From positions 1 through 36,970 of the forward strand of contig CAOJKG010000001.1 of the NCBI GenBank assembly GCA_948437815.1: a stretch of 36,970 bases of DNA. The letters run 5' to 3'. Origin of the DNA: an uncultured Mycoplasmatota bacterium. Lineage in GTDB: Bacteria; Bacillota_I; Bacilli_A; RF39; UBA660. The position numbers were made by a program, and so were the translations under genes. The first letter of the stretch is position 1, and each line of letters starts with the position of its first letter. Below are positions 1-36,970 of this stretch, one piece after another. Under the pieces are notes generated by a model. It did no database searches and was not told the DNA's origin. It saw only the letters and a list, made by a program, of their open reading frames with translations.

Positions 1-53
1 ATTGACACTTTTTGAAATAATTATCAAAAAAATATTTCTTTTTTACATTTTTA

Positions 54-62
54 TGTTATAAT
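54..62 (+). promoter_or_regulatory. Putative extended -10 element upstream of the surface-protein gene
   Basis: TGtTATAAT (TG 54-55, TATAAT 57-62) lies about 36 nt upstream of ATG 98. There is no convincing -35 hexamer, so this is a weak call in an AT-rich background. Confidence 0.3.
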
Positions 63-97
63 TGATACATAATAGTAATGATAGGGAGAGTAAAGAT

Positions 98-775
98 ATG
101 AAAAAATTAACTATAATCTTAAGTGTGATTGGATTATTACTTATGAGTATGCCAATGAATGCTAGTGCAGCTGCAACAAAACAAGTTTATAATAGTACTG
201 TAAGATACTATGGAACTTTAACCGTTATGGAATCTGAAGGTTGGGAAGATAAACCAGGTGGAGGCAAGTTTATTACTCAAGTTGCTTATGTTACAGAAAC
301 TGTTGGGGGATATGTTTATTTAGATATAGTACAAACTACTAATACTAAAATTGACAAAATATTACCTAGTGCAAGTTTTGAATTAATAAGTAATGAAGAT
401 ACTGCGACAGGAAAAAGAGTTTTATTAAAAGCTAAAGGAAACGTAAGTGGCAAAACGGAACTTCTTACTCTTACTGCTGATATAGTAGATCCTTCTTTAA
501 AAGAATGTAAAATTTCTTATAGTCCTCTTGGTGTAAGTTGTATTACTTTAGAAGATAAATCTGGAAATACTATATATTTAGATAAGAATGGAAATTCAAT
601 TACTAAAGAACAATATACTGAGGTTTGTGAAGGTGGAACCCCTACTGAACCAGATGTGCCTGATACTCCAAATACTGGTAATCCAATTCCTTATATTGCT
701 GTAGGTGGAGGCTTAGTTGCTCTTGCTGGCGTATATTTTTATAGTAGAAAATCTAATAAAATGTACAAAATTTAA
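98..775 (+). CDS. Secreted surface protein with an LPXTG-like (TPNTG) cell-wall sorting signal
   Basis: ORF 62..775 trimmed to ATG 98, which is preceded by the SD AGGGAGAG (84-90). The N-terminal signal peptide is MKKLTIILSVIGLLLMSMPMNASA. The C-terminus has TPNTG (nt 665-679), then the hydrophobic stretch PIPYIAVGGGLVALAGVYFY, then the basic tail SRKSNK. That is the tripartite layout of sortase substrates. Confidence 0.6.
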   Translation: MKKLTIILSVIGLLLMSMPMNASAAATKQVYNSTVRYYGTLTVMESEGWEDKPGGGKFITQVAYVTETVGGYVYLDIVQTTNTKIDKILPSASFELISNEDTATGKRVLLKAKGNVSGKTELLTLTADIVDPSLKECKISYSPLGVSCITLEDKSGNTIYLDKNGNSITKEQYTEVCEGGTPTEPDVPDTPNTGNPIPYIAVGGGLVALAGVYFYSRKSNKMYKI

Positions 776-785
776 TAAATAAAAC

Positions 786-811
786 AAATCACTATTCTGT
801 AGTGATTTTTT
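786..811 (+). terminator. Rho-independent terminator
   Basis: A 9-bp stem (AAATCACTA 786-794 paired with TAGTGATTT 800-808) with loop TTCTG runs into a T-tract ending at 811. Confidence 0.7.
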
Positions 812-867
812 ATTTGAACTATTTATTATTTTATGGTAATATTAAATTATTGAAGGAGAGATGTTTT

Positions 868-2796
868 ATGCGTGAATTTACAGAACAGGAGTTAGTTAGA
901 AGAGAAAAATTAACAAAATTTAAAGAATTAGGAATAGATCCTTTTGGTCATAAATATGATGTAAGTGATTTTTCTTGTGAAATAAAAGAAAAATACGCAG
1001 ATAAAACACATGAAGAATTAGAAGTATTAAATGAAGAGGTTAGTGTTGCTGGAAGAATAATGTTTATTAGAAAAATGGGCAAAGCTAGTTTCTTTTCAAT
1101 AAAGGATAAATTAGGTAATATTCAAGTTTATATTTCAATTAATGACATAGGTGAAGAAGCTTATACATTGTTTAAGTCTGCTGATATTGGTGATATTGTT
1201 GGTGTTCGTGGAACTGTTATGAAAACAGGTACTGGAGAAATTACAATAAAATGTTTGGAATATACTCATTTAGTTAAGTCTTTAAAACCATTGCCAGAAA
1301 AATATCATGGCTTAAGTGATGTTGAAGAACGTTATAGAAGACGTTATGTTGATTTAATAATGAATGATGAAGCTAGAAAAATTGCTTTTGCTAGACCTAA
1401 GATTATTCGCTCAATTCAAAATTATTTGGATAATTTAGGATATGTTGAAGTTGAAACACCTATTTTAGGTACTATTTTAGGTGGAGCAGCAGCACGTCCT
1501 TTTATAACACATCATAATGCACAAGACATTGATATGTATCTTAGAATTGCAACTGAACTTAATTTAAAAAGACTTTTAGTTGGGGGAATGGATGCTGTTT
1601 ATGAAATAGGTCGAATATTCAGAAACGAAGGTATGGATAAGAAACATAATCCAGAATTTACAACAATTGAACTTTATAAAGCATTTTCTGATTTAGAAGG
1701 AATGATGGATGTTGCAGAAGGAATTATGAGTACTTGTCAAATGGAAGTTAATGGGACATATGAACTTGATTATTTAGGACATCATATTAGTTTGGCTCCA
1801 GGTTTTAGAAGAGCTCATATGGTAGATTTGATTAAAGAAAAAACAGGTGTTGATTTCTTTAAAGTTACAAGTACTGAGGAAGCTAAGAAAATAGCTCAAG
1901 AACATAAAGTGCCAATTGAAGAACATTTTCTTTATGGGCATATTGTAAATGCTTTCTTTGAAGAATTTGTAGAGGATACAATTGTAGATCCAACTTTTGT
2001 TTACGGACATCCAGTAGAAATAAGTCCTCTTGCTAAAAAAGATCCTGCAGATCCAAGATTTACGCAAAGATTTGAATTGTTTGTTTTAGGCTGTGAATAT
2101 GCAAATGCTTTTACAGAGCTTAATGATCCGATCGATCAATATGAAAGATTTGAAAATCAATTAAAAGAAAAAGATCTTGGTAATGAGGAAGCTAATGATA
2201 TGGATATTGATTTTGTAGAAGCTTTAGAATATGGTATGCCTCCTGCAGGAGGAATGGGTATGGGAATCGATAGAATGATTATGTTGTTTACAGGAAGTGA
2301 AACAATTCGTGAAGTAATTCTGTTCCCAACTATGAAACCTTTAAAGTCTTTAAAATTAGAAAATAAATTAAATAAAGTAATTGATAAAGATGAAGCTGAA
2401 GTGAAAACAAATGAAAAAAATGATTTAGTTAATATAAAAATTGAACCATTATTTGAGGAATTAGTTGAATTTGATACATTTGCTAAATCAGATTATCGTG
2501 CTGTTAAGATTTTAGATTGTGAAATAGTTCCTAAATCCGAAAAGCTTTTAAAGTTTGTTTTGGATGATGGAACTCGTAAAGATCGTGTTATTTTAAGCGG
2601 TATTCGTGAATATTATGAACCTGAAAAATTAATAGGAAAAACAGCTATAGCTATTTTAAATTTGCCTCCTAAGAAAATGTTAGGAATAGACTCAGAAGGA
2701 ATGCTTATTTCAGCAGTACATGAGGTAGATGGCCATGAAGGTCTTAATTTACTTTTAGTAGATGATTCTATTCCAGCTGGAGCTAAATTATATTAA
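868..2796 (+). CDS. lysS: Lysine--tRNA ligase (class II) fused to a C-terminal Trbp111/EMAPII-type tRNA-binding domain
   Basis: ORF 802..2796 trimmed to ATG 868 after the SD AAGGAGAG (853-860). Class II motifs are present (FRNEGMD, GMGMGIDRMIM) along with an N-terminal OB-fold region. The last ~115 aa (EFDTFAKSDYRAVKILDCEIVPKSEKLLKFVLDDG...SGIREYYEPEKLIGK...NLPPKKMLGIDSEGMLISA) match the tRNA_bind domain found at the C-terminus of MetRS. Confidence 0.9.
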   Translation: MREFTEQELVRREKLTKFKELGIDPFGHKYDVSDFSCEIKEKYADKTHEELEVLNEEVSVAGRIMFIRKMGKASFFSIKDKLGNIQVYISINDIGEEAYTLFKSADIGDIVGVRGTVMKTGTGEITIKCLEYTHLVKSLKPLPEKYHGLSDVEERYRRRYVDLIMNDEARKIAFARPKIIRSIQNYLDNLGYVEVETPILGTILGGAAARPFITHHNAQDIDMYLRIATELNLKRLLVGGMDAVYEIGRIFRNEGMDKKHNPEFTTIELYKAFSDLEGMMDVAEGIMSTCQMEVNGTYELDYLGHHISLAPGFRRAHMVDLIKEKTGVDFFKVTSTEEAKKIAQEHKVPIEEHFLYGHIVNAFFEEFVEDTIVDPTFVYGHPVEISPLAKKDPADPRFTQRFELFVLGCEYANAFTELNDPIDQYERFENQLKEKDLGNEEANDMDIDFVEALEYGMPPAGGMGMGIDRMIMLFTGSETIREVILFPTMKPLKSLKLENKLNKVIDKDEAEVKTNEKNDLVNIKIEPLFEELVEFDTFAKSDYRAVKILDCEIVPKSEKLLKFVLDDGTRKDRVILSGIREYYEPEKLIGKTAIAILNLPPKKMLGIDSEGMLISAVHEVDGHEGLNLLLVDDSIPAGAKLY

Positions 2797-2816
2797 AATA
2801 TTATTTATTGTTATTG

Positions 2817-2840
2817 AAAGCCTTTTTTAGGCTTTTTTCT
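2817..2840 (+). terminator. Rho-independent terminator after lysS
   Basis: AAAGCCT (2817-2823) pairs with AGGCTTT (2829-2835) across loop TTTTT, followed by a T-run. Confidence 0.65.
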
Positions 2841-3009
2841 TTTTATATAAAAAGGTTGAAAATATTTTAAACATTAGCTATAAATTTACTTTATTCGACA
2901 TATTTAGTTTTTATTTTTATATTTTCACAGTATTTTCATAAAAAAGTAGTTGTTTTTACTTTTTTTTTAAAATATTTTGGGTTATAATTCTGATAGGAGG
3001 AGAATTAAT

Positions 3010-4434
3010 ATGAAAAAAGAAGAAAAAAAATATGGTTTACTTAAAGTGATTTTATTATTTGTTTTAGTAGCAATTTTCTTGACTTGGTTACTTCCTTATG
3101 GTCAATTTAATGGCTCGGATTATGTAGACGGAGGAGTTTTAGCAAGAATAGGAATGAGTAGTTTATCTGAGCTTGTTTATTATGCTTTTCAATTTGCTTT
3201 AGATAAGATAGTTATTTTACTCTTCATTGCAGGTTTCTATGGAGTTTTATGTAAAACTAAAGCATACGATGATATTACTTCAAGTATTGCAAAAAAGTTA
3301 AAAAATAAAAAAATTGCTGTTGTAGTATTTTCTATTATTTTAGCAGTTTTAGCAAGTGTGTTAACGCAGACTTTTGTTATTCTTATTTTTGTTCCATTTA
3401 TCGTATCTATTATGAATAAAATGAAACTTGATAAGATAACTATTATTGCTACTACATTTGGTTCAATGTTAGTTGGTGTACTTGGAGCTACTTATGGTAC
3501 TGAAGGATTAATGCTAATAGCAAAAGATAACTTTTTTACAGCAGAAGGGTTTGATCCTAATAAAACTGTTTTAATTAGAGCAGGTATACTTCTTATAAGT
3601 TTAGTTTTATTTAATTTCTTTATAATTTCTCATATGAGTAAAAAAGATAAAGAAAATGAAAATGCTGAAATGTTTCAAATTACAGAAGTAGATGAGAAGA
3701 AAAAAAGTTATGTTCCAATAATTGTTATCGGAATTTTACTAATAATTCTAGTTGTTTTAGGATTTGTTAATTGGAATAAACTAAATATTACTGTTTTTGA
3801 TAGTTTCCATAAGTTAATAACTGAAGATATTAAAATAGGTGAAGATTTTTATATTTTCAAAAGTATTTTAGGATCTAGTCTTAAAGCCTTTGGAAATTGG
3901 GATGTATTTACTATATCTTCAATATTATTTATTTTTACAATAATCATAGGTTTATGTTATCGTTTTAAATTTAATGATTTTGTTGTAGGATTTGCTGAAG
4001 GATGTAAAAAAGTTATTAAGCCATGTATAGTTTTGATGGGAGCTTATTTGGTGATGGGAGTAATTTATATGTCACCGTATTTACCATATATACTTAATAA
4101 AGTATTAAGCTTAACTGAGGGATTTAATGTAGCTACTTCAAGTTTAACTATGCTAATTAGTACTATATTCTGTCCTAATCTTGACTTTATAGGTTATTTA
4201 GGAATACTTAGTCATATGGCAGCAGAATATCCAAATTATATGAATGCTTTATATGTGATAATTTCATCAATTACAGGTTTAACAGCTATTTTTGCACCTA
4301 CAAGTTTAGTGCTAGTAGTAGGCTTAACTTCTCTTGATGTTAATTATAAAGATTGGTTAAAATTTATTTGGAAATTCTTAATTGGAATAGTTATTTGTTT
4401 ACTTGTAATTTTTATACTAATGACTATGATTTAA
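3010..4434 (+). CDS. Polytopic membrane transporter, YfcC/DcuC-like family
   Basis: ORF 2977..4434 trimmed to ATG 3010 after the SD AGGAGGAG. About 12 hydrophobic segments are visible. The N-terminus (LLKVILLFVLVAIFLTWLLPYGQF) resembles the characteristic YfcC-family start as I remember it. Confidence 0.5.
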   Translation: MKKEEKKYGLLKVILLFVLVAIFLTWLLPYGQFNGSDYVDGGVLARIGMSSLSELVYYAFQFALDKIVILLFIAGFYGVLCKTKAYDDITSSIAKKLKNKKIAVVVFSIILAVLASVLTQTFVILIFVPFIVSIMNKMKLDKITIIATTFGSMLVGVLGATYGTEGLMLIAKDNFFTAEGFDPNKTVLIRAGILLISLVLFNFFIISHMSKKDKENENAEMFQITEVDEKKKSYVPIIVIGILLIILVVLGFVNWNKLNITVFDSFHKLITEDIKIGEDFYIFKSILGSSLKAFGNWDVFTISSILFIFTIIIGLCYRFKFNDFVVGFAEGCKKVIKPCIVLMGAYLVMGVIYMSPYLPYILNKVLSLTEGFNVATSSLTMLISTIFCPNLDFIGYLGILSHMAAEYPNYMNALYVIISSITGLTAIFAPTSLVLVVGLTSLDVNYKDWLKFIWKFLIGIVICLLVIFILMTMI

Positions 4435-4458
4435 AGAGGCTATTAAAGCTTCTTTTTT
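4435..4458 (+). terminator. Rho-independent terminator after the permease gene
   Basis: AGAGGCT (4435-4441) pairs with AGCTTCT (4447-4453), including one G-U pair, across loop ATTAA. A T6 run follows. Confidence 0.55.
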
Positions 4459-4472
4459 GACGTTAAAAGACC

Positions 4473-4501
4473 TTGAAAAAGGCTAGTATCTATGCTATAA
4501 T
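4473..4501 (+). promoter_or_regulatory. Strong sigma-A type promoter of the Tad-like operon
   Basis: TTGAAA (4473-4478), a 17-nt spacer, then TATAAT (4496-4501) preceded by an extended -10 TG (4493-4494). It sits directly after a terminator and 25 nt upstream of ATG 4526. Confidence 0.7.
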
Positions 4502-4525
4502 TCTTGTTAGAGGTTGGTGTATACT

Positions 4526-5281
4526 ATGAAAAAATTTAAGTTGGTTGTAGTAACATTTATCGCAGGGCTGTTAGGGATGCCACTTGCATATGCTGAATGT
4601 GATGCAACAGAAACCAATAAGCTTAGCAGTTTAGCTAATAATGTTAAGGTTAGCCAAGAAATAATTCAAAAGGAGTTTGAACTTGGTGTTGGCGATAATC
4701 CTCCTGATGGATTAACAGAAGAGGAAATTAAAGATTATAAAATGAAAGTTGATTACTTTAAAATTTATATTAGTAATATAACAGAAGAAATATATGTAGT
4801 TGTTACTAATAATAATACAAAACAAACTAAAACTTTTAATTATAAAGATACTCAAAATGGTACTGCTTTTTTTGAAGAAGAGGTAGGTTCAGAAATAGTT
4901 AATTATACAATAGAGGTTCATGCTTCAGGTAAAACAAATTGTAATAGTAAAAAACTGAGAACTTTTTATTTAACTACACCAATGTATAATATCTTTAGTG
5001 AATCATCTTTATGCGAAGGCATAAAAGAATTCTATTTATGTCATGAATATTTATCAGTTAAAACAACATTTGATAAATTTGAAGAGTTGACTAATCAGTA
5101 TAGAGATGGAAAACTAAAAGCAGATGGCTCAATTAAAGATGATGATAAAAAAGATAATGGAATTATAGGGTTTATAAAAGAACATAAAGGAACTGTAATT
5201 GTTGCAACTTTAGTTATAATTACAATTGGGGGATTAGTAACAGTGATAATAGTAAAAAAGCAAAGGAGTAGAATAGTATGA
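4526..5281 (+). CDS. Exported type-I membrane-anchored protein, no recognised family (first gene of the Tad-like operon)
   Basis: ORF 4514..5281 trimmed to ATG 4526. The signal peptide is MKKFKLVVVTFIAGLLGMPLAYA, followed by ECD. The C-terminal TM segment is TVIVATLVIITIGGLVTVIIV, followed by the basic stop-transfer KKQRSR. The mature part has 4 Cys. Its stop codon overlaps the next start (ATGA at 5278-5281). Confidence 0.6.
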   Translation: MKKFKLVVVTFIAGLLGMPLAYAECDATETNKLSSLANNVKVSQEIIQKEFELGVGDNPPDGLTEEEIKDYKMKVDYFKIYISNITEEIYVVVTNNNTKQTKTFNYKDTQNGTAFFEEEVGSEIVNYTIEVHASGKTNCNSKKLRTFYLTTPMYNIFSESSLCEGIKEFYLCHEYLSVKTTFDKFEELTNQYRDGKLKADGSIKDDDKKDNGIIGFIKEHKGTVIVATLVIITIGGLVTVIIVKKQRSRIV

Positions 5282-8200
5282 AAAATGTTTTAAGAAATGC
5301 TAGTTTATTTATTATCGCAATTGCATTTACTTTTACTTTTACTTTAGATGTAAAAGCTGATGCTTGTGGAGATTTAGATAATAATCGTTGTAGAATAGGA
5401 ACTCGTGGAGCAATAAAAGTTGCAGGGAATGGTTTTAAATATCAACAACTTTCATCAGCTACATCGAATAATAGAGAATATGTTGGTAGAACATATTATA
5501 ATACGATAAATGTATCAGTAAATTTTAATAATAATCCAGGTAATTATTATTTTTCGCATTATAAAGATTCATATTCTTCATTGTTTTGCTTAGATGCTCA
5601 ATATGAGGGTGGCTCATCAGTTAATGCTGAAAGATTTTTATTAGATACAAGTGAAAGTAAAAAGGTTCAAGTATTCGATGCTGCAGTGATGAGTATATTG
5701 ACAGACGGTGGAGTGCATACTGGTGGTGCTGGAGATGCAACTTATTGGGCTAAATTAATGGCAATACGTGCTATGACTTATACATTTGGTTTTTATAATA
5801 CTGCTAATAAAGATTATCTTTCTGCATTTTATGCTGGTTTAACAGTAGCTCATAATTGGAATGAATTTTATGCTTCTGATGTAGCTGCAGTAAATGCTGA
5901 ACTTGCTAAAATTGGTGCAGGATCTATCGGAAGTGTTCCACTATATAGATCTTATAATTATACAGGTGATCCTGTTAATAGTGGTGCAGGTTATTACGTT
6001 AGAGGACTTGCAGCAGCAGCAGAATATGCAAGAAAATTGGCTTCTCAACCTAAAGTTGAAGTAAGTAATCCTCAAGCTGGAGAAGTAGAAACTTCAGGAG
6101 AAGAGGGAGACGTTTTTGTAAAAAAAGATGTAGTACATACTCTTAAATTAAGTGGTTTTACAGAACAAAATAAATTTATTATAAATTCAAATGATAATTA
6201 TGGAATTAAGTTTGCTGAAGGAACTCAATATGATGGACTAACAGCTTATATTTCTCAAATTGAAATTTCAGGAGGGCCAGTATTATCTAAGGATCAAATA
6301 CCTTATGGTCAGGACTTTGTTGAACTTGGTTATATTAAAGAAAATCAAGATGTTGAAATCAAAATTACTGTTCATTTTGAAGGTTGGAAGTCTTCAACTA
6401 ATTCAAATATAGTAACTTTGAAATGCGGACAAACTCCAATTAAGTATTCTATTGATGGATCTTATGGTACTGGGATGGATGAACAATTTGGTGAGTACAT
6501 CGGAACAGTTTGGTATGCTGGTAAAAAAGAAAAACAAAGATACGTTGGTGTAGAAAGAGTTAGCGAAAGAAGAGAAGATGATGCTGGTACACCATGGGAA
6601 AGTCCTTATGAAACAAACTTAATTGACGCTTGTAGTTGTGATGATTTGGAAGAAGCATGTAAAGCTACTCATAATCCCAATAGTGATGAATGTATTGAAT
6701 TAAAAGAATCTAACTGTGGTATGTGTTCATGGTATGATGTTTTATGTGAATTTGGAGATGAAGAATCTTGTGAAAATTATACTACGCAATGTGATCTAAA
6801 GTGTGATACGTATTTTAAAACTTTTGAATGCTGTGATGAACGTGGGGAATTGATTGTTTCAACCTTAGATGATCATGAAGTTAGTATTTTGGGTCCAGGC
6901 GAAGATAATCCTGATGCTCCAAGTGTAAAAGCTTGTTTTGTTACTGCTGTTGATAATATGGCAAGGGTTTCAGAAGATAGTGATGAGAAAAATAACGCTG
7001 GAGTTGAAGGGGTAAAAGATCAAAAAGATAATACTTATACTTTAGCTGATATGAAATCAAATAGTTATTGTACAGTTTCATGTAAAGAAGATTATATTAT
7101 GACAATGCCTACAGCAAAATTAGTAAATGCTGGTAGATACTTTACATTTAAAGCAAAAGTAGAGGGTACTAAGGCTTGTTATACTAATACGATAGATAGA
7201 GAAAAATATAATAAGGATATTGTTGAAAAACAAAAAGCAATATATGAAGCCTACAATGGTTGGATAAGATATCAGACAGCTTTAGAATCAAATCCTCATA
7301 ATTTGCCTACTGTTACAGAATGTGGTAGTTGTCATGCGTGGTGTCATGGTTCAAGTTGTGATAGTCAAATAACTTATATACCAGGAGCTACAACAGATCA
7401 GTTTTCTTATACAGCTTATTACCCTGAATTTAGCGAGGGAAGGAATGGGTCAGGCCAAACTTTAAGATTAAATCCAACTACAGAATATGGCCCAGAAAGT
7501 GATACTACACAAACACATACAGAAAGCGATGTAGCTAATTGTACTAAAACTTGTTCTAATGGCAATGGAGGTACAACAACATGTCCGTGTGAGCATTCGT
7601 GTAGTTATACTGTTGTTGATGAGGAACGAGATGTTGGCTATTTAATAAAAAGGTTGACAGATCTTAGAGATGGTTACAAGAATGCTCTAGATGCTGCTAT
7701 TGAAGATTATAATCAGACTATAAAGGAATTTAATCAATGTTCAAAATGGGATTCAGAAATTAATTATGATCCTGAAGTTTATTATGATTATTCAGAAACT
7801 GATTATATGAATATGTTAAATAATCATATTGGTGAAATGGAAAAAGATGTACAGACATCTTCAACAAATGATTGGTATTGTAATGGAACTACTACATTAA
7901 ATAATTTTAAATTTGGTCAATTATCAGATCAAAATTATGAACAATGTAATAATTCAAATACTTCTTATGTAGAACCAAAAATGCAATATGTTATGTGTTC
8001 TAGCAGTAAACGCGAATGCTATTTTGATCCTAACTCTTATGTTTCAGAAGCGTCATATAAAAAGGTTACTTCTAAAGTAGTAGCTAATTATAGACCAGCA
8101 ACATTATTCTATAATGCTTATCCGACTGGTGAAATAACTACTAGTAAGGCTGATGACAATGTAGCTTTAGAAAATAAATTACCTGTTGCATTAAATAGAG

Positions 8201-8961
8201 AACGTGGAATTTATAAATATCAAGTTAAAATGGAGAAATTAGGAGAATTTTATGATCAAGCTCCTAGTGACAATTTGGGGCGTTATGTAGGTTCTAGTAC
8301 AGCAGTTGTTGATCCAACAGTTCTGGATTATAATTGTTCTTATTTAGTTAATATAACTAAAACAACTGGTTGGGTATGTGATTTCGATGATGATTGTGAT
8401 GATGACTGTATTGCTAATTGCATAGGACCTAATTGTGATGATTACTGTGATGGTAATGATTGTGTAGCAGATTGTATTGGACTAGGATGTATATATGATT
8501 CAGGTGCTGGAACATCATTATTAGAAAAAGTAGTTTCGTTAAATAGTTTATTTCCAAATGGAACTGATTCTTATAACTGGGATGAAAGAAGAAATGATAA
8601 AGCACGTTTAACTGTATCTGAAATTGAAGGAAAAGGAAATTCTGTATATGATGAAGAACCTATATTAAGTATAACGCTTACTCCTTCAAGTGCTAGAGAA
8701 ATAAAGAAATATAATAATAGTGTTATCAATGATGGTGGATATTCAAATAAAACTGTTTCTTGTGAAAATCGTGATGGATTTGAGCAAATAGTTTGTTATA
8801 GTTCATTTATTGATGATTTACTCGCTGGTGAATTTGGTGATGTAGTTAATGATAACAGCTTAATTGCTGAAGAAAGTTATCGTCATGGATCTTCTGGATA
8901 CTTTGAACTATGGGGTAATGCAGTATCTGAAGATAACATGATTGGTCCAGCTTGGAAGTAG
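5278..8961 (+). CDS. Giant (1227 aa) secreted cysteine-rich protein, no recognised family
   Basis: A long uninterrupted ORF with a signal peptide (MKNVLRNASLFIIAIAFTFTFTLDVKA). I hand-count about 46 Cys, clustered at nt 6631-6834, 7321-7359, 7540-7602 and 8377-8490. There is no LPXTG motif and no C-terminal TM segment. Confidence 0.75.
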   Translation: MKNVLRNASLFIIAIAFTFTFTLDVKADACGDLDNNRCRIGTRGAIKVAGNGFKYQQLSSATSNNREYVGRTYYNTINVSVNFNNNPGNYYFSHYKDSYSSLFCLDAQYEGGSSVNAERFLLDTSESKKVQVFDAAVMSILTDGGVHTGGAGDATYWAKLMAIRAMTYTFGFYNTANKDYLSAFYAGLTVAHNWNEFYASDVAAVNAELAKIGAGSIGSVPLYRSYNYTGDPVNSGAGYYVRGLAAAAEYARKLASQPKVEVSNPQAGEVETSGEEGDVFVKKDVVHTLKLSGFTEQNKFIINSNDNYGIKFAEGTQYDGLTAYISQIEISGGPVLSKDQIPYGQDFVELGYIKENQDVEIKITVHFEGWKSSTNSNIVTLKCGQTPIKYSIDGSYGTGMDEQFGEYIGTVWYAGKKEKQRYVGVERVSERREDDAGTPWESPYETNLIDACSCDDLEEACKATHNPNSDECIELKESNCGMCSWYDVLCEFGDEESCENYTTQCDLKCDTYFKTFECCDERGELIVSTLDDHEVSILGPGEDNPDAPSVKACFVTAVDNMARVSEDSDEKNNAGVEGVKDQKDNTYTLADMKSNSYCTVSCKEDYIMTMPTAKLVNAGRYFTFKAKVEGTKACYTNTIDREKYNKDIVEKQKAIYEAYNGWIRYQTALESNPHNLPTVTECGSCHAWCHGSSCDSQITYIPGATTDQFSYTAYYPEFSEGRNGSGQTLRLNPTTEYGPESDTTQTHTESDVANCTKTCSNGNGGTTTCPCEHSCSYTVVDEERDVGYLIKRLTDLRDGYKNALDAAIEDYNQTIKEFNQCSKWDSEINYDPEVYYDYSETDYMNMLNNHIGEMEKDVQTSSTNDWYCNGTTTLNNFKFGQLSDQNYEQCNNSNTSYVEPKMQYVMCSSSKRECYFDPNSYVSEASYKKVTSKVVANYRPATLFYNAYPTGEITTSKADDNVALENKLPVALNRERGIYKYQVKMEKLGEFYDQAPSDNLGRYVGSSTAVVDPTVLDYNCSYLVNITKTTGWVCDFDDDCDDDCIANCIGPNCDDYCDGNDCVADCIGLGCIYDSGAGTSLLEKVVSLNSLFPNGTDSYNWDERRNDKARLTVSEIEGKGNSVYDEEPILSITLTPSSAREIKKYNNSVINDGGYSNKTVSCENRDGFEQIVCYSSFIDDLLAGEFGDVVNDNSLIAEESYRHGSSGYFELWGNAVSEDNMIGPAWK

Positions 8962-8979
8962 TTAGAGGAGGATAGAGAA

Positions 8980-9393
8980 ATGCAAAGTTCATATTGGGGT
9001 TATTGGTTAGTTTTAATGGGTGTTGCAATAGTAGGGCTTATGGTTTCTGTTAATGGTCTTACTACCACCTCTACTCAAGATCATTATGCAGTAAAAGAAA
9101 TAGTTGAAGCTTCAATGTTGGAGTCTGTTGATTATGGTTATTATAGAGATTACAATGAAGTTAAAATGAATAAAGAGAAATTTATGGAAGTATTTACAAG
9201 AATGTTAGCAGAAAATATGAGTTCAACAGATACTTATGAAATAAATTTTTATGAAATGTATGAAGCTCCACCTAAAGTTAGTGTAGAAGTAAAGAGTCAT
9301 AGTGGAACTAATTTTATTTCTACTTCTGACTATGATGTTACTACTAGAGTAGATGCAATAATTCAAATTCATGCTGAAGAAATTGGCAGATAA
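8980..9393 (+). CDS. Small N-terminally anchored protein (pseudopilin-sized, 137 aa), no recognised family
   Basis: SD GAGGAGGA lies 8 nt upstream. The N-terminus MQSSYWGYWLVLMGVAIVGLMVSV forms a single hydrophobic helix. The rest is hydrophilic with mixed secondary-structure character. There is no G/xxxxE prepilin motif. Confidence 0.6.
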   Translation: MQSSYWGYWLVLMGVAIVGLMVSVNGLTTTSTQDHYAVKEIVEASMLESVDYGYYRDYNEVKMNKEKFMEVFTRMLAENMSSTDTYEINFYEMYEAPPKVSVEVKSHSGTNFISTSDYDVTTRVDAIIQIHAEEIGR

Positions 9394-9404
9394 AGGAGGA
9401 TAAA

Positions 9405-10232
9405 ATGGGAAATATTGTAACAACATTTAAAAGATTCTTTTCGAATAAAAATACTGTTACTATACTTGGTGTGTTACTTGGTTTAATTGTACTTTATGTG
9501 GGGTACAATTATCGTGTTAAGACTGCAGTTAGTACAATAAATGTTCCTGTAGCTAAAAAGACAATATATGGTAGAACAGTTATTACTAGTGATTTAATCA
9601 CACAAACTGAAGTTTTATCTAGTATGGTTACTGGTAAAAATAATACGATTATTAGAAGTAACTCTAATTTAATTAGTGCTAATGATCCTTTTTGCGTAGC
9701 AGTTAATACTAGTATACCTGCAGGAGGATTCTTTCATACAGAACAAGTTGTAAAATGTGGTACTGTAAATGGAAATTATTTAAAAAACATGCCTGACGGA
9801 TATAGTCCTGTAAGTATTCCTGTAGATATTCATAAAACTTATGGTAATTCAATGTTACCAGGAGATTATATAGATTTATATGCGAGAATGACTAGTAGTG
9901 ATGGAAAGTTAATATTTGCTAAATTGGTTAGTAAGTTACCAATTATGGCAGTTGTAGATGGTAAAGGGCAAAGTGTTTTTGGAGGAGTTACTGTAGGTAC
10001 TCCTGCTGAATTACAGTTTGCTTGTCCTAATGTTCAAGATGGCATTAATTTGTTTATGCTTTTGACTAAAGCAATTTTATTAGGAGAGTCTAAAGTTGAA
10101 TTAATACCTATGCCTGGTAATGCAACTTATACATCTACTCCAGGTGAAACTAAGGTAGATAGTAATTATATGATGAATTTAATACTTTCATATACTCAAG
10201 ATGTTCCTGATGAATCTGTACCACAACAATAA
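9405..10232 (+). CDS. CpaB/RcpC-like Flp-pilus assembly protein (SAF domain plus RcpC-like domain)
   Basis: SD AAGGAGGA precedes the start. There is an N-terminal TM segment (VTILGVLLGLIVLYVGY). A SAF-like segment follows (INVPVAKKTIYGRTVITSDLITQTEV). A CpaB-like core is present (SPVSIPVDIHKTYGNSMLPGDYIDLYA). The gene sits immediately upstream of the secretion ATPase, as in Tad loci. Confidence 0.6.
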   Translation: MGNIVTTFKRFFSNKNTVTILGVLLGLIVLYVGYNYRVKTAVSTINVPVAKKTIYGRTVITSDLITQTEVLSSMVTGKNNTIIRSNSNLISANDPFCVAVNTSIPAGGFFHTEQVVKCGTVNGNYLKNMPDGYSPVSIPVDIHKTYGNSMLPGDYIDLYARMTSSDGKLIFAKLVSKLPIMAVVDGKGQSVFGGVTVGTPAELQFACPNVQDGINLFMLLTKAILLGESKVELIPMPGNATYTSTPGETKVDSNYMMNLILSYTQDVPDESVPQQ

Positions 10233-10272
10233 AAAAGAATAATAAAGAATAAAATAAAGGAGGTGACATATT

Positions 10273-11361
10273 TTGAATGATGCAATATTTTCTCAAATTG
10301 ATTTTGGGCCTATAAAAGAGTTTTTAGACATCGATGATATAACCGATATTTCCTATACTAATGGAGGACAGTTGTGGTTAAAATCTTTATCTAAAGGTGT
10401 TTATAGGGTGGAAAGACCAGACATTAATAATGCCTTAATTGAAAAATTGGCATTTCAATGTTCAAATGTTATGGGAAAAACATTCAATATGGCACATCCT
10501 TTTTTAGATGCTGAAAGTACTGAATTACGTCTTAACTTTGTTCATGATTCAATTGCAACTAATGGAGTTGCCTTAGTTATACGTAAAACTCCTGCAAAAA
10601 TTCGTTTGAATAGAGAAAAATTGTTGAATGAAGAATATGTAAGCGCTGATTTACTTGATTTCTTACTTAATTGTGTTCAAGGACATGCTAATATTATAGT
10701 TAGTGGGGAAACTGGTTCAGGAAAAACTGAGTTAGTTAAATATCTTGCTAGTACAACTAAAGAAAATGAGAAAATTATTACAATAGAAGATACTTTAGAG
10801 TTGCACTTAGATAGAATATTTCCGCATCGTGATATAGTAGCAATGAAAACCAATAACATAGCTTCTTATTCAGAAGTGTTAGTTACTTGTATGAGACAGA
10901 ATCCAATATGGATATTATTATCTGAGGTTCGTAGTGCAGAAGCTGTTATGGCTGTTCGTAACTCTATATCTTCTGGTCACCATATAATCTCAACTATTCA
11001 CTCTGATAAAGCAGCTTTGATTCCAATGCGTATGTATAGTTTGATTGAGTCTAATATTGATGTAGAACAATTTGTAACGACAATTCATAGATATGTTCAA
11101 ATAGGTATATATGTAAAGGGATATATGAGTGAGAAACTAGGAAGATTCCAACGTGAGATTATGGAAATTTGTGAGTTTTATGTTGATGAAAATAATAAGC
11201 CACAAGTTAATACTATTTTTCAGAAGACTTTAGATGGTAGATTTACTCTTAATAATCCTACGAAATATTTAAGAAATTATTTGGCAGTTCAAGGGGTTAA
11301 GTTAGAAGAAGATTTATTTCATTTAGGAAATAAAGAACAAGAATTAATTGAAACATTGTAA
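10273..11361 (+). CDS. Secretion ATPase of the TadA/CpaF/VirB11 branch (T2SSE superfamily)
   Basis: TTG start at 10273, about 9 nt after the SD AAGGAGGTGA. Motifs: Walker A GETGSGKT (nt 10705-10728), Asp box ITIEDTLEL, Walker B WILLSEVR, His box GHHIISTIHS. There is no tetracysteine Zn motif, so it is not GspE/PilB-like. Confidence 0.8.
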   Translation: MNDAIFSQIDFGPIKEFLDIDDITDISYTNGGQLWLKSLSKGVYRVERPDINNALIEKLAFQCSNVMGKTFNMAHPFLDAESTELRLNFVHDSIATNGVALVIRKTPAKIRLNREKLLNEEYVSADLLDFLLNCVQGHANIIVSGETGSGKTELVKYLASTTKENEKIITIEDTLELHLDRIFPHRDIVAMKTNNIASYSEVLVTCMRQNPIWILLSEVRSAEAVMAVRNSISSGHHIISTIHSDKAALIPMRMYSLIESNIDVEQFVTTIHRYVQIGIYVKGYMSEKLGRFQREIMEICEFYVDENNKPQVNTIFQKTLDGRFTLNNPTKYLRNYLAVQGVKLEEDLFHLGNKEQELIETL

Positions 11362-11375
11362 AAGGAGGAAGTGAA

Positions 11376-12272
11376 ATGGAGTTAGTTATTTGGTTCGTAA
11401 TAGCTTTATTTGTAATCATTTATCGAAAAAATGATGGCACTGAAACTTTTTATAATTTTTTTAAATCACAATTTGGTAAAATTTATGCTAAATATGCACC
11501 TTATAGTTTCCAAACTATAAGTGCTAAAATGAAAGATCTAAAACAAAATTATACTATGAAAGATTATGTGGTTCAAATAGTAATATTAGGTGGATTTGCT
11601 GGAGGAGTGGCATTTTTATACTTTTATAATTTTATTATGGTAGCGATTTATGGAGGACTTGCTATTGCATTTGTTCCTTATCTAGCATGGCTTAGAAGTA
11701 AAAGAATATATAGTGAATATATATTTGAGCAAATTCAAGTTTATACTACTAACGTAATTATGGAGTTTAATACGACACAGAGTTTTGTTAAATCTTTAGA
11801 AGGTGTTAGAGATTCAGGAATACTCGAAGATCCTGTTTTGGAAGATTTGAAAGTTATGATTAATATGTCTTATCAAAATGGTACAATTGACGAATCAATT
11901 GAATATTTTAATGAAAAATATCCTTATTATATGGTAAAGAATATGCATCAATTATTCTTACAAATTACTAAGGAAGGTGCTAAAGATTCAGGAGAAGCTT
12001 TAGAAAATATGAGTATGGATATAGATGCTTTAGTTGAAGGTGTTTATCGTGATCAAATGGATCGTAAGCAATTTCATACTAAATTTATTACTTTTGCATG
12101 TGTATTATTTTTACTCGTTATGGTAATGCAGGTTTTACTTGGTAGAAAGAATTATATGTTACTTTTAGATTTATGGTATGCTCATATAGTATTACATGCC
12201 ATAATAATTATTAATAGTTATTTCTTACTCACAGGAGAAAAATATTATAATGATGATGTGGGGGTAGAGTAA
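11376..12272 (+). CDS. TadB-like inner-membrane platform protein (T2SSF-like topology)
   Basis: SD AAGGAGGAAG precedes the start. The topology is an N-terminal TM segment, a TM pair (IVILGGFAGGVAFLYFYNFIMVAIYGGLAIAFVPYLAW), a helical cytoplasmic domain of ~130 aa, and C-terminal TM segments. The gene directly follows the ATPase. The assignment rests on topology and position more than on recognisable motifs. Confidence 0.5.
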   Translation: MELVIWFVIALFVIIYRKNDGTETFYNFFKSQFGKIYAKYAPYSFQTISAKMKDLKQNYTMKDYVVQIVILGGFAGGVAFLYFYNFIMVAIYGGLAIAFVPYLAWLRSKRIYSEYIFEQIQVYTTNVIMEFNTTQSFVKSLEGVRDSGILEDPVLEDLKVMINMSYQNGTIDESIEYFNEKYPYYMVKNMHQLFLQITKEGAKDSGEALENMSMDIDALVEGVYRDQMDRKQFHTKFITFACVLFLLVMVMQVLLGRKNYMLLLDLWYAHIVLHAIIIINSYFLLTGEKYYNDDVGVE

Positions 12273-13066
12273 TGCAAATAGAGTTAGCGATAGTAGCAAT
12301 TATTGTTTTTTATATTTTATCTAAAAGTGGCAGAATAAGCATAAGCAAGTTAATTGCCGATAATGAAATGTATTTTAGAAGATTAAAAGAAAGTGATTAT
12401 GAATTTTATGTAAAAGCTAAGTATGGAGATTCAGTAAATGCAGATATATTATTCAATAAAAGGTTACAAAATTCTTTGATTGTAATGCTGGTAGTCTTTT
12501 GTTTACTTCTAAAAAATATGTCTTATTTGTACTTTATTGTTGTTTTGATCGTAGGTTTTGCCTTCTTTAAATTAGATTATATGAATTTGAAAGGGTATTA
12601 TAAAAAACATTTACATGAGATAGATACAATGCTTCCTTATTACTTAAAGGGACTAGAAATATTAATTCAACACTATACAGTTCCAGTAGCAATAGGAAAA
12701 TCACTTGATGATGCACCAGATATATTTAAAGATGGTCTAAAAGAATTAATAAATAAAATAAATGCTGGAGATGACACGATTGAACCTTATATGGATTTTG
12801 CAAGACAGTATCCTGTTAGAGATTCCATGCGTATGATGCGTTTACTTTATCGTCTTAGTTTGGGTAGACAAGAGCGTAAACAAGAGCAATTAATAGCGTT
12901 TTCTAAAACTATTTCAAATCTACAACAAAAAGCAAGAGAAACTAAATATAAAAATCGTTTGGATAAAATGGAGTCTAAAACTATGAGTATGCTTATTGCA
13001 ACAGGTGTAGGTGTAATGGTATTACTTATTATATCAGTATTAATATTAATGAATGCGAGTGGTTAA
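12272..13066 (+). CDS. TadC-like inner-membrane platform protein (T2SSF domain)
   Basis: The start overlaps the previous stop (TAATG at 12270-12274). The cytoplasmic segment LPYYLKGLEILIQHYTVPVAIGKSLDDAPDIFKDGLKELINKINAGDD...FARQYP has the GspF/TadC-like pattern. TM segments flank it (LIVMLVVFCLLL..., MSMLIATGVGVMVLLIISVLILM). Confidence 0.55.
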   Translation: MQIELAIVAIIVFYILSKSGRISISKLIADNEMYFRRLKESDYEFYVKAKYGDSVNADILFNKRLQNSLIVMLVVFCLLLKNMSYLYFIVVLIVGFAFFKLDYMNLKGYYKKHLHEIDTMLPYYLKGLEILIQHYTVPVAIGKSLDDAPDIFKDGLKELINKINAGDDTIEPYMDFARQYPVRDSMRMMRLLYRLSLGRQERKQEQLIAFSKTISNLQQKARETKYKNRLDKMESKTMSMLIATGVGVMVLLIISVLILMNASG

Positions 13067-13095
13067 CAATTTTTTACATAATTTAGGTTAATAAC

Positions 13096-13124
13096 TTGAC
13101 ATTTAACGTAGATTTAGATAAAAT
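13096..13124 (+). promoter_or_regulatory. Internal sigma-A type promoter dedicated to the last gene of the Tad-like cluster
   Basis: TTGACA (13096-13101), a 17-nt spacer, then TAAAAT (13119-13124). It lies in the only sizeable intergenic gap of the cluster (13067-13148). Confidence 0.6.
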
Positions 13125-13154
13125 TAATATAGATAAGAAAGCGAGGAAATGTGT

Positions 13155-13571
13155 ATGTTAACAATGGCACCATCAGTTTGTTCTGATTTATGGGGAGTAT
13201 GGCAAATCTTAGGTTGGGTTTTAATGGTATTTAAAATAGTTATTCCAATTTTAATAATTTTATTTGGTATGATAGATTTAGGAAAAGCTGTAGTAGCAAG
13301 TAAAGATGATGAAATTAAGAAAGCTATTAAATCTCTTGCTATGAGAGCTGTAGCAGGTATTGTTATATTCTTTATTCCAACTTTAGTTGCAACTATCTTC
13401 AAGTTAGTAGATGGCTTCCAAGAAGTTAAAGGCGAGTATGATGTATGTGCTACATGTATTAGTAGTCCTGGTAAGTGTCAAACTACTGCTGAATCTCATT
13501 GTACTAGTCATAGTGGCACTTGGAACAAAGATACTGGTTGTAGTGGCTTCCAAGCAACAAAAACTGAATAA
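13155..13571 (+). CDS. Small two-TM hairpin membrane protein with a Cys-rich C-terminal tail (VirB2/TrbC-like topology; candidate unconventional filament subunit)
   Basis: ORF 13149..13571 has ATG codons at 13149 and 13155, and I prefer 13155 because it is 7 nt after GAGGA. TM1 is WQILGWVLMVFKIVIPILIILFGMI. The charged loop is DLGKAVVASKDDEIKKAIKSLAMR. TM2 is AVAGIVIFFIPTLVATIFKLV. The 48-aa tail contains 5 Cys (VCATCISSPGKCQTTAESHCTSHSGTWNKDTGC). Confidence 0.6.
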   Translation: MLTMAPSVCSDLWGVWQILGWVLMVFKIVIPILIILFGMIDLGKAVVASKDDEIKKAIKSLAMRAVAGIVIFFIPTLVATIFKLVDGFQEVKGEYDVCATCISSPGKCQTTAESHCTSHSGTWNKDTGCSGFQATKTE

Positions 13572-13574
13572 TAA

Positions 13575-13601
13575 GAATTCCGATTTTGGAATTTTTTTTT
13601 G
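13575..13601 (+). terminator. Rho-independent terminator ending the Tad-like cluster
   Basis: GAATTCC (13575-13581) pairs with GGAATTT (13588-13594) across loop GATTTT, followed by a run of nine or more T. Confidence 0.7.
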
Positions 13602-13831
13602 AATTTGATGTATGTTATATTATGAATATAACTTGGCCTTTAAGTTATAGGGGTTAATTGTTTTTAGGTGGTGTGAGCAATAAGTGTTCCTAATAAAAGA
13701 TAAGATATTAATTGAATTGATTTTTTTGATAAAATAAAGGAAATTATATTAAAATAATTGAAAGAGGAGGTTTAAAAATTAATAATTTGAGCGTTTTTTG
13801 TGATTTTTGATTATTTTTAGTTATAAAATTA

Positions 13832-13860
13832 TTGACTTTTGGCATAATATTTTATATACT
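13832..13860 (+). promoter_or_regulatory. Sigma-A type promoter of tRNA-Asn
   Basis: TTGACT (13832-13837), a 17-nt spacer, then TATACT (13855-13860). The mature tRNA 5' end is 12 nt downstream. Confidence 0.65.
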
Positions 13861-13871
13861 TTAGTAGTACT

Positions 13872-13947
13872 GCTCGTTTAGCTCAGTCGGTAGAGCGCAC
13901 GGCTGTTAACCGTTAGGTCGTAGGTTCGAGTCCTACAACGAGCGCCA
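13872..13947 (+). tRNA. tRNA-Asn (anticodon GTT), CCA encoded
   Basis: I folded a 76-nt cloverleaf by hand. The acceptor stem is GCTCGTT/AACGAGC (7 Watson-Crick pairs). The D arm is GCTC-AGTCGGTA-GAGC. The anticodon loop is CTGTTAA with GTT at 13905-13907, and there is one C-T mismatch at position 27:43. The T arm is GTAGG-TTCGAGT-CCTAC. The discriminator is G, followed by CCA. Confidence 0.92.
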
Positions 13948-13958
13948 TTTGAATTATT

Positions 13959-13982
13959 AAGTCTAGTTTCTAGACTTTTTTC
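13959..13982 (+). terminator. Rho-independent terminator after tRNA-Asn
   Basis: AAGTCTAG (13959-13966) pairs with CTAGACTT (13970-13977), followed by a T-run. Confidence 0.7.
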
Positions 13983-14048
13983 TTTTTCTTAAAAAAGCTA
14001 TTAATATAGATAAAATATATGTTAAAATAGTAGAAGAAGGAATTTATT

Positions 14049-16391
14049 ATGAATAAAGAAGTTAAAATAATTATTACTAGCAATAGTAATAAAAAATATA
14101 TATTAAAAAAGTTAAGTGATAATAAAAAAATTTATAATTTAAAGTTTTTTACTTTTTTAGAATTAAAAAAGAAATTGTTTTTTGATTATGATGTAAAAAC
14201 TTTAGAATATGTTATGCTTAATTATAAAGTAAGTTTAGATATTGCTAAAATGTATTTAGATAATTTGTATTATTTAAAAGAGTCTAAAAGTGGTAAATTA
14301 AAGTTTTTAAATGAATTAAAAAGAGAATTGGATGATAAAGATTTATTAATATATGATAAAAGTTTTAAAGATTTTATAAATAGTAAAGAAATAATCTTGT
14401 ATGATTTTAATTATTTAAGTAAAGAACAAAAAATAATATTAAATGAGCTTTCTAATGTTAAAGAGTATATTAGTGAAAATATAAAATATAAACCTTTAGT
14501 ATTTGAACTTTCTAATTTAAAAGAAGAAATATTATATGTTATTAATAGAATTAGTAAACTATATTTAGATGGAGTACTTTTAAATAAAATAAAAGTTATT
14601 ATACCAGATAATTATACTAATTATTTAAATTATTATAGCTCAATATTTAAAATTCCTATTAATATAAAAAGTAAACATAGCTTTTATAGTACTTTGGTAG
14701 CTCAAGATTTTTTAAAATATTATGATAATTATACATTAAAAGATAATATAGAGATATTAAAAGATTATTCTAATATTAATGATTTAATAGAGATAATAAA
14801 TAAATCAGTTTTAGTGGAAGATAAAAGAAAAGATTTTATTATTCATGATTTAAAAAATACTAAAGTTAAAACTAATAATTATAAAAATGCCGTTCAGGTT
14901 TGTAATTTAAATGACTATTTTGATAGTTCAGATTATGTTTTCTTATTGGGCTTTCATATTGGTAACTATCCAAAAATATTTAAAGATGATGCATATTTAA
15001 GTGATAAAGAATTAAATATTTTAGGCTTAGATACTAGTGTTGAAAAAAATAGATTAGAAAAAAATAAAGTTATAGAAAAACTAGTCTCTATTAAAAATTT
15101 AGTTATAACTTGTAGTAAAAGTGATGATAAGACTATTTTTCCATCTCTTTTAATAGAAGAAATGAATTTAGAAGTAAAAGAGATAGAAAATGATGCCAGT
15201 GTATCTTTTTCTCTACTCAATACTAAACTGCAATATGCTAGTGATTTAGATGATTTATATAAGTTTAATATCGTTAGTGATGATTTGAATTTATATAAAA
15301 ATAGTAAGCTTAATTTAAACTATTTAAGCTATGACAATAAGTTTTCAGGTATAAATGAAGAATTATTAAAATCAAGAATAGGGAATGAATTAATACTTTC
15401 TTATACTAATTTAGAAATGTATAATGAATGTGCTTTTAAATATTATTTAAGTAAAATTCTTAAAATAAATTCTTTTCAAGATAGCTTTAAAATGCAACTT
15501 GGTAATATTGCACATCATATATTAGAGCTAGGTTTAAAAAAAGATATTAATATAGCAGTAGAAATAATGAATTTTGTTAAGACGGAAGGTTATGAATTAA
15601 AAGCTAAAGAATACTTTTATTTAGATAAGTTAAGTGATGAATTAACATTTATTTTAAATTATTTAAAAGAACAAGAAAATAATTCTAGTTTAAATAATTA
15701 TTTGTTTGAATGTAATCTAAATGTTTACTTAGATAATGATAAATCCAATGTGACTATGAGTGGTAAAATTGATAAAGTAATGTATACTACAAAGGATGAT
15801 AAAGAAATACTAGCGGTTGTAGATTACAAAACAGGTAATACAACTATTGCTTTAGATAATTTAAAATATGGACTTGATATGCAACTTCCAATATATCTTT
15901 ATTTACTTAAAAAATCAGATAGATTTAAAGATGCTATTATTGCAGGTTTTTATATTGAAAAGATTATAAGTAGTATTCCTAATATAGATAAAAGAAAAAG
16001 CTTGAAGGAATTAAAAGAAGAAAACTTAAGGTTGCAAGGATATAGTAATTCTTCAGCGACAATATTAGAGCTTTTGGATAATAATTATACTGATAGTAAA
16101 ATGATTAAAGGTTTAAGATTTAAGAATGATGGTAATTTTTATAATACTGCTAAAGTTTTAGATAATAGTGAAATGGATAAACTCACTACTATTGTAGAAG
16201 ATAAAATAAATGAGTGTACTGATAATATTTTAGATGGAAATTTTGTAATTAATCCTAAAGTATTAAAAGGTAAGAATAGATCTTGCGAATATTGTAATTT
16301 TAAAGATATATGCTTTATGACTAAAAAAGATGAAGTTATATTAGGAGGTGATGATGATGAATTTTACGACGGAACAGACAGAAGCGATTAA
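14049..16391 (+). CDS. addB: Helicase-nuclease complex subunit B (AddB/RexB), compact form
   Basis: The C-terminal PD-(D/E)XK nuclease has the AddB-type Fe-S cysteines (NECAFKYY ... VVDYKTG ... RSCEYCNFKDIC). The gene lies directly upstream of addA and overlaps it. It is 780 aa with no Walker A motif at the N-terminus. Confidence 0.8.
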   Translation: MNKEVKIIITSNSNKKYILKKLSDNKKIYNLKFFTFLELKKKLFFDYDVKTLEYVMLNYKVSLDIAKMYLDNLYYLKESKSGKLKFLNELKRELDDKDLLIYDKSFKDFINSKEIILYDFNYLSKEQKIILNELSNVKEYISENIKYKPLVFELSNLKEEILYVINRISKLYLDGVLLNKIKVIIPDNYTNYLNYYSSIFKIPINIKSKHSFYSTLVAQDFLKYYDNYTLKDNIEILKDYSNINDLIEIINKSVLVEDKRKDFIIHDLKNTKVKTNNYKNAVQVCNLNDYFDSSDYVFLLGFHIGNYPKIFKDDAYLSDKELNILGLDTSVEKNRLEKNKVIEKLVSIKNLVITCSKSDDKTIFPSLLIEEMNLEVKEIENDASVSFSLLNTKLQYASDLDDLYKFNIVSDDLNLYKNSKLNLNYLSYDNKFSGINEELLKSRIGNELILSYTNLEMYNECAFKYYLSKILKINSFQDSFKMQLGNIAHHILELGLKKDINIAVEIMNFVKTEGYELKAKEYFYLDKLSDELTFILNYLKEQENNSSLNNYLFECNLNVYLDNDKSNVTMSGKIDKVMYTTKDDKEILAVVDYKTGNTTIALDNLKYGLDMQLPIYLYLLKKSDRFKDAIIAGFYIEKIISSIPNIDKRKSLKELKEENLRLQGYSNSSATILELLDNNYTDSKMIKGLRFKNDGNFYNTAKVLDNSEMDKLTTIVEDKINECTDNILDGNFVINPKVLKGKNRSCEYCNFKDICFMTKKDEVILGGDDDEFYDGTDRSD

Positions 16392-19300
16392 TAAAGAAGG
16401 AACAAATATTATAGTTTCAGCAGGGGCTGGTTCAGGTAAAACAGCGGTACTTTCAGAAAGAGTTCTTCGTAAGCTTAAAAGTGGTGTTGATATAAGAAAT
16501 ATTTTAATTCTAACTTTTACTAATGAAGCGGCTGGAGAAATGAAAAATAGAATAAGAAAGAAAATTAAAAAAGCTAATTTAACAGAGCAATTAGAATATA
16601 TTGATGTGGCTAATATTACAACTTTTGATGCTTATGCCCTAGGAATAGTAAAAAAATATCATTATCTTCTAGGAATAGGTAAGAATATTTCAATTATTGA
16701 TTCTTCTATATTAGATTTAGAAAAGTTAAGAATATTAGATGAAATAATGAGTGAATATTATGCTAAAAAAGATGCTAGATTCTTGAAATTAGTCGGAGAT
16801 TTTACAGTTCGCGATGATGAACAGATTAAAGATGTTATTTTAAATATAAATAAAGCATTAGATTTAAAATATGATAAAAATGATTTCTTAAATTCTTACA
16901 TAGAAGGTTTTTATAATGAAAGTAATATAGATAAATTATTTAAAGAATATTTTTTATATTTAAAAAATCTATGTGAAGAATTAGAAAATAATATTTATGA
17001 AATAGGAGAGTATTTAGAAGAAAAATTATATGTTAAAGTAAGTGATGCTTATTCTATATTCTTTAAACCAAATAATTATAATGATTTATATAAAATAAAA
17101 GATTTACCAAGAGTACAGTTTAGAGGTATTCCGAGTGATGCTTTAGAATTAAAAGAAAATATCAAAACTTTAGTTACAAATATTCAAAATCTTACTATAG
17201 ATAGTGAAGAAGAATTAAAAAATCAAATTATATTAACTAAAGATTATGTTAGTATAATTATTGAAATTATTTTGGAACTTGATAAGAGATTAAATAATTT
17301 TAAAAATGAAAAAGAAGCTTTTGAATTTAGCGATATAGCTAAAATGGCTATAAAAATAGTTAGTGATAATGAAATTATTAGAGAAGAAATAAAACATACC
17401 TATAATGAAATAATGATTGATGAGTATCAAGATACTAATGATTTACAAGAAGCTTTTATTTCAAAAATAGAAAATAATAATGTTTATATGGTGGGAGATA
17501 TTAAACAATCTATTTATAGATTTAGAAATGCTAATCCTAATATTTTTAAAAATAAATATGATAATTATGCTAAACATATAAATGGGGAAAAAATAGATTT
17601 ACTTAAAAACTTTAGATCAAGAAGTGAAGTTCTTAGTAATATTAACGAAATATTTAGTTTAATTATGACAGAAAAATATGGTGGGGTAGATTATAAAAAT
17701 AATCATGAGATGGTTTATGGTAATCTAGCTTATATTAATGAAGGTAAAACTAATTATTCTAATGATTTGGAAATACTTAAATATGATAATAAAGATTCTG
17801 ATTTTAATAATGTAGAGGTTGAAGCTTTTACAATAGTTAAAGATATCAAAAATAAAATTCAAAATAAATATCAAGTTTATGATTTTGAAATAGGCAAAAA
17901 AAGAGATATTTTGTTTAGTGATTTTTGCATTATTTTAGATAGAGGCACGGATATGCCAACTTATAAAAAGATATTTGAATATTTTGGTATTCCGATGGAT
18001 GTTTATAAAGACAGTAATTTAGTAAATGAAAATGATATTTTAGTTATTAAAAATATTGTTAGTTTGATATTAGCAATAAAAAATAAAGAGTTTGATACAA
18101 AAATGCGTTACTATTTTACTAGTATAGCCAGAAGTTTTATTGGGGATTTATCTGATGCAGAAATATTAAATTATATAGATAAAAATACTTTTTATGAGTC
18201 AATCATTTATAAAAAATGTGATAAAATAGCTAGAGATTTAGATAATAAAACAGCAGGATTATTATTAGAAGAAATAATCGAAAGTTTTAAATTTTATGAA
18301 TGTTTAATTAAAGGTGGAAATATTTCAAATAGTATTAAACGTCTTCATTATTTAATTGATTTAGCTAATATGGCTGAAGTTTTAGGATTTTCCATAATAG
18401 ATTTTAAAGAATATTTGGAAAAAATGGTAGATAATAGAAAAGAAATAAGACAGAAACAAGATAAGAATAGTAGTAATTCAGTAAAAATAATGAATATTCA
18501 TAAATCTAAAGGGTTAGAATTTCCTATTTGTTATTTTGCAGGATTTAAAAAGAATTTTAATTTAGGAGAAATAAAAGAAAAATTTTTGTATGATAATAAA
18601 TATGGAATTTTAACACCTTATTTTAAAGATGGTATTGGTACTACTTTTATCAAAACTTTAATAAAGAATAATTATGAGACAGAAGAAATATCAGAGAAAA
18701 TAAGACTTTTTTATGTAGCTTTAACAAGAGCTAAAGAAAAAATGATAATGGTAATACCAGAATTTAAAAAGCCGTTAAAACAAAGTATAGTTGTAAATGA
18801 TATAGTGGCTAGTAAATATCGTTCTTTTTATGATTTTATTTCTTCTATTGCAATTAATCTAAATAAATATATTAAACCTATTTCTTTGGATACTTTAGAT
18901 TTAACTAAAGATTATGAATTTAGTAATAATCAAGTTATCTTTAATGAAGAAAAAGAAGAAAAAAAGAAAATAGAATTTAAGCCAATAAATATTGAAGTAG
19001 AATTAGAAGATAAGAAACACGCTTCTAAAAAGATATTAGAAGTTTTAAATAAAAGTGATGCTAAAACTTTAGAATATGGTACGAAAATTCATGAAGAGTT
19101 AGAATTAATTAATTTTAAAGATAATAATGATAATAAATATATTAATGCTTTAAAAGCTAAATTTGATTTTAATAAGGCAATTATTTATCAAGAATTAGAG
19201 TTTTATTTTACTAAAGAGACAGTTGAATATCATGGAATAATTGATTTAATGCTCGAGTATGAAAATGAAATAATTATTATTGATTATAAACTTAAAAATA

Positions 19301-19440
19301 TAGAAGAGGATGCTTATATTAAACAATTAAAAGTTTATTATGATTATGTAAGTAGTATTAGTAATAAAGAGATTAAATTATATCTATACTCTATATTAGA
19401 TGAAAAATTAAAAGAGATAGATATAAGTTTTGTAAAATAA
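16357..19440 (+). CDS. addA: ATP-dependent helicase/nuclease subunit A (AddA/RexA, UvrD-like)
   Basis: Motifs: Walker A AGAGSGKT, DExQ box MIDEYQDTN, later helicase motifs (VGDIKQSIYRFRNA, LKNFRSR, VKIMNIHKSKGLEFP, LFYVALTRAKEKM), and a C-terminal nuclease (GIIDLMLEYENEIIIIDYK). The start is ambiguous: GTG 16348 and ATG 16351, 16354 and 16357 are all in frame. I chose 16357 because it is 8 nt after GGAGG. Confidence 0.88.
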   Translation: MNFTTEQTEAINKEGTNIIVSAGAGSGKTAVLSERVLRKLKSGVDIRNILILTFTNEAAGEMKNRIRKKIKKANLTEQLEYIDVANITTFDAYALGIVKKYHYLLGIGKNISIIDSSILDLEKLRILDEIMSEYYAKKDARFLKLVGDFTVRDDEQIKDVILNINKALDLKYDKNDFLNSYIEGFYNESNIDKLFKEYFLYLKNLCEELENNIYEIGEYLEEKLYVKVSDAYSIFFKPNNYNDLYKIKDLPRVQFRGIPSDALELKENIKTLVTNIQNLTIDSEEELKNQIILTKDYVSIIIEIILELDKRLNNFKNEKEAFEFSDIAKMAIKIVSDNEIIREEIKHTYNEIMIDEYQDTNDLQEAFISKIENNNVYMVGDIKQSIYRFRNANPNIFKNKYDNYAKHINGEKIDLLKNFRSRSEVLSNINEIFSLIMTEKYGGVDYKNNHEMVYGNLAYINEGKTNYSNDLEILKYDNKDSDFNNVEVEAFTIVKDIKNKIQNKYQVYDFEIGKKRDILFSDFCIILDRGTDMPTYKKIFEYFGIPMDVYKDSNLVNENDILVIKNIVSLILAIKNKEFDTKMRYYFTSIARSFIGDLSDAEILNYIDKNTFYESIIYKKCDKIARDLDNKTAGLLLEEIIESFKFYECLIKGGNISNSIKRLHYLIDLANMAEVLGFSIIDFKEYLEKMVDNRKEIRQKQDKNSSNSVKIMNIHKSKGLEFPICYFAGFKKNFNLGEIKEKFLYDNKYGILTPYFKDGIGTTFIKTLIKNNYETEEISEKIRLFYVALTRAKEKMIMVIPEFKKPLKQSIVVNDIVASKYRSFYDFISSIAINLNKYIKPISLDTLDLTKDYEFSNNQVIFNEEKEEKKKIEFKPINIEVELEDKKHASKKILEVLNKSDAKTLEYGTKIHEELELINFKDNNDNKYINALKAKFDFNKAIIYQELEFYFTKETVEYHGIIDLMLEYENEIIIIDYKLKNIEEDAYIKQLKVYYDYVSSISNKEIKLYLYSILDEKLKEIDISFVK

Positions 19441-19512
19441 AGTAAATATTATACTAAATACTAGTTTAGATGCATATTTTATGATAGAATAATTTTAAGA
19501 GGAGGGATATAT

Positions 19513-20067
19513 ATGCCAGTATGGTTAATAGTTATTTTAGTAATAGTTGTTATATTAGTTTTATGGGTTATAGCAACTTATAATTCACTAGTGTCTTTTA
19601 GAAATAGAGTAAAAGATGCTTGGAGTCAAATTGATGTACAATTAAAAAGAAGATTTGATTTAATTCCTAATTTAGTAGAAACTGTTAAAGGATATACTAA
19701 ACATGAATCTGAAACTTTAGAAAATGTTATAAAGGCACGTAATACTTATATGTCTGCAACACTTCCAGAAGATCAAATGAAAGCTGATGGAGAGTTAACT
19801 AAAGCAGTTAGTAAATTATTTGCTTTATCAGAAAGTTATCCTGATTTAAAAGCTAATACTAATTTTAATGATTTACAAAATCAACTTAAAGAAACTGAAA
19901 ATAAAATTGCAATGTCTAGACAATTTTATAATGATATTGTAATGCAATATAATAATAAAGTTGAGATGGTTCCATCAAATATTATTGCAAATATGTTTCA
20001 TTTTAAAAAAGAAACTTTCTTTGAAGCTCAAGAAACTGAAAGAGAAAATGTTCAAGTTAAATTTTAA
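19513..20067 (+). CDS. lemA: LemA family membrane protein
   Basis: There is an N-terminal TM segment, then [39 protein letters not shown], which is typical LemA sequence. SD AGGAGGG precedes the start. Confidence 0.85.
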
Positions 20068-20092
20068 GACTTACGTTGTTAAGTCTTTTTTT
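20066..20092 (+). terminator. Terminator-like hairpin between lemA and the DUF2207 gene
   Basis: AAGACTTA (20066-20073) pairs with TAAGTCTT (20080-20087) across loop CGTTGT, followed by T7. Confidence 0.55.
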
Positions 20093-20109
20093 GGAGGAGT
20101 GGGTACTTT

Positions 20110-22020
20110 TTGAAAAAATTTGTTTTAGGTTTATTTCTTTTTTTAGTATTTCCCTTTGTAGTTAATGCGGCAGATTATGATATTACAGATTTTTATGTGA
20201 AAGCAAATATTTTACAAAATGGTGATTTAGAAGTTAATGAACTTATTGTTTTAGATGGAGATTTTAATGGATATGAACGTGATCTACTTTATGCTAATAG
20301 TAATTTAAGCGGTGGTGATTTTGCTAATAATAGACTTTACAATGCTAGTGATATAACTGATGTAGAAATAAAAGCTAAATATGTTGATAGTGTTTCTATG
20401 GATACTTTTAATGATAAAGATTTTGACAATTTTAATATGTCTTCTTATGCAACTAATGGTTCAAAAAGCTTATATGTTAAGTCTTCTTTATCTAAAGGAT
20501 ATCGATATCGTATGTATTATCATTCTGATAATAATAAAGTTGTTTTTTATCTTAAATATATAGTTAAAGATGCTGTTGTTTTACATTTAGATGTAGCAGA
20601 GTTATATTGGACTTTTATTCCTGAAGGTTTTGAAGATACAATAAATAATATTAATATAGAAGTATATTTACCTAATATTGATAATTCAAATAATTTTAGA
20701 ATTTGGGCTCATGGTAATTTAAGTGGTGAAGTGGATTTTATAAACAAAAGTGGAGTTAAAGCTAATATTAATAAAGTTTTTACAGGTGAGGCTGTTGATA
20801 TTAGAATGACTTTTGATAAATCCTTAGTTCTTGAAGATTTAATATTTAAGAAAAGTAATGCTCTAGCATTAGACGAAATTATTAAAGTAGAAACTGATAG
20901 AGCAGATGTTGCCAATAATTTGAGAAAAGAACTTCTTCTAATACGCAATATTGTTATTTATGGAACTGTTGCGGTATATATGGCTATTTTAGTATTTGGA
21001 ATTTATATTTATTATAAATATGGTAAGAGTCCTAAATCAGGTTATTATTCTAAATATAATCGTGAATTTATTGATGATTATAATGTTGAAGTTATTGATT
21101 ATTTAATGAAAAAACAAATAACTCCAAATGCAATGAGTGCTTCAATTATGAATTTGATTTATAAAAAGAATTTATCTGTTAATGAAATTCCTAATGATAG
21201 TAAAAAGAAAGATTATGAGTTTACTTTAGAAAATAAAGATAATCTTGATGAATGTGAAAATATTTTAGTTGATTTCTTGTTTGATAGAGTAGGTAAAAAT
21301 AGAGTAAATAGTGATGAAAAAAAATGTTTTTCAACTCTTGATTTAAAAAAATATGCGAATGGTACTAAAACATGTACAACTTTTATTAATAGTTATACAA
21401 AATGGAAAAATAAAGTTATTGAAATTGGAAGAAATGAAAAGTTTTATGAAAGAAGTAATGTACCAATTATATATGGTCTAATAATATTACTTTTAACGAT
21501 TATAGTGTTTGTTTTGGGAATTAGTAGAGGTGTTGATTTTATTCCAACATATTTATTATTATTCTTTGCTATTTTCTTCTTTATATATACAATCTTAATA
21601 GATAAAAAAACTTTGCGTGGATCAGAACATTATGATAAATGGAAAGCTTTTAAAAACTTTTTAAATGATTTTGGTAGTTTTGAATTAAAAGAATTACCAG
21701 AAATAGTATTGTGGGAAAGATATTTAGTTTACGCAACTATTTTTGGTTTAGCAGATAAGGTTCAGAAAAATATGAATGTAAGAATTAATGAAATGAATAT
21801 AGATACGTTAGGCTATGATTATTATCCATCTTATGTTTATATAAACTTAGGAAATACAATTAATTCAAGCATTAATAATGCTGTAAATAGTGCTTATAGT
21901 AGGCAATCTGCGAACTATGCTAATACTCATTCTAGTTCCTCAAGTGGCGGTGGCTTTGGAGGAGGATTCTCTAGTGGTGGAGGCTTCGGCGGCGGAGGCG
22001 GTGGAGGTCGTGGATTTTAA
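20110..22020 (+). CDS. DUF2207-family membrane protein with a Gly-rich C-terminal tail
   Basis: TTG start. It has a signal peptide, an extracellular domain, several TM segments and a terminal SSSSGGGFGGGFSSGGGFGGGGGGGRGF tail. Pairing with lemA is the usual neighbourhood for this family. Confidence 0.75.
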   Translation: MKKFVLGLFLFLVFPFVVNAADYDITDFYVKANILQNGDLEVNELIVLDGDFNGYERDLLYANSNLSGGDFANNRLYNASDITDVEIKAKYVDSVSMDTFNDKDFDNFNMSSYATNGSKSLYVKSSLSKGYRYRMYYHSDNNKVVFYLKYIVKDAVVLHLDVAELYWTFIPEGFEDTINNINIEVYLPNIDNSNNFRIWAHGNLSGEVDFINKSGVKANINKVFTGEAVDIRMTFDKSLVLEDLIFKKSNALALDEIIKVETDRADVANNLRKELLLIRNIVIYGTVAVYMAILVFGIYIYYKYGKSPKSGYYSKYNREFIDDYNVEVIDYLMKKQITPNAMSASIMNLIYKKNLSVNEIPNDSKKKDYEFTLENKDNLDECENILVDFLFDRVGKNRVNSDEKKCFSTLDLKKYANGTKTCTTFINSYTKWKNKVIEIGRNEKFYERSNVPIIYGLIILLLTIIVFVLGISRGVDFIPTYLLLFFAIFFFIYTILIDKKTLRGSEHYDKWKAFKNFLNDFGSFELKELPEIVLWERYLVYATIFGLADKVQKNMNVRINEMNIDTLGYDYYPSYVYINLGNTINSSINNAVNSAYSRQSANYANTHSSSSSGGGFGGGFSSGGGFGGGGGGGRGF

Positions 22021-22052
22021 AAAAAGTGATAAAATATCACTTTTCTTTTTTT
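22020..22052. terminator. Bidirectional terminator between convergent genes
   Basis: AAGTGATA (22024-22031) pairs with TATCACTT (22035-22042). An A-run lies upstream and a T-run downstream, so it can serve both strands. Confidence 0.65.
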
Positions 22053-22062
22053 AATATATTAA

Positions 22063-23034
22063 TTATTCTTCACTTTGTTTAGTAGCTAATTCATTATATA
22101 TAGCAAGATTAAATTCATGTTCTTTGCTAGTAATGTTTTCGTCAGCTTTTTTTAATCCTTCTGTATTAATTAAAAAATATTTATGATATAAATAATCTTT
22201 ACCATCACTGCTAACTGGATCATCCCAGGTTAAATCTAAATGTAACCATTCTTCATTTATTTTAACTACATTCCAAACATGTCCCGTTGTTTCATTAGTA
22301 GTAGCTATTTTAAAATTTTCATAACCCATTTTACTTAAAAATATAGCCATTAAATCTGTATAACCATTACAAGTAGCTAAATGATTTTTTAGAGCACCAT
22401 AGGCATTATAGCTTTTTATTTCTTTATTATTATCAACATCATATTTGGTTTTGCTTATTATATAATCGTGAATTATTTTTATTTTATCATAATCTTCATT
22501 AGTTTTTTCTTTATCATCTTCTTTTTTATTTTCTTTACTGTTAGTGATAAGTTCTTTTATTAATTTGTCAATTTCGGTATTTAAATAATTTATTTCTTCT
22601 TTACTATAAATATAATCTATTTTGATTTGAATTTCCCCAGTATCATAAATATCCGATTTTATTTTTTCAAATGATTTATAGGGATGTAAAAAATTATTCA
22701 AATGGGTAAGTAAGTTTTGATCTTTACTTATATTTTTAACATCATCTATACAATTTTTATATTCTTTAGGACAATAGAATGTACCAGTTTCATTACCATT
22801 GTTTAATATAGTATAAAATATATTTAATATATCTTGTTTACCATAAGGGGTAAAGTTTTTAGTATTAGATACAAATTCAAAGTCTCCATTTTTGTAAGAT
22901 ATACCATTTAGATTATTACTACTTTTATATGTAGGGTTTAATACTAAAACAATTTTATTTGTGATAGTATCTATGTTTAAAAGAGTAACTAGTATGGCTG
23001 TAAAACATATAATAGGGGTTATTATTCTTTTCAT
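22063..23034 (-). CDS. Exported transglutaminase-like (papain-fold) domain protein
   Basis: ORF trimmed to ATG 23034, which is 6 nt after GAGGTG. There is an N-terminal signal or anchor segment. The core Cys-His-Asp signature is present (ATCNGYTDLMAIFL ... TGHVWNVVKI ... HLDLTWDDP). Confidence 0.75.
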   Translation of the reverse strand: MKRIITPIICFTAILVTLLNIDTITNKIVLVLNPTYKSSNNLNGISYKNGDFEFVSNTKNFTPYGKQDILNIFYTILNNGNETGTFYCPKEYKNCIDDVKNISKDQNLLTHLNNFLHPYKSFEKIKSDIYDTGEIQIKIDYIYSKEEINYLNTEIDKLIKELITNSKENKKEDDKEKTNEDYDKIKIIHDYIISKTKYDVDNNKEIKSYNAYGALKNHLATCNGYTDLMAIFLSKMGYENFKIATTNETTGHVWNVVKINEEWLHLDLTWDDPVSSDGKDYLYHKYFLINTEGLKKADENITSKEHEFNLAIYNELATKQSEE

Positions 23035-23060
23035 AGTATACACCTCTAGTAAAGTATATC

Positions 23061-23095
23061 AAAAAAAAAAGAAGTTCACAATAAAATGTTACTTC
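23061..23095 (-). terminator. Probable rpsT terminator
   Basis: On the - strand, GAAGT and ACTTC arms (plus-strand coordinates 23071-23095, with an internal loop) are followed by T10 (A10 at 23061-23070 on the + strand). Confidence 0.45.
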
Positions 23096-23352
23096 ATATT
23101 TTTAACTTTATTTGATAATCTTGACTTTTGTCTATCAGATGTATTTGATTTAACTAAACCTTTACTTACAGCTTGGTCTAAATATTTTTGAACATCTTTA
23201 AATAAAGTATTAGCTTTTTCTTTGTCATTAGCAGCAATAGCTTTTTCAGTTTCTTTAATTAAATTTTTAACACGAGCTTTTAGTTCATGATTATTTTCAG
23301 TTTTTTTAGCTATTACTTTAATTGCTTTTTTAGAACTTTTAATATTAGCCAA
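23089..23352 (-). CDS. rpsT: 30S ribosomal protein S20
   Basis: The N-terminus (M)ANIKSSKKAIKV is typical of S20. I call a TTG start at 23352, 8 nt after GGAAGGAG. The GTG start in the ORF track lies inside the SD. The product is 87 aa. Confidence 0.88.
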   Translation of the reverse strand: MANIKSSKKAIKVIAKKTENNHELKARVKNLIKETEKAIAANDKEKANTLFKDVQKYLDQAVSKGLVKSNTSDRQKSRLSNKVKNMK

Positions 23353-23534
23353 TCGGAACACTCCTTCCACATATCAGTATCAATTTTACCAAATAAATAC
23401 TGGTAAATCAAGCTTTTTTGTCTTATATTAACAGATTTTATGCTTAATTATTGATTTTTATGAAAAAAATATGATAATTATTATTTTTTTGTATTTTATA
23501 TTTTGTTTTTTTCATACTAATAAAAGGTGGTAGT

Positions 23535-24263
23535 ATGAAAAAGGTATTTATGGATGTTTCTAAATCTTTTAATGAAGATTTAAAAAAAATAAATAATAAA
23601 ACTAAAAATGGAATTGAAACTTTTCATTTTGAAGTTAATGAGAAAAATGAAAAGACTTTAAAAAGAATAAAGGGTGATTATTTTTCGGTTAATTTTGATT
23701 ATGTAACGCTTCATACAAAAGAAAAATATATAAAAAAAGAATTAATGAGAATATTAAATTTTCTTTTTAAAGATAGTAAGCCTGCTAGACCTTTAATTAT
23801 TGGCCTCGGTAATTCAAGTATTTTGTGTGATAGTCTTGGAATACACACTACTAATAAAGTAATGGCTACTAATCACTTTAATGATTTTTTAAATATTCCT
23901 AAAGTGGCAATATTTAATCCAGAAGTTACAGAAAAAACAGGGATTAGTTCTTTTAGTTTAATTGAAATGGTTATTAAAAAGCTTAATCCAACAGTGATTA
24001 TTATGATTGATACACTAGCCACAGATAATGATTCTTATTTAAATAATTGTATTGAAGTTAATAATACAGGGATTATTCCAGGAAGTGCTATAAAAGAAAA
24101 TAAAAAAATAGATAAAAATACTTTTAATATTCCAGTTATAGCTATTGGAGTACCTTTAGTATTAGATCGAAATAAAAATTTATATACAACTCCTAATGTT
24201 CATGAAGTTATAGATTTAACTAGTAAAATTATTAGTGATGCTTTAAATGATTTGTTTTTCTAG
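23535..24263 (+). CDS. gpr: GPR-family germination (spore) protease, compact 242-aa form
   Basis: It aligns by eye with GPR motifs: IIGLGNSSILCDSLG (family GLGNxxxTPDALG), NPEVTEKTGISS (PGVMGxTGIET), VIIMIDTLA (IAIDALA), NNTGIIPGSAI (DTGIxPGSGV) and IPVIAIGVPLVLD. Both putative catalytic Asp positions are retained. The position next to rpsT matches Bacillus and Clostridium synteny. Confidence 0.7.
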   Translation: MKKVFMDVSKSFNEDLKKINNKTKNGIETFHFEVNEKNEKTLKRIKGDYFSVNFDYVTLHTKEKYIKKELMRILNFLFKDSKPARPLIIGLGNSSILCDSLGIHTTNKVMATNHFNDFLNIPKVAIFNPEVTEKTGISSFSLIEMVIKKLNPTVIIMIDTLATDNDSYLNNCIEVNNTGIIPGSAIKENKKIDKNTFNIPVIAIGVPLVLDRNKNLYTTPNVHEVIDLTSKIISDALNDLFF

Positions 24264-24285
24264 ATTTTATTAATCTAGTTTTTCT
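24260..24285 (+). terminator. Rho-independent terminator after gpr
   Basis: CTAGATT (24260-24266) pairs with AATCTAG (24272-24278) across loop TTATT, followed by T5. Confidence 0.6.
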
Positions 24286-24319
24286 TTGTTAAAAATAATC
24301 ACAAAATATGACTATAATA

Positions 24320-24348
24320 TTGAAAAAATATCAATATTATTGTATACT
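24320..24348 (+). promoter_or_regulatory. Sigma-A type promoter of the 581-aa exported-protein gene
   Basis: TTGAAA (24320-24325), a 17-nt spacer, then TATACT (24343-24348). This predicts a leader of ~120 nt. The -10 element is overlapped by the inverted repeat TTGTATA-N7-TATACAA. Confidence 0.55.
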
Positions 24349-24475
24349 AGAAATATACAACATAAAAGTATAATACGATTGTATATAAAACAAGTTTTGG
24401 CTAGTTATGTCGAATGTAATGAAAAATATTTAAAGTTGTATTAGAATGATTAAATAGTAGAGGAAGGAATAGAAG

Positions 24476-26221
24476 ATGGAAATTAAAGAGAAGAATAAAA
24501 GGTTATTAATAATAGTAGGAGTGTTACTATTATTTGGAGGGGCATCGTTAGCATATTTTATAACTAAAATTCTTACAAATGGTAATGGAGGAAGTACTAA
24601 TGTAACAACAGCAGTAATAAAAGGTGCAACATTAAATATAGAAGGAATATTAGAATTTGAAGATTTAGAAATACTGCCAGGACATAAAACAGTAAGTGGA
24701 ATAAAAGTAACAGCAACAGGTAATAATGAGTTAATACCATATAATTTAATATGGAATGGAACTAATACATTAACAACACCACTTGAGTTTAAGATATATA
24801 AAACTAGTGAAGAAATAGAAGTAAATGCAACATGTGAGAAGAAGAGAAAGGCAGTAGGAAGTGTAACTCAAATAAGTGAAGAGTGTAATATAACTAATAT
24901 AGATAAATTAGGAACAGAAGTAGCAAGTGGAAGAATAAATAATAATGATACGAAAGTAATACTAGCAAAAGATGAATTTATAACAGCGACAAGTACAGGA
25001 GATGTAAAATATTATTATGTAATATTAGAATATCCAAATTTAAATGAAGCTCAAAATTATGATTTAGAAGGAAGCTTAGAAGGAGAAGTAACAGTAGAAG
25101 AAAATAATATAAAACCAGATATAAATATATTAGCAATACAAATACAACAAGAAAATGGAAATTATGAAGAAGTAGAGGAAATACCACAAAGTGGATATAT
25201 AGTAAATACTAGCAAGAGTACATGTAGTAATGGAGCGAAGCCAATAGGAACAGTGCCAAATGTAACTGTAAAAGGGTTAACAAAAAGTGGAACAAGTTGT
25301 TATTTATATTTAGATAAAGCAGAAAAACAAGTGAGCACAGTACTAGGAAACCTAACAGTAAAGACTTATGAGCCAGATTTTAGTGATATTGCTTATAAAG
25401 ATGAAGGAATATATCAAGCATCAGATGGAATGTATGGAGGAATAAGCTACTACTGGAGAGGAGCGGTAACTAACAACTATGTAAAATTTGCAGGATTCTG
25501 TTGGAGAATAATTCGTATAAATGGTGATGGAAGTATGCGTTTAATATATGATGGAGCAACATGTCATGCTAATGGAACGAATACATCAGAAAGTATAGCA
25601 AAAACAAGTGTAGCGTACAATATAAGTTATAATGATTCTTCTTATGTAGGATGGACATACAGTTTAGGAAGTCAAAGAACAACAAGTGGAACAGCAAGTA
25701 ATGCAAAAACACAACTAGAGTCATGGTATAATGCAAACATAACAGGAACAAATGCAAATAAGGTAGCAGATGGCAAGTTTTGTAATGATAGAAATGTAGG
25801 TCAACCAGTGTCAGATTGGGGAGGCTTTGTAACAACATGGAGTGCAACAGGAACGTCATTTGCTTATGCAGGAGCAGATAGATTGTGGAATAAATACCAG
25901 CCGACATTAGATTGTCCTACAGGAGATGTATACACATTAAAAGTGGGAGCAATAACGGCAGATGAAGTAGAGCTTGCAGGAGGAAGGGACGAAAATAACA
26001 CGTTATTTTACTTATATAACGGACAAAATTATTGGACTATGTCTCCAGTGTGTTGGGATAGCCCTTGGGCTTACGTGTTCTTTGTGCGTAATGATGGCCG
26101 CCTCGCCAACAATAGCGTGAACAACACTTATGACTTGCGCCCAGTAATAAATCTGAAGGCTGATACAGTATTTTCATCAGGTAATGGGACTTTGGATAAT
26201 CCTTATATTGTAGCAGATTAA
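24476..26221 (+). CDS. Exported protein with a SipW-type (TasA/camelysin-class) signal peptide and a C-terminal DUF6273-like module
   Basis: SD GAGGAAGGA precedes the start. The N-terminus KRLLIIVGVLLLFGGASLAYFITK fits the SipW-cognate pattern (hydrophobic core, then GG-x-x-x-AYF). The C-terminal half has NNYVKFAGFCWRIIRINGDGSMRLIY, YWTMSP and DLRPVINL motifs. From memory these resemble the DUF6273-type module. Codon usage is strongly A-ending, unlike the neighbouring genes. Confidence 0.6.
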   Translation: MEIKEKNKRLLIIVGVLLLFGGASLAYFITKILTNGNGGSTNVTTAVIKGATLNIEGILEFEDLEILPGHKTVSGIKVTATGNNELIPYNLIWNGTNTLTTPLEFKIYKTSEEIEVNATCEKKRKAVGSVTQISEECNITNIDKLGTEVASGRINNNDTKVILAKDEFITATSTGDVKYYYVILEYPNLNEAQNYDLEGSLEGEVTVEENNIKPDINILAIQIQQENGNYEEVEEIPQSGYIVNTSKSTCSNGAKPIGTVPNVTVKGLTKSGTSCYLYLDKAEKQVSTVLGNLTVKTYEPDFSDIAYKDEGIYQASDGMYGGISYYWRGAVTNNYVKFAGFCWRIIRINGDGSMRLIYDGATCHANGTNTSESIAKTSVAYNISYNDSSYVGWTYSLGSQRTTSGTASNAKTQLESWYNANITGTNANKVADGKFCNDRNVGQPVSDWGGFVTTWSATGTSFAYAGADRLWNKYQPTLDCPTGDVYTLKVGAITADEVELAGGRDENNTLFYLYNGQNYWTMSPVCWDSPWAYVFFVRNDGRLANNSVNNTYDLRPVINLKADTVFSSGNGTLDNPYIVAD

Positions 26222-26329
26222 TGATTGCTTTTTTTAGAAAAAAAGAGTATTATATTAATAGGATTATTATTCTTATATTTCTTTTGGGATATATATGTAA
26301 AGTTTTAAGTCCTAAAGGAGGTTAGTTTA

Positions 26330-26488
26330 ATGTCAGACAAAAAATTAGTTTGTAAAGATTGTGGTAAAGAATTTGATTTTACAGCAAAGGAACAAGAATT
26401 TTATCAAGAACATGGTTTAACAGAACCAAAAAGATGTAAAGCTTGTAGAGATTTAAAAAAACAAAATAATAATAGAAAAACAGCTTAA
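26330..26488 (+). CDS. Zinc-ribbon miniprotein (52 aa, CxxC...CxxC)
   Basis: This ORF is not in the ORF track because it is shorter than 60 aa. SD AAAGGAGG lies 8 nt upstream of ATG 26330. The translation is MSDKKLVCKDCGKEFDFTAKEQEFYQEHGLTEPKRCKACRDLKKQNNNRKTA, with stop TAA at 26486-26488. It matches the widespread small 'probable zinc-ribbon' family (CxxCGxxFxF..EQxFY...P.RCxxCR). Confidence 0.7.
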   Translation: MSDKKLVCKDCGKEFDFTAKEQEFYQEHGLTEPKRCKACRDLKKQNNNRKTA

Positions 26489-26507
26489 TTTGATAAGTTG
26501 TTTTTTT
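26479..26507 (+). terminator. Rho-independent terminator after the zinc-ribbon gene
   Basis: AACAGCTTA (26479-26487) pairs with TAAGTTGTT (26494-26502), including one G-U pair, followed by T7. Confidence 0.6.
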
Positions 26508-26556
26508 ATTGACAAATTTTTTATTTTTTATTTTGTATAATTATATTGGTGATAAT

Positions 26557-27462
26557 ATGAAAAGATTTATAACAAGAAAGACTATTAAAGTTCCAAGATA
26601 TAAATTATTGTGTTTTTATATGATTTTAACTATAGTTTTAATGATTTTTATTAAATTAAGTTTAAATATGTTTTTAAAATCTTTTAATCAAGAAAAATTA
26701 ATTAATTCTATTATTAATAATAGTTATGGTAATATTTTTACTACTATTGATAATAGTAAAGAAAATAGATTTTATAATAATATATTTGGTTTTCCTTTTA
26801 GTAATGAATCTAAGGTGAGTAATATTATAAATACAGAGCCTGTAATATATTTATATAATACTTTTCAAACGGATAAATATGTTAATCCTTATTATAGTTC
26901 TTATAGTATAAATCCGGTTGTAACGCAGGGCAATTTAATATTACAAGAATATTTAAAAAAATTAAATATTAATTCTTTAGTAGAAAAAGAAAGTGTTGCT
27001 AAAACTTTAAAAGATAATAATATAGATTATTCTCTTAGCTATAAAGGTTCTAGAATATTAATGGAAAAAGCTAAAAATAATAATCAAGGATTAGAATACT
27101 TTTTTGATATAGGAGTAAGTGAAGATAAAAGAGATGTTACTACTTATATAGGAGAAAAAGAAAATTTTGCTAAAATATTATTTATTGTAGGAACAGATTA
27201 TGATACTTACGAAGAAAATAAAAGATTTGCTACTATTTTAAATGATAAGTTAATAAATATTAATAAAAATATTACAAGAGGTATTAGTATGCGTGGAGGG
27301 AATGGTTTTCATGGTGTATATAATCAAGATTTCTCCTCTAAAGCTTTGAGAATCTTTATTGGTGGTAAAGAAAATACTATTGATGAAGTTAATAGAAGTT
27401 TAAAATTATTAGCTAATGTTATAGCATTTTATATAGAGGAGGAAAAGAATGAAAAAAAATAA
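26557..27462 (+). CDS. spoIIP: Stage II sporulation protein P (SpoIIP) family, possibly catalytically degenerate
   Basis: ORF 26509..27462 trimmed to ATG 26557. There is an N-terminal TM segment. The C-terminal two-thirds align by eye with SpoIIP (FAKILFIVGTDYDTYEENKRFATILNDKL...ITRGISMRGGNGFHGVYNQDFSSKALRIFIGGKENTIDEVNRSLKLLANVIA). The expected metal-ligand positions appear substituted (see findings). Confidence 0.7.
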   Translation: MKRFITRKTIKVPRYKLLCFYMILTIVLMIFIKLSLNMFLKSFNQEKLINSIINNSYGNIFTTIDNSKENRFYNNIFGFPFSNESKVSNIINTEPVIYLYNTFQTDKYVNPYYSSYSINPVVTQGNLILQEYLKKLNINSLVEKESVAKTLKDNNIDYSLSYKGSRILMEKAKNNNQGLEYFFDIGVSEDKRDVTTYIGEKENFAKILFIVGTDYDTYEENKRFATILNDKLININKNITRGISMRGGNGFHGVYNQDFSSKALRIFIGGKENTIDEVNRSLKLLANVIAFYIEEEKNEKK

Positions 27463-27778
27463 AAAAACTAGATATTTTTTTAGAACTTTACATATATTAT
27501 TTTTTATGTATATTGCTCTTATTATAGCTTATGAAAGTGGTTATTATGAAACTAAATCACATAATAGGGCAGTTCTTACTAAAGAAGCAATGGAAAGATT
27601 TGAAAGTGATTTAGCTCAAGGGCAAGTAATAGATGTTAAAGATTATTTAAAATCTGAAAATCCTGATTACTCTAATGGAATAACAAAAGTTGGTAATAAA
27701 ATATCTAATGGAATAAGTGATTTTATGACAAAAGGATTATCAGGGATTTTTGATGTTTTAAAAGGATGGTTTTGGTAA
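27449..27778 (+). CDS. Small membrane protein, YqxA-like by position (downstream of spoIIP)
   Basis: It overlaps the spoIIP end by 14 nt and has SD GAGGAGGAA. It has one TM segment (FFRTLHILFFMYIALIIAY) and is 109 aa. The family assignment rests on synteny and size only. Confidence 0.4.
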   Translation: MKKNKKTRYFFRTLHILFFMYIALIIAYESGYYETKSHNRAVLTKEAMERFESDLAQGQVIDVKDYLKSENPDYSNGITKVGNKISNGISDFMTKGLSGIFDVLKGWFW

Positions 27779-28024
27779 TAGATAAAAAATTATATAAAAA
27801 AAACAAGTGACATAAAGTAGGCACATAGAATAAATTAAAACTTGACTTCCTTATTCTGTTTCTTTCTGTATACATTTTTACTAGATAATTCTTTTTATGT
27901 TAAATTTTTTATAAAAATATTATTGCTTTTACAAAGTGCGACAAATCTTGACACAACTTTATGCTATGATAAGTTTATTTTCTAATATATTTAATGAAAA
28001 TATAATTTGAAAGGAACAGAAGTA

Positions 28025-28561
28025 ATGATTACAAAAGAGAAAAATATTCCATTAAATGACGTAGTATTTAATAAATATAAAAACGTTAATGAAATATTTA
28101 AAAGTGAAAGATTAGACGAAGAAAATGGATATTATGTTATGTCAAAACTGAAAATAGAAAAAGAATTTATTTTTAATTTAAGCAATACTGATATATATCA
28201 TTTTGCTGTTATAATTTTTAAAAAATATCATAATATTAATATATTTAATAATAATAGAGTAGATATAATAGTCTCAAATACTGATATAAAAGAAAGTATA
28301 AATAAAATAAATAATAATTCTTTACAAAAAAGATATTTAAAAGAGCATTTAATTATTTTTTCTGATTTAGGTAATATCATAAGAAACGCGATATTAGTTA
28401 ATCAAACTCTAGAAAATAAAGATAGATCTCAAAACAAGCTTTGGAGCTATTATTTAATTAAGTTAGTTATAGAAAATGTTGAGTTTTTATTTGAGTTTGA
28501 TGTAATATATAAAGAAAACAAAGAAAATCATTATAGAATACAAAGATTAGAAAAAATATAA
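28025..28561 (+). CDS. Hypothetical cytoplasmic protein (178 aa), orphan, very AT-rich
   Basis: ORF 28007..28561 trimmed to ATG 28025. No signal peptide, TM segment or motif that I can name with confidence. It is flanked by unusually long non-coding regions (228 nt and 192 nt). Confidence 0.45.
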   Translation: MITKEKNIPLNDVVFNKYKNVNEIFKSERLDEENGYYVMSKLKIEKEFIFNLSNTDIYHFAVIIFKKYHNINIFNNNRVDIIVSNTDIKESINKINNNSLQKRYLKEHLIIFSDLGNIIRNAILVNQTLENKDRSQNKLWSYYLIKLVIENVEFLFEFDVIYKENKENHYRIQRLEKI

Positions 28562-28753
28562 AAGCAAGTTATGTCGTCCGGAAGTATTAATAATACCTCT
28601 CCGAATTTAACATAACTCGCTTCTGCTTACAATGATATCATATGATTTGCACTAAGTCAAATTTTCTTTTTATAAACTTAAATATGGTAGAAAACTAATT
28701 TTTATATAGTTTTTTTTCTCTTTTCTTAGTATAATTAAATGAGAGGTGAGTTT

Positions 28754-29842
28754 ATGCGAATAGTTGTTAGTGCTGGTGGTACCGGTGGGCATATTTATCC
28801 AGCTTTGGCTATAGTAAATAAACTAAAAGAAGAATGTAAAAATTTGGAAGTTTTATATATTGGTACAAAAAATAGAATGGAAAGTGAAATTGTTCCCAAT
28901 AGAGGTATTCCTTATGAAGGAATAGAAATATATGGTTTTAGTAAAAATATTATGAAGGATATTAAAAATATTTTTTATATTAATAAAAGTTATAAGAAGT
29001 GTGTTAAATTAATAAAAGATTTTAATCCAGATTTAGTTTTGGGTTTTGGAGGATATGTAACTTATCCTGTTTTAAAAGCGGCTAAAAAACTTAAAATTAA
29101 AACATTTTTACATGAGCAGAATAGTATTGTTGGAAAAACGAATAGAGTATTATCTAAAGATATAGACTTGGTAGCAGTTTCTTTTGAATCTACAAAAGAG
29201 AGTTTTAAAAAAGCGAAAAAAGTTATTTATTCTGGAAATCCTTGTGGAGAAGCATCTTTAAGTACGAAAGAAATTAAAAAAAGTGATATAGGACTTGATA
29301 ATAATAAAAAGTTGGTTTTAGTTGTAGCAGGTTCTTTGGGTAGTAGTTCTATGAATGCTAAATTAAAAGAATTTATTTTAATGTCGCGTAAAAGTAATTA
29401 TCAAATTTTATATATTACAGGTAAAAAATATTATGAAGACTTTATTAAAGATTTAAAACTTCCTAGTAATGTAAAAGTTTTACCTTATTTAGATAATTTA
29501 GCTGGGTTAATTAAAAATACGGATTTAATGGTTACAAGAGCGGGAGCTAGCACAATGAGTGAGATTTTAGCTTTAAATGTGCCTGCAATATTTATTCCAA
29601 GTCCTTATGTTGCTAATAATCATCAGTTTTATAATGCTAAAGAAATTGTTGATAAAAAAGCAGGGATTATGATTGAGGAAAAAGATTTAACAGGTGAAAA
29701 ATTATTTTTAGAAGTTACAGAAATACTTAATAATGAAGAAGAATATCAAATTATGAAGAATAATTTAAAAAATATGGGACGTACTGATAGTAGTGAGCTA
29801 ATTGTAAATGAAATTAAGGTGATTTTAAATGGAAAATATTAA
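28754..29842 (+). CDS. murG: UDP-N-acetylglucosamine--N-acetylmuramyl-(pentapeptide) pyrophosphoryl-undecaprenol N-acetylglucosamine transferase
   Basis: ORF trimmed to ATG 28754 after GAGAGGTGAG. The N-terminus is MRIVVSAGGTGGHIYPALA. Also present are GGYVTYP, HEQN and VTRAGASTMSEILALNVPAIFIPSP. Confidence 0.9.
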   Translation: MRIVVSAGGTGGHIYPALAIVNKLKEECKNLEVLYIGTKNRMESEIVPNRGIPYEGIEIYGFSKNIMKDIKNIFYINKSYKKCVKLIKDFNPDLVLGFGGYVTYPVLKAAKKLKIKTFLHEQNSIVGKTNRVLSKDIDLVAVSFESTKESFKKAKKVIYSGNPCGEASLSTKEIKKSDIGLDNNKKLVLVVAGSLGSSSMNAKLKEFILMSRKSNYQILYITGKKYYEDFIKDLKLPSNVKVLPYLDNLAGLIKNTDLMVTRAGASTMSEILALNVPAIFIPSPYVANNHQFYNAKEIVDKKAGIMIEEKDLTGEKLFLEVTEILNNEEEYQIMKNNLKNMGRTDSSELIVNEIKVILNGKY

Positions 29843-30707
29843 AGATATAACTATAAAAAAGGATGTTTCTTTAAAAAATTATAATACTTATAAAATAGTA
29901 TCAAAAAGTGATTATTTAATAGAAGTTTCATCTATTGAAGGGTTAATAGATTTAATTAAGTATTTAAAAGAAGAAAATATTGATTTTATGATTTTAGGTA
30001 ATGGCTCTAATATAATATTAGACGATTATTTTAAAGGCGCTATTATTAAACTTAGTGGTTTTGATTATGTAAATATTAATAATAAAAAGGTTGTAGTTGG
30101 AGCAGGAACTATGATGGCTAAACTTACAATGAGTACAATCAATGAAAATTTGACAGGTTTAGAGTGGGCTGTTAATATTCCTGGAACTATTGGAGGGTCA
30201 ATAGTTGGAAATGCTGGTGCCTATAATTCAGAAATATTTGATAATTTGATAAGTATAAAAGTTTTGAATGATGATTTTGAAGTTGTAGATATGTCAAAAG
30301 ATGAATTTATTTATGAATATCGTCATACTAATATTAAAGAATTAGGCTTAATTGTTTTAGAAGCAACTTTTTTGTTAGAAGATGGCAGAAAGGAAGAATC
30401 TTTACAAATTATTCAAGATAGATGTGAAAGACGTAAAATTAGTCAACCACTTGATATGCCATCAGCGGGTAGTGTTTTTCGTAATCCAGAAGGAGATTAT
30501 GCAGGAAGACTTATTGAAGCAGTTGGTTTAAAAGGGAAAAAAATAGGTGGGGCAGAAGTTTCTAATAAACATGCCAATTTTATTGTCAATGCTGGTAATG
30601 CTACTAGTAATGATGTAAAAAGTTTGATAAAATTAATTAGAGAAGAAGTTAAAAAAGAATTTAATATTGATCTAGTATTAGAACAAGAAATAATTAACTG
30701 GAAATAA
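29829..30707 (+). CDS. murB: UDP-N-acetylenolpyruvoylglucosamine reductase
   Basis: It overlaps the murG end by 14 nt. It has an FAD-binding segment (MILGNGSNIIL), GTIGGSIVGNAGAY, PSAGSVFRNP and GGAEVSNKHANFIVN. Confidence 0.9.
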   Translation: MENIKDITIKKDVSLKNYNTYKIVSKSDYLIEVSSIEGLIDLIKYLKEENIDFMILGNGSNIILDDYFKGAIIKLSGFDYVNINNKKVVVGAGTMMAKLTMSTINENLTGLEWAVNIPGTIGGSIVGNAGAYNSEIFDNLISIKVLNDDFEVVDMSKDEFIYEYRHTNIKELGLIVLEATFLLEDGRKEESLQIIQDRCERRKISQPLDMPSAGSVFRNPEGDYAGRLIEAVGLKGKKIGGAEVSNKHANFIVNAGNATSNDVKSLIKLIREEVKKEFNIDLVLEQEIINWK

Positions 30708-30727
30708 TTTAAAAAGGTGCGAAAATA

Positions 30728-31519
30728 ATGGCTACAAAAAAGGTAAAAAGGAAGAAGCTTAATATAAAAAGACTTATATTGTTATTATTAATTTTATATT
30801 TAATAATAATGATTTGTTATGCAATTATTTCGATGCCTATAAAAAATATCTATATTAGAAATACAAGACTTATAAAAGATAATGAAATTATTGAAATAGC
30901 TGGAATTAAAAACTATCCAGGAATATTTAAGATAAGTTCAAAAAAAATGGAAGAAAATATAAAAAAATTAGATTTAGTAAGTAGTGTAAAAGTAAAAAAG
31001 AAAATCTGGGGAAAAATAATTATAACTGTTGAGGAAGCAAAACCACTTTTTTATAATAGAAATGAAGAGAAAATTGTTCTTAGTAATATGAAAAGAGTTA
31101 GTCCAAGTAATAAATATTTAGGTATTCCAACTCTTGTTAATTATGTACCAAATGATTTGTTAGAGAATTTTATAAAAGCTTTTAGTATTATTGATAATGA
31201 TATTATAGGGATGATTAATGAGATAAAATATAATCCAGATATAGCAGGAGATATTGTTATTGATAATAATCGCTTTTTGCTTAGTATGAATGATACTAAT
31301 TTAGTTTATGTTAATACACTTAATATGAAAAGATTGAATGATTATAAAAAAGTTATGGGAACTATTGGAGATGCTAGAGGTACTTTATATTTGGATAGTT
31401 ATAATAGTAATAATAGTCTTTTTACACAGTTTGAAAATCAAGATACTGATGTAGATGATGATGATAAAAAAGATGATGAAAATGCAGGGGATAGTGATAA
31501 TGATGGAAGAGAAGATTAA
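30728..31519 (+). CDS. divIB: Cell-division protein DivIB/FtsQ (POTRA domain) with an acidic C-terminal tail
   Basis: It has a basic N-terminus, a TM segment (LILLLLILYLIIMICYAIIS) and a POTRA-like segment (IKNIYIRNTRLIKDNEIIEIAGI). The position after murG-murB fits. The tail is DTDVDDDDKKDDENAGDSDNDGRED. Confidence 0.75.
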   Translation: MATKKVKRKKLNIKRLILLLLILYLIIMICYAIISMPIKNIYIRNTRLIKDNEIIEIAGIKNYPGIFKISSKKMEENIKKLDLVSSVKVKKKIWGKIIITVEEAKPLFYNRNEEKIVLSNMKRVSPSNKYLGIPTLVNYVPNDLLENFIKAFSIIDNDIIGMINEIKYNPDIAGDIVIDNNRFLLSMNDTNLVYVNTLNMKRLNDYKKVMGTIGDARGTLYLDSYNSNNSLFTQFENQDTDVDDDDKKDDENAGDSDNDGRED

Positions 31520-32150
31520 TTATAAAAATAGATTATTGGATTTGGTAAAAACATTTAATGATAAACCAAAACTATTACTTCATAGTTGTTGTGGTCCTTG
31601 TTCAACACAAGTAATAGATTTTTTAAAAGATTATTTTATAATTACTATTTATTATTATAATCCTAATATTGAACCATTTGAGGAATATTTAAAAAGAAAA
31701 AATGAACAAATAAAATTTATTCAAAAGTTTAATGAGAATAGTCAGAATAAACTTGAATTTATAGATTGTGATTATAATAATGAGGATTATAAAGATATAG
31801 TTGATAATATCGAGCAAATAAAAGAAGGTGGAGCTAGATGCTCCAAATGTTTCTATTTAAGATTAGAAAATACAGCTAAAAAAGCTTTAGAAAATAATTT
31901 CGACTATTTTGGAACAACTTTAACTGTTAGTCCTCATAAAAATAGTCAGATTATAAATAAAATAGGGGAAGATATATCTAATAAATTAAATATTAAGTAT
32001 ATTTATGGTGATTTTAAAAAGAATGATGGTTATAAAAAAAGTATAGAATTTGCTCGAGAGTATGATTTGTATCGACAAGATTATTGTGGGTGCTTATATG
32101 GCAAAGATTTACAAAATAAAAGTATGAAAAAAGAAGAAACAATTAATTAA
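31503..32150 (+). CDS. queH: Epoxyqueuosine reductase QueH (DUF208 family)
   Basis: ORF 31455..32150 trimmed to ATG 31503 (ATG 31500 is equally possible). The hallmark motifs are LLLHSCCGPCS, GARCSKCF, TLTVSPHK and QDYCGC. Confidence 0.8.
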   Translation: MEEKINYKNRLLDLVKTFNDKPKLLLHSCCGPCSTQVIDFLKDYFIITIYYYNPNIEPFEEYLKRKNEQIKFIQKFNENSQNKLEFIDCDYNNEDYKDIVDNIEQIKEGGARCSKCFYLRLENTAKKALENNFDYFGTTLTVSPHKNSQIINKIGEDISNKLNIKYIYGDFKKNDGYKKSIEFAREYDLYRQDYCGCLYGKDLQNKSMKKEETIN

Positions 32151-32163
32151 TGTTCTTCTTTTT
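32131..32163. terminator. Bidirectional hairpin between convergent queH and the GspE-like gene
   Basis: AAGAAGAAACA (32131-32141) pairs with TGTTCTTCTT (32151-32160), with one bulged A, across loop ATTAATTAA. T-runs lie on both sides. Confidence 0.5.
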
Positions 32164-33367
32164 AAATTTCTAATTCTTCAGTAGAGGAAGTATCAATTGT
32201 TTTTAAAACTTCTTCCATGGTAGTTAGTCCTTCAATAGCTTTTTTTAATCCATCTTCAAACATTGTAGTGATATCTTCTTTAGAATTGTAAACTAATTTT
32301 TTTAATTCTTTACGATTCATATTGGATGTTATAGCATCTCTAATATCTTCATTAATTGTTAATACTTCATGAATAGCAATTCTACCAATAAATCCATGAT
32401 TACAATATTTACAACCAACAGGTATATAAACTTCGGGAACAGTAATACCTAAATGTTTTTTTATTAAATTTCTTTCATATTCATTTGTAGGTCTTGTACT
32501 GCGACATCTTGGACAAAGCTTTTTTACAAGTTTTTGAGAAATGATTCCAGTTAGGGCAGAACCTAATAAATATCTTTCTACTTCCATATCAATTAATCTT
32601 TCGATAGTAGTTAGGGAATTATTAGTATGAACTGTTGATAATACTAAGTGACCAGTAATACTAGCACGTACAGCAATACGAGCTGTTTCATTATCTCTTA
32701 TTTCACCAACCATTATAATATCAGGGTCTTGTCTTAAAATACTTCTTAAAGTATGAGAAAAAGTTAGACCAATATCACTTAATACTTGAACTTGATTAAT
32801 ATTTTCGATTTTCATTTCAACGGGGTCTTCAACAGTGATTATGTTTCTTTCTTTGCTATTTAATTTTTGAAGAAGAGCATAGACAGTTGTTGATTTACCA
32901 GTACCTGTTGCACCTGTTACTAAAATTAAACCATTGGGTTTAGATATCATTTTATTAATTTTGTTTAGATTATTTTCGGAAAAACCTAAGTTTTCTAAAC
33001 CTTTTAAACTCATAGAATAATCAAGAATACGAATAACAATTTTTTCGCCATCAACAACAGGAAGTGATGATACACGTAAATCAAGATTATAAGAATCAAC
33101 TATATTTTTAATCGCTCCATCTTGAGGAAGTCTAGTTTCAGTTATATTCATACCACTTATTATTTTTATTCTAGTAATAAGATTTTTCTTTAACATATTA
33201 GGGATTTTAGCATAATCTTGTAATTCTCCATCTATTCTTATTCTAACCATTAATGAATTTCTTGAAGGGTCAAAATGAATATCACTGGCTTTTCTTTTTA
33301 TAGCATCGACAATTATTATATTTACTATATCAACAATAGAAGTTTTTTCAAAATCAAATTCTTTCAT
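32162..33367 (-). CDS. GspE/PilB-type secretion or type IV pilus assembly ATPase, orphan
   Basis: ORF trimmed to ATG 33367, 8 nt after AGGTGA. Motifs: Walker A GATGTGKST, Asp box ITVEDPVE, Walker B IIMVGEIRD, His box TGHLVLSTVHTN and a tetracysteine (CPRC ... CKYC). No pilin, platform or peptidase genes are adjacent. Confidence 0.85.
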   Translation of the reverse strand: MKEFDFEKTSIVDIVNIIIVDAIKRKASDIHFDPSRNSLMVRIRIDGELQDYAKIPNMLKKNLITRIKIISGMNITETRLPQDGAIKNIVDSYNLDLRVSSLPVVDGEKIVIRILDYSMSLKGLENLGFSENNLNKINKMISKPNGLILVTGATGTGKSTTVYALLQKLNSKERNIITVEDPVEMKIENINQVQVLSDIGLTFSHTLRSILRQDPDIIMVGEIRDNETARIAVRASITGHLVLSTVHTNNSLTTIERLIDMEVERYLLGSALTGIISQKLVKKLCPRCRSTRPTNEYERNLIKKHLGITVPEVYIPVGCKYCNHGFIGRIAIHEVLTINEDIRDAITSNMNRKELKKLVYNSKEDITTMFEDGLKKAIEGLTTMEEVLKTIDTSSTEELEI

Positions 33368-33449
33368 ATTAAGTATCACCTATTCTAATATAGATTATAC
33401 TATATTTTTAATATTTTCTCAATTTATATTTCCTAAATTTATGTAAAGA

Positions 33450-33458
33450 TGTTATAAT
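33450..33458 (+). promoter_or_regulatory. Putative extended -10 element upstream of the methyltransferase gene
   Basis: TGtTATAAT (TG 33450-33451, TATAAT 33453-33458) lies 18 nt before ATG 33476. There is no clear SD in between, which would imply a very short leader. Confidence 0.3.
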
Positions 33459-33475
33459 ACTTTTGTGATGTAAAA

Positions 33476-34684
33476 ATGGAAATAGTTACAATAGAATCTT
33501 TAGACCATTTTGGGTTAGGTATTGCTCATATTAATGAAAAAGTTGTTTTTGTAGAAAATGCTCTACCAGGAGAAGTTGTTAAAATAGAAAAACTTGAAGA
33601 TAAAAATAAATATATGAAAGCGAGAGTTTTAGAATATATAAAGAAAAGTGATAAAAGAATAAAAGCATTATGTCCTTATTTTAATATTTGTGGTGGGTGT
33701 TCTTTAATGTTTTATTCTTATAATGATACTTTGGACTATAAACTTAAAAAAGTAGAGGAATTAATATTTAAGAATAAAATAAAATATAAGGGTAATATTG
33801 AAATAGTTGAAAATCAAAATCCAATCAATTATCGAAATAAAGTTAGTTTAAAAATAGTTGATGGAAAAATGGGGTATTATAAAAGTAAAACTCATGAGCT
33901 CGTAGAAATAATTGAATGCTTTGTTGCTAATCAAGAAATAAATAAAATCATTAAGAATTTTAAATTGTTAAATGTTCAAAATGGTTCTTTAATAGTTAGA
34001 GTTAATTCAAATAAGGAAGTTTTACTTATAATTGAATGTCCTAATGATAATTATAATATTGAAATTGATAGATTAAAAGAATTAGTTAAATTAGTAGGGA
34101 TTGTTTATAATAATAAAACTATTTATGGAGATAATTTCTTTTATGAAAGAATAGGTGGATTCTTATTTAAAGTAAGCTTTAATTCTTTTTTTCAAATTAA
34201 TCATTATATTTGTTCTTTATTATTTGAGTTTATAAATGAAGAAATAACACCAAATGATATAGTACTCGATTTATATAGTGGGGTTGGGACTCTTGGAATA
34301 GTCGCTAGTAAAAAAGCTAGGAGAGTTATAAGTGTTGAAATTGTAAAAAATGCAGTTTTAAATGGATTATTTAATGCTAAAATTAATAAGCAAAATAATA
34401 TTCAGTTTATACTTGGGGATACTTCTAAAATAATTAATAAAATTAAAAATGATTTTGATACTTTAATAATAGATCCACCTAGAAGTGGTTTAGATAAAAA
34501 TACTATTTTGTTTATAAAAAATAAGTTGCCTAAAAAAATTATTTATGTTTCATGTGATGCGAATACTTTAATGCGTGATTTAAAATTATTAGAAAATGAT
34601 TATGAAATTACTAATTATAAAGTTTTAGATATGTTTAGTTATAGTTATCATTTAGAGAGTTTTGTTGTTTTAAAAATAAAATAA
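33476..34684 (+). CDS. rlmD: 23S rRNA (uracil-C5)-methyltransferase, RumA/RlmD family (TRAM domain, Fe-S cluster, SAM methyltransferase)
   Basis: The N-terminal TRAM-like segment is followed by CPYFNICGGCS and a later Cys (IIECF). Also present are FFQIN, VLDLYSGVGTLG, IIDPPRSGL and IYVSCD. Confidence 0.85.
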   Translation: MEIVTIESLDHFGLGIAHINEKVVFVENALPGEVVKIEKLEDKNKYMKARVLEYIKKSDKRIKALCPYFNICGGCSLMFYSYNDTLDYKLKKVEELIFKNKIKYKGNIEIVENQNPINYRNKVSLKIVDGKMGYYKSKTHELVEIIECFVANQEINKIIKNFKLLNVQNGSLIVRVNSNKEVLLIIECPNDNYNIEIDRLKELVKLVGIVYNNKTIYGDNFFYERIGGFLFKVSFNSFFQINHYICSLLFEFINEEITPNDIVLDLYSGVGTLGIVASKKARRVISVEIVKNAVLNGLFNAKINKQNNIQFILGDTSKIINKIKNDFDTLIIDPPRSGLDKNTILFIKNKLPKKIIYVSCDANTLMRDLKLLENDYEITNYKVLDMFSYSYHLESFVVLKIK

Positions 34685-34709
34685 TAGCGAATTATAGTTT
34701 GTATTGAAT

Positions 34710-34738
34710 TTGACAAAATTATTGTTTTGTGGTATGAT
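34710..34738 (+). promoter_or_regulatory. Strong sigma-A type promoter of the amidoligase-GGCT operon
   Basis: TTGACA (34710-34715), a 17-nt spacer, then TATGAT (34733-34738) with an extended -10 TG (34730-34731). Confidence 0.65.
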
Positions 34739-34773
34739 TATATCATATAAAAAGGGAATTAGGGGGGGATACT

Positions 34774-35781
34774 ATGCAACTTCAAAATGTTAATTTGGCT
34801 GCAAATAATGAATTTGCAAAATTAAGTGCAATAGATTTGTTACTTTTATCACAGGAATTGGATAGTGTTTTTTTAGAGTATCGTGATAGTTTGAATTTAG
34901 AAAGAAAAGTTCGATTTGGTATAGAACTTGAATATGAAGGTACTGAAAGGAAGAATTTTGCAGACTTTCTTAAAAAACAAAATTTAAATTGGAAATCAGT
35001 GGACGATGAAACTTTAGTTTCAGGGGGTGAAGCTGTATCTCCACGTTTACTTGATGAAAGAAAAACTTGGGAGAATTTACAAACAATTTGTCAATATTTG
35101 AAGTCCACCAAAGCAGATACAAGACATAATTCTGGTTTACATATTCATATTGGCGCTCATATTTTAGGAGAAAATATTGATGCTTGGCGTAGATTTGCTA
35201 AATTATATACTATTTATGAACGTGTTTTAATTCGTTTTGGTTTTGGAGATAAAATAAATGCTAGACGTACATTATTTAGTTATGCTAAGCCTGTTGGTTT
35301 GTCATTTTTAGGTACTATACATGATTTAGATCAAAATAGAAGTTTAATGGCCAGTAGAGCTTTTTATAAACAAATATATGATATTAAGAAAAATGCGATT
35401 AATTTACGTAGTTTGGATTTTTTAAAAGCTATTGTTAATATGAATACAATAGAGTTTAGAAATTTTAATTCTACTACTGAAGAGACTATAATTCAAAATG
35501 ATATAAATGCTGTAAGTCATATGGTGCTCGCGGCTGCTAGTAATAATTTAGATGAAGATTTTTTAAATTATAAGCTTAAGCAATTAGAACAACAATGTTT
35601 AAGTGAGAGAGCTTATTTAGAACAATGTAGTCAAATCTTACTTCGTGATATGGCAGAATTAGTGGATTTGATTTTCGATAACAATCAAGATAAAATATAT
35701 TTTATGAGGCAATATGTTAGAAATTTTGAAACTTGTGAAGATCGTGAAGTAAAGGTTGCTAGGGAACTTGTAAGAAAATGA
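34774..35781 (+). CDS. Amidoligase (glutamine-synthetase-like COOH-NH2 ligase, Amidoligase_2 family)
   Basis: The family signature blocks are present: RFGIELEYEG, SGGEAVSPRL, NSGLHIHIGAH and NTIEFRNFNST. The SD contains a G7 run (34762-34768). Confidence 0.7.
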   Translation: MQLQNVNLAANNEFAKLSAIDLLLLSQELDSVFLEYRDSLNLERKVRFGIELEYEGTERKNFADFLKKQNLNWKSVDDETLVSGGEAVSPRLLDERKTWENLQTICQYLKSTKADTRHNSGLHIHIGAHILGENIDAWRRFAKLYTIYERVLIRFGFGDKINARRTLFSYAKPVGLSFLGTIHDLDQNRSLMASRAFYKQIYDIKKNAINLRSLDFLKAIVNMNTIEFRNFNSTTEETIIQNDINAVSHMVLAAASNNLDEDFLNYKLKQLEQQCLSERAYLEQCSQILLRDMAELVDLIFDNNQDKIYFMRQYVRNFETCEDREVKVARELVRK

Positions 35782-36254
35782 AATCAATATATTATATAGC
35801 TTATGGAAGCAATTTGAATTTAGGAAAGTTTATTGAGAGATGTCCTAGTGCTAAACTTTTAGGAACTAGTCTGTTATTGAATAAATCTTTAGTATTTAAA
35901 GGGGATGACGAAGAATATAGTTATTTAACATTAGAAGAGGAATTAGGAAGTACTGTTCCAGTTGCAATATTTGAACTTTCTTATTTTGATTCAATACGAT
36001 TAGATAAATATGAAGGATATCCAATGCTTTACTCTAAAGAGTGGATAGATTTAGATTTGGCTGGAAATTCTATAAGTGCTATGGTTTATATAATGAGGCC
36101 TAGATATAATTATTATTTGCCTTCTTTGCCATATTTCAATTCTTGTCTTCGAGGTTATGATTATTTTGGCTTTGATAAAAAGTTTTTAATTGATGCTGTT
36201 AAAAGAACTATAAATTATGTATCAAATAATGATGATAAAAAATCTAGAAATTGA
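35778..36254 (+). CDS. Gamma-glutamylcyclotransferase-like protein (AIG2/GGCT fold)
   Basis: The start overlaps the amidoligase stop (ATGA at 35778-35781). The N-terminal motif YYIAYGSNLNLGKFIERCP corresponds to the YxxYGSNL GGCT signature. LDKYEGYP is also present further downstream. Confidence 0.7.
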   Translation: MKSIYYIAYGSNLNLGKFIERCPSAKLLGTSLLLNKSLVFKGDDEEYSYLTLEEELGSTVPVAIFELSYFDSIRLDKYEGYPMLYSKEWIDLDLAGNSISAMVYIMRPRYNYYLPSLPYFNSCLRGYDYFGFDKKFLIDAVKRTINYVSNNDDKKSRN

Positions 36255-36353
36255 TAAATAATGTAATTTTTGTTTATTTTGTACTTATTTATTATACTCT
36301 AGTTTTTTATTGGTTAAATTTGTGTAAATATAGTAGAATAAAATTAATTAATA

Positions 36354-36362
36354 TGCTATACT
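36354..36362 (+). promoter_or_regulatory. Putative extended -10 element upstream of the last ORF
   Basis: TGcTATACT (TG 36354-36355, TATACT 36357-36362). The -35 region is weak (TAGAAT). Confidence 0.3.
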
Positions 36363-36384
36363 GATATTGTAGAGGAGGATGTAT

Positions 36385-36894
36385 ATGTCACAAGAAATAA
36401 CATTTGAATTAATGCAACGACAAATGAATTTTTTAGAGAAATATCTAAATGCAGAAGCTCGTTGTGTTTATTGGAATTTAGGAAAACTTGAAGAGGTTTC
36501 TGGAACGTTGAGATTAATAGTTCCTTTTGATAGAATTATTATTGGCAATAGGTCATTATCATTTGTAGATTCTGAAGTTGCGATAGAAGAAATTTATGTT
36601 AATAGTAATTTAGTATATTGTTGTCCTTCGGCTCGTGGATATGAAGGATGCTATGCTTATGACCATTTTGCAATTGTTGGTGCACAACAGGCACTTTTAG
36701 GAAAAAGCGTAAAATTAGATGCTCTTAATGAGACTTATAAAAATGCTCCAGCTGATTTAATAGCTAATTCTGGTGCTATGAAAGGTGGACGAGGATTTCA
36801 TAGAGATGAAAAAAAAGAAGATAATGTAATCAATACAGAAAATCAAGTTACTGCAACTGGAGAAATTTCTGAAGATATTGGTAGAGCTAGATAA
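36385..36894 (+). CDS. Hypothetical protein (169 aa) downstream of the amidoligase-GGCT pair
   Basis: ORF 36379..36894; I prefer ATG 36385 because it is 6 nt after AGAGGAGG. There is no TM segment or signal peptide. It contains 5 Cys including a CC pair. The C-terminus is low-complexity and acidic or polar. Confidence 0.5.
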   Translation: MSQEITFELMQRQMNFLEKYLNAEARCVYWNLGKLEEVSGTLRLIVPFDRIIIGNRSLSFVDSEVAIEEIYVNSNLVYCCPSARGYEGCYAYDHFAIVGAQQALLGKSVKLDALNETYKNAPADLIANSGAMKGGRGFHRDEKKEDNVINTENQVTATGEISEDIGRAR

Positions 36895-36908
36895 TCTAGT
36901 CTTTTTTT
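36887..36908 (+). terminator. Weak terminator-like hairpin plus T-run
   Basis: CTAGA (36887-36891) pairs with TCTAG (36895-36899) around the stop codon, followed by T7 (36902-36908). The stem is short. Confidence 0.35.
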
Positions 36909-36970
36909 ATTTGTCGATAATTTGTCAAATCAAGTGCAACAATTTATAAAATTGTCAATTAACTCATTTG

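Follow-up and report, generated by a model that had tools for sequence, protein, structure and literature searches.

Eight conserved genes for a probable pilus-type membrane motor in uncultured small-genome gut bacteria

Introduction

Several gene clusters comparable with the one described here occur in Gram-positive bacteria. Genes 34-45 of plasmid pLS20 form a 'VirB11-like' module in the conjugation operon, with functions given as unknown (PMC8557374). Miller et al. (2022) predicted an 8-9-gene 'secretion-related' operon, uncharacterised, in Roseburia, Ruminococcus and Eubacterium (PMC9523054), and a divergent Tad-like pilus locus has been described in the uncultured gut order TANB77 (PMC11680825). 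Reading along the plasmid 'VirB11-like' module, one finds a large surface adhesin, a DUF5411-like protein of 120-130 aa, an ATPase, two polytopic proteins, a 120-aa N-anchored protein, a ~48-aa hydrophobic peptide and a TrbC/VirB2-like protein. On a plasmid of Priestia koreensis (NZ_CP061869.1, 160.6-169.5 kb) the order is Ig-like protein, DUF5411, SAF, ParA-like, CpaF/VirB11, T2SSF, a 279-aa protein and a DUF4320-like protein. Here we describe an operon of eight genes, very strongly conserved, that encodes a probable pilus-type membrane motor. It is present in hundreds of uncultured small-genome gut bacteria and was examined in a window comprising the whole 36,970-nucleotide stretch analysed.

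Results

Organization and control signals

Eight genes, g1 to g8, occupy positions 4526-13571 of the forward strand, on which the promoters and terminators of the cluster also lie. The same-strand ORFs are as the first-pass annotation had listed them, and the good SD it reported on each proved to be of the GGAGG type in 8/8 genes. From g1 to g8 the intergenic distances are -4, 18, 11, 40, 14, -1 and 82 nt, the g1 stop overlapping the g2 start (ATGA). The earlier statement that the genes overlap or lie no more than 40 nt apart is therefore correct for six gaps and wrong for the 82-nt g7-g8 gap, which is the site of a second promoter.

Hairpin terminators flank the cluster on both sides, as had been proposed. 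The 5' terminator (4433-4461) combines a hairpin at 4433-4455 with a U-run (RNA fold -9.3 kcal/mol); it ends the transcript of the YfcC/DcuC-like transporter gene on its 5' side and sets the 5' edge of the cluster, and an equivalent hairpin is found in orthologous loci. The 3' terminator (13573-13605) has its hairpin at 13573-13596, again with a U-run (-7.7 kcal/mol). The next feature is a tRNA-Asn (13872-13947), and neither strand of 13572-14048 holds a noteworthy ORF; the first-pass annotation had listed only ORFs of 12 codons or fewer on the + strand of 13602-13831.

Promoter P1 (4473-4501; TTGAAA-17-TATAAT with a TG extension) lies upstream of g1 and P2 (13096-13124; TTGACA-17-TAAAAT) upstream of g8. 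Across the whole region promoter-like sites show no excess, 59 being observed vs 59.0 expected from shuffles; the two top-scoring sites, each an 11/12 match, are P1 and P2, placed exactly upstream of these two genes. The P1 hexamers and the downstream 5' leader GAGGTTGGTGTATACTATG are kept across clade A species, P2 follows the strict pattern in 21/26 clade A loci and is recognisable in the remaining ones, and in other species most orthologous loci retain P1, P2 and the leader. Because of this exact placement and conservation, we do not regard the two sites as chance occurrences, and both the near-consensus promoter ahead of the cluster and the separate promoter of g8 stand as first described.

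Distribution and conservation

Sequences matching g5 were found in no fewer than 532 species-level genomes. The 80 best matches come from uncultured gut Bacilli or 'Tenericutes' and are 76-99% identical to g5. Our comparison set consisted of 84 related loci, 80 of them from genomes of different species of uncultured low-GC gut Bacilli. The order of the seven-gene core (1 G 3 B A 6 7), in which g1 and the giant protein are included, is kept in 84/84 loci, as far as each contig reaches, supporting the earlier view of one unit with a recognisable core, here of type-IV-filament type. Within clade A, identities reach 92-99% for the ATPase and 79-100% for g6 and g7, with 31-82% for the giant protein g2 and 46-95% for the neighbouring transporter. 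The window also encodes murG and murB, so the organism makes a cell wall.

ATPase and platform proteins

The product of g5 (10273-11361; TTG start, 362 aa) is a cytoplasmic secretion-superfamily ATPase of the CpaF/VirB11/FlaI group. It scores 93.8 bits against PF00437 (T2SSE), over the cut-off; its best NCBIfam models, VirB11 and TadA-conjugal, are both under theirs. The best PDB match is CpaF (62 bits), followed by FlaI and VirB11 at 55. Plasmid ATPases of the pLS20, pXO2 and pZB18 type are matched at E 1e-24 to 1e-49, canonical CpaF at 1e-12 to 1e-16 and most canonical VirB11 at 1e-8 to 1e-13. We class g5 as a T2SSE ATPase that comes nearest to CpaF, VirB11 and FlaI.

The first platform protein, g6 (11376-12272), is a polytopic protein of 298 aa with four TM-like segments by hydropathy. 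Pfam and PDB searches gave no direct match and no direct T2SSF signal for it. Its family HMM matches Priestia F1 (E 1.3e-14) as well as pLS20 p38, pXO2 and Listeria F1 (E 5e-5 to 2e-4), and Priestia F1 itself matches Pfam T2SSF (E 3.4e-5), transitive evidence that g6 may be T2SSF-like. The second, g7 (12272-13066; 264 aa, polytopic), is TadB/TadC-like: hhalign gave a probability of 89% (E 2e-6) against six canonical TadB/TadC sequences and 80% against pLS20 p39 and pZB18, and Pfam T2SSF is present in 4/57 distant relatives. Profile or transitive evidence thus points to g6 and g7 as two T2SSF-like platform proteins. The suggestion that they are paralogous was not borne out, as their profiles fail to align with each other.

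DUF5411 and CpaB-like proteins

Upstream of the ATPase, g3 (8980-9393) encodes a bitopic, N-anchored protein of 137 aa matching Pfam DUF5411 (PF17424, E 3.9e-50). Syntenic homologues lie directly 5' of the ATPase in pLS20, pXO2, pZB18 and Listeria pLIS14, and two genes 5' of it in the Priestia plasmid. Its AF2 model is poor (pLDDT 55), a fold search with the DUF5411 protein returned no match, and in one locus (L004) g3 is fused to Peptidase_M15. The product of g4 (9405-10232; 275 aa, N-anchored) is a weak CpaB/RcpC-like (SAF) candidate, with matches to TIGR03177 (E 3.7e-6) and PF16976 (E 6e-4) that are both under curated cut-offs. The g4 family HMM matches a Priestia SAF-domain protein (E 1.5e-35), which itself clears the Pfam SAF cut-off.

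The g1 protein and the giant exoprotein

ORF and hydropathy analysis describe g1 (4526-5281) as a type I membrane protein of 251 aa, in which a signal peptide precedes an ectodomain with 4 Cys and the C-terminal end consists of a TM segment and a basic tail; ATG 4526 is the likely start, the mechanical ORF beginning at TTG 4514. It was found in 77/84 loci, that is, in all loci reaching its position, always directly 5' of g2; the exceptions are L065 and L084, two loci without a mapped g2 homologue. Identity between species ranges from 26 to 96%. The giant protein g2 (5278-8961; 1227 aa) is Sec-exported, with an ordinary Sec signal peptide, and has 46 Cys, many of them invariant, a CxxxC-rich C-terminal block and an invariant GP[SA]WK end. 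Its AF2 model has a pLDDT of 66 overall and above 80 over the first ~400 residues, and fold searches of PDB and BFVD gave no match at E<=1e-3. A C-terminal segment of ~75 aa has a match (E 3.6e-7) in the large Ig-like protein that is encoded before DUF5411 on the Priestia plasmid.

Linkage of giant-protein homologues to the ATPase and platform genes, the question posed by the first-pass annotation, is tight and universal across the related loci, and the g1-giant(-g3) cassette is duplicated in three of them (L023, L053, L071). That annotation had also counted four unassignable proteins. Pfam and NCBIfam searches indeed gave no family for g1 or g2, but g3 belongs to DUF5411 and g8 to T4SS_pilin.

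g8 and the pilin-like genes of sister clades

The last gene, g8 (13149-13571), encodes a two-TM hairpin protein of 138-140 aa, VirB2/TrbC-like, with an extracellular Cys-rich tail. Given SD spacing and orthologues, its start is more probably ATG 13155 (138 aa). The window copy matches PF18895 (T4SS_pilin) at E 0.0019, and 39/45 family members match the same model (best E 9e-7); T4SS_CagC is matched by 5 of 45.

Sister clades carry between one and five mapped g8 copies, including fusions to secreted domains. Between g7 and g8 they have two pilin-like genes sharing an MKEATG leader, two minor-pilin-like genes and a gene for a 330-aa protein; pilin-like genes and the 330-aa gene are present in most sister-clade loci. 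The pilin-like proteins have a common short leader and a hydrophobic helix, Pilin_N gives five weak matches among 94, and on these features they are candidate pilins. No link to TadZ or ParA was found for the 330-aa protein.

The sister-clade leader is absent from all 36,970 bases of the window, by sequence search and tblastn. The cluster itself lacks a Flp-like ORF, an A24 peptidase and a ParA-like gene, and neither the window nor the 10 kb around the locus in 26 sister species holds a filament subunit with a class III signal, a prepilin peptidase or TadZ. The lack of Flp pilin, prepilin peptidase and TadZ noted at the outset is therefore real at this locus. The missing pilin genes, however, do not characterise the system: most sister-clade loci have pilin-like genes, and we read their absence as a derived, secondary state of one subclade.

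Discussion

The reading we lean towards is a Firmicute-specific machine related to the Tad (type IVc) pilus, with DUF5411 as its hallmark. A hexameric g5 ATPase would drive the g6/g7 platform, lifting small hydrophobic subunits from the membrane, with g4 and g3 as the extracytoplasmic scaffold; the fusion of g3 to a peptidoglycan peptidase (Peptidase_M15) in some species fits a machine that has to traverse the wall. Together, g1 and the giant protein, Sec-exported and evolving fast, would be the surface-exposed, probably adhesive part carried or positioned by the machine; fold searches matched neither the giant protein nor DUF5411, so the adhesin role is a conjecture. For sister clades, the most likely subunits are the MKEATG-leader pilin-like proteins, whose genes directly follow g7. 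The locus of the window's clade has lost these genes, yet its motor is even more strongly constrained. Subunits may therefore be supplied by genes at other genomic sites, or the VirB2-like g8 may itself serve as subunit; g8 is directly attached, has a strong and conserved promoter of its own and is the sole remaining pilin-like gene there.

A domesticated piece of a Gram-positive conjugation system seems unlikely. The cluster would descend from the block of adhesin, DUF5411, VirB11-like ATPase, two polytopic proteins, small N-anchored proteins and VirB2-like protein that opens pLS20-, pXO2- and pZB18-type conjugation operons, and would now act in cell-cell contact or in intercellular DNA or protein transfer rather than as a pilus in the Tad sense. 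The ATPase matches to these plasmids are stronger than those to canonical CpaF or VirB11, the gene order is colinear, g3, g6, g7 and x3/x4 have syntenic HMM matches, and g8 is VirB2-like. However, VirB4, VirD4, VirB6 and relaxase are missing from the 37-kb window and from the conserved part of the 84 loci, and the cluster is chromosomal, vertically conserved over an order-level group and not found in viral contigs. Moreover, on the Priestia plasmid the module, there accompanied by CpaB and a ParA-like gene, stands apart from any conjugation operon; conjugation is thus not intrinsic to it.

Similarly improbable is a dedicated export or display machine, in which a short type II secretion-like pseudopilus piston would push the g1-held giant through or onto the thick wall and no long fibre would form. 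The strict linkage of g1 and the giant to the motor in every locus, the translational coupling of g1 and g2, the duplicated cassettes and the lack of a linked major pilin gene in clade A would suit such a device, and a recognition element could lie in the invariant GP[SA]WK and in the C-terminal segment that Priestia also has. It has no known precedent in monoderm bacteria, though; the giant has an ordinary signal peptide and shows no sign of needing the motor, and sister clades encode apparent major and minor pilins. Least probable of all, in our estimate, is a DNA-uptake (competence) pilus of a nucleotide-auxotrophic, reduced-genome organism. Tad pili are reported to import DNA in some reduced-genome bacteria (PMC8513845), and the motor is extremely conserved within a reduced-genome lineage. 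Yet the window has a separate canonical ATPase of PilB/GspE/ComGA type (32162-33379; 475 bits to GspE and 273 to ComGA models), the more usual competence motor, ComEA, ComEC and DprA are not linked to the cluster, and a giant, fast-evolving exoprotein is not known from competence pili.

Comparison with known systems

The Tad-type reading that we prefer draws on several resemblances. Like Tad/Flp (type IVc) loci, the cluster encodes a single T2SSE ATPase of bifunctional type, with CpaF as its best solved relative. Two single-domain platform proteins (~260-300 aa) come after the ATPase and a CpaB/SAF-like protein before it, and sister clades have small pilin-like genes with short leaders. Unlike Tad/Flp loci, the cluster has no G/XXXXEY Flp pilin, A24 peptidase or recognisable TadZ and, as expected of a monoderm, no secretin; every subfamily-specific curated model is under cut-off, and DUF5411, the g1 anchor, the 1200-aa Cys-rich exoprotein and the VirB2-like hairpin protein are extra obligatory parts.

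The nearest plasmid relatives are the modules of pLS20, pXO2, pZB18 and a Priestia plasmid, which share the gene order of the cluster and are each preceded by a large surface protein; large adhesins stand before the homologous module in pLS20, pZB18 and Listeria. The pLS20-family, pXO2/pAW63-type and enterococcal pZB18-type modules are colinear with the cluster and hold the plasmid ATPases closest to g5, at only 32-34% identity. They lack CpaB and adjoin VirD4, VirB4 and VirB6, whereas the cluster is chromosomal, has CpaB and lacks DNA-transfer genes; their thioester or SpaA-type adhesins are unrelated to the Cys-rich giant. Almost all core genes find their best single match in the Priestia locus (g3 E 6e-8, g4 1.5e-35, g5 3e-60, g6 1.3e-14, g7 7e-17). 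This locus differs in having a ParA-like gene and a DUF4320-like minor-pilin-like gene, in showing neither g1 nor a VirB2-like gene within the stretch read, and in its large protein, which has SLH/Ig-like neighbours and, unlike g2, is not Cys-rich.

Among chromosomal systems, TANB77 is likewise a reduced-genome gut Firmicute whose CpaB, TadA and TadB/C are recognisable mostly by structure and whose pilin-like genes, unrecognisable by sequence, have their own promoters; it keeps TadZ/CpaE-like genes, its TadBC is fused, and DUF5411, a giant Cys-rich protein and a VirB2-like gene are not reported (PMC11680825). The operon of Miller et al., compared here by its published description, belongs to another class of gut Firmicutes, the Clostridia, and its description mentions no VirB2-like or Cys-rich giant protein; it shares CpaF, a PilC/GspF-like protein, DUF5411 and a large surface ('cell invasion domain') protein (PMC9523054). 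The cluster type is accordingly neither unique nor unseen: related operons have been predicted computationally in gut Clostridia, and the same module occurs in pLS20-family plasmids. The cluster is a little-known Gram-positive variant related to the unexplained module of conjugative plasmids such as pLS20.

Organization of the gene cluster and its transcription signals

The cluster consists of eight ORFs on the + strand (4526-13571), here called g1 to g8, each with a GGAGG-type ribosome-binding site ahead of it. From g1 to g8 the intergenic gaps measure -4, 18, 11, 40, 14, -1, and 82 nt; the g7-g8 gap thus exceeds the maximum of 40 nt given in the first-pass annotation. Hairpins followed by U-runs lie 5' of the cluster (4433-4455, -9.3 kcal/mol) and at its 3' end (13573-13596, -7.7 kcal/mol). 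A generic promoter scan of the whole window returned 59 sites, against 59.0 in shuffled sequence. The two best sites, each with 11/12 matches, lie directly upstream of g1 (4473-4501, + strand, with a TG extension) and of g8 (13096-13124, + strand).

We then compared the corresponding intergenic regions at 26 orthologous loci, all from other species. Most of these loci retain both promoters and also the 5' leader GAGGTTGGTGTATACTATG, which precedes g1 (4502-4528 in the window). Apart from the one gap, the operon anatomy described earlier is borne out in its ORFs, Shine-Dalgarno (SD) sequences, terminators, and promoters. The leader is near-invariant between species whose g1 proteins are only 31-50% identical; an SD alone would not require such conservation, and the leader may have a regulatory role. 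The probable start of g8 is the second ATG, at 13155, in view of its SD spacing and of the orthologues.

A tRNA-Asn gene (GTT) lies directly 3' of the cluster (13872-13947); promoter-like sites precede it, and a separate hairpin terminator follows at 13959-13977. The GC content of the cluster is 0.30-0.33, compared with 0.16-0.25 for the downstream genes and flank. We considered a horizontally acquired island, given this GC difference and the adjoining tRNA gene, but rejected it: the gene order is conserved in the 80 best-matching species genomes while the flanks change, and the cluster was not found in IMG/VR.

Conservation and distribution

The ATPase g5 has matches in at least 532 species-representative genomes. 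The best 80 of these show 76-99% identity and are labeled as uncultured Bacilli, Tenericutes, Mycoplasma sp. CAG:776, Clostridium sp. CAG:609, Candidatus Ventrenecus, and Candidatus Onthocola, genomes that we take to be RF39-type gut Bacilli with reduced genomes. RF39 bacteria are reported to be common in human and animal guts and to have small genomes and many auxotrophies (PMC12306168). The window encodes murG and murB, indicating that the organism makes peptidoglycan. It also carries sporulation genes, at 23535-24263 and 26509-27462: the germination endopeptidase GPR scores 153 bits (above cut-off), and the second product is SpoIIP-like (96 bits). They occur here in a seemingly reduced-genome, very low-GC gut lineage. 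The region 22063-23043 (- strand) matches the Mycoplasma "MAG6410 family transglutaminase-related lipoprotein" model at E 2e-16, far below cut-off.

Family HMMs were mapped onto 84 loci, and the core order (g1, the giant protein g2, DUF5411, CpaB-like protein, ATPase, g6, g7) is present in every one of them, as far as the contigs reach. The proposed linkage of the giant protein to the ATPase and platform genes is thereby upheld. Conservation within this order is uneven. With the window as reference against the 26 other loci of its own clade (clade A), identity is 92-99% for the ATPase, 79-100% for g6 and g7, 63-100% for the DUF5411 protein g3, 62-100% for g8, 51-99% for the CpaB-like g4, 31-96% for g1, and 31-82% for the giant protein; a neighboring transporter, where present, shows 46-95%. 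This gradient argues for unusually strong constraint on the motor and fast evolution of the exported proteins. Because the motor is near-constant across species (92-99%) while the exposed giant diverges (31-82%), the machine is a prime candidate for an interface by which these bacteria attach to or feed on partner cells or the host, and for strain-level specificity.

ATPase, platform proteins, and CpaB-like protein

g5 belongs to the T2SSE superfamily (PF00437, 93.8 bits; cut-off 24.9), and no subfamily-specific model attains its cut-off: among NCBIfam models, VirB11 scores 111 bits (cut-off 250) and TadA-conjugal 97 bits (cut-off 373). Against solved structures, CpaF is best at 62 bits, followed by FlaI and VirB11 at 55, with PilB, PilT, GspE, and DotB below 39. 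In PLSDB, the top-scoring matches (E 1e-24 to 1e-49) are genes of the "CpaF/VirB11 family" on plasmids of Gram-positive bacteria, namely the Priestia koreensis plasmid, pLS20, enterococcal pZB18, a Lactococcus plasmid, Listeria pLIS14, and pXO2. Canonical CpaF proteins match at E 1e-12 to 1e-16, and most canonical VirB11 proteins at E 1e-8 to 1e-13.

The polytopic proteins g6 and g7 singly gave no Pfam match, T2SSF included, and their profiles found nothing among PDB sequences. By hhalign, g7 aligns with six canonical TadB/TadC proteins from three proteobacterial plasmid tad loci (probability 89%, E 2e-6, 171 columns) and with pLS20 p39 and pZB18 (80%). An exhaustive phmmer search yielded 512 g7 relatives, and Pfam T2SSF is present in 4 of 57 distant full-length ones. 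The g7 family HMM matches the second platform protein of the Priestia plasmid at E 7e-17 and those of pXO2, pLS20, and pZB18 at 4e-6 to 9e-5. The g6 family HMM matches the first platform protein of Priestia at E 1.3e-14 and those of Listeria, pXO2, and pLS20 at 5e-5 to 2e-4; this first Priestia protein itself matches Pfam T2SSF at E 3.4e-5, one bit short of cut-off. g6 showed no direct T2SSF signal by Pfam, PDB profile search, or hhalign, and its predicted T2SSF link is only transitive, through the Priestia protein. The GspF/TadC-like assignment of the platform is putative for both proteins. The two had also been described as paralogues, which we abandoned, as their profiles fail to align with each other.

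For g4, TIGR03177 gave E 3.7e-6 (26 bits; cut-off 71) and PF16976 gave E 6e-4 (20 bits; cut-off 28.8). Its family HMM matches the Priestia SAF protein at E 1.5e-35, and that protein lies above the Pfam SAF cut-off. These matches weakly suggest that g4 is CpaB/RcpC-like.

DUF5411, VirB2-like, and surface proteins

Four proteins had been regarded as unassignable. One of them, g3, falls in Pfam DUF5411 (PF17424, E 3.9e-50), and its family HMM matches DUF5411-like plasmid proteins at E 6e-8 to 5e-3. In the AF2 model a long N-terminal helix is followed by strands, suggestive of a pilin, but the model has a pLDDT of 55 and no fold match, and we did not retain a pilin assignment. The related locus L004 (13675-15138) encodes a DUF5411 protein joined to a cell-wall peptidase domain of the VanY type (Peptidase_M15). 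Long DUF5411 ORFs of up to 561 aa occur elsewhere, including L017-L019 and L025; the domain call applies to L004 only.

The two-TM hairpin protein g8 can also be placed. The window copy matches T4SS_pilin (PF18895) weakly (E 0.0019), whereas 39 of 45 family members match this model (best E 9e-7) and 5 of the 45 match T4SS_CagC, the Helicobacter VirB2 homologue family. At family level, profile matches identify g8 as VirB2/TrbC-like.

The other two remain without a family, as first reported. Searches of Pfam and NCBIfam gave no match for g1, a protein with a signal peptide, 4 Cys, and a C-terminal TM, or for the giant protein, which also has a signal peptide and contains 46 Cys. An AlphaFold model of the mature giant, built from 39 sequences, has a mean pLDDT of 66.5, with the first ~400 residues mostly >80, and Foldseek against PDB and BFVD returned nothing at E<=1e-3. 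An FCLD motif and the analogy with pLS20 raised the idea of a thioester (TIE) adhesin, which we set aside in the absence of a Pfam or fold match. In all giants of gut Bacilli, the C-terminus (8359-8958 in the window) has a CxxxC-rich block and closes with the invariant residues GP[SA]WK-COOH. In addition, a ~75-aa C-terminal segment (...LFPNG..YNW...S.TLTP...IR.YN) matches the C-terminus of the Priestia Ig-like protein (L090, 4140-4365, upstream of DUF5411) at E 3.6e-7 and 20.5 bits in a small database. These C-terminal features could constitute a docking or sorting element. At three loci (L023, 80-8700; L053, 20-8700; L071, 378-9200) the g1-giant(-DUF5411) cassette is tandemly duplicated and lies upstream of just one motor, which suggests exchangeable surface modules.

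Pilin-like genes in the two clades

A Flp-type prepilin motif (G/XXXXE[YF]) is carried by none of the ORFs of the cluster and, on both strands, by none in 13572-14048, a 3' region that holds no small ORF of note. An A24 prepilin peptidase (TadV/CpaA) was not found among the window ORFs scanned, nor in the 84 loci by a jackhmmer search with a rhizobial query, a search of low sensitivity. A ParA-like TadZ/CpaE protein is absent from the window.

Comparison with related loci puts these absences in context. Clade A comprises the window and L001-L026, with ATPases that are at least 92% identical; here g8 directly follows g7, with nothing more. In the sister clades, together clade B (ATPase 76-86% identical), there are mostly five extra genes between g7 and g8. 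Two encode 75-100-aa proteins that start with MKEATGELN(M/I)TV, followed by ~22 hydrophobic residues and a Cys-rich tail; two encode 150-170-aa proteins that start with M(R/K)EAIGG, followed by a hydrophobic helix; and the fifth encodes a 330-aa soluble protein. With a short shared leader that ends in Gly ahead of a hydrophobic helix, these proteins resemble those with class III (prepilin) signals. The clade B pilin-like proteins carry MKEATG/ELN, not the Flp motif, and the archaeal Pilin_N model gave only 5 weak matches among 94 proteins. The two larger proteins are homologous to 120-135-aa N-anchored, DUF4320-like plasmid proteins. The 330-aa family comprises >6500 clusters at 90% identity. 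Its profile found nothing among PDB sequences and, in a large protein search, only close relatives and no annotation; as these searches gave no tie to TadZ or ParA, we did not assign it as TadZ.

The five-gene module is followed by one to five mapped g8-type ORFs, including secreted 360-370-aa proteins with a g8-type hairpin as C-terminus. At L029, two secreted Cys-rich proteins of 371 and 363 aa (17300-18415 and 18519-19610) have such a hairpin as their C-terminal ~90 residues; they resemble adhesin domains joined to a pilin module.

Eight loci contain the core alone, and in two others the five-gene module lies ~3-4 kb off, so the module can move or be lost. By tblastn, none of the five genes has a homologue in the window (E>0.4), and the clade B leader has no DNA-level match there. 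The reported lack of Flp, prepilin peptidase, and TadZ at this locus thus stands. The absence of pilin-like genes is, on this comparison, a derived state reflecting secondary loss from the locus; a clean deletion of the five genes would yield exactly the g7-g8 adjacency common to all 26 clade A species. The five genes may instead have moved elsewhere in clade A genomes. The window also encodes a canonical PilB/GspE/ComGA-type ATPase (32162-33379, - strand), indicating a second type IV filament system in the genome, which a prepilin peptidase probably accompanies. This ATPase gene stands alone, with no PilC or pilin gene adjoining.

Proposed mechanism and alternative readings

In one conserved operon, the cluster combines a CpaF/VirB11-family ATPase and its T2SSF-like membrane partners with a CpaB/SAF-like protein and DUF5411; it further encodes a hairpin protein of the VirB2 type and two Sec substrates that evolve fast. 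We lean, by a modest degree, toward a Tad-like surface fiber or display machine. Turned or pushed by the ATPase hexamer, the g6/g7 platform would draw small hydrophobic subunits out of the membrane and assemble them, one stacked on another, as a fiber or stub that crosses the wall. g4 and g3 would form an external scaffold, and the DUF5411-Peptidase_M15 fusion would suit a machine that has to breach the wall. The putative exposed adhesive part is the g1/giant pair, given its stop-start overlap, strict linkage to the motor, and fast divergence, and given the adhesins at the same position in plasmid modules. In clade B the subunits would probably be the MKEATG-leader proteins; in the window's clade these may be supplied in trans, or g8 may be the subunit.

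g8 is the only pilin-like gene left in the window's clade; it has its own strong conserved promoter, and in clade B it occurs in tandem copies and in fusions to secreted domains, all of which speak for g8 as a subunit. That a CpaF-like ATPase and a TadB/C-like platform act on a VirB2/TrbC-type g8, and not on pilins with class III signals, nevertheless seems improbable to us. If true, g8 would be the sole subunit in the window's clade, and the machine would be a mechanistic hybrid of type IV pili and type IV secretion pili. It would also explain the gene 36-45 block of pLS20- and pXO2-type operons and imply an unseen conjugative fiber; to our knowledge, no pilus-like structure is known for Gram-positive conjugation. 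Solving either the gut-Bacilli system or the "VirB11-like" system of pLS20, pXO2, or enterococcal plasmids would inform Gram-positive conjugation.

The window cluster shows syntenic homology to DUF5411 modules at five plasmid loci, with which a domesticated conjugation module would agree. Among window ORFs of at least 100 aa, where addB and addA were identified by context, there is no VirB4, VirD4, VirB6-like channel, or relaxase, and the conserved portion of the related loci has none either. We give this origin little weight. A dedicated exporter for the giant protein would accord with the invariable presence of its gene beside the motor; the giant has a signal peptide of its own, and this reading, too, is unlikely. 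Least probable of all is a competence pilus. Gene content speaks against ComG-like, SpoIIIA-like, and archaeal Ced-like systems, and we dropped these readings. A surface fiber or display machine remains our preferred reading.

Relation to Tad pili, conjugation systems, and plasmid modules

The plasmid neighborhoods are colinear with the window cluster, and in a 50-protein database the family HMMs of gut Bacilli for g3, g4, g6, and g7 gave the matches to syntenic partners listed above. A large surface protein comes first (Tie in pLS20 and Listeria, SpaA-like in pZB18, Ig-like in Priestia), followed by a 120-150-aa N-anchored protein with DUF5411 matches (Priestia 31.3 bits, above cut-off; pLS20 p36 E 1.4e-5). 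Priestia alone has a SAF/CpaB protein and one resembling ParA at this point. Then come the ATPase, two polytopic proteins, a 120-135-aa N-anchored protein, a ~48-aa hydrophobic peptide, and a TrbC/VirB2 family protein. Hydrophobic peptides of 47-50 aa (MLDQN.DR..W.IGAV...), Flp-sized, are conserved in the plasmid modules (L085 from pLS20, 12134-12277; L086 from pZB18, 8020-8172; L093 from pXO2, 6107-6256 and 10083-10229) and may be unrecognized pilins of Gram-positive conjugation operons.

Two publications have touched on this family. In one, a language model predicted a secretion-related operon of 8-9 genes, with CpaF, PilC/GspF, DUF5411, and a large surface protein, for Roseburia, Ruminococcus, and Eubacterium (PMC9523054). 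In the other, on the pLS20 family, gene 37 is given as a putative VirB11, and genes 36 and 38-41 are listed as "Unknown" (PMC8557374). Our literature search found no paper on this system in RF39-type Bacilli and no experimental work on any member of the DUF5411 module.

Unlike canonical Tad systems, the cluster is without Flp, TadV, and TadZ, and the subfamily models score below cut-off; it appears to be a type IV filament-like machine that fails canonical Tad membership. Nor does it contain the DNA-transfer components that define conjugative type IV secretion; with pLS20-type conjugative systems it does share a VirB11-like ATPase and a VirB2/TrbC-like hairpin protein. With the DUF5411 module of Firmicutes it has in common the large surface protein at the upstream end, DUF5411 ahead of a CpaF/VirB11-family ATPase, and two polytopic proteins after the ATPase. 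By gene content, the cluster does belong to this informal family of DUF5411-associated ATPase/platform modules, and the type IV filament superfamily of Firmicutes includes a large branch, so far unclassified, that DUF5411 marks. Among these modules, the window represents a widespread chromosomal branch that has a Cys-rich giant and a VirB2-like protein and has secondarily lost the linked pilin-like genes.

Follow-up and report, generated by a model that had tools for sequence, protein, structure and literature searches.

A cysteine-rich protein of an uncultured gut bacterium as the putative variable binding subunit of a Tad-like envelope machine

We found that a 1,227-amino-acid (aa) cysteine-rich protein, encoded by an uncultured gut bacterium, has no known homologues, that its cysteines are strongly conserved and are lost in pairs, and that a cassette in its middle part is mosaic between strains. 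We give about an even chance to the reading that it serves an uncharacterised Tad-like envelope machine as a variable, disulfide-stapled binding subunit. Its fold would be held by some 18-22 intramolecular disulfides arranged in self-contained modules, with one conserved Cys left unpaired, and the protein would be the large subunit exposed by a machine that is conserved and fixed in the chromosome, comprising a CpaF/VirB11-clade ATPase, two polytopic proteins, a CpaB-like protein, a DUF5411 protein and a VirB2-like hairpin protein. The analysis covered one stretch of DNA of 36,970 nucleotides (~37 kb), referred to below as the window.

The cysteine-rich gene and its upstream partner

The start of the operon contains the following features:
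4473 to 4501, + strand: promoter-like site TTGAAA-17-TATAAT with an extended TG, 11 of 12 positions, in the intergenic gap before the operon
4514 to 5281, + strand: 255-aa partner protein, probable ATG at 4526, from sequence and hydropathy
5278 to 8961, + strand: ORF of the Cys-rich protein, 1,227 aa plus stop, 46 Cys
5278 to 5358, + strand: signal peptide, aa 1-27, n-h-c layout, cleavage predicted between VKA and DA (MKNVLRNASLFIIAIAFTFTFTLDVKA followed by DA)

The Cys-rich gene looks real, since AAAGGAG lies 8 nt 5′ of its start, its ATG shares ATGA with the stop of the upstream gene (a 4-nt overlap), and full-length intact ORFs of the family are found in >130 diverged lineages. Translation of 5278-8961 gave exactly the 46 Cys counted in the preliminary description. 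Cys makes up 3.75% of the protein versus 0.99% of the 30 other ORFs of the window (binomial p = 6e-14). The proposed signal peptide, judged from sequence, is conserved in homologues; A27 (position -1) is invariant and V25 (-3) nearly invariant among 37 of them. The sole hydrophobic stretch of the protein is N-terminal, and we, too, found neither an LPXTG-like motif nor a C-terminal transmembrane (TM) segment. Export by Sec and secretion are the best explanation of these features.

The description of the protein as lacking an anchor is thus true of the protein itself, but not of its surroundings: the coupled upstream gene encodes a C-terminally TM-anchored protein and is co-duplicated with it. 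This 255-aa partner, for which a Pfam search returned no match, is predicted to have a signal peptide, an ectodomain of ~190 aa with four conserved Cys, a TM segment at aa 224-250 and a basic tail. It lies directly 5′ of the Cys-rich gene, with the 4-nt overlap, in five independent lineages (the window, L043, L044, L045 and L046), and in L011 and L026 both genes occur as a tandemly duplicated pair. To judge from this layout, the Cys-rich gene is translationally coupled to its partner, and the gene linkage makes the 255-aa protein most likely the membrane tether of the Cys-rich protein, attaching it to the cell, and the two would be made in a fixed ratio. The site at 4473-4501 is the best + strand promoter match within 4300-14100; what speaks for it is its position, as promoter-like sites overall were no more numerous than expected from shuffled sequence.

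The Cys-rich protein had no match in Pfam, NCBIfam, PHROG, PDB sequences or Foldseek, where searches against PDB and viral libraries (including BFVD) gave nothing significant. Together with the conserved ORF and signal peptide, this leaves the preliminary description of a secreted Cys-rich protein intact. By sequence comparison it belongs to a large undescribed family of ~655 clusters, all metagenomic. One member, P0175, carries an NlpC/P60 insert, a link to the cell wall that we counted for the binding-subunit reading.

Conservation and pairing of the cysteines

Downstream of the signal peptide, the protein can be divided as follows:
5359 to 6630, + strand: N-terminal beta/alpha region, aa 28-451, AF2 pLDDT mostly 72-95, lineage-variable and mosaic between strains
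6631 to 6834, + strand: patch 1, 12-Cys module, aa 452-519, four short helices predicted by AF2
6835 to 7197, + strand: most conserved central region, aa 520-640, YC.VSCKEDY...NAGRYFTF...C.YTNTID
7238 to 7691, + strand: hypervariable cassette, ~aa 654-805, ~150 aa, containing Cys patches 2 and 3
7738 to 7740, + strand: Cys821 codon; the residue lies in YN.C[ST].W, where stalk helix 2 ends
7747 to 8376, + strand: C-terminal beta-rich region, aa 824-1033, long strands, AF2 fragment model with pLDDT ~80-93
8377 to 8490, + strand: patch 4, acidic 9-Cys ladder, aa 1034-1071, CDFDDDCDDDCIANCIGPNCDDYCDGNDCVADCIGLGC
8491 to 8958, + strand: C-terminal alpha/beta region, aa 1072-1227, ending in conserved GP[SA]WK

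The alignment of homologues, proposed earlier as a check, showed that the cysteines are conserved: 37 of the 46 are absent from at most two of 37 homologues, conservation averages 0.89 for Cys versus 0.49 for other residues, and 25 are still conserved over 136 relatives at ~30% identity. All of these 136 diverse members are Cys-rich, with 21-63 Cys each (mean 3.45%). Distant relatives align mostly only from ~aa 500 on, and the best-conserved parts of the family include aa 520-640, where C553, C598, C602 and C634 are near-invariant, and aa 1072-1227. In the N-terminal region Cys104, within the motif [FY]-C-[LI]-D, is present in 136/136 members; in the beta-rich region C1020 is invariant.

We confirmed the four patches of Cys described previously, namely 12 in 68 aa (6631-6834), 4 in 13 (7321-7359), 5 in 21 (7540-7602) and 9 in 38 (8377-8490). 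Each of the 12 Cys of patch 1 is kept by 35 or more of the 37 homologues (patch 1 and the region following it contain 8, 12 or 16 Cys across the family), and all nine of the ladder are found in 37/37 homologues and are largely conserved family-wide. Patches 2 and 3 fall within the hypervariable cassette and for that reason keep no conserved position.

Where Cys are lost, they tend to go two at a time: 1162/1173 in the C-terminal region were lost together in 4/4 cases, 907/914 in 10 of 11-12 and 868/890 in 7 of 9-13, the latter two pairs belonging to the beta-rich region, and 490/498 are co-substituted in homologue P0033; four Cys of the ladder also go together, as one block. Parity is also conserved, in the sense opposite to the earlier argument, which relied on an even number of Cys. 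The mature count is odd in 124/136 family members (p = 1e-24) and in 34/37 close homologues; the present allele is even because its own cassette has 9 Cys. Even counts had also been reported for two further exported proteins: the four Cys of the 255-aa protein were reproduced, whereas the six of the 140-aa protein depend on a start at M3 and are not obtained with M1.

In the great majority of members the Cys counts come out even when the cassette, the N-terminal region and the C-terminus are each taken separately; the cassette count is even in 123/124 of the odd-total members. The one segment with odd parity is aa 816-1080, with 15 Cys. Since 868/890 and 907/914 behave as pairs there, and C1020 and the ladder together account for ten Cys, the single Cys that the family leaves unpaired is probably Cys821 (Cys in 135/136 members), the best candidate. 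As these patterns read, members of the family have many disulfides and, as a rule, set one further Cys aside, unpaired. Conservation, loss in pairs and conserved parity show the Cys density to be structural and conserved, very probably through extensive disulfide bonding, as had been proposed, and the odd Cys makes an intermolecular disulfide plausible.

We consider it unlikely that the Cys clusters, especially the acidic ladder and the 12-Cys module, are mainly zinc, iron-sulfur or other metal sites. The ladder could bind metal: its Cys density is metallothionein-like (9 in 38 aa, with many Asp), and within the C-terminal model pLDDT falls below 50 here alone (not confidently modelled), as a missing cofactor would lead one to expect. 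Four of its Cys (C1048, C1053, C1057 and C1062) are lost as one block, which fits one tetrahedral site, and the gut lumen is reducing. Outside the ladder, however, the loss of Cys two at a time and the mostly even segment counts are a signature of disulfides rather than of metal sites, and His is not enriched (1.1%). Sec exports unfolded chains, which makes insertion of a complex cofactor unlikely.

Against disulfide formation may be set that the carriers are strict gut anaerobes and that no thiol oxidoreductase was found in the 37-kb window. The generalisation that extracellular proteins of low-GC, anaerobe-type Firmicutes are Cys-poor, made in the preliminary description, needs qualifying: Cys exclusion was documented mainly for aerobic Firmicutes, and anaerobic ones are less strict (PMC2823432).

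The hypervariable cassette

The cassette sits between two long helices predicted by AF2 (aa 641-670 and 786-823). It has no nucleotide similarity to that of locus L001, whereas the ~12 kb of flanks are 94-96% identical, and identity to homologue P0002 is 0.1-0.3 in the cassette versus mostly 0.9-1.0 over aa 1-630 and 931-1227. Among 37 sequences we found at least 16 cassette types, mosaic relative to the backbone, with 21 pairs sharing a backbone but not a cassette and nine pairs showing the reverse. Comparison with L002 places a second recombination breakpoint close to nt 7022, with 49-74% nucleotide identity over 5414-7021 versus 85-91% downstream. The cassette is, on this comparative evidence, variable, swapped across backbones and probably exposed.

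In the reading that we favour, a two-helix stalk would present the ~150-aa Cys-paired cassette at its tip as a ligand- or receptor-binding surface, and the central aa 520-640 and the C-terminal part from ~aa 930 would dock onto the machine or the partner. Strains would exchange the cassette by recombination, and the N-terminal region too, though less so; diversifying pressure from host antibody, phage or partner specificity would be expected to bring about such exchange. The Foldseek searches against PDB and viral libraries yielded no structural homologue in favour of an adhesin role.

Target-specific variable modules are also common in toxins, and the top Foldseek matches of the C-terminal model, which has long beta strands, were parasporin-2, aerolysin, LSL, CDTb, iota Ib and Cry51, all non-significant. 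These, and the NlpC/P60 domain of one relative, could suggest a secreted beta-pore-forming or antibacterial effector, deployed or exported by the ATPase system and aimed by the cassette. We find this quite improbable: the aerolysin-type matches all had E ≥0.5, probability ≤0.06 and TM-scores of ~0.1, no immunity-like gene was evident, the protein's own Sec signal makes export by the ATPase unnecessary, and the variable part is internal, unlike the C-terminal one of polymorphic toxins.

The Tad-like operon and its locus

Downstream of the Cys-rich gene the operon continues with:
8980 to 9393, + strand: DUF5411 protein, 137 aa, N-terminal TM, 0 Cys, PF17424 E = 3.9e-50
9405 to 10232, + strand: CpaB/RcpC-like bitopic protein, 275 aa, PF16976 E = 6e-4 and TIGR03177 E = 3.7e-6, both below curated cut-offs
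10273 to 11361, + strand: CpaF/VirB11/FlaI-clade secretion ATPase, 362 aa, PF00437 E = 1.1e-26
11376 to 13066, + strand: two polytopic membrane proteins, 298 and 264 aa, from hydropathy, in the TadB/TadC position
13096 to 13124, + strand: promoter-like site TTGACA-17-TAAAAT, 11 of 12 positions, before the small hairpin-protein gene
13149 to 13571, + strand: 140-aa two-TM hairpin protein, weakly VirB2/T4SS_pilin-like, PF18895 E = 0.0019, below cut-off

The best solved relatives of the ATPase are CpaF (5e-16), FlaI and VirB11. The two polytopic proteins match each other weakly (hhalign E = 0.038) and had no T2SSF, other Pfam or PDB match. The CpaF-clade ATPase, the CpaB-like protein and the polytopic pair placed as TadB/TadC liken the operon to Tad; it differs from Tad in that the parts which define Tad are missing: no Flp or type IV pilin signal, prepilin peptidase, TadZ or detectable T2SSF domain was found in the window. 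A type IV filament or Tad-like envelope machine is the best explanation of this set of genes.

Gene order is identical in ~40 MAG loci and in four distant operons, the DUF5411 gene following the Cys-rich gene in every locus examined, and the neighbours LysS, DcuC and AddAB are constant over ~40 species-level genomes. As far as gene order tells, the locus is core chromosomal, with the Cys-rich gene always ahead of the machine genes. Across loci the machinery proteins are 80-97% identical versus 30-82% for the Cys-rich protein; the ATPase is 91-97% identical where LysS is 67-95% (mostly ~80%), and the polytopic proteins are 79-95% (mostly 80-88%) identical across related loci. The Cys-rich protein is likely the machine's exposed binding subunit because it always accompanies this conserved pilus-type motor.

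The same strict co-inheritance with the machinery in all lineages would suit a wall-spanning scaffold or conduit, playing in a monoderm the part of a secretin or alignment complex, whose cassette is merely exposed to phage or antibody. The central and C-terminal regions are the most conserved, the window's organism has a cell wall (MurG, MurB and FtsQ are encoded in the window), the peptidoglycan hydrolase domain inserted in one member recalls wall-crossing machines, and the odd Cys could join subunits into an oligomer. This possibility, which overlaps and is compatible with our preferred explanation, is doubtful: Foldseek detected no ring-forming or secretin-like fold, and swapping of a Cys-paired, stalk-displayed cassette fits binding proteins better than scaffolds.

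GPR endopeptidase (above the NCBIfam cut-off) and SpoIIP are also encoded in the window, the operon, with its ATPase and small membrane proteins, loosely resembles spoIIIA, and spore coats and exosporia typically contain cross-linked, Cys-rich proteins. It is nevertheless very improbable that the operon is a sporulation channel or spore-surface assembly, with the Cys-rich protein a cross-linked component of the spore envelope. The ATPase's 23 NCBIfam matches include no SpoIIIAA model, the sporulation genes are >10 kb off and functionally unlinked, and the hypervariable cassette suggests that vegetative cells expose it to host or phage. To our knowledge, Cys-rich coat proteins lack Sec signals.

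A VirB11-like ATPase, a weakly VirB2-like protein and a hypervariable binding-type cassette might also be expected of a tail fibre, receptor-binding protein or conjugation module acquired from a phage or mobile element. To such an origin we assign a barely appreciable chance, given the constant neighbours, the lack of a PHROG match or BFVD fold match, and the absence of VirB4, relaxase, integrase and phage genes from the window.

The hairpin protein itself has a Cys near its N-terminus and a variable, Cys-rich C-terminal tail. The weak PF18895 match recurs on one small hairpin-type gene of the distant operon L044, where there are several paralogues.

Conserved cysteines of the secreted protein

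We found that the open reading frame at 5278-8961 (+) is real and translates without interruption into 1,227 amino acids. A hand count had given 46 cysteines, concentrated in four patches; the exact count is likewise 46, and the patches hold 12 cysteines in 68 residues, 4 in 13, 5 in 21 and 9 in 38, as described. Cysteine makes up 3.75% of the protein against 0.99% in the 30 other open reading frames of the window (p = 6e-14), and the GC content of the window is 26%. The signal peptide noticed earlier was confirmed as an N-terminus of Sec layout with V-x-A, in which the -1 position is invariant and the -3 position nearly invariant among homologues. The only hydrophobic part is N-terminal and, as had been stated, the protein has no LPXTG-like motif and no C-terminal transmembrane or hydrophobic stretch; the C-terminal combination of LPXTG, hydrophobic segment and basic tail that marks sortase-anchored adhesins was not found in it, and the chain ends in a conserved ...MIGPAWK. 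The sequence AAAGGAG lies 8 nt 5′ of the start, and the ATG shares an ATGA with the stop codon of the gene directly upstream, which encodes a 255-aa protein (hereafter, the partner).

A word-indexed search gave 42 full-length homologues of the Cys-rich protein (37-100% identity), and the search repeated with the alignment returned the same 42 proteins. Distant members were reached by a full HMM scan of 1.84 billion representatives, which detected 655 clusters of the family (clustering at 50% identity), 303 of them at E <= 1e-30. All members come from uncultured gut Firmicutes with reduced genomes, and the family is entirely unannotated; its carriers are prevalent in humans and animals, and very little has been described of their surface biology. 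The Cys-rich protein matched nothing in Pfam, NCBIfam or PHROGs, and queries of PDB sequences, by the protein alone and by a 37-sequence profile, gave no match either.

In an alignment of 37 homologues, 37 of the 46 cysteines are kept in at least 35 sequences, and mean conservation is 0.89 for cysteines versus 0.49 for other positions. Among 136 diverse full-length family members, all of them rich in cysteine (21-63 each), 25 cysteines stay conserved and seven (C104, C518, C553, C598, C634, C1020 and C1071) are invariant. Where cysteines of these members are lost, they tend to go together: C1162 and C1173 in 4/4 cases, C907 and C914 in 10 of 11-12, and C868 and C890 in 7 of 9-13, and C1048, C1053, C1057 and C1062 disappear as one block of four; in one homologue (P0033), C490 and C498 are both substituted. 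Such joint loss is the pattern that would be expected of disulfides, and not of scattered free thiols. Both alignments thus bear out the earlier claim that the cysteines are conserved and structural, and the suggestion that they probably form disulfides is supported, given that they are conserved, covary or are lost in pairs and keep their parity, as in disulfide-stabilised exported proteins generally. A rival explanation is that the cysteines bind metal, which is most plausible at the fourth patch, a ladder of nine cysteines (aa 1034-1071).

The preliminary description had also drawn attention to the even number of cysteines. The argument from evenness was not borne out: the mature count is odd in 124/136 family members (p = 1e-24) and in 34 of the 37 close homologues, and the window protein is among the few exceptions. 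Counted by segment, parity is even in most members for the N-terminal region, in all for the C-terminal end, mostly for the 12-Cys module of patch 1 plus the central region, and in 123/124 for a hypervariable cassette (aa ~654-805). The sole odd segment is aa 816-1080, with 15 cysteines. Setting aside the 868/890 and 907/914 pairs, and counting C1020 with the ladder as ten, leaves C821 over. C821, which is present in 135/136 members within the motif YN.C[ST].W, is thus the likeliest candidate for the reserved unpaired cysteine. With 9 cysteines in its cassette, where an even number is usual, the window allele ends up even. Through the reserved odd cysteine, one intermolecular disulfide could form, which would either join two copies as a dimer or tie the protein to a different subunit.

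Cysteines lost in pairs, even parity within modules and a single reserved odd cysteine together give a clean computational sign of disulfides being used by strict anaerobes, and raise the question of which oxidase makes the bonds in such organisms; no gene for a thiol oxidase of the DsbA, BdbD, MdbA or VKOR type was found within the 37-kb window. The disulfide-dependent surface fibres known from Gram-positive bacteria, namely actinobacterial pilins folded by MdbA and the disulfide-cross-linked endospore appendages of Bacillus, have few cysteines and known folds. The Cys-rich protein would resemble them as an extracellular monoderm protein stabilised by Cys-Cys bonds, possibly with an intermolecular disulfide via the odd cysteine of its family. 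It differs in its 37 conserved cysteines plus a variable set, in showing no detectable homology to those proteins and in its origin from a strict anaerobe. Avoidance of cysteine in exported proteins has been documented mainly for aerobic Firmicutes (PMC2823432), and 46 cysteines are far beyond anything described there. The protein contradicts the usual picture of Firmicutes avoiding exported cysteine.

Cys104 (window 5587-5589), in the motif [FY]-C-[LI]-D, is the sole N-terminal cysteine invariant in 136/136 members, and C383, its presumed neighbour, is absent from 22/136. Known motifs of thioester-domain (TED) adhesins offered a lead, as Cys104 sits near the N-terminus of a large surface protein, in a mixed beta/alpha domain. 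We rejected it: neither PF08341 nor TIGR03934 matched at E up to 0.01, the glutamine motif T-Q-x-A-[IV]-W is absent, Foldseek gave no match to TED structures, and the similarity is confined to the motif on the cysteine side.

The hypervariable cassette and the predicted structure

The window and a related locus in another genome (L001) align over ~12 kb at 94-96% nucleotide identity, window 7238-7691 excepted, where there is no detectable similarity and a segment of similar length stands in its place. The two allele proteins differ strongly over aa 661-810 (identity 0.1-0.3) and are mostly close to identical (0.9-1.0) over aa 1-630 and aa 931-1227, with intermediate values between. The second and third cysteine patches are present as first described; both fall inside this cassette, and so belong to the variable part of the protein. 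The 37 sequences fall into at least 16 cassette types; 21 sequence pairs share a common backbone (>0.85 identity) with unlike cassettes (<0.35), and nine pairs carry one cassette type on diverged backbones. A further breakpoint, against the related locus L002, lies near nt 7022, with 49-74% identity upstream and 85-91% downstream. The alleles form a mosaic. Neither another copy of the cassette nor a reverse transcriptase occurs in the window (no such domain in the scanned ORFs), which makes a diversity-generating retroelement (DGR), or silent cassettes kept nearby, an improbable source of the variation; the alleles are, moreover, unalignable rather than point-mutated.

Some 100 distinct 90%-identity clusters (P0217-P0317; 1,138-1,140 aa; example locus L046:10001-13417) apparently come from one abundant lineage. 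In 99 variants of this unrelated lineage the cysteine count is 33 every time, and the stretch between two helices, equivalent to the cassette, is again the least conserved, with variation concentrated there.

AF2 modelled the full mature protein at pLDDT 68, with good confidence over roughly the first 640 mature residues; aa 806-1227 alone, with a deeper alignment, reached 76.8, the ladder being the sole low-confidence part of this C-terminal model. The predicted order of parts is as follows.

Parts of the Cys-rich protein in the AF2 models, from the N-terminus
1: signal peptide
2: mixed beta/alpha N-terminal region
3: 12-Cys module, as four short helices
4: highly conserved central region
5: long helix (aa 641-670), poorly modelled insert, long helix (aa 786-823)
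6: beta-rich region with long strands
7: acidic 9-Cys ladder
8: conserved alpha/beta C-terminus

Foldseek-type fold searches, of the full mature model against PDB and BFVD and of the C-terminal model against PDB, returned nothing significant. One rival explanation is that the protein is a secreted toxin, and the best matches of the C-terminal model were indeed aerolysin-type toxins; they came at E = 0.5-4, probability <=0.06 and TM-scores of ~0.1, so that no significant similarity to the aerolysin/ETX-MTX2 fold was seen.

We infer that the cassette would be stalk-mounted, internally disulfide-bonded and swapped by recombination, and presented as a recognition surface with a binding role under some selective agent. 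In that role it may be what sets specificity for host, phage or partner, and it could be used as a strain marker or be targeted in IgA-seq or phage-host work.

The operon and its relation to type IV filament systems

Within its operon the Cys-rich gene comes second; the features of the operon are listed below.

Features of the operon, in order
4473-4501: promoter-like site at the operon start
4514-5281, +: partner, 255 aa, with signal peptide, four conserved cysteines and a C-terminal transmembrane anchor
5278-8961, +: Cys-rich protein, 1,227 aa
after the Cys-rich gene: DUF5411 protein (PF17424, E = 4e-50)
upstream of the ATPase: protein weakly matching CpaB/RcpC (PF16976, E = 6e-4, 20.2 bits, cut-off 28.8; TIGR03177, E = 3.7e-6, 26.4 bits, cut-off 71)
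10273-11361: ATPase of the secretion superfamily (PF00437, E = 1.1e-26, above cut-off; nearest solved relatives CpaF (E = 5e-16), FlaI and VirB11)
after the ATPase: two polytopic proteins of no detectable family
13149-13571: 140-aa protein forming a two-transmembrane hairpin with a Cys-rich tail, with its own promoter-like site; weakly like VirB2-type pilins (PF18895, E = 0.0019, 18.7 bits, cut-off 26.6)

The order of the operon and its neighbours LysS, DcuC and AddAB are kept in ~40 species-level MAGs (labelled uncultured Bacilli, Tenericutes or Mycoplasma sp.), and the core order was found again in four distant operons, where the big protein is only ~30% identical. A mobile or phage origin of the Cys-rich gene was weighed as an alternative and is contradicted by this core synteny. 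The 4-nt overlap between the partner gene and the big gene is kept in the distant operons too, and the two genes are tandemly duplicated as a unit in two related loci, L011 (4585-13756) and L026 (4085-13669). L011 contains the Cys-rich gene twice in full, the products sharing 39% and 42% identity with the window protein; the extra material in L026 is another partner gene and a C-terminal piece of the big gene. In each of the MAGs Lapin-014 bin58 and Lapin-008 bin76, family members occur on two contigs.

Across the related loci L001-L042, identity is 91-97% for the ATPase and 79-95% (mostly 80-88%) for the polytopic proteins, compared with 67-95% (mostly ~80%) for LysS, 30-82% for the Cys-rich protein and 31-68% for the partner. 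Conservation of the ATPase beyond that of a lysyl-tRNA synthetase suggests very strong constraint on the machine, possibly a branch of its own within the type IV filament superfamily.

We compared the operon with Gram-positive Tad (type IVc) pili, such as those of Bifidobacterium breve and Bulleidia extructa (PMC12786226) and the TANB77 cluster (PMC11680825), and with large minor-pilin or tip proteins such as TadG. The points in common are these: the ATPase belongs to the CpaF/TadA clade with CpaF as its best solved match, a CpaB-like protein precedes it, two polytopic proteins occupy the TadB/TadC position, the operon includes a gene for a large extracellular protein, and the carrier is a host-associated, reduced-genome Firmicute. 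The polytopic proteins match TadB/TadC in size, position and topology, and homology searches did not bear the assignment out: T2SSF (PF00482) gave no match even at E up to 10, PDB profile searches were empty and hhalign gave no support. The same three approaches (Pfam at E up to 10, PDB profiles, hhalign) found no relative that would place DUF5411. A regular-expression search of all ATG-start window ORFs of at least 35 aa gave no Flp-type class III signal (G/XXXXEY), the operon has no TadE or Flp Pfam match, no prepilin peptidase TadV (Peptidase_A24) occurs among window ORFs of at least 80 aa, and Flp/type IV pilin, TadE/F and TadZ were not found in the window. Since Flp/type IV pilin, prepilin peptidase, TadZ and T2SSF are missing from the window, the operon is not to be filed as Tad. 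Furthermore, the Cys-rich protein has an ordinary Sec signal peptide, in contrast to the pilin-like N-terminus of Tad pilins, its extreme cysteine content and cassette-type hypervariability are undescribed for Tad components, and the small, abundant-looking protein of the operon is a two-transmembrane hairpin where Tad has the Flp pilin.

Type IV secretion systems (T4SS) were also considered, as the ATPase matches the VirB11 model TIGR02788 (E = 5.5e-32, below the curated cut-off; every NCBIfam equivalog score of the ATPase is under its cut-off) and the hairpin protein, which has paralogues in one distant operon (L044), weakly matches T4SS_pilin PF18895, below cut-off. However, no VirB4, VirB6, VirB8, coupling protein or relaxase was found in the operon or the window. 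To our knowledge, VirB4 is the only ubiquitous T4SS protein, and CpaB-like and DUF5411 proteins are not components of T4SS.

In the hairpin protein, the membrane part is highly conserved (GMIDLGKAVVASKDDEIKK...IFFIPT), a conserved cysteine precedes TM1, and the variable tail has a conserved C-x2-C and more cysteines. The weak PF18895 match recurs in L044, which has at least three or four paralogues at ~17800-20760, resembling the variable VirB2-like pilin arrays reported from Patescibacteria (bioRxiv 10.1101/2025.01.22.634366).

Our literature searches on the family or the system turned up canonical Tad loci and one prediction, by Miller et al. 2022 (PMC9523054), of an uncharacterised 'secretion-related' operon in Roseburia, Ruminococcus and Eubacterium, which is computational only and gives no mechanism. 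That operon is likewise from gut Firmicutes and has a CpaF-type ATPase, a polytopic 'PilC/GspF-like' protein, DUF5411 and unannotated neighbours; in contrast, the components listed for it are small (478-aa and 151-aa 'internalin-like'), with no ~1,200-aa and no Cys-rich protein.

Most likely, the Cys-rich protein is a variable subunit on the surface, belonging to a system that resembles type IV filaments. Its family is large and unannotated and its fold is not recognisable, and the linked machine is unusual and very conserved. It would be exported, stapled by disulfides and work with the Tad-like (type IV filament superfamily) machine, while the co-translated, membrane-anchored partner would hold it at the cell. 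Alternatively, it could be a wall-spanning scaffold, in favour of which one relative of 1,514 aa (P0175, L045:2104-6648), in the same operon context, has an NlpC/P60 peptidoglycan-hydrolase domain inserted at aa 739-825. A sporulation-linked structure is a further, unlikely alternative. The whole system may, with fair probability, constitute a class of its own. It is conceivable, although we think it rather improbable, that the operon represents an undescribed class of monoderm envelope nanomachine, on which reduced-genome uncultured gut Bacilli and relatives would depend for attachment to host surfaces or partner cells. Such a machine would combine a motor of the CpaF/VirB11 clade with a platform that has no detectable T2SSF domain. 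Its subunits would be VirB2-like hairpins instead of pilins with a class III signal peptide, a prepilin peptidase would be absent, and a giant disulfide-laced subunit of new fold would have one cysteine reserved for covalent coupling and a swapped recognition cassette.

Other features of the window

A second ATPase, of the PilB/GspE/ComGA type (32162-33379, -; PF00437, E = 1e-123), is unlinked to the operon, so that a conventional type IV pilus or competence system is probably encoded in the genome as well. The window encodes GPR protease (above the NCBIfam cut-off), SpoIIP, MurG, MurB and FtsQ at 23535-24263, 26509-27462 and 28739-31519. The organism is of a walled lineage that probably forms spores or once did; related MAGs are nonetheless labelled Tenericutes or Mycoplasma sp.

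The lysyl-tRNA synthetase (802-2796) has 664 aa and a fused C-terminal tRNA_bind (PF01588) domain, an appendage known mainly from synthetases other than LysRS. Upstream of lysS, in a position kept across the lineage, 62-775 encodes a small exported protein that has a weak LPXTG-anchor signal (TIGR01167, E = 0.006) and diverges fast (31-46% identity at most loci). Between the operon and addB lies a tRNA-Asn (GTT) gene (13872-13947), followed by a terminator-like hairpin at 13959-13977.

Follow-up and report, generated by a model that had tools for sequence, protein, structure and literature searches.

At the end of a gene cluster in the window, by which the whole analysed stretch of 36,970 nucleotides (37 kb) is meant, lies a small gene for a protein with two hydrophobic helices, set apart from its neighbours by a promoter and a terminator of its own. 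The genes before it include a secretion ATPase and two polytopic membrane proteins in an order resembling that of Tad systems, and a tRNA gene follows directly downstream. The features, all on the forward strand, are:

4514-8961 (+): two hypervariable secreted proteins encoded first in the cluster, one 255 aa long (C-terminal TM) and one 1227 aa long (Cys-rich), without any family match
8980-10232 (+): a DUF5411 protein (137 aa, N-terminal TM) and a CpaB/RcpC-like protein (275 aa)
10273-11361 (+): a CpaF/VirB11-type secretion ATPase of 362 aa (PF00437, 1e-26)
11376-13066 (+): two polytopic membrane proteins of 298 and 264 aa in the position of TadB/TadC
13063-13068 and 13073-13078 (+): two extra TTGACA-like hexamers, TTAACA and TTTACA, 33 and 23 nt 5' of the -35 box
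13096-13124 (+): a sigma-70/SigA-type promoter, TTGACA-17-TAAAAT, with the -35 box at 13096-13101 and the -10 box at 13119-13124
13143-13146 (+): the ribosome binding site GAGG inside the conserved GAAAGCGAGGAA, 8 nt 5' of the ATG at 13155
13155-13571 (+): the gene of a 138-aa, putatively VirB2-like (PF18895-type) pilin-like protein, consisting of N-tail, TM1, loop, TM2, and a variable Cys-rich tail
13573-13600 (+): an intrinsic terminator with a 10-bp A/T-rich stem, a 4-nt loop, and a T9 run
13872-13947 (+): tRNA-Asn(GTT), directly downstream, marking the place of type IV secretion system (T4SS) genes in relatives

The preliminary description of this DNA had placed the pilin-like gene last in its cluster, after the only real intergenic gap, and had assigned to it its own promoter. 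Both statements hold: the 88-nt gap 5' of the gene is the largest within the cluster, with all remaining gaps at 40 nt or less, and the TTGACA-17-TAAAAT promoter is found at exactly the positions given, matches at 11 of 12 positions with a 17-nt spacer, and is the top promoter-like site between 8 and 15 kb. The total number of promoter-like sites in that scan equals the shuffle expectation, and it is the conservation across related species that lifts promoter and terminator beyond chance. A promoter with at least 10 of 12 matches is present in 66 of 69 distinct orthologous upstream regions, the 17-nt spacer likewise in 66 of 69, and the arrangement as a separate transcription unit is thus conserved. 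The extra hexamers recur at -33/-23 (or -24/-14) in most of the 67 promoter regions from the window and related loci, and may represent a regulator site or an UP-like element. Translation from the ATG at 13155 gives 138 aa and agrees with the start of the homologues (MLIM...), while the alternative ATG at 13149, the start of the longest ORF, lies just 2 nt past the ribosome binding site, the context of which is also conserved in related loci of the window type. As to the terminator, which had been called strong, a hairpin with a T9 run is indeed present, but its A/T-rich stem has a dG of only -7.7 kcal/mol and, as it contains just 2 G-C pairs, was not called by the scanner, so that "strong" is an overstatement. 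The stem sequences vary between species, and a hairpin with a T-run follows most orthologues: 40 of 69 regions passed a test for a hairpin (<= -5 kcal/mol) plus T5, and most others have a hairpin and a T-run by eye.

The product had been described as a protein of about 138 aa with two hydrophobic helices, a charged loop, and a 48-aa tail with 5 Cys, and all of this is confirmed in the sequence. The helices extend over residues ~13-39 and ~65-84, and the loop between them, DLGKAVVASKDDEIKKAIKSLAMR (residues 41-64), contributes to a 25-residue segment (40-64) with 6 K/R. In addition to the 5 Cys in the last 48 residues, there is one more Cys at position 9. Hydropathy and charge analysis finds no K/R in the 12-aa N-tail and a net charge of -3 in the C-terminal tail; the protein has the PF18895-type topology of two TM helices, a short basic loop, and termini on the same side. 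An AF2 model (pLDDT 79.8) consists of a long helical hairpin, spanning residues 13-88 with a pLDDT of about 85-92, and a small tail domain. The N-tail Cys is found in 75 of 75 sequences, at a fixed distance in 71 of them, and at least 3 Cys follow TM2 throughout, while the C-terminal tail is hypervariable in sequence and length among homologues. The N-tail Cys does not belong to a lipoprotein lipobox: it is preceded by V, F, or P at -1, and a signal peptide is missing. Also a cleavable leader peptide is absent, since the ORF cannot be extended upstream and only 12 residues precede TM1. The earlier statement that this topology resembles that of VirB2/TrbC and not that of Flp or type IV pilins is well in line with these features: the sequence starts with MLTMAPSVCSDLW..., has two helices and a basic loop, and no class III signal motif of the Flp/type IV kind was found in it.

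Also at the level of profiles a relation to VirB2 becomes apparent. The protein itself matches PF18895 (T4SS_pilin, VirB2-like) over model positions 5-70 of 71 with 18.7 bits (E 0.0019), which is below the gathering threshold of 26.6 bits, but 22 of 24 close homologues match this family at E<=0.01, the best at 2.8e-6, and the representative P0241, which is linked to the family with a profile E of 2e-42, exceeds the cut-off with 32.3 bits. Another representative, P0245, also touches T4SS_CagC. The family comprises 7473 clusters at 50% identity and extends PF18895. A signal-peptide-bearing paralogue that is encoded next to the gene in relatives is related to it (hhalign probability 96%, E 3e-9). 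PF18895 supports at the level of homology the VirB2-like identity to which the preliminary description had pointed, whereas membership in the other families suggested there was not borne out: the window protein has no match to PF04956 (TrbC) or Maff2 at E<=0.1 and none to NF045849, the Mbov_0395 pilin-like model, which only 2 of 24 relatives touch, at an E of 0.007 and far below the cut-off. Foldseek of the AF2 model against the PDB gave nothing at E<1, VirB2, TraA, and CedA1 included, with a method that discriminates helical hairpins poorly, and a profile search of PDB sequences returned noise only. A tblastn search of 72,556 plasmids gave no match, and a holin or other phage origin was ruled out, as there is no PHROG match. 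Judged by its profile relationships, the small, separately transcribed hairpin gene appears to encode a relative of type IV secretion pilus subunits and probably a divergent member of PF18895.

The genes upstream had been described as a Tad-type ATPase and platform genes, which is correct for the ATPase and, for the platform, holds by position only. The 362-aa protein is an ATPase of the CpaF/TadA type as expected for a Tad system; its best PDB match is CpaF (5e-16), followed by FlaI and then VirB11, and the VirB11, TadA, and TrbB equivalog models are all matched below their thresholds. For neither the 298- nor the 264-aa protein is there a match to T2SSF or to any entry of Pfam, NCBIfam, PDB, or PHROG, hhalign finds no similarity between the two, and their identification as TadB/TadC failed: only position, size, and TM layout fit, and the AF2 model made for this comparison was poor (pLDDT 58.5) and gave a meaningless Foldseek output. 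The 298-aa protein shares 26% identity (E 5e-10) with an equivalently placed plasmid protein of Bacillus thuringiensis. The DUF5411 protein matches PF17424 at 4e-50, and the CpaB/RcpC-like protein matches TIGR03177 (3.7e-6) and PF16976 (6e-4), both below threshold. There is no Flp pilin, TadV peptidase, or TadZ in the 37-kb window; relatives have candidates for small pilins, proteins resembling TadE, and, in the position of TadZ, a protein of 350 aa, none with a profile match. A relationship between the DUF5411 and TadE-like proteins was not substantiated, as they share only a 20-residue N-terminal motif without significance. The core of the module is tightly constrained. The ATPase is 92-97% identical across species, with an inter-species dN/dS of 0.04-0.06, and the two membrane proteins have values of 0.06-0.11. 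The cores of both modules are under tighter constraint than flanking housekeeping genes (ATPase ~0.05 versus ~0.3-0.5 for addA/addB), and a recent horizontal spread is ruled out as the cause of the ATPase identity, since dS is saturated as in flanking genes. The two head proteins are only 31-82% identical where the core genes reach 85-100%, with a dN/dS of up to 0.69.

Of the 54 species loci with enough upstream sequence, 43 preserve the linkage between the pilin-like gene and those of the ATPase and the membrane proteins. In related gut Bacilli, the pilin-like gene lies between the Tad-like module and a second module with genes for a pilin, VirB6, VirB3, VirB4, a hydrolase, and VirD4. Of the 46 species loci that extend 4 kb or more past the orthologue, 25 encode homologues of VirB4, VirB6, and VirB3 together with it, and among the 35 fully covered species loci, there are 14 in which VirB6-, VirB3-, and VirB4-like genes follow the pilin-like gene and 4 that carry T4SS genes without a Tad module within 7-10 kb. 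With or without the Tad module, VirB6 is in every case preceded by a pilin-like hairpin. The VirB6-like protein of the relatives matches the Mbov_0396, MMCAP2_0566, and pLS20_p028 models, their VirB4-like ATPase matches P-loop_TraG (2.4e-13), AAA_10, and DUF87, and a 184-aa ORF is the counterpart of the N-domain of the VirB4 protein Mbov_0397. Where the locus extends further, a cell-wall hydrolase (SpoIID+NlpC/P60) comes next, and a VirD4-like T4CP gene is present in loci L091 and L093-L096.

The earlier statement that VirB4 and VirD4 are lacking in the window is correct for the 37 kb, in which also no homologues of VirB3 or VirB6, no Flp-like ORFs, and no relics of VirB3, VirB4, VirB6, or Flp genes were found, and VirB3, VirB4, VirB6, and VirD4 are absent at both window sites where relatives carry such genes. 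The combination that had been considered unusual, a VirB2-type protein with a Tad machine and without a T4SS, exists in the window, but relatives carry the T4SS genes adjoining, and the apparent paradox is mostly an effect of locus rearrangement. Intermediate states are found in genomes of the window type: in one such species (L060), VirB3/VirB4 directly follow the pilin-like gene, and in the MAG assembly CANRPK01, the pilin locus (L036) and VirB3/VirB4 (L089) are on separate contigs, with no VirB6, hydrolase, or VirD4 beside the retained genes. Between the platform genes and the pilin-like gene, relatives have Flp-like, TadE-like, and 350-aa genes, and window-type clusters have lost these as well.

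On balance, and with considerable room for doubt, we favour the reading that the gene encodes a highly expressed, pilin-like subunit of the VirB2/TrbC superfamily that belongs to a chromosomal monoderm T4SS coupled to the Tad-like module. With a conserved promoter and terminator to itself, the gene would yield large amounts of the protein, which would probably insert into the membrane so that both ends are outside and the lysine-rich loop is cytoplasmic. The N-tail Cys and the CxxC...C of the tail, both invariant, would then be on the same outer face, where probably two disulfides close the hairpin, comparable to the way in which T-pilin and TrbC are cyclised head to tail; as with the disulfides, we infer that the subunits polymerise or form a conduit, and the choice of the ATPase that would handle them is to be read in the same way. 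The T4SS itself would be vertically inherited, of the monoderm type, and related to the systems of Mollicute ICEs and pLS20, and in relatives its genes directly follow the Tad-like module and the gene in the order pilin paralogue, VirB6-like, VirB3-like, split VirB4, hydrolase, lipoprotein, and VirD4-like. The window lineage would have had the T4SS genes removed from this site, with tRNA-Asn at the junction, while its close relatives have partly kept them there or have them relocated; as these genes are gone from the site, the pilin gene appears to be the last gene of a Tad-like cluster. The sub-threshold match of the window protein, the missing leader peptide, the lack of a match to a solved structure, and the absence of VirB3, VirB4, VirB6, and VirD4 within the window count against a T4SS pilin. 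According to the reviews (PMC12857230, PMC9905601), a pilus has never been demonstrated for the T4SS of a cell-walled Gram-positive bacterium.

In comparison with known systems, the protein shares with VirB2/TrbC/TraA and PF18895 proteins a core of ~70 aa with two hydrophobic helices, a short basic loop, and a predicted N-out/C-out topology, the family-wide PF18895 match, and in relatives the position directly 5' of VirB6-, VirB3-, and VirB4-like genes. Unlike VirB2/TrbC/TraA, it has no cleaved leader and possesses a 50-aa Cys-rich C-terminal extension and the invariant N-tail Cys, its host is a cell-walled monoderm, and there are no T4SS genes nearby in the window. The VirB2-like arrays of Patescibacteria (PMC12102498; PMC12857230) are similar in that they belong to a chromosomal T4SS of the monoderm (MPF_FATA-like) type with no obvious relaxase, that their VirB2-like genes are several and divergent, and that a type IV filament system lies nearby, in host-associated organisms with small genomes. 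The present genomes, in contrast, are Bacillota gut MAGs in which murG/murB and genes for sporulation are present, the T4SS is partnered by a DUF5411/CpaF Tad-like module, and the window lineage, with a single pilin gene left, has lost the linked T4SS genes. With the Mbov_0395 family of Mollicute ICEs there is a common order of pilin-like, VirB6-like (Mbov_0396), and VirB4 (Mbov_0397) genes, and the VirB6-/VirB4-like neighbours in relatives match Mollicute models, unlike the pilin-like proteins themselves with their marginal NF045849 matches.

Flp pilins (Tad, type IVc) are likewise small, abundant, and hydrophobic, and their genes accompany those of a CpaF-type ATPase, a CpaB-like protein, and two polytopic membrane proteins, but they have one helix and a G/XXXXEY class III signal and need the TadV peptidase, whereas in the window protein there are two helices and the motif is missing, and no gene for a peptidase lies nearby. 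With the DUF5411/CpaF/PilC-like system predicted in Clostridia (PMC9523054) and with modules on B. thuringiensis plasmids (pBMB65, pHT73-like), the upstream module shares DUF5411, CpaB-like, T2SSE ATPase, and two membrane proteins; on the plasmids, the module adjoins a Tcp-type T4SS with TcpC, TcpD, TcpE, and VirB4. Unlike the window, these loci have no homologue of the pilin-like gene, and the plasmid systems are conjugative and have a relaxase.

An alternative that we regard as unlikely is a hybrid machine in the window-type lineage, in which the VirB2-like protein is extracted and polymerised by the CpaF/VirB11-like ATPase and the two TadB/C-position proteins, possibly aided by VirB3/VirB4, so that a T4SS-type filament would be made by a Tad-like engine. 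Such a machine is suggested by the Tad-like core just 5' of the gene in most loci, and by the finding that the ATPase and membrane proteins are still under extreme constraint (dN/dS 0.04-0.11 with saturated dS) in spite of the loss of Flp-like, TadE-like, and 350-aa genes in window-type clusters and with no Flp-like ORF in the window: the engine must still have a substrate. Window-type genomes keep the VirB2-like protein and the VirB11/CpaF-like ATPase, some also VirB3/VirB4, without adjoining VirB6, hydrolase, or VirD4, and pilus formation in Gram-negative bacteria needs VirB4 and VirB11 but not VirD4 (PMC12857230). The substrate may be a different one, however, as the DUF5411 protein has a pilin-like N-terminal helix and could serve the Tad-like module, and Flp-like genes may sit elsewhere in the genome. 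Platform proteins of the type IV filament superfamily work on pilins that carry a class III signal and only one helix, at the N-terminus, and the window protein has neither. Moreover, other species have the gene together with T4SS genes and no nearby Tad module, and the homologous module of the B. thuringiensis plasmids lacks a copy of the gene. Still somewhat less probable is the full form of this idea, a VirB2-like pilin captured by a Tad-like engine of ATPase, two platform-position proteins, CpaB-like, and DUF5411 proteins, maybe with VirB3/VirB4, after VirB6, hydrolase, and VirD4 had been shed, which would produce a disulfide-stapled pilus of the conjugative type on a cell-walled Gram-positive bacterium.

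It is similarly doubtful that the protein is no filament subunit and instead a small integral membrane component of the T4SS and/or the Tad-like machine, such as a channel or stator part related to the first hairpin of VirB6 or an anchor that displays a disulfide-bonded domain. There is a weak similarity to the N-terminal hairpin of VirB6-like proteins (11 of 24 family members match the Mbov_0396 model; hhalign E 0.019), which echoes a VirB2-VirB6 relationship noted in the literature (PMC9905601), and as some family members are fusions of the hairpin to GDSL lipase or Big_2 (Ig-like) domains, a membrane anchor fits these as well as a pilin. A membrane component would also agree with the published consensus that there are no conjugative pili in monoderms (PMC9905601, PMC12857230). 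By its dedicated and conserved consensus promoter and terminator, however, the gene should reach a much higher stoichiometry than its neighbours, which is typical of major subunits, and the hypervariable, length-variable tail fits an exposed, repeated surface structure. The T4SSs of Firmicutes do contain small, essential proteins with two TMs that are not pilins, such as TcpD, but the family profile has no similarity to TcpD (hhalign versus pBMB65 TcpD, probability 0.2%).

That the gene is a decaying, functionless remnant of a degraded conjugative element, as the lack of T4SS genes and the adjoining tRNA gene might suggest, since tRNA genes are common integration and excision sites of such elements, is contradicted by its conservation and very improbable: the ORF is intact in 71 of 71 species loci with a scored ORF, loop, Cys, promoter, and terminator are conserved, the chromosomal position is syntenic across species, and the gene is under purifying selection with a dN/dS of 0.19-0.35 between species at a dS near saturation (about 0.8-1.1).

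According to current reviews, Gram-positive T4SSs have neither VirB2 pilins nor VirB11-type ATPases, Patescibacteria being the sole exception (PMC12857230), and conjugative pili are missing from monoderm bacteria (PMC9905601). In uncultured gut Bacilli, there is now a VirB2-like family of thousands of clusters, chromosomal, syntenic, and with its own conserved consensus promoter, the gene of which sits between a CpaF/VirB11-like module and a relaxase-less T4SS, and this makes it a tangible candidate for the pilus or conduit of a T4SS in Gram-positive bacteria. The loci also form a natural reduction series, from the full system to Tad, pilin, and VirB3/VirB4, and further to Tad and pilin only, which bears on the question of which module handles the pilin. 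If a Tad engine indeed builds a VirB2-like pilus in these organisms, this would be a hybrid of two filament superfamilies that is undescribed so far.

The 138-aa gene at the 3' end of the Tad-like cluster is framed by expression signals of its own:

13096-13124, + strand: promoter TTGACA-17-TAAAAT, 11 of 12 positions matched, the best such site in 8-15 kb
13143-13146, + strand: ribosome-binding site GAGG, 8 nt 5' of the ATG
13155-13571, + strand: 138-aa open reading frame with ATG start at 13155
13573-13600, + strand: terminator, a 10-bp A/T-rich hairpin with a T9 tail, dG -7.7 kcal/mol

The promoter, the terminator and a real intergenic gap before the gene (88 nt, the largest in the cluster) had all been proposed in the preliminary description and are borne out here. 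Promoter-like sites as a whole are no more numerous in this A/T-rich DNA than in shuffled sequences. Of 69 distinct upstream regions of orthologues, 66 have a best promoter match of at least 10/12, and 66 have a 17-nt spacer. A hairpin of at most -5 kcal/mol followed by T5 is found at 40 of the 69 orthologous loci, with varying stem sequences, and most of the remaining ones have, as judged by eye, a hairpin and T-run 3' of the stop codon; the terminator of the window was missed by the scanner because it has only two G-C pairs. Between species the gene shows a dN/dS of 0.19-0.35 at a dS of about 0.8-1.1. As reading frame, promoter and terminator are conserved, they do not occur together by chance, and the gene is therefore a functional, independently transcribed unit, the transcription of which is probably strong. 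Two extra TTGACA-like hexamers at 13063-13078, about 23 and 33 nt (or 14 and 24) 5' of the -35, recur in most of 67 promoter regions examined and may be bound by a regulator or represent tandem -35-like elements.

The protein consists of a 12-residue N-tail, a hydrophobic helix of 27 residues, the loop DLGKAVVASKDDEIKKAIKSLAMR with six K/R in its 25-residue segment, a second hydrophobic helix and an acidic tail of 54 residues with five Cys in the last 48, and thus has every part of the architecture expected earlier (about 138 aa, two hydrophobic helices, a charged loop, a 48-aa tail with five Cys). A leader peptide was not found. Structure prediction gives a confident helical hairpin with a small tail domain (pLDDT 79.8), for which neither Foldseek nor PDB sequence searches found a solved relative. 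In a 90%-clustered protein collection, 552 relatives were found at E<=1e-3, none of them a named protein; they belong to uncultured gut "Bacilli", "Tenericutes", "Mycoplasma sp. CAG:776", Ca. Coprovivens and Ca. Ventrenecus MAGs, the mouse-gut MAGs MGBC164908 and MGBC161736 being nearest to the window. Hairpin and loop are almost invariant; the tail differs between relatives both in length and in sequence. A Cys immediately ahead of helix 1 is present in each of the 75 distinct copies (in 71 at a fixed distance to the loop), as are at least three Cys past helix 2, which in 66 of the copies fit a CxxC..P..C pattern.

The protein is of a kind already known in profile databases, as PF18895 and as the NCBIfam "pilin-like" protein of Mollicute ICEs. 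PF18895 (T4SS_pilin), a VirB2-like profile used as such in a survey of Patescibacteria T4SSs (PMC12102498), aligns end-to-end with the window protein at 18.7 bits, below the 26.6-bit threshold, and is matched by 22 of 24 relatives (best 2.8e-6). TrbC (PF04956) and Maff2 gave no match. There is no similarity to TcpD, no phage family matches, and of 24 family members only two touch the Mollicute "Mbov_0395 pilin-like" model. A family profile search yields 7473 clusters (50% identity), of which one representative scores above the Pfam cut-off of PF18895 and another also touches T4SS_CagC. In many members the hairpin forms the C-terminus of larger secreted proteins, including fusions to GDSL lipase or Big_2 domains (P0265, P0309 and P0276), in which it may be a membrane anchor or display module.

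The genes 5' of this gene form the following module:

4514-8961: two secreted hypervariable proteins of 255 and 1227 aa, at the head of the cluster
next in order: DUF5411 protein (PF17424, 4e-50)
next in order: CpaB/RcpC-like protein, a weak match
10273-11361: T2SSE ATPase, best solved relative CpaF (5e-16), then FlaI, then VirB11
11376-13066: polytopic membrane proteins of 298 and 264 aa

Of the Tad-type ATPase and platform described before, the ATPase is corroborated as a T2SSE protein with CpaF as its nearest solved relative; the two membrane proteins match nothing in the searches made and are called a platform only by position, size and TM layout. The 298-aa protein belongs to a family of at least 8000 members without a Pfam model and is 26% identical to counterparts on Bacillus thuringiensis/cereus plasmids, in a module of DUF5411, CpaB-like, AAA_31 (TadZ-like), T2SSE, two membrane proteins and DUF4320 that adjoins a Tcp-type T4SS. 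This module and a DUF5411/CpaF/PilC-like system predicted in Clostridia (PMC9523054) support the Tad-like reading. On B. thuringiensis pBMB65 (L088, 16271-39293), DUF5411, CpaB-like, T2SSE and two membrane proteins lie beside TcpC, TcpD, TcpE and VirB4, an arrangement found on conjugative or mobilizable Bacillus plasmids. A 'VirB11-like' ATPase reportedly present on pAW63-type plasmids may belong to the same kind of module.

Species whose AddA/AddB share 47-64% identity have ATPases that are 92-97% identical, with a dN/dS of 0.04-0.06 versus 0.28-0.57 for addA/addB. As dS is saturated between species, this conservation reflects selection, and recent transfer is ruled out as its source. Together with the two membrane proteins (10273-13066), the ATPase far exceeds the housekeeping genes on either side in conservation. 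For the 255-aa and the Cys-rich 1227-aa protein dN/dS is as high as 0.69 at most, and the window is mosaic: the 138-aa gene is 100% identical to that of MGBC164908, the 255- and 1227-aa genes are only 66% and 62% identical to the same MAG and 96% and 82% to MGBC161736. Both are candidates for adhesins or tip proteins that are exposed and evolve under diversifying selection or by recombination.

In GTDB species representatives, a scan gave 225 matches, and among the best 80 loci, 35 with both flanks covered, the orthologue occurs in three settings besides other arrangements (5/35). Twelve loci resemble the window, with Tad-like core, orthologue, tRNA-Asn and addBA; in 14 a T4SS module accompanies the Tad-like core, and 13 of these also have, between platform genes and orthologue, small candidate pilins, TadE-like proteins and a 350-aa protein; and four have the T4SS module without Tad-like core upstream. 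The T4SS module comprises, in order, a signal-peptide paralogue of the pilin-like protein (hhalign 96%), a VirB6-like protein (matching Mbov_0396, MMCAP2_0566 and pLS20_p028 models), a VirB3-like protein of 103-107 aa, a split VirB4, a cell-wall hydrolase, a lipoprotein and a VirD4-like coupling protein; no relaxase was seen adjoining these chromosomal clusters. A pilin-like hairpin lies 5' of VirB6 even where the Tad module is absent. These settings resolve most of the puzzle of a VirB2-like gene beside Tad genes.

VirB4 is split in all loci examined in detail (L058 13910-16304; L060 10755-13096; L091 9450-11788) and across species, into a 182-202-aa N-domain ORF (PF26593 TraC-like), matching residues 98-276 of the Mbov_0397 VirB4, and a 594-aa ATPase ORF. 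The small proteins between platform-position genes and orthologue (L026 6792-8226, L058 7111-8818, L073 7316-8842) include two with Cys-rich tails, about 80 aa long, whose sequence opens with MKEATGELNMTV..., and a second pair, about 160 aa long, that begins M[KR]EAIGGTWL.... They have no profile match and may be pilins and minor pilins with an uncommon N-terminal motif that recurs loosely in DUF5411 proteins.

Two species of the window-type clade still carry VirB3/VirB4. In L060, VirB3 and both VirB4 parts lie directly 3' of the orthologue; in the MAG of L036 (assembly CANRPK01) they are on another contig (L089, 7027-11785), adjoining an orthologue of a second, canonical PilB/ComGA-like T2SSE ATPase of the window (32162-33379, - strand; PF00437, 1e-123). 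There they follow SpoIIP, MurG, MurB, FtsQ, QueH and the reverse-strand T2SSE gene, a run that the window also has (26509-33379), with a TRAM-methyltransferase instead of VirB3/VirB4. The window indeed lacks VirB4 and VirD4, as had been noted, and no T4SS gene relics were found anywhere in its 37 kb. Directly 3' of the 138-aa gene lie:

13726-13860: promoter-like sites
13872-13947, + strand: tRNA-Asn(GTT)
13959-13977: terminator

This tRNA gene, in either orientation, follows the orthologue in 7/7 window-type loci scanned (of about 45) and is absent from 5/5 T4SS-linked or T4SS-carrying loci scanned. It is probably a rearrangement or deletion junction.

The best-supported reading, to which we give slightly better than even chances, is that the protein, made in abundance, is the VirB2-like subunit of a chromosomal monoderm T4SS that was ancestrally contiguous with the Tad-like module, and its place at the end of a "Tad" cluster would have arisen when the T4SS genes were lost or relocated at the tRNA-Asn junction. 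The interpretation originally proposed is supported in part, and the observation behind it is confirmed. The protein likely lies in the membrane N-out and C-out, which would place all four invariant Cys outside; they may form two disulfides, one probably from N-tail to tail, functionally reminiscent of the cyclised T-pilin and TrbC. It is rather unlikely that instead the Tad-like engine handles the protein in reduced lineages, which would fit the loss of Flp-like genes from a cluster whose engine is still under extreme constraint, and the retention of VirB2-like, VirB11/CpaF-like and sometimes VirB3/VirB4 genes, the types needed for pilus formation in Gram-negative systems (PMC12857230). Equally doubtful is a non-polymerising membrane component or anchor, to which the weak similarity to the first hairpin of VirB6, the GDSL lipase and Big_2 fusions in the family and the fact that no pilus is known for Gram-positive T4SSs would point. 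The conservation data rule out a decaying relic.

VirB2-like pilins in monoderm T4SSs have been described only for Patescibacteria (PMC12857230, PMC12102498), and Gram-positive T4SSs are said to lack VirB11-type ATPases (PMC12857230). No published description of such a protein, of its coupling to a Tad-like module or of a reduced series was found in the literature. Apparently new are thus a leaderless, tail-bearing and putatively Cys-stapled VirB2-like protein with its own conserved promoter, the conserved coupling of its gene to a DUF5411/CpaF Tad-like module in cell-walled gut Bacilli, and a natural series of reduced systems.
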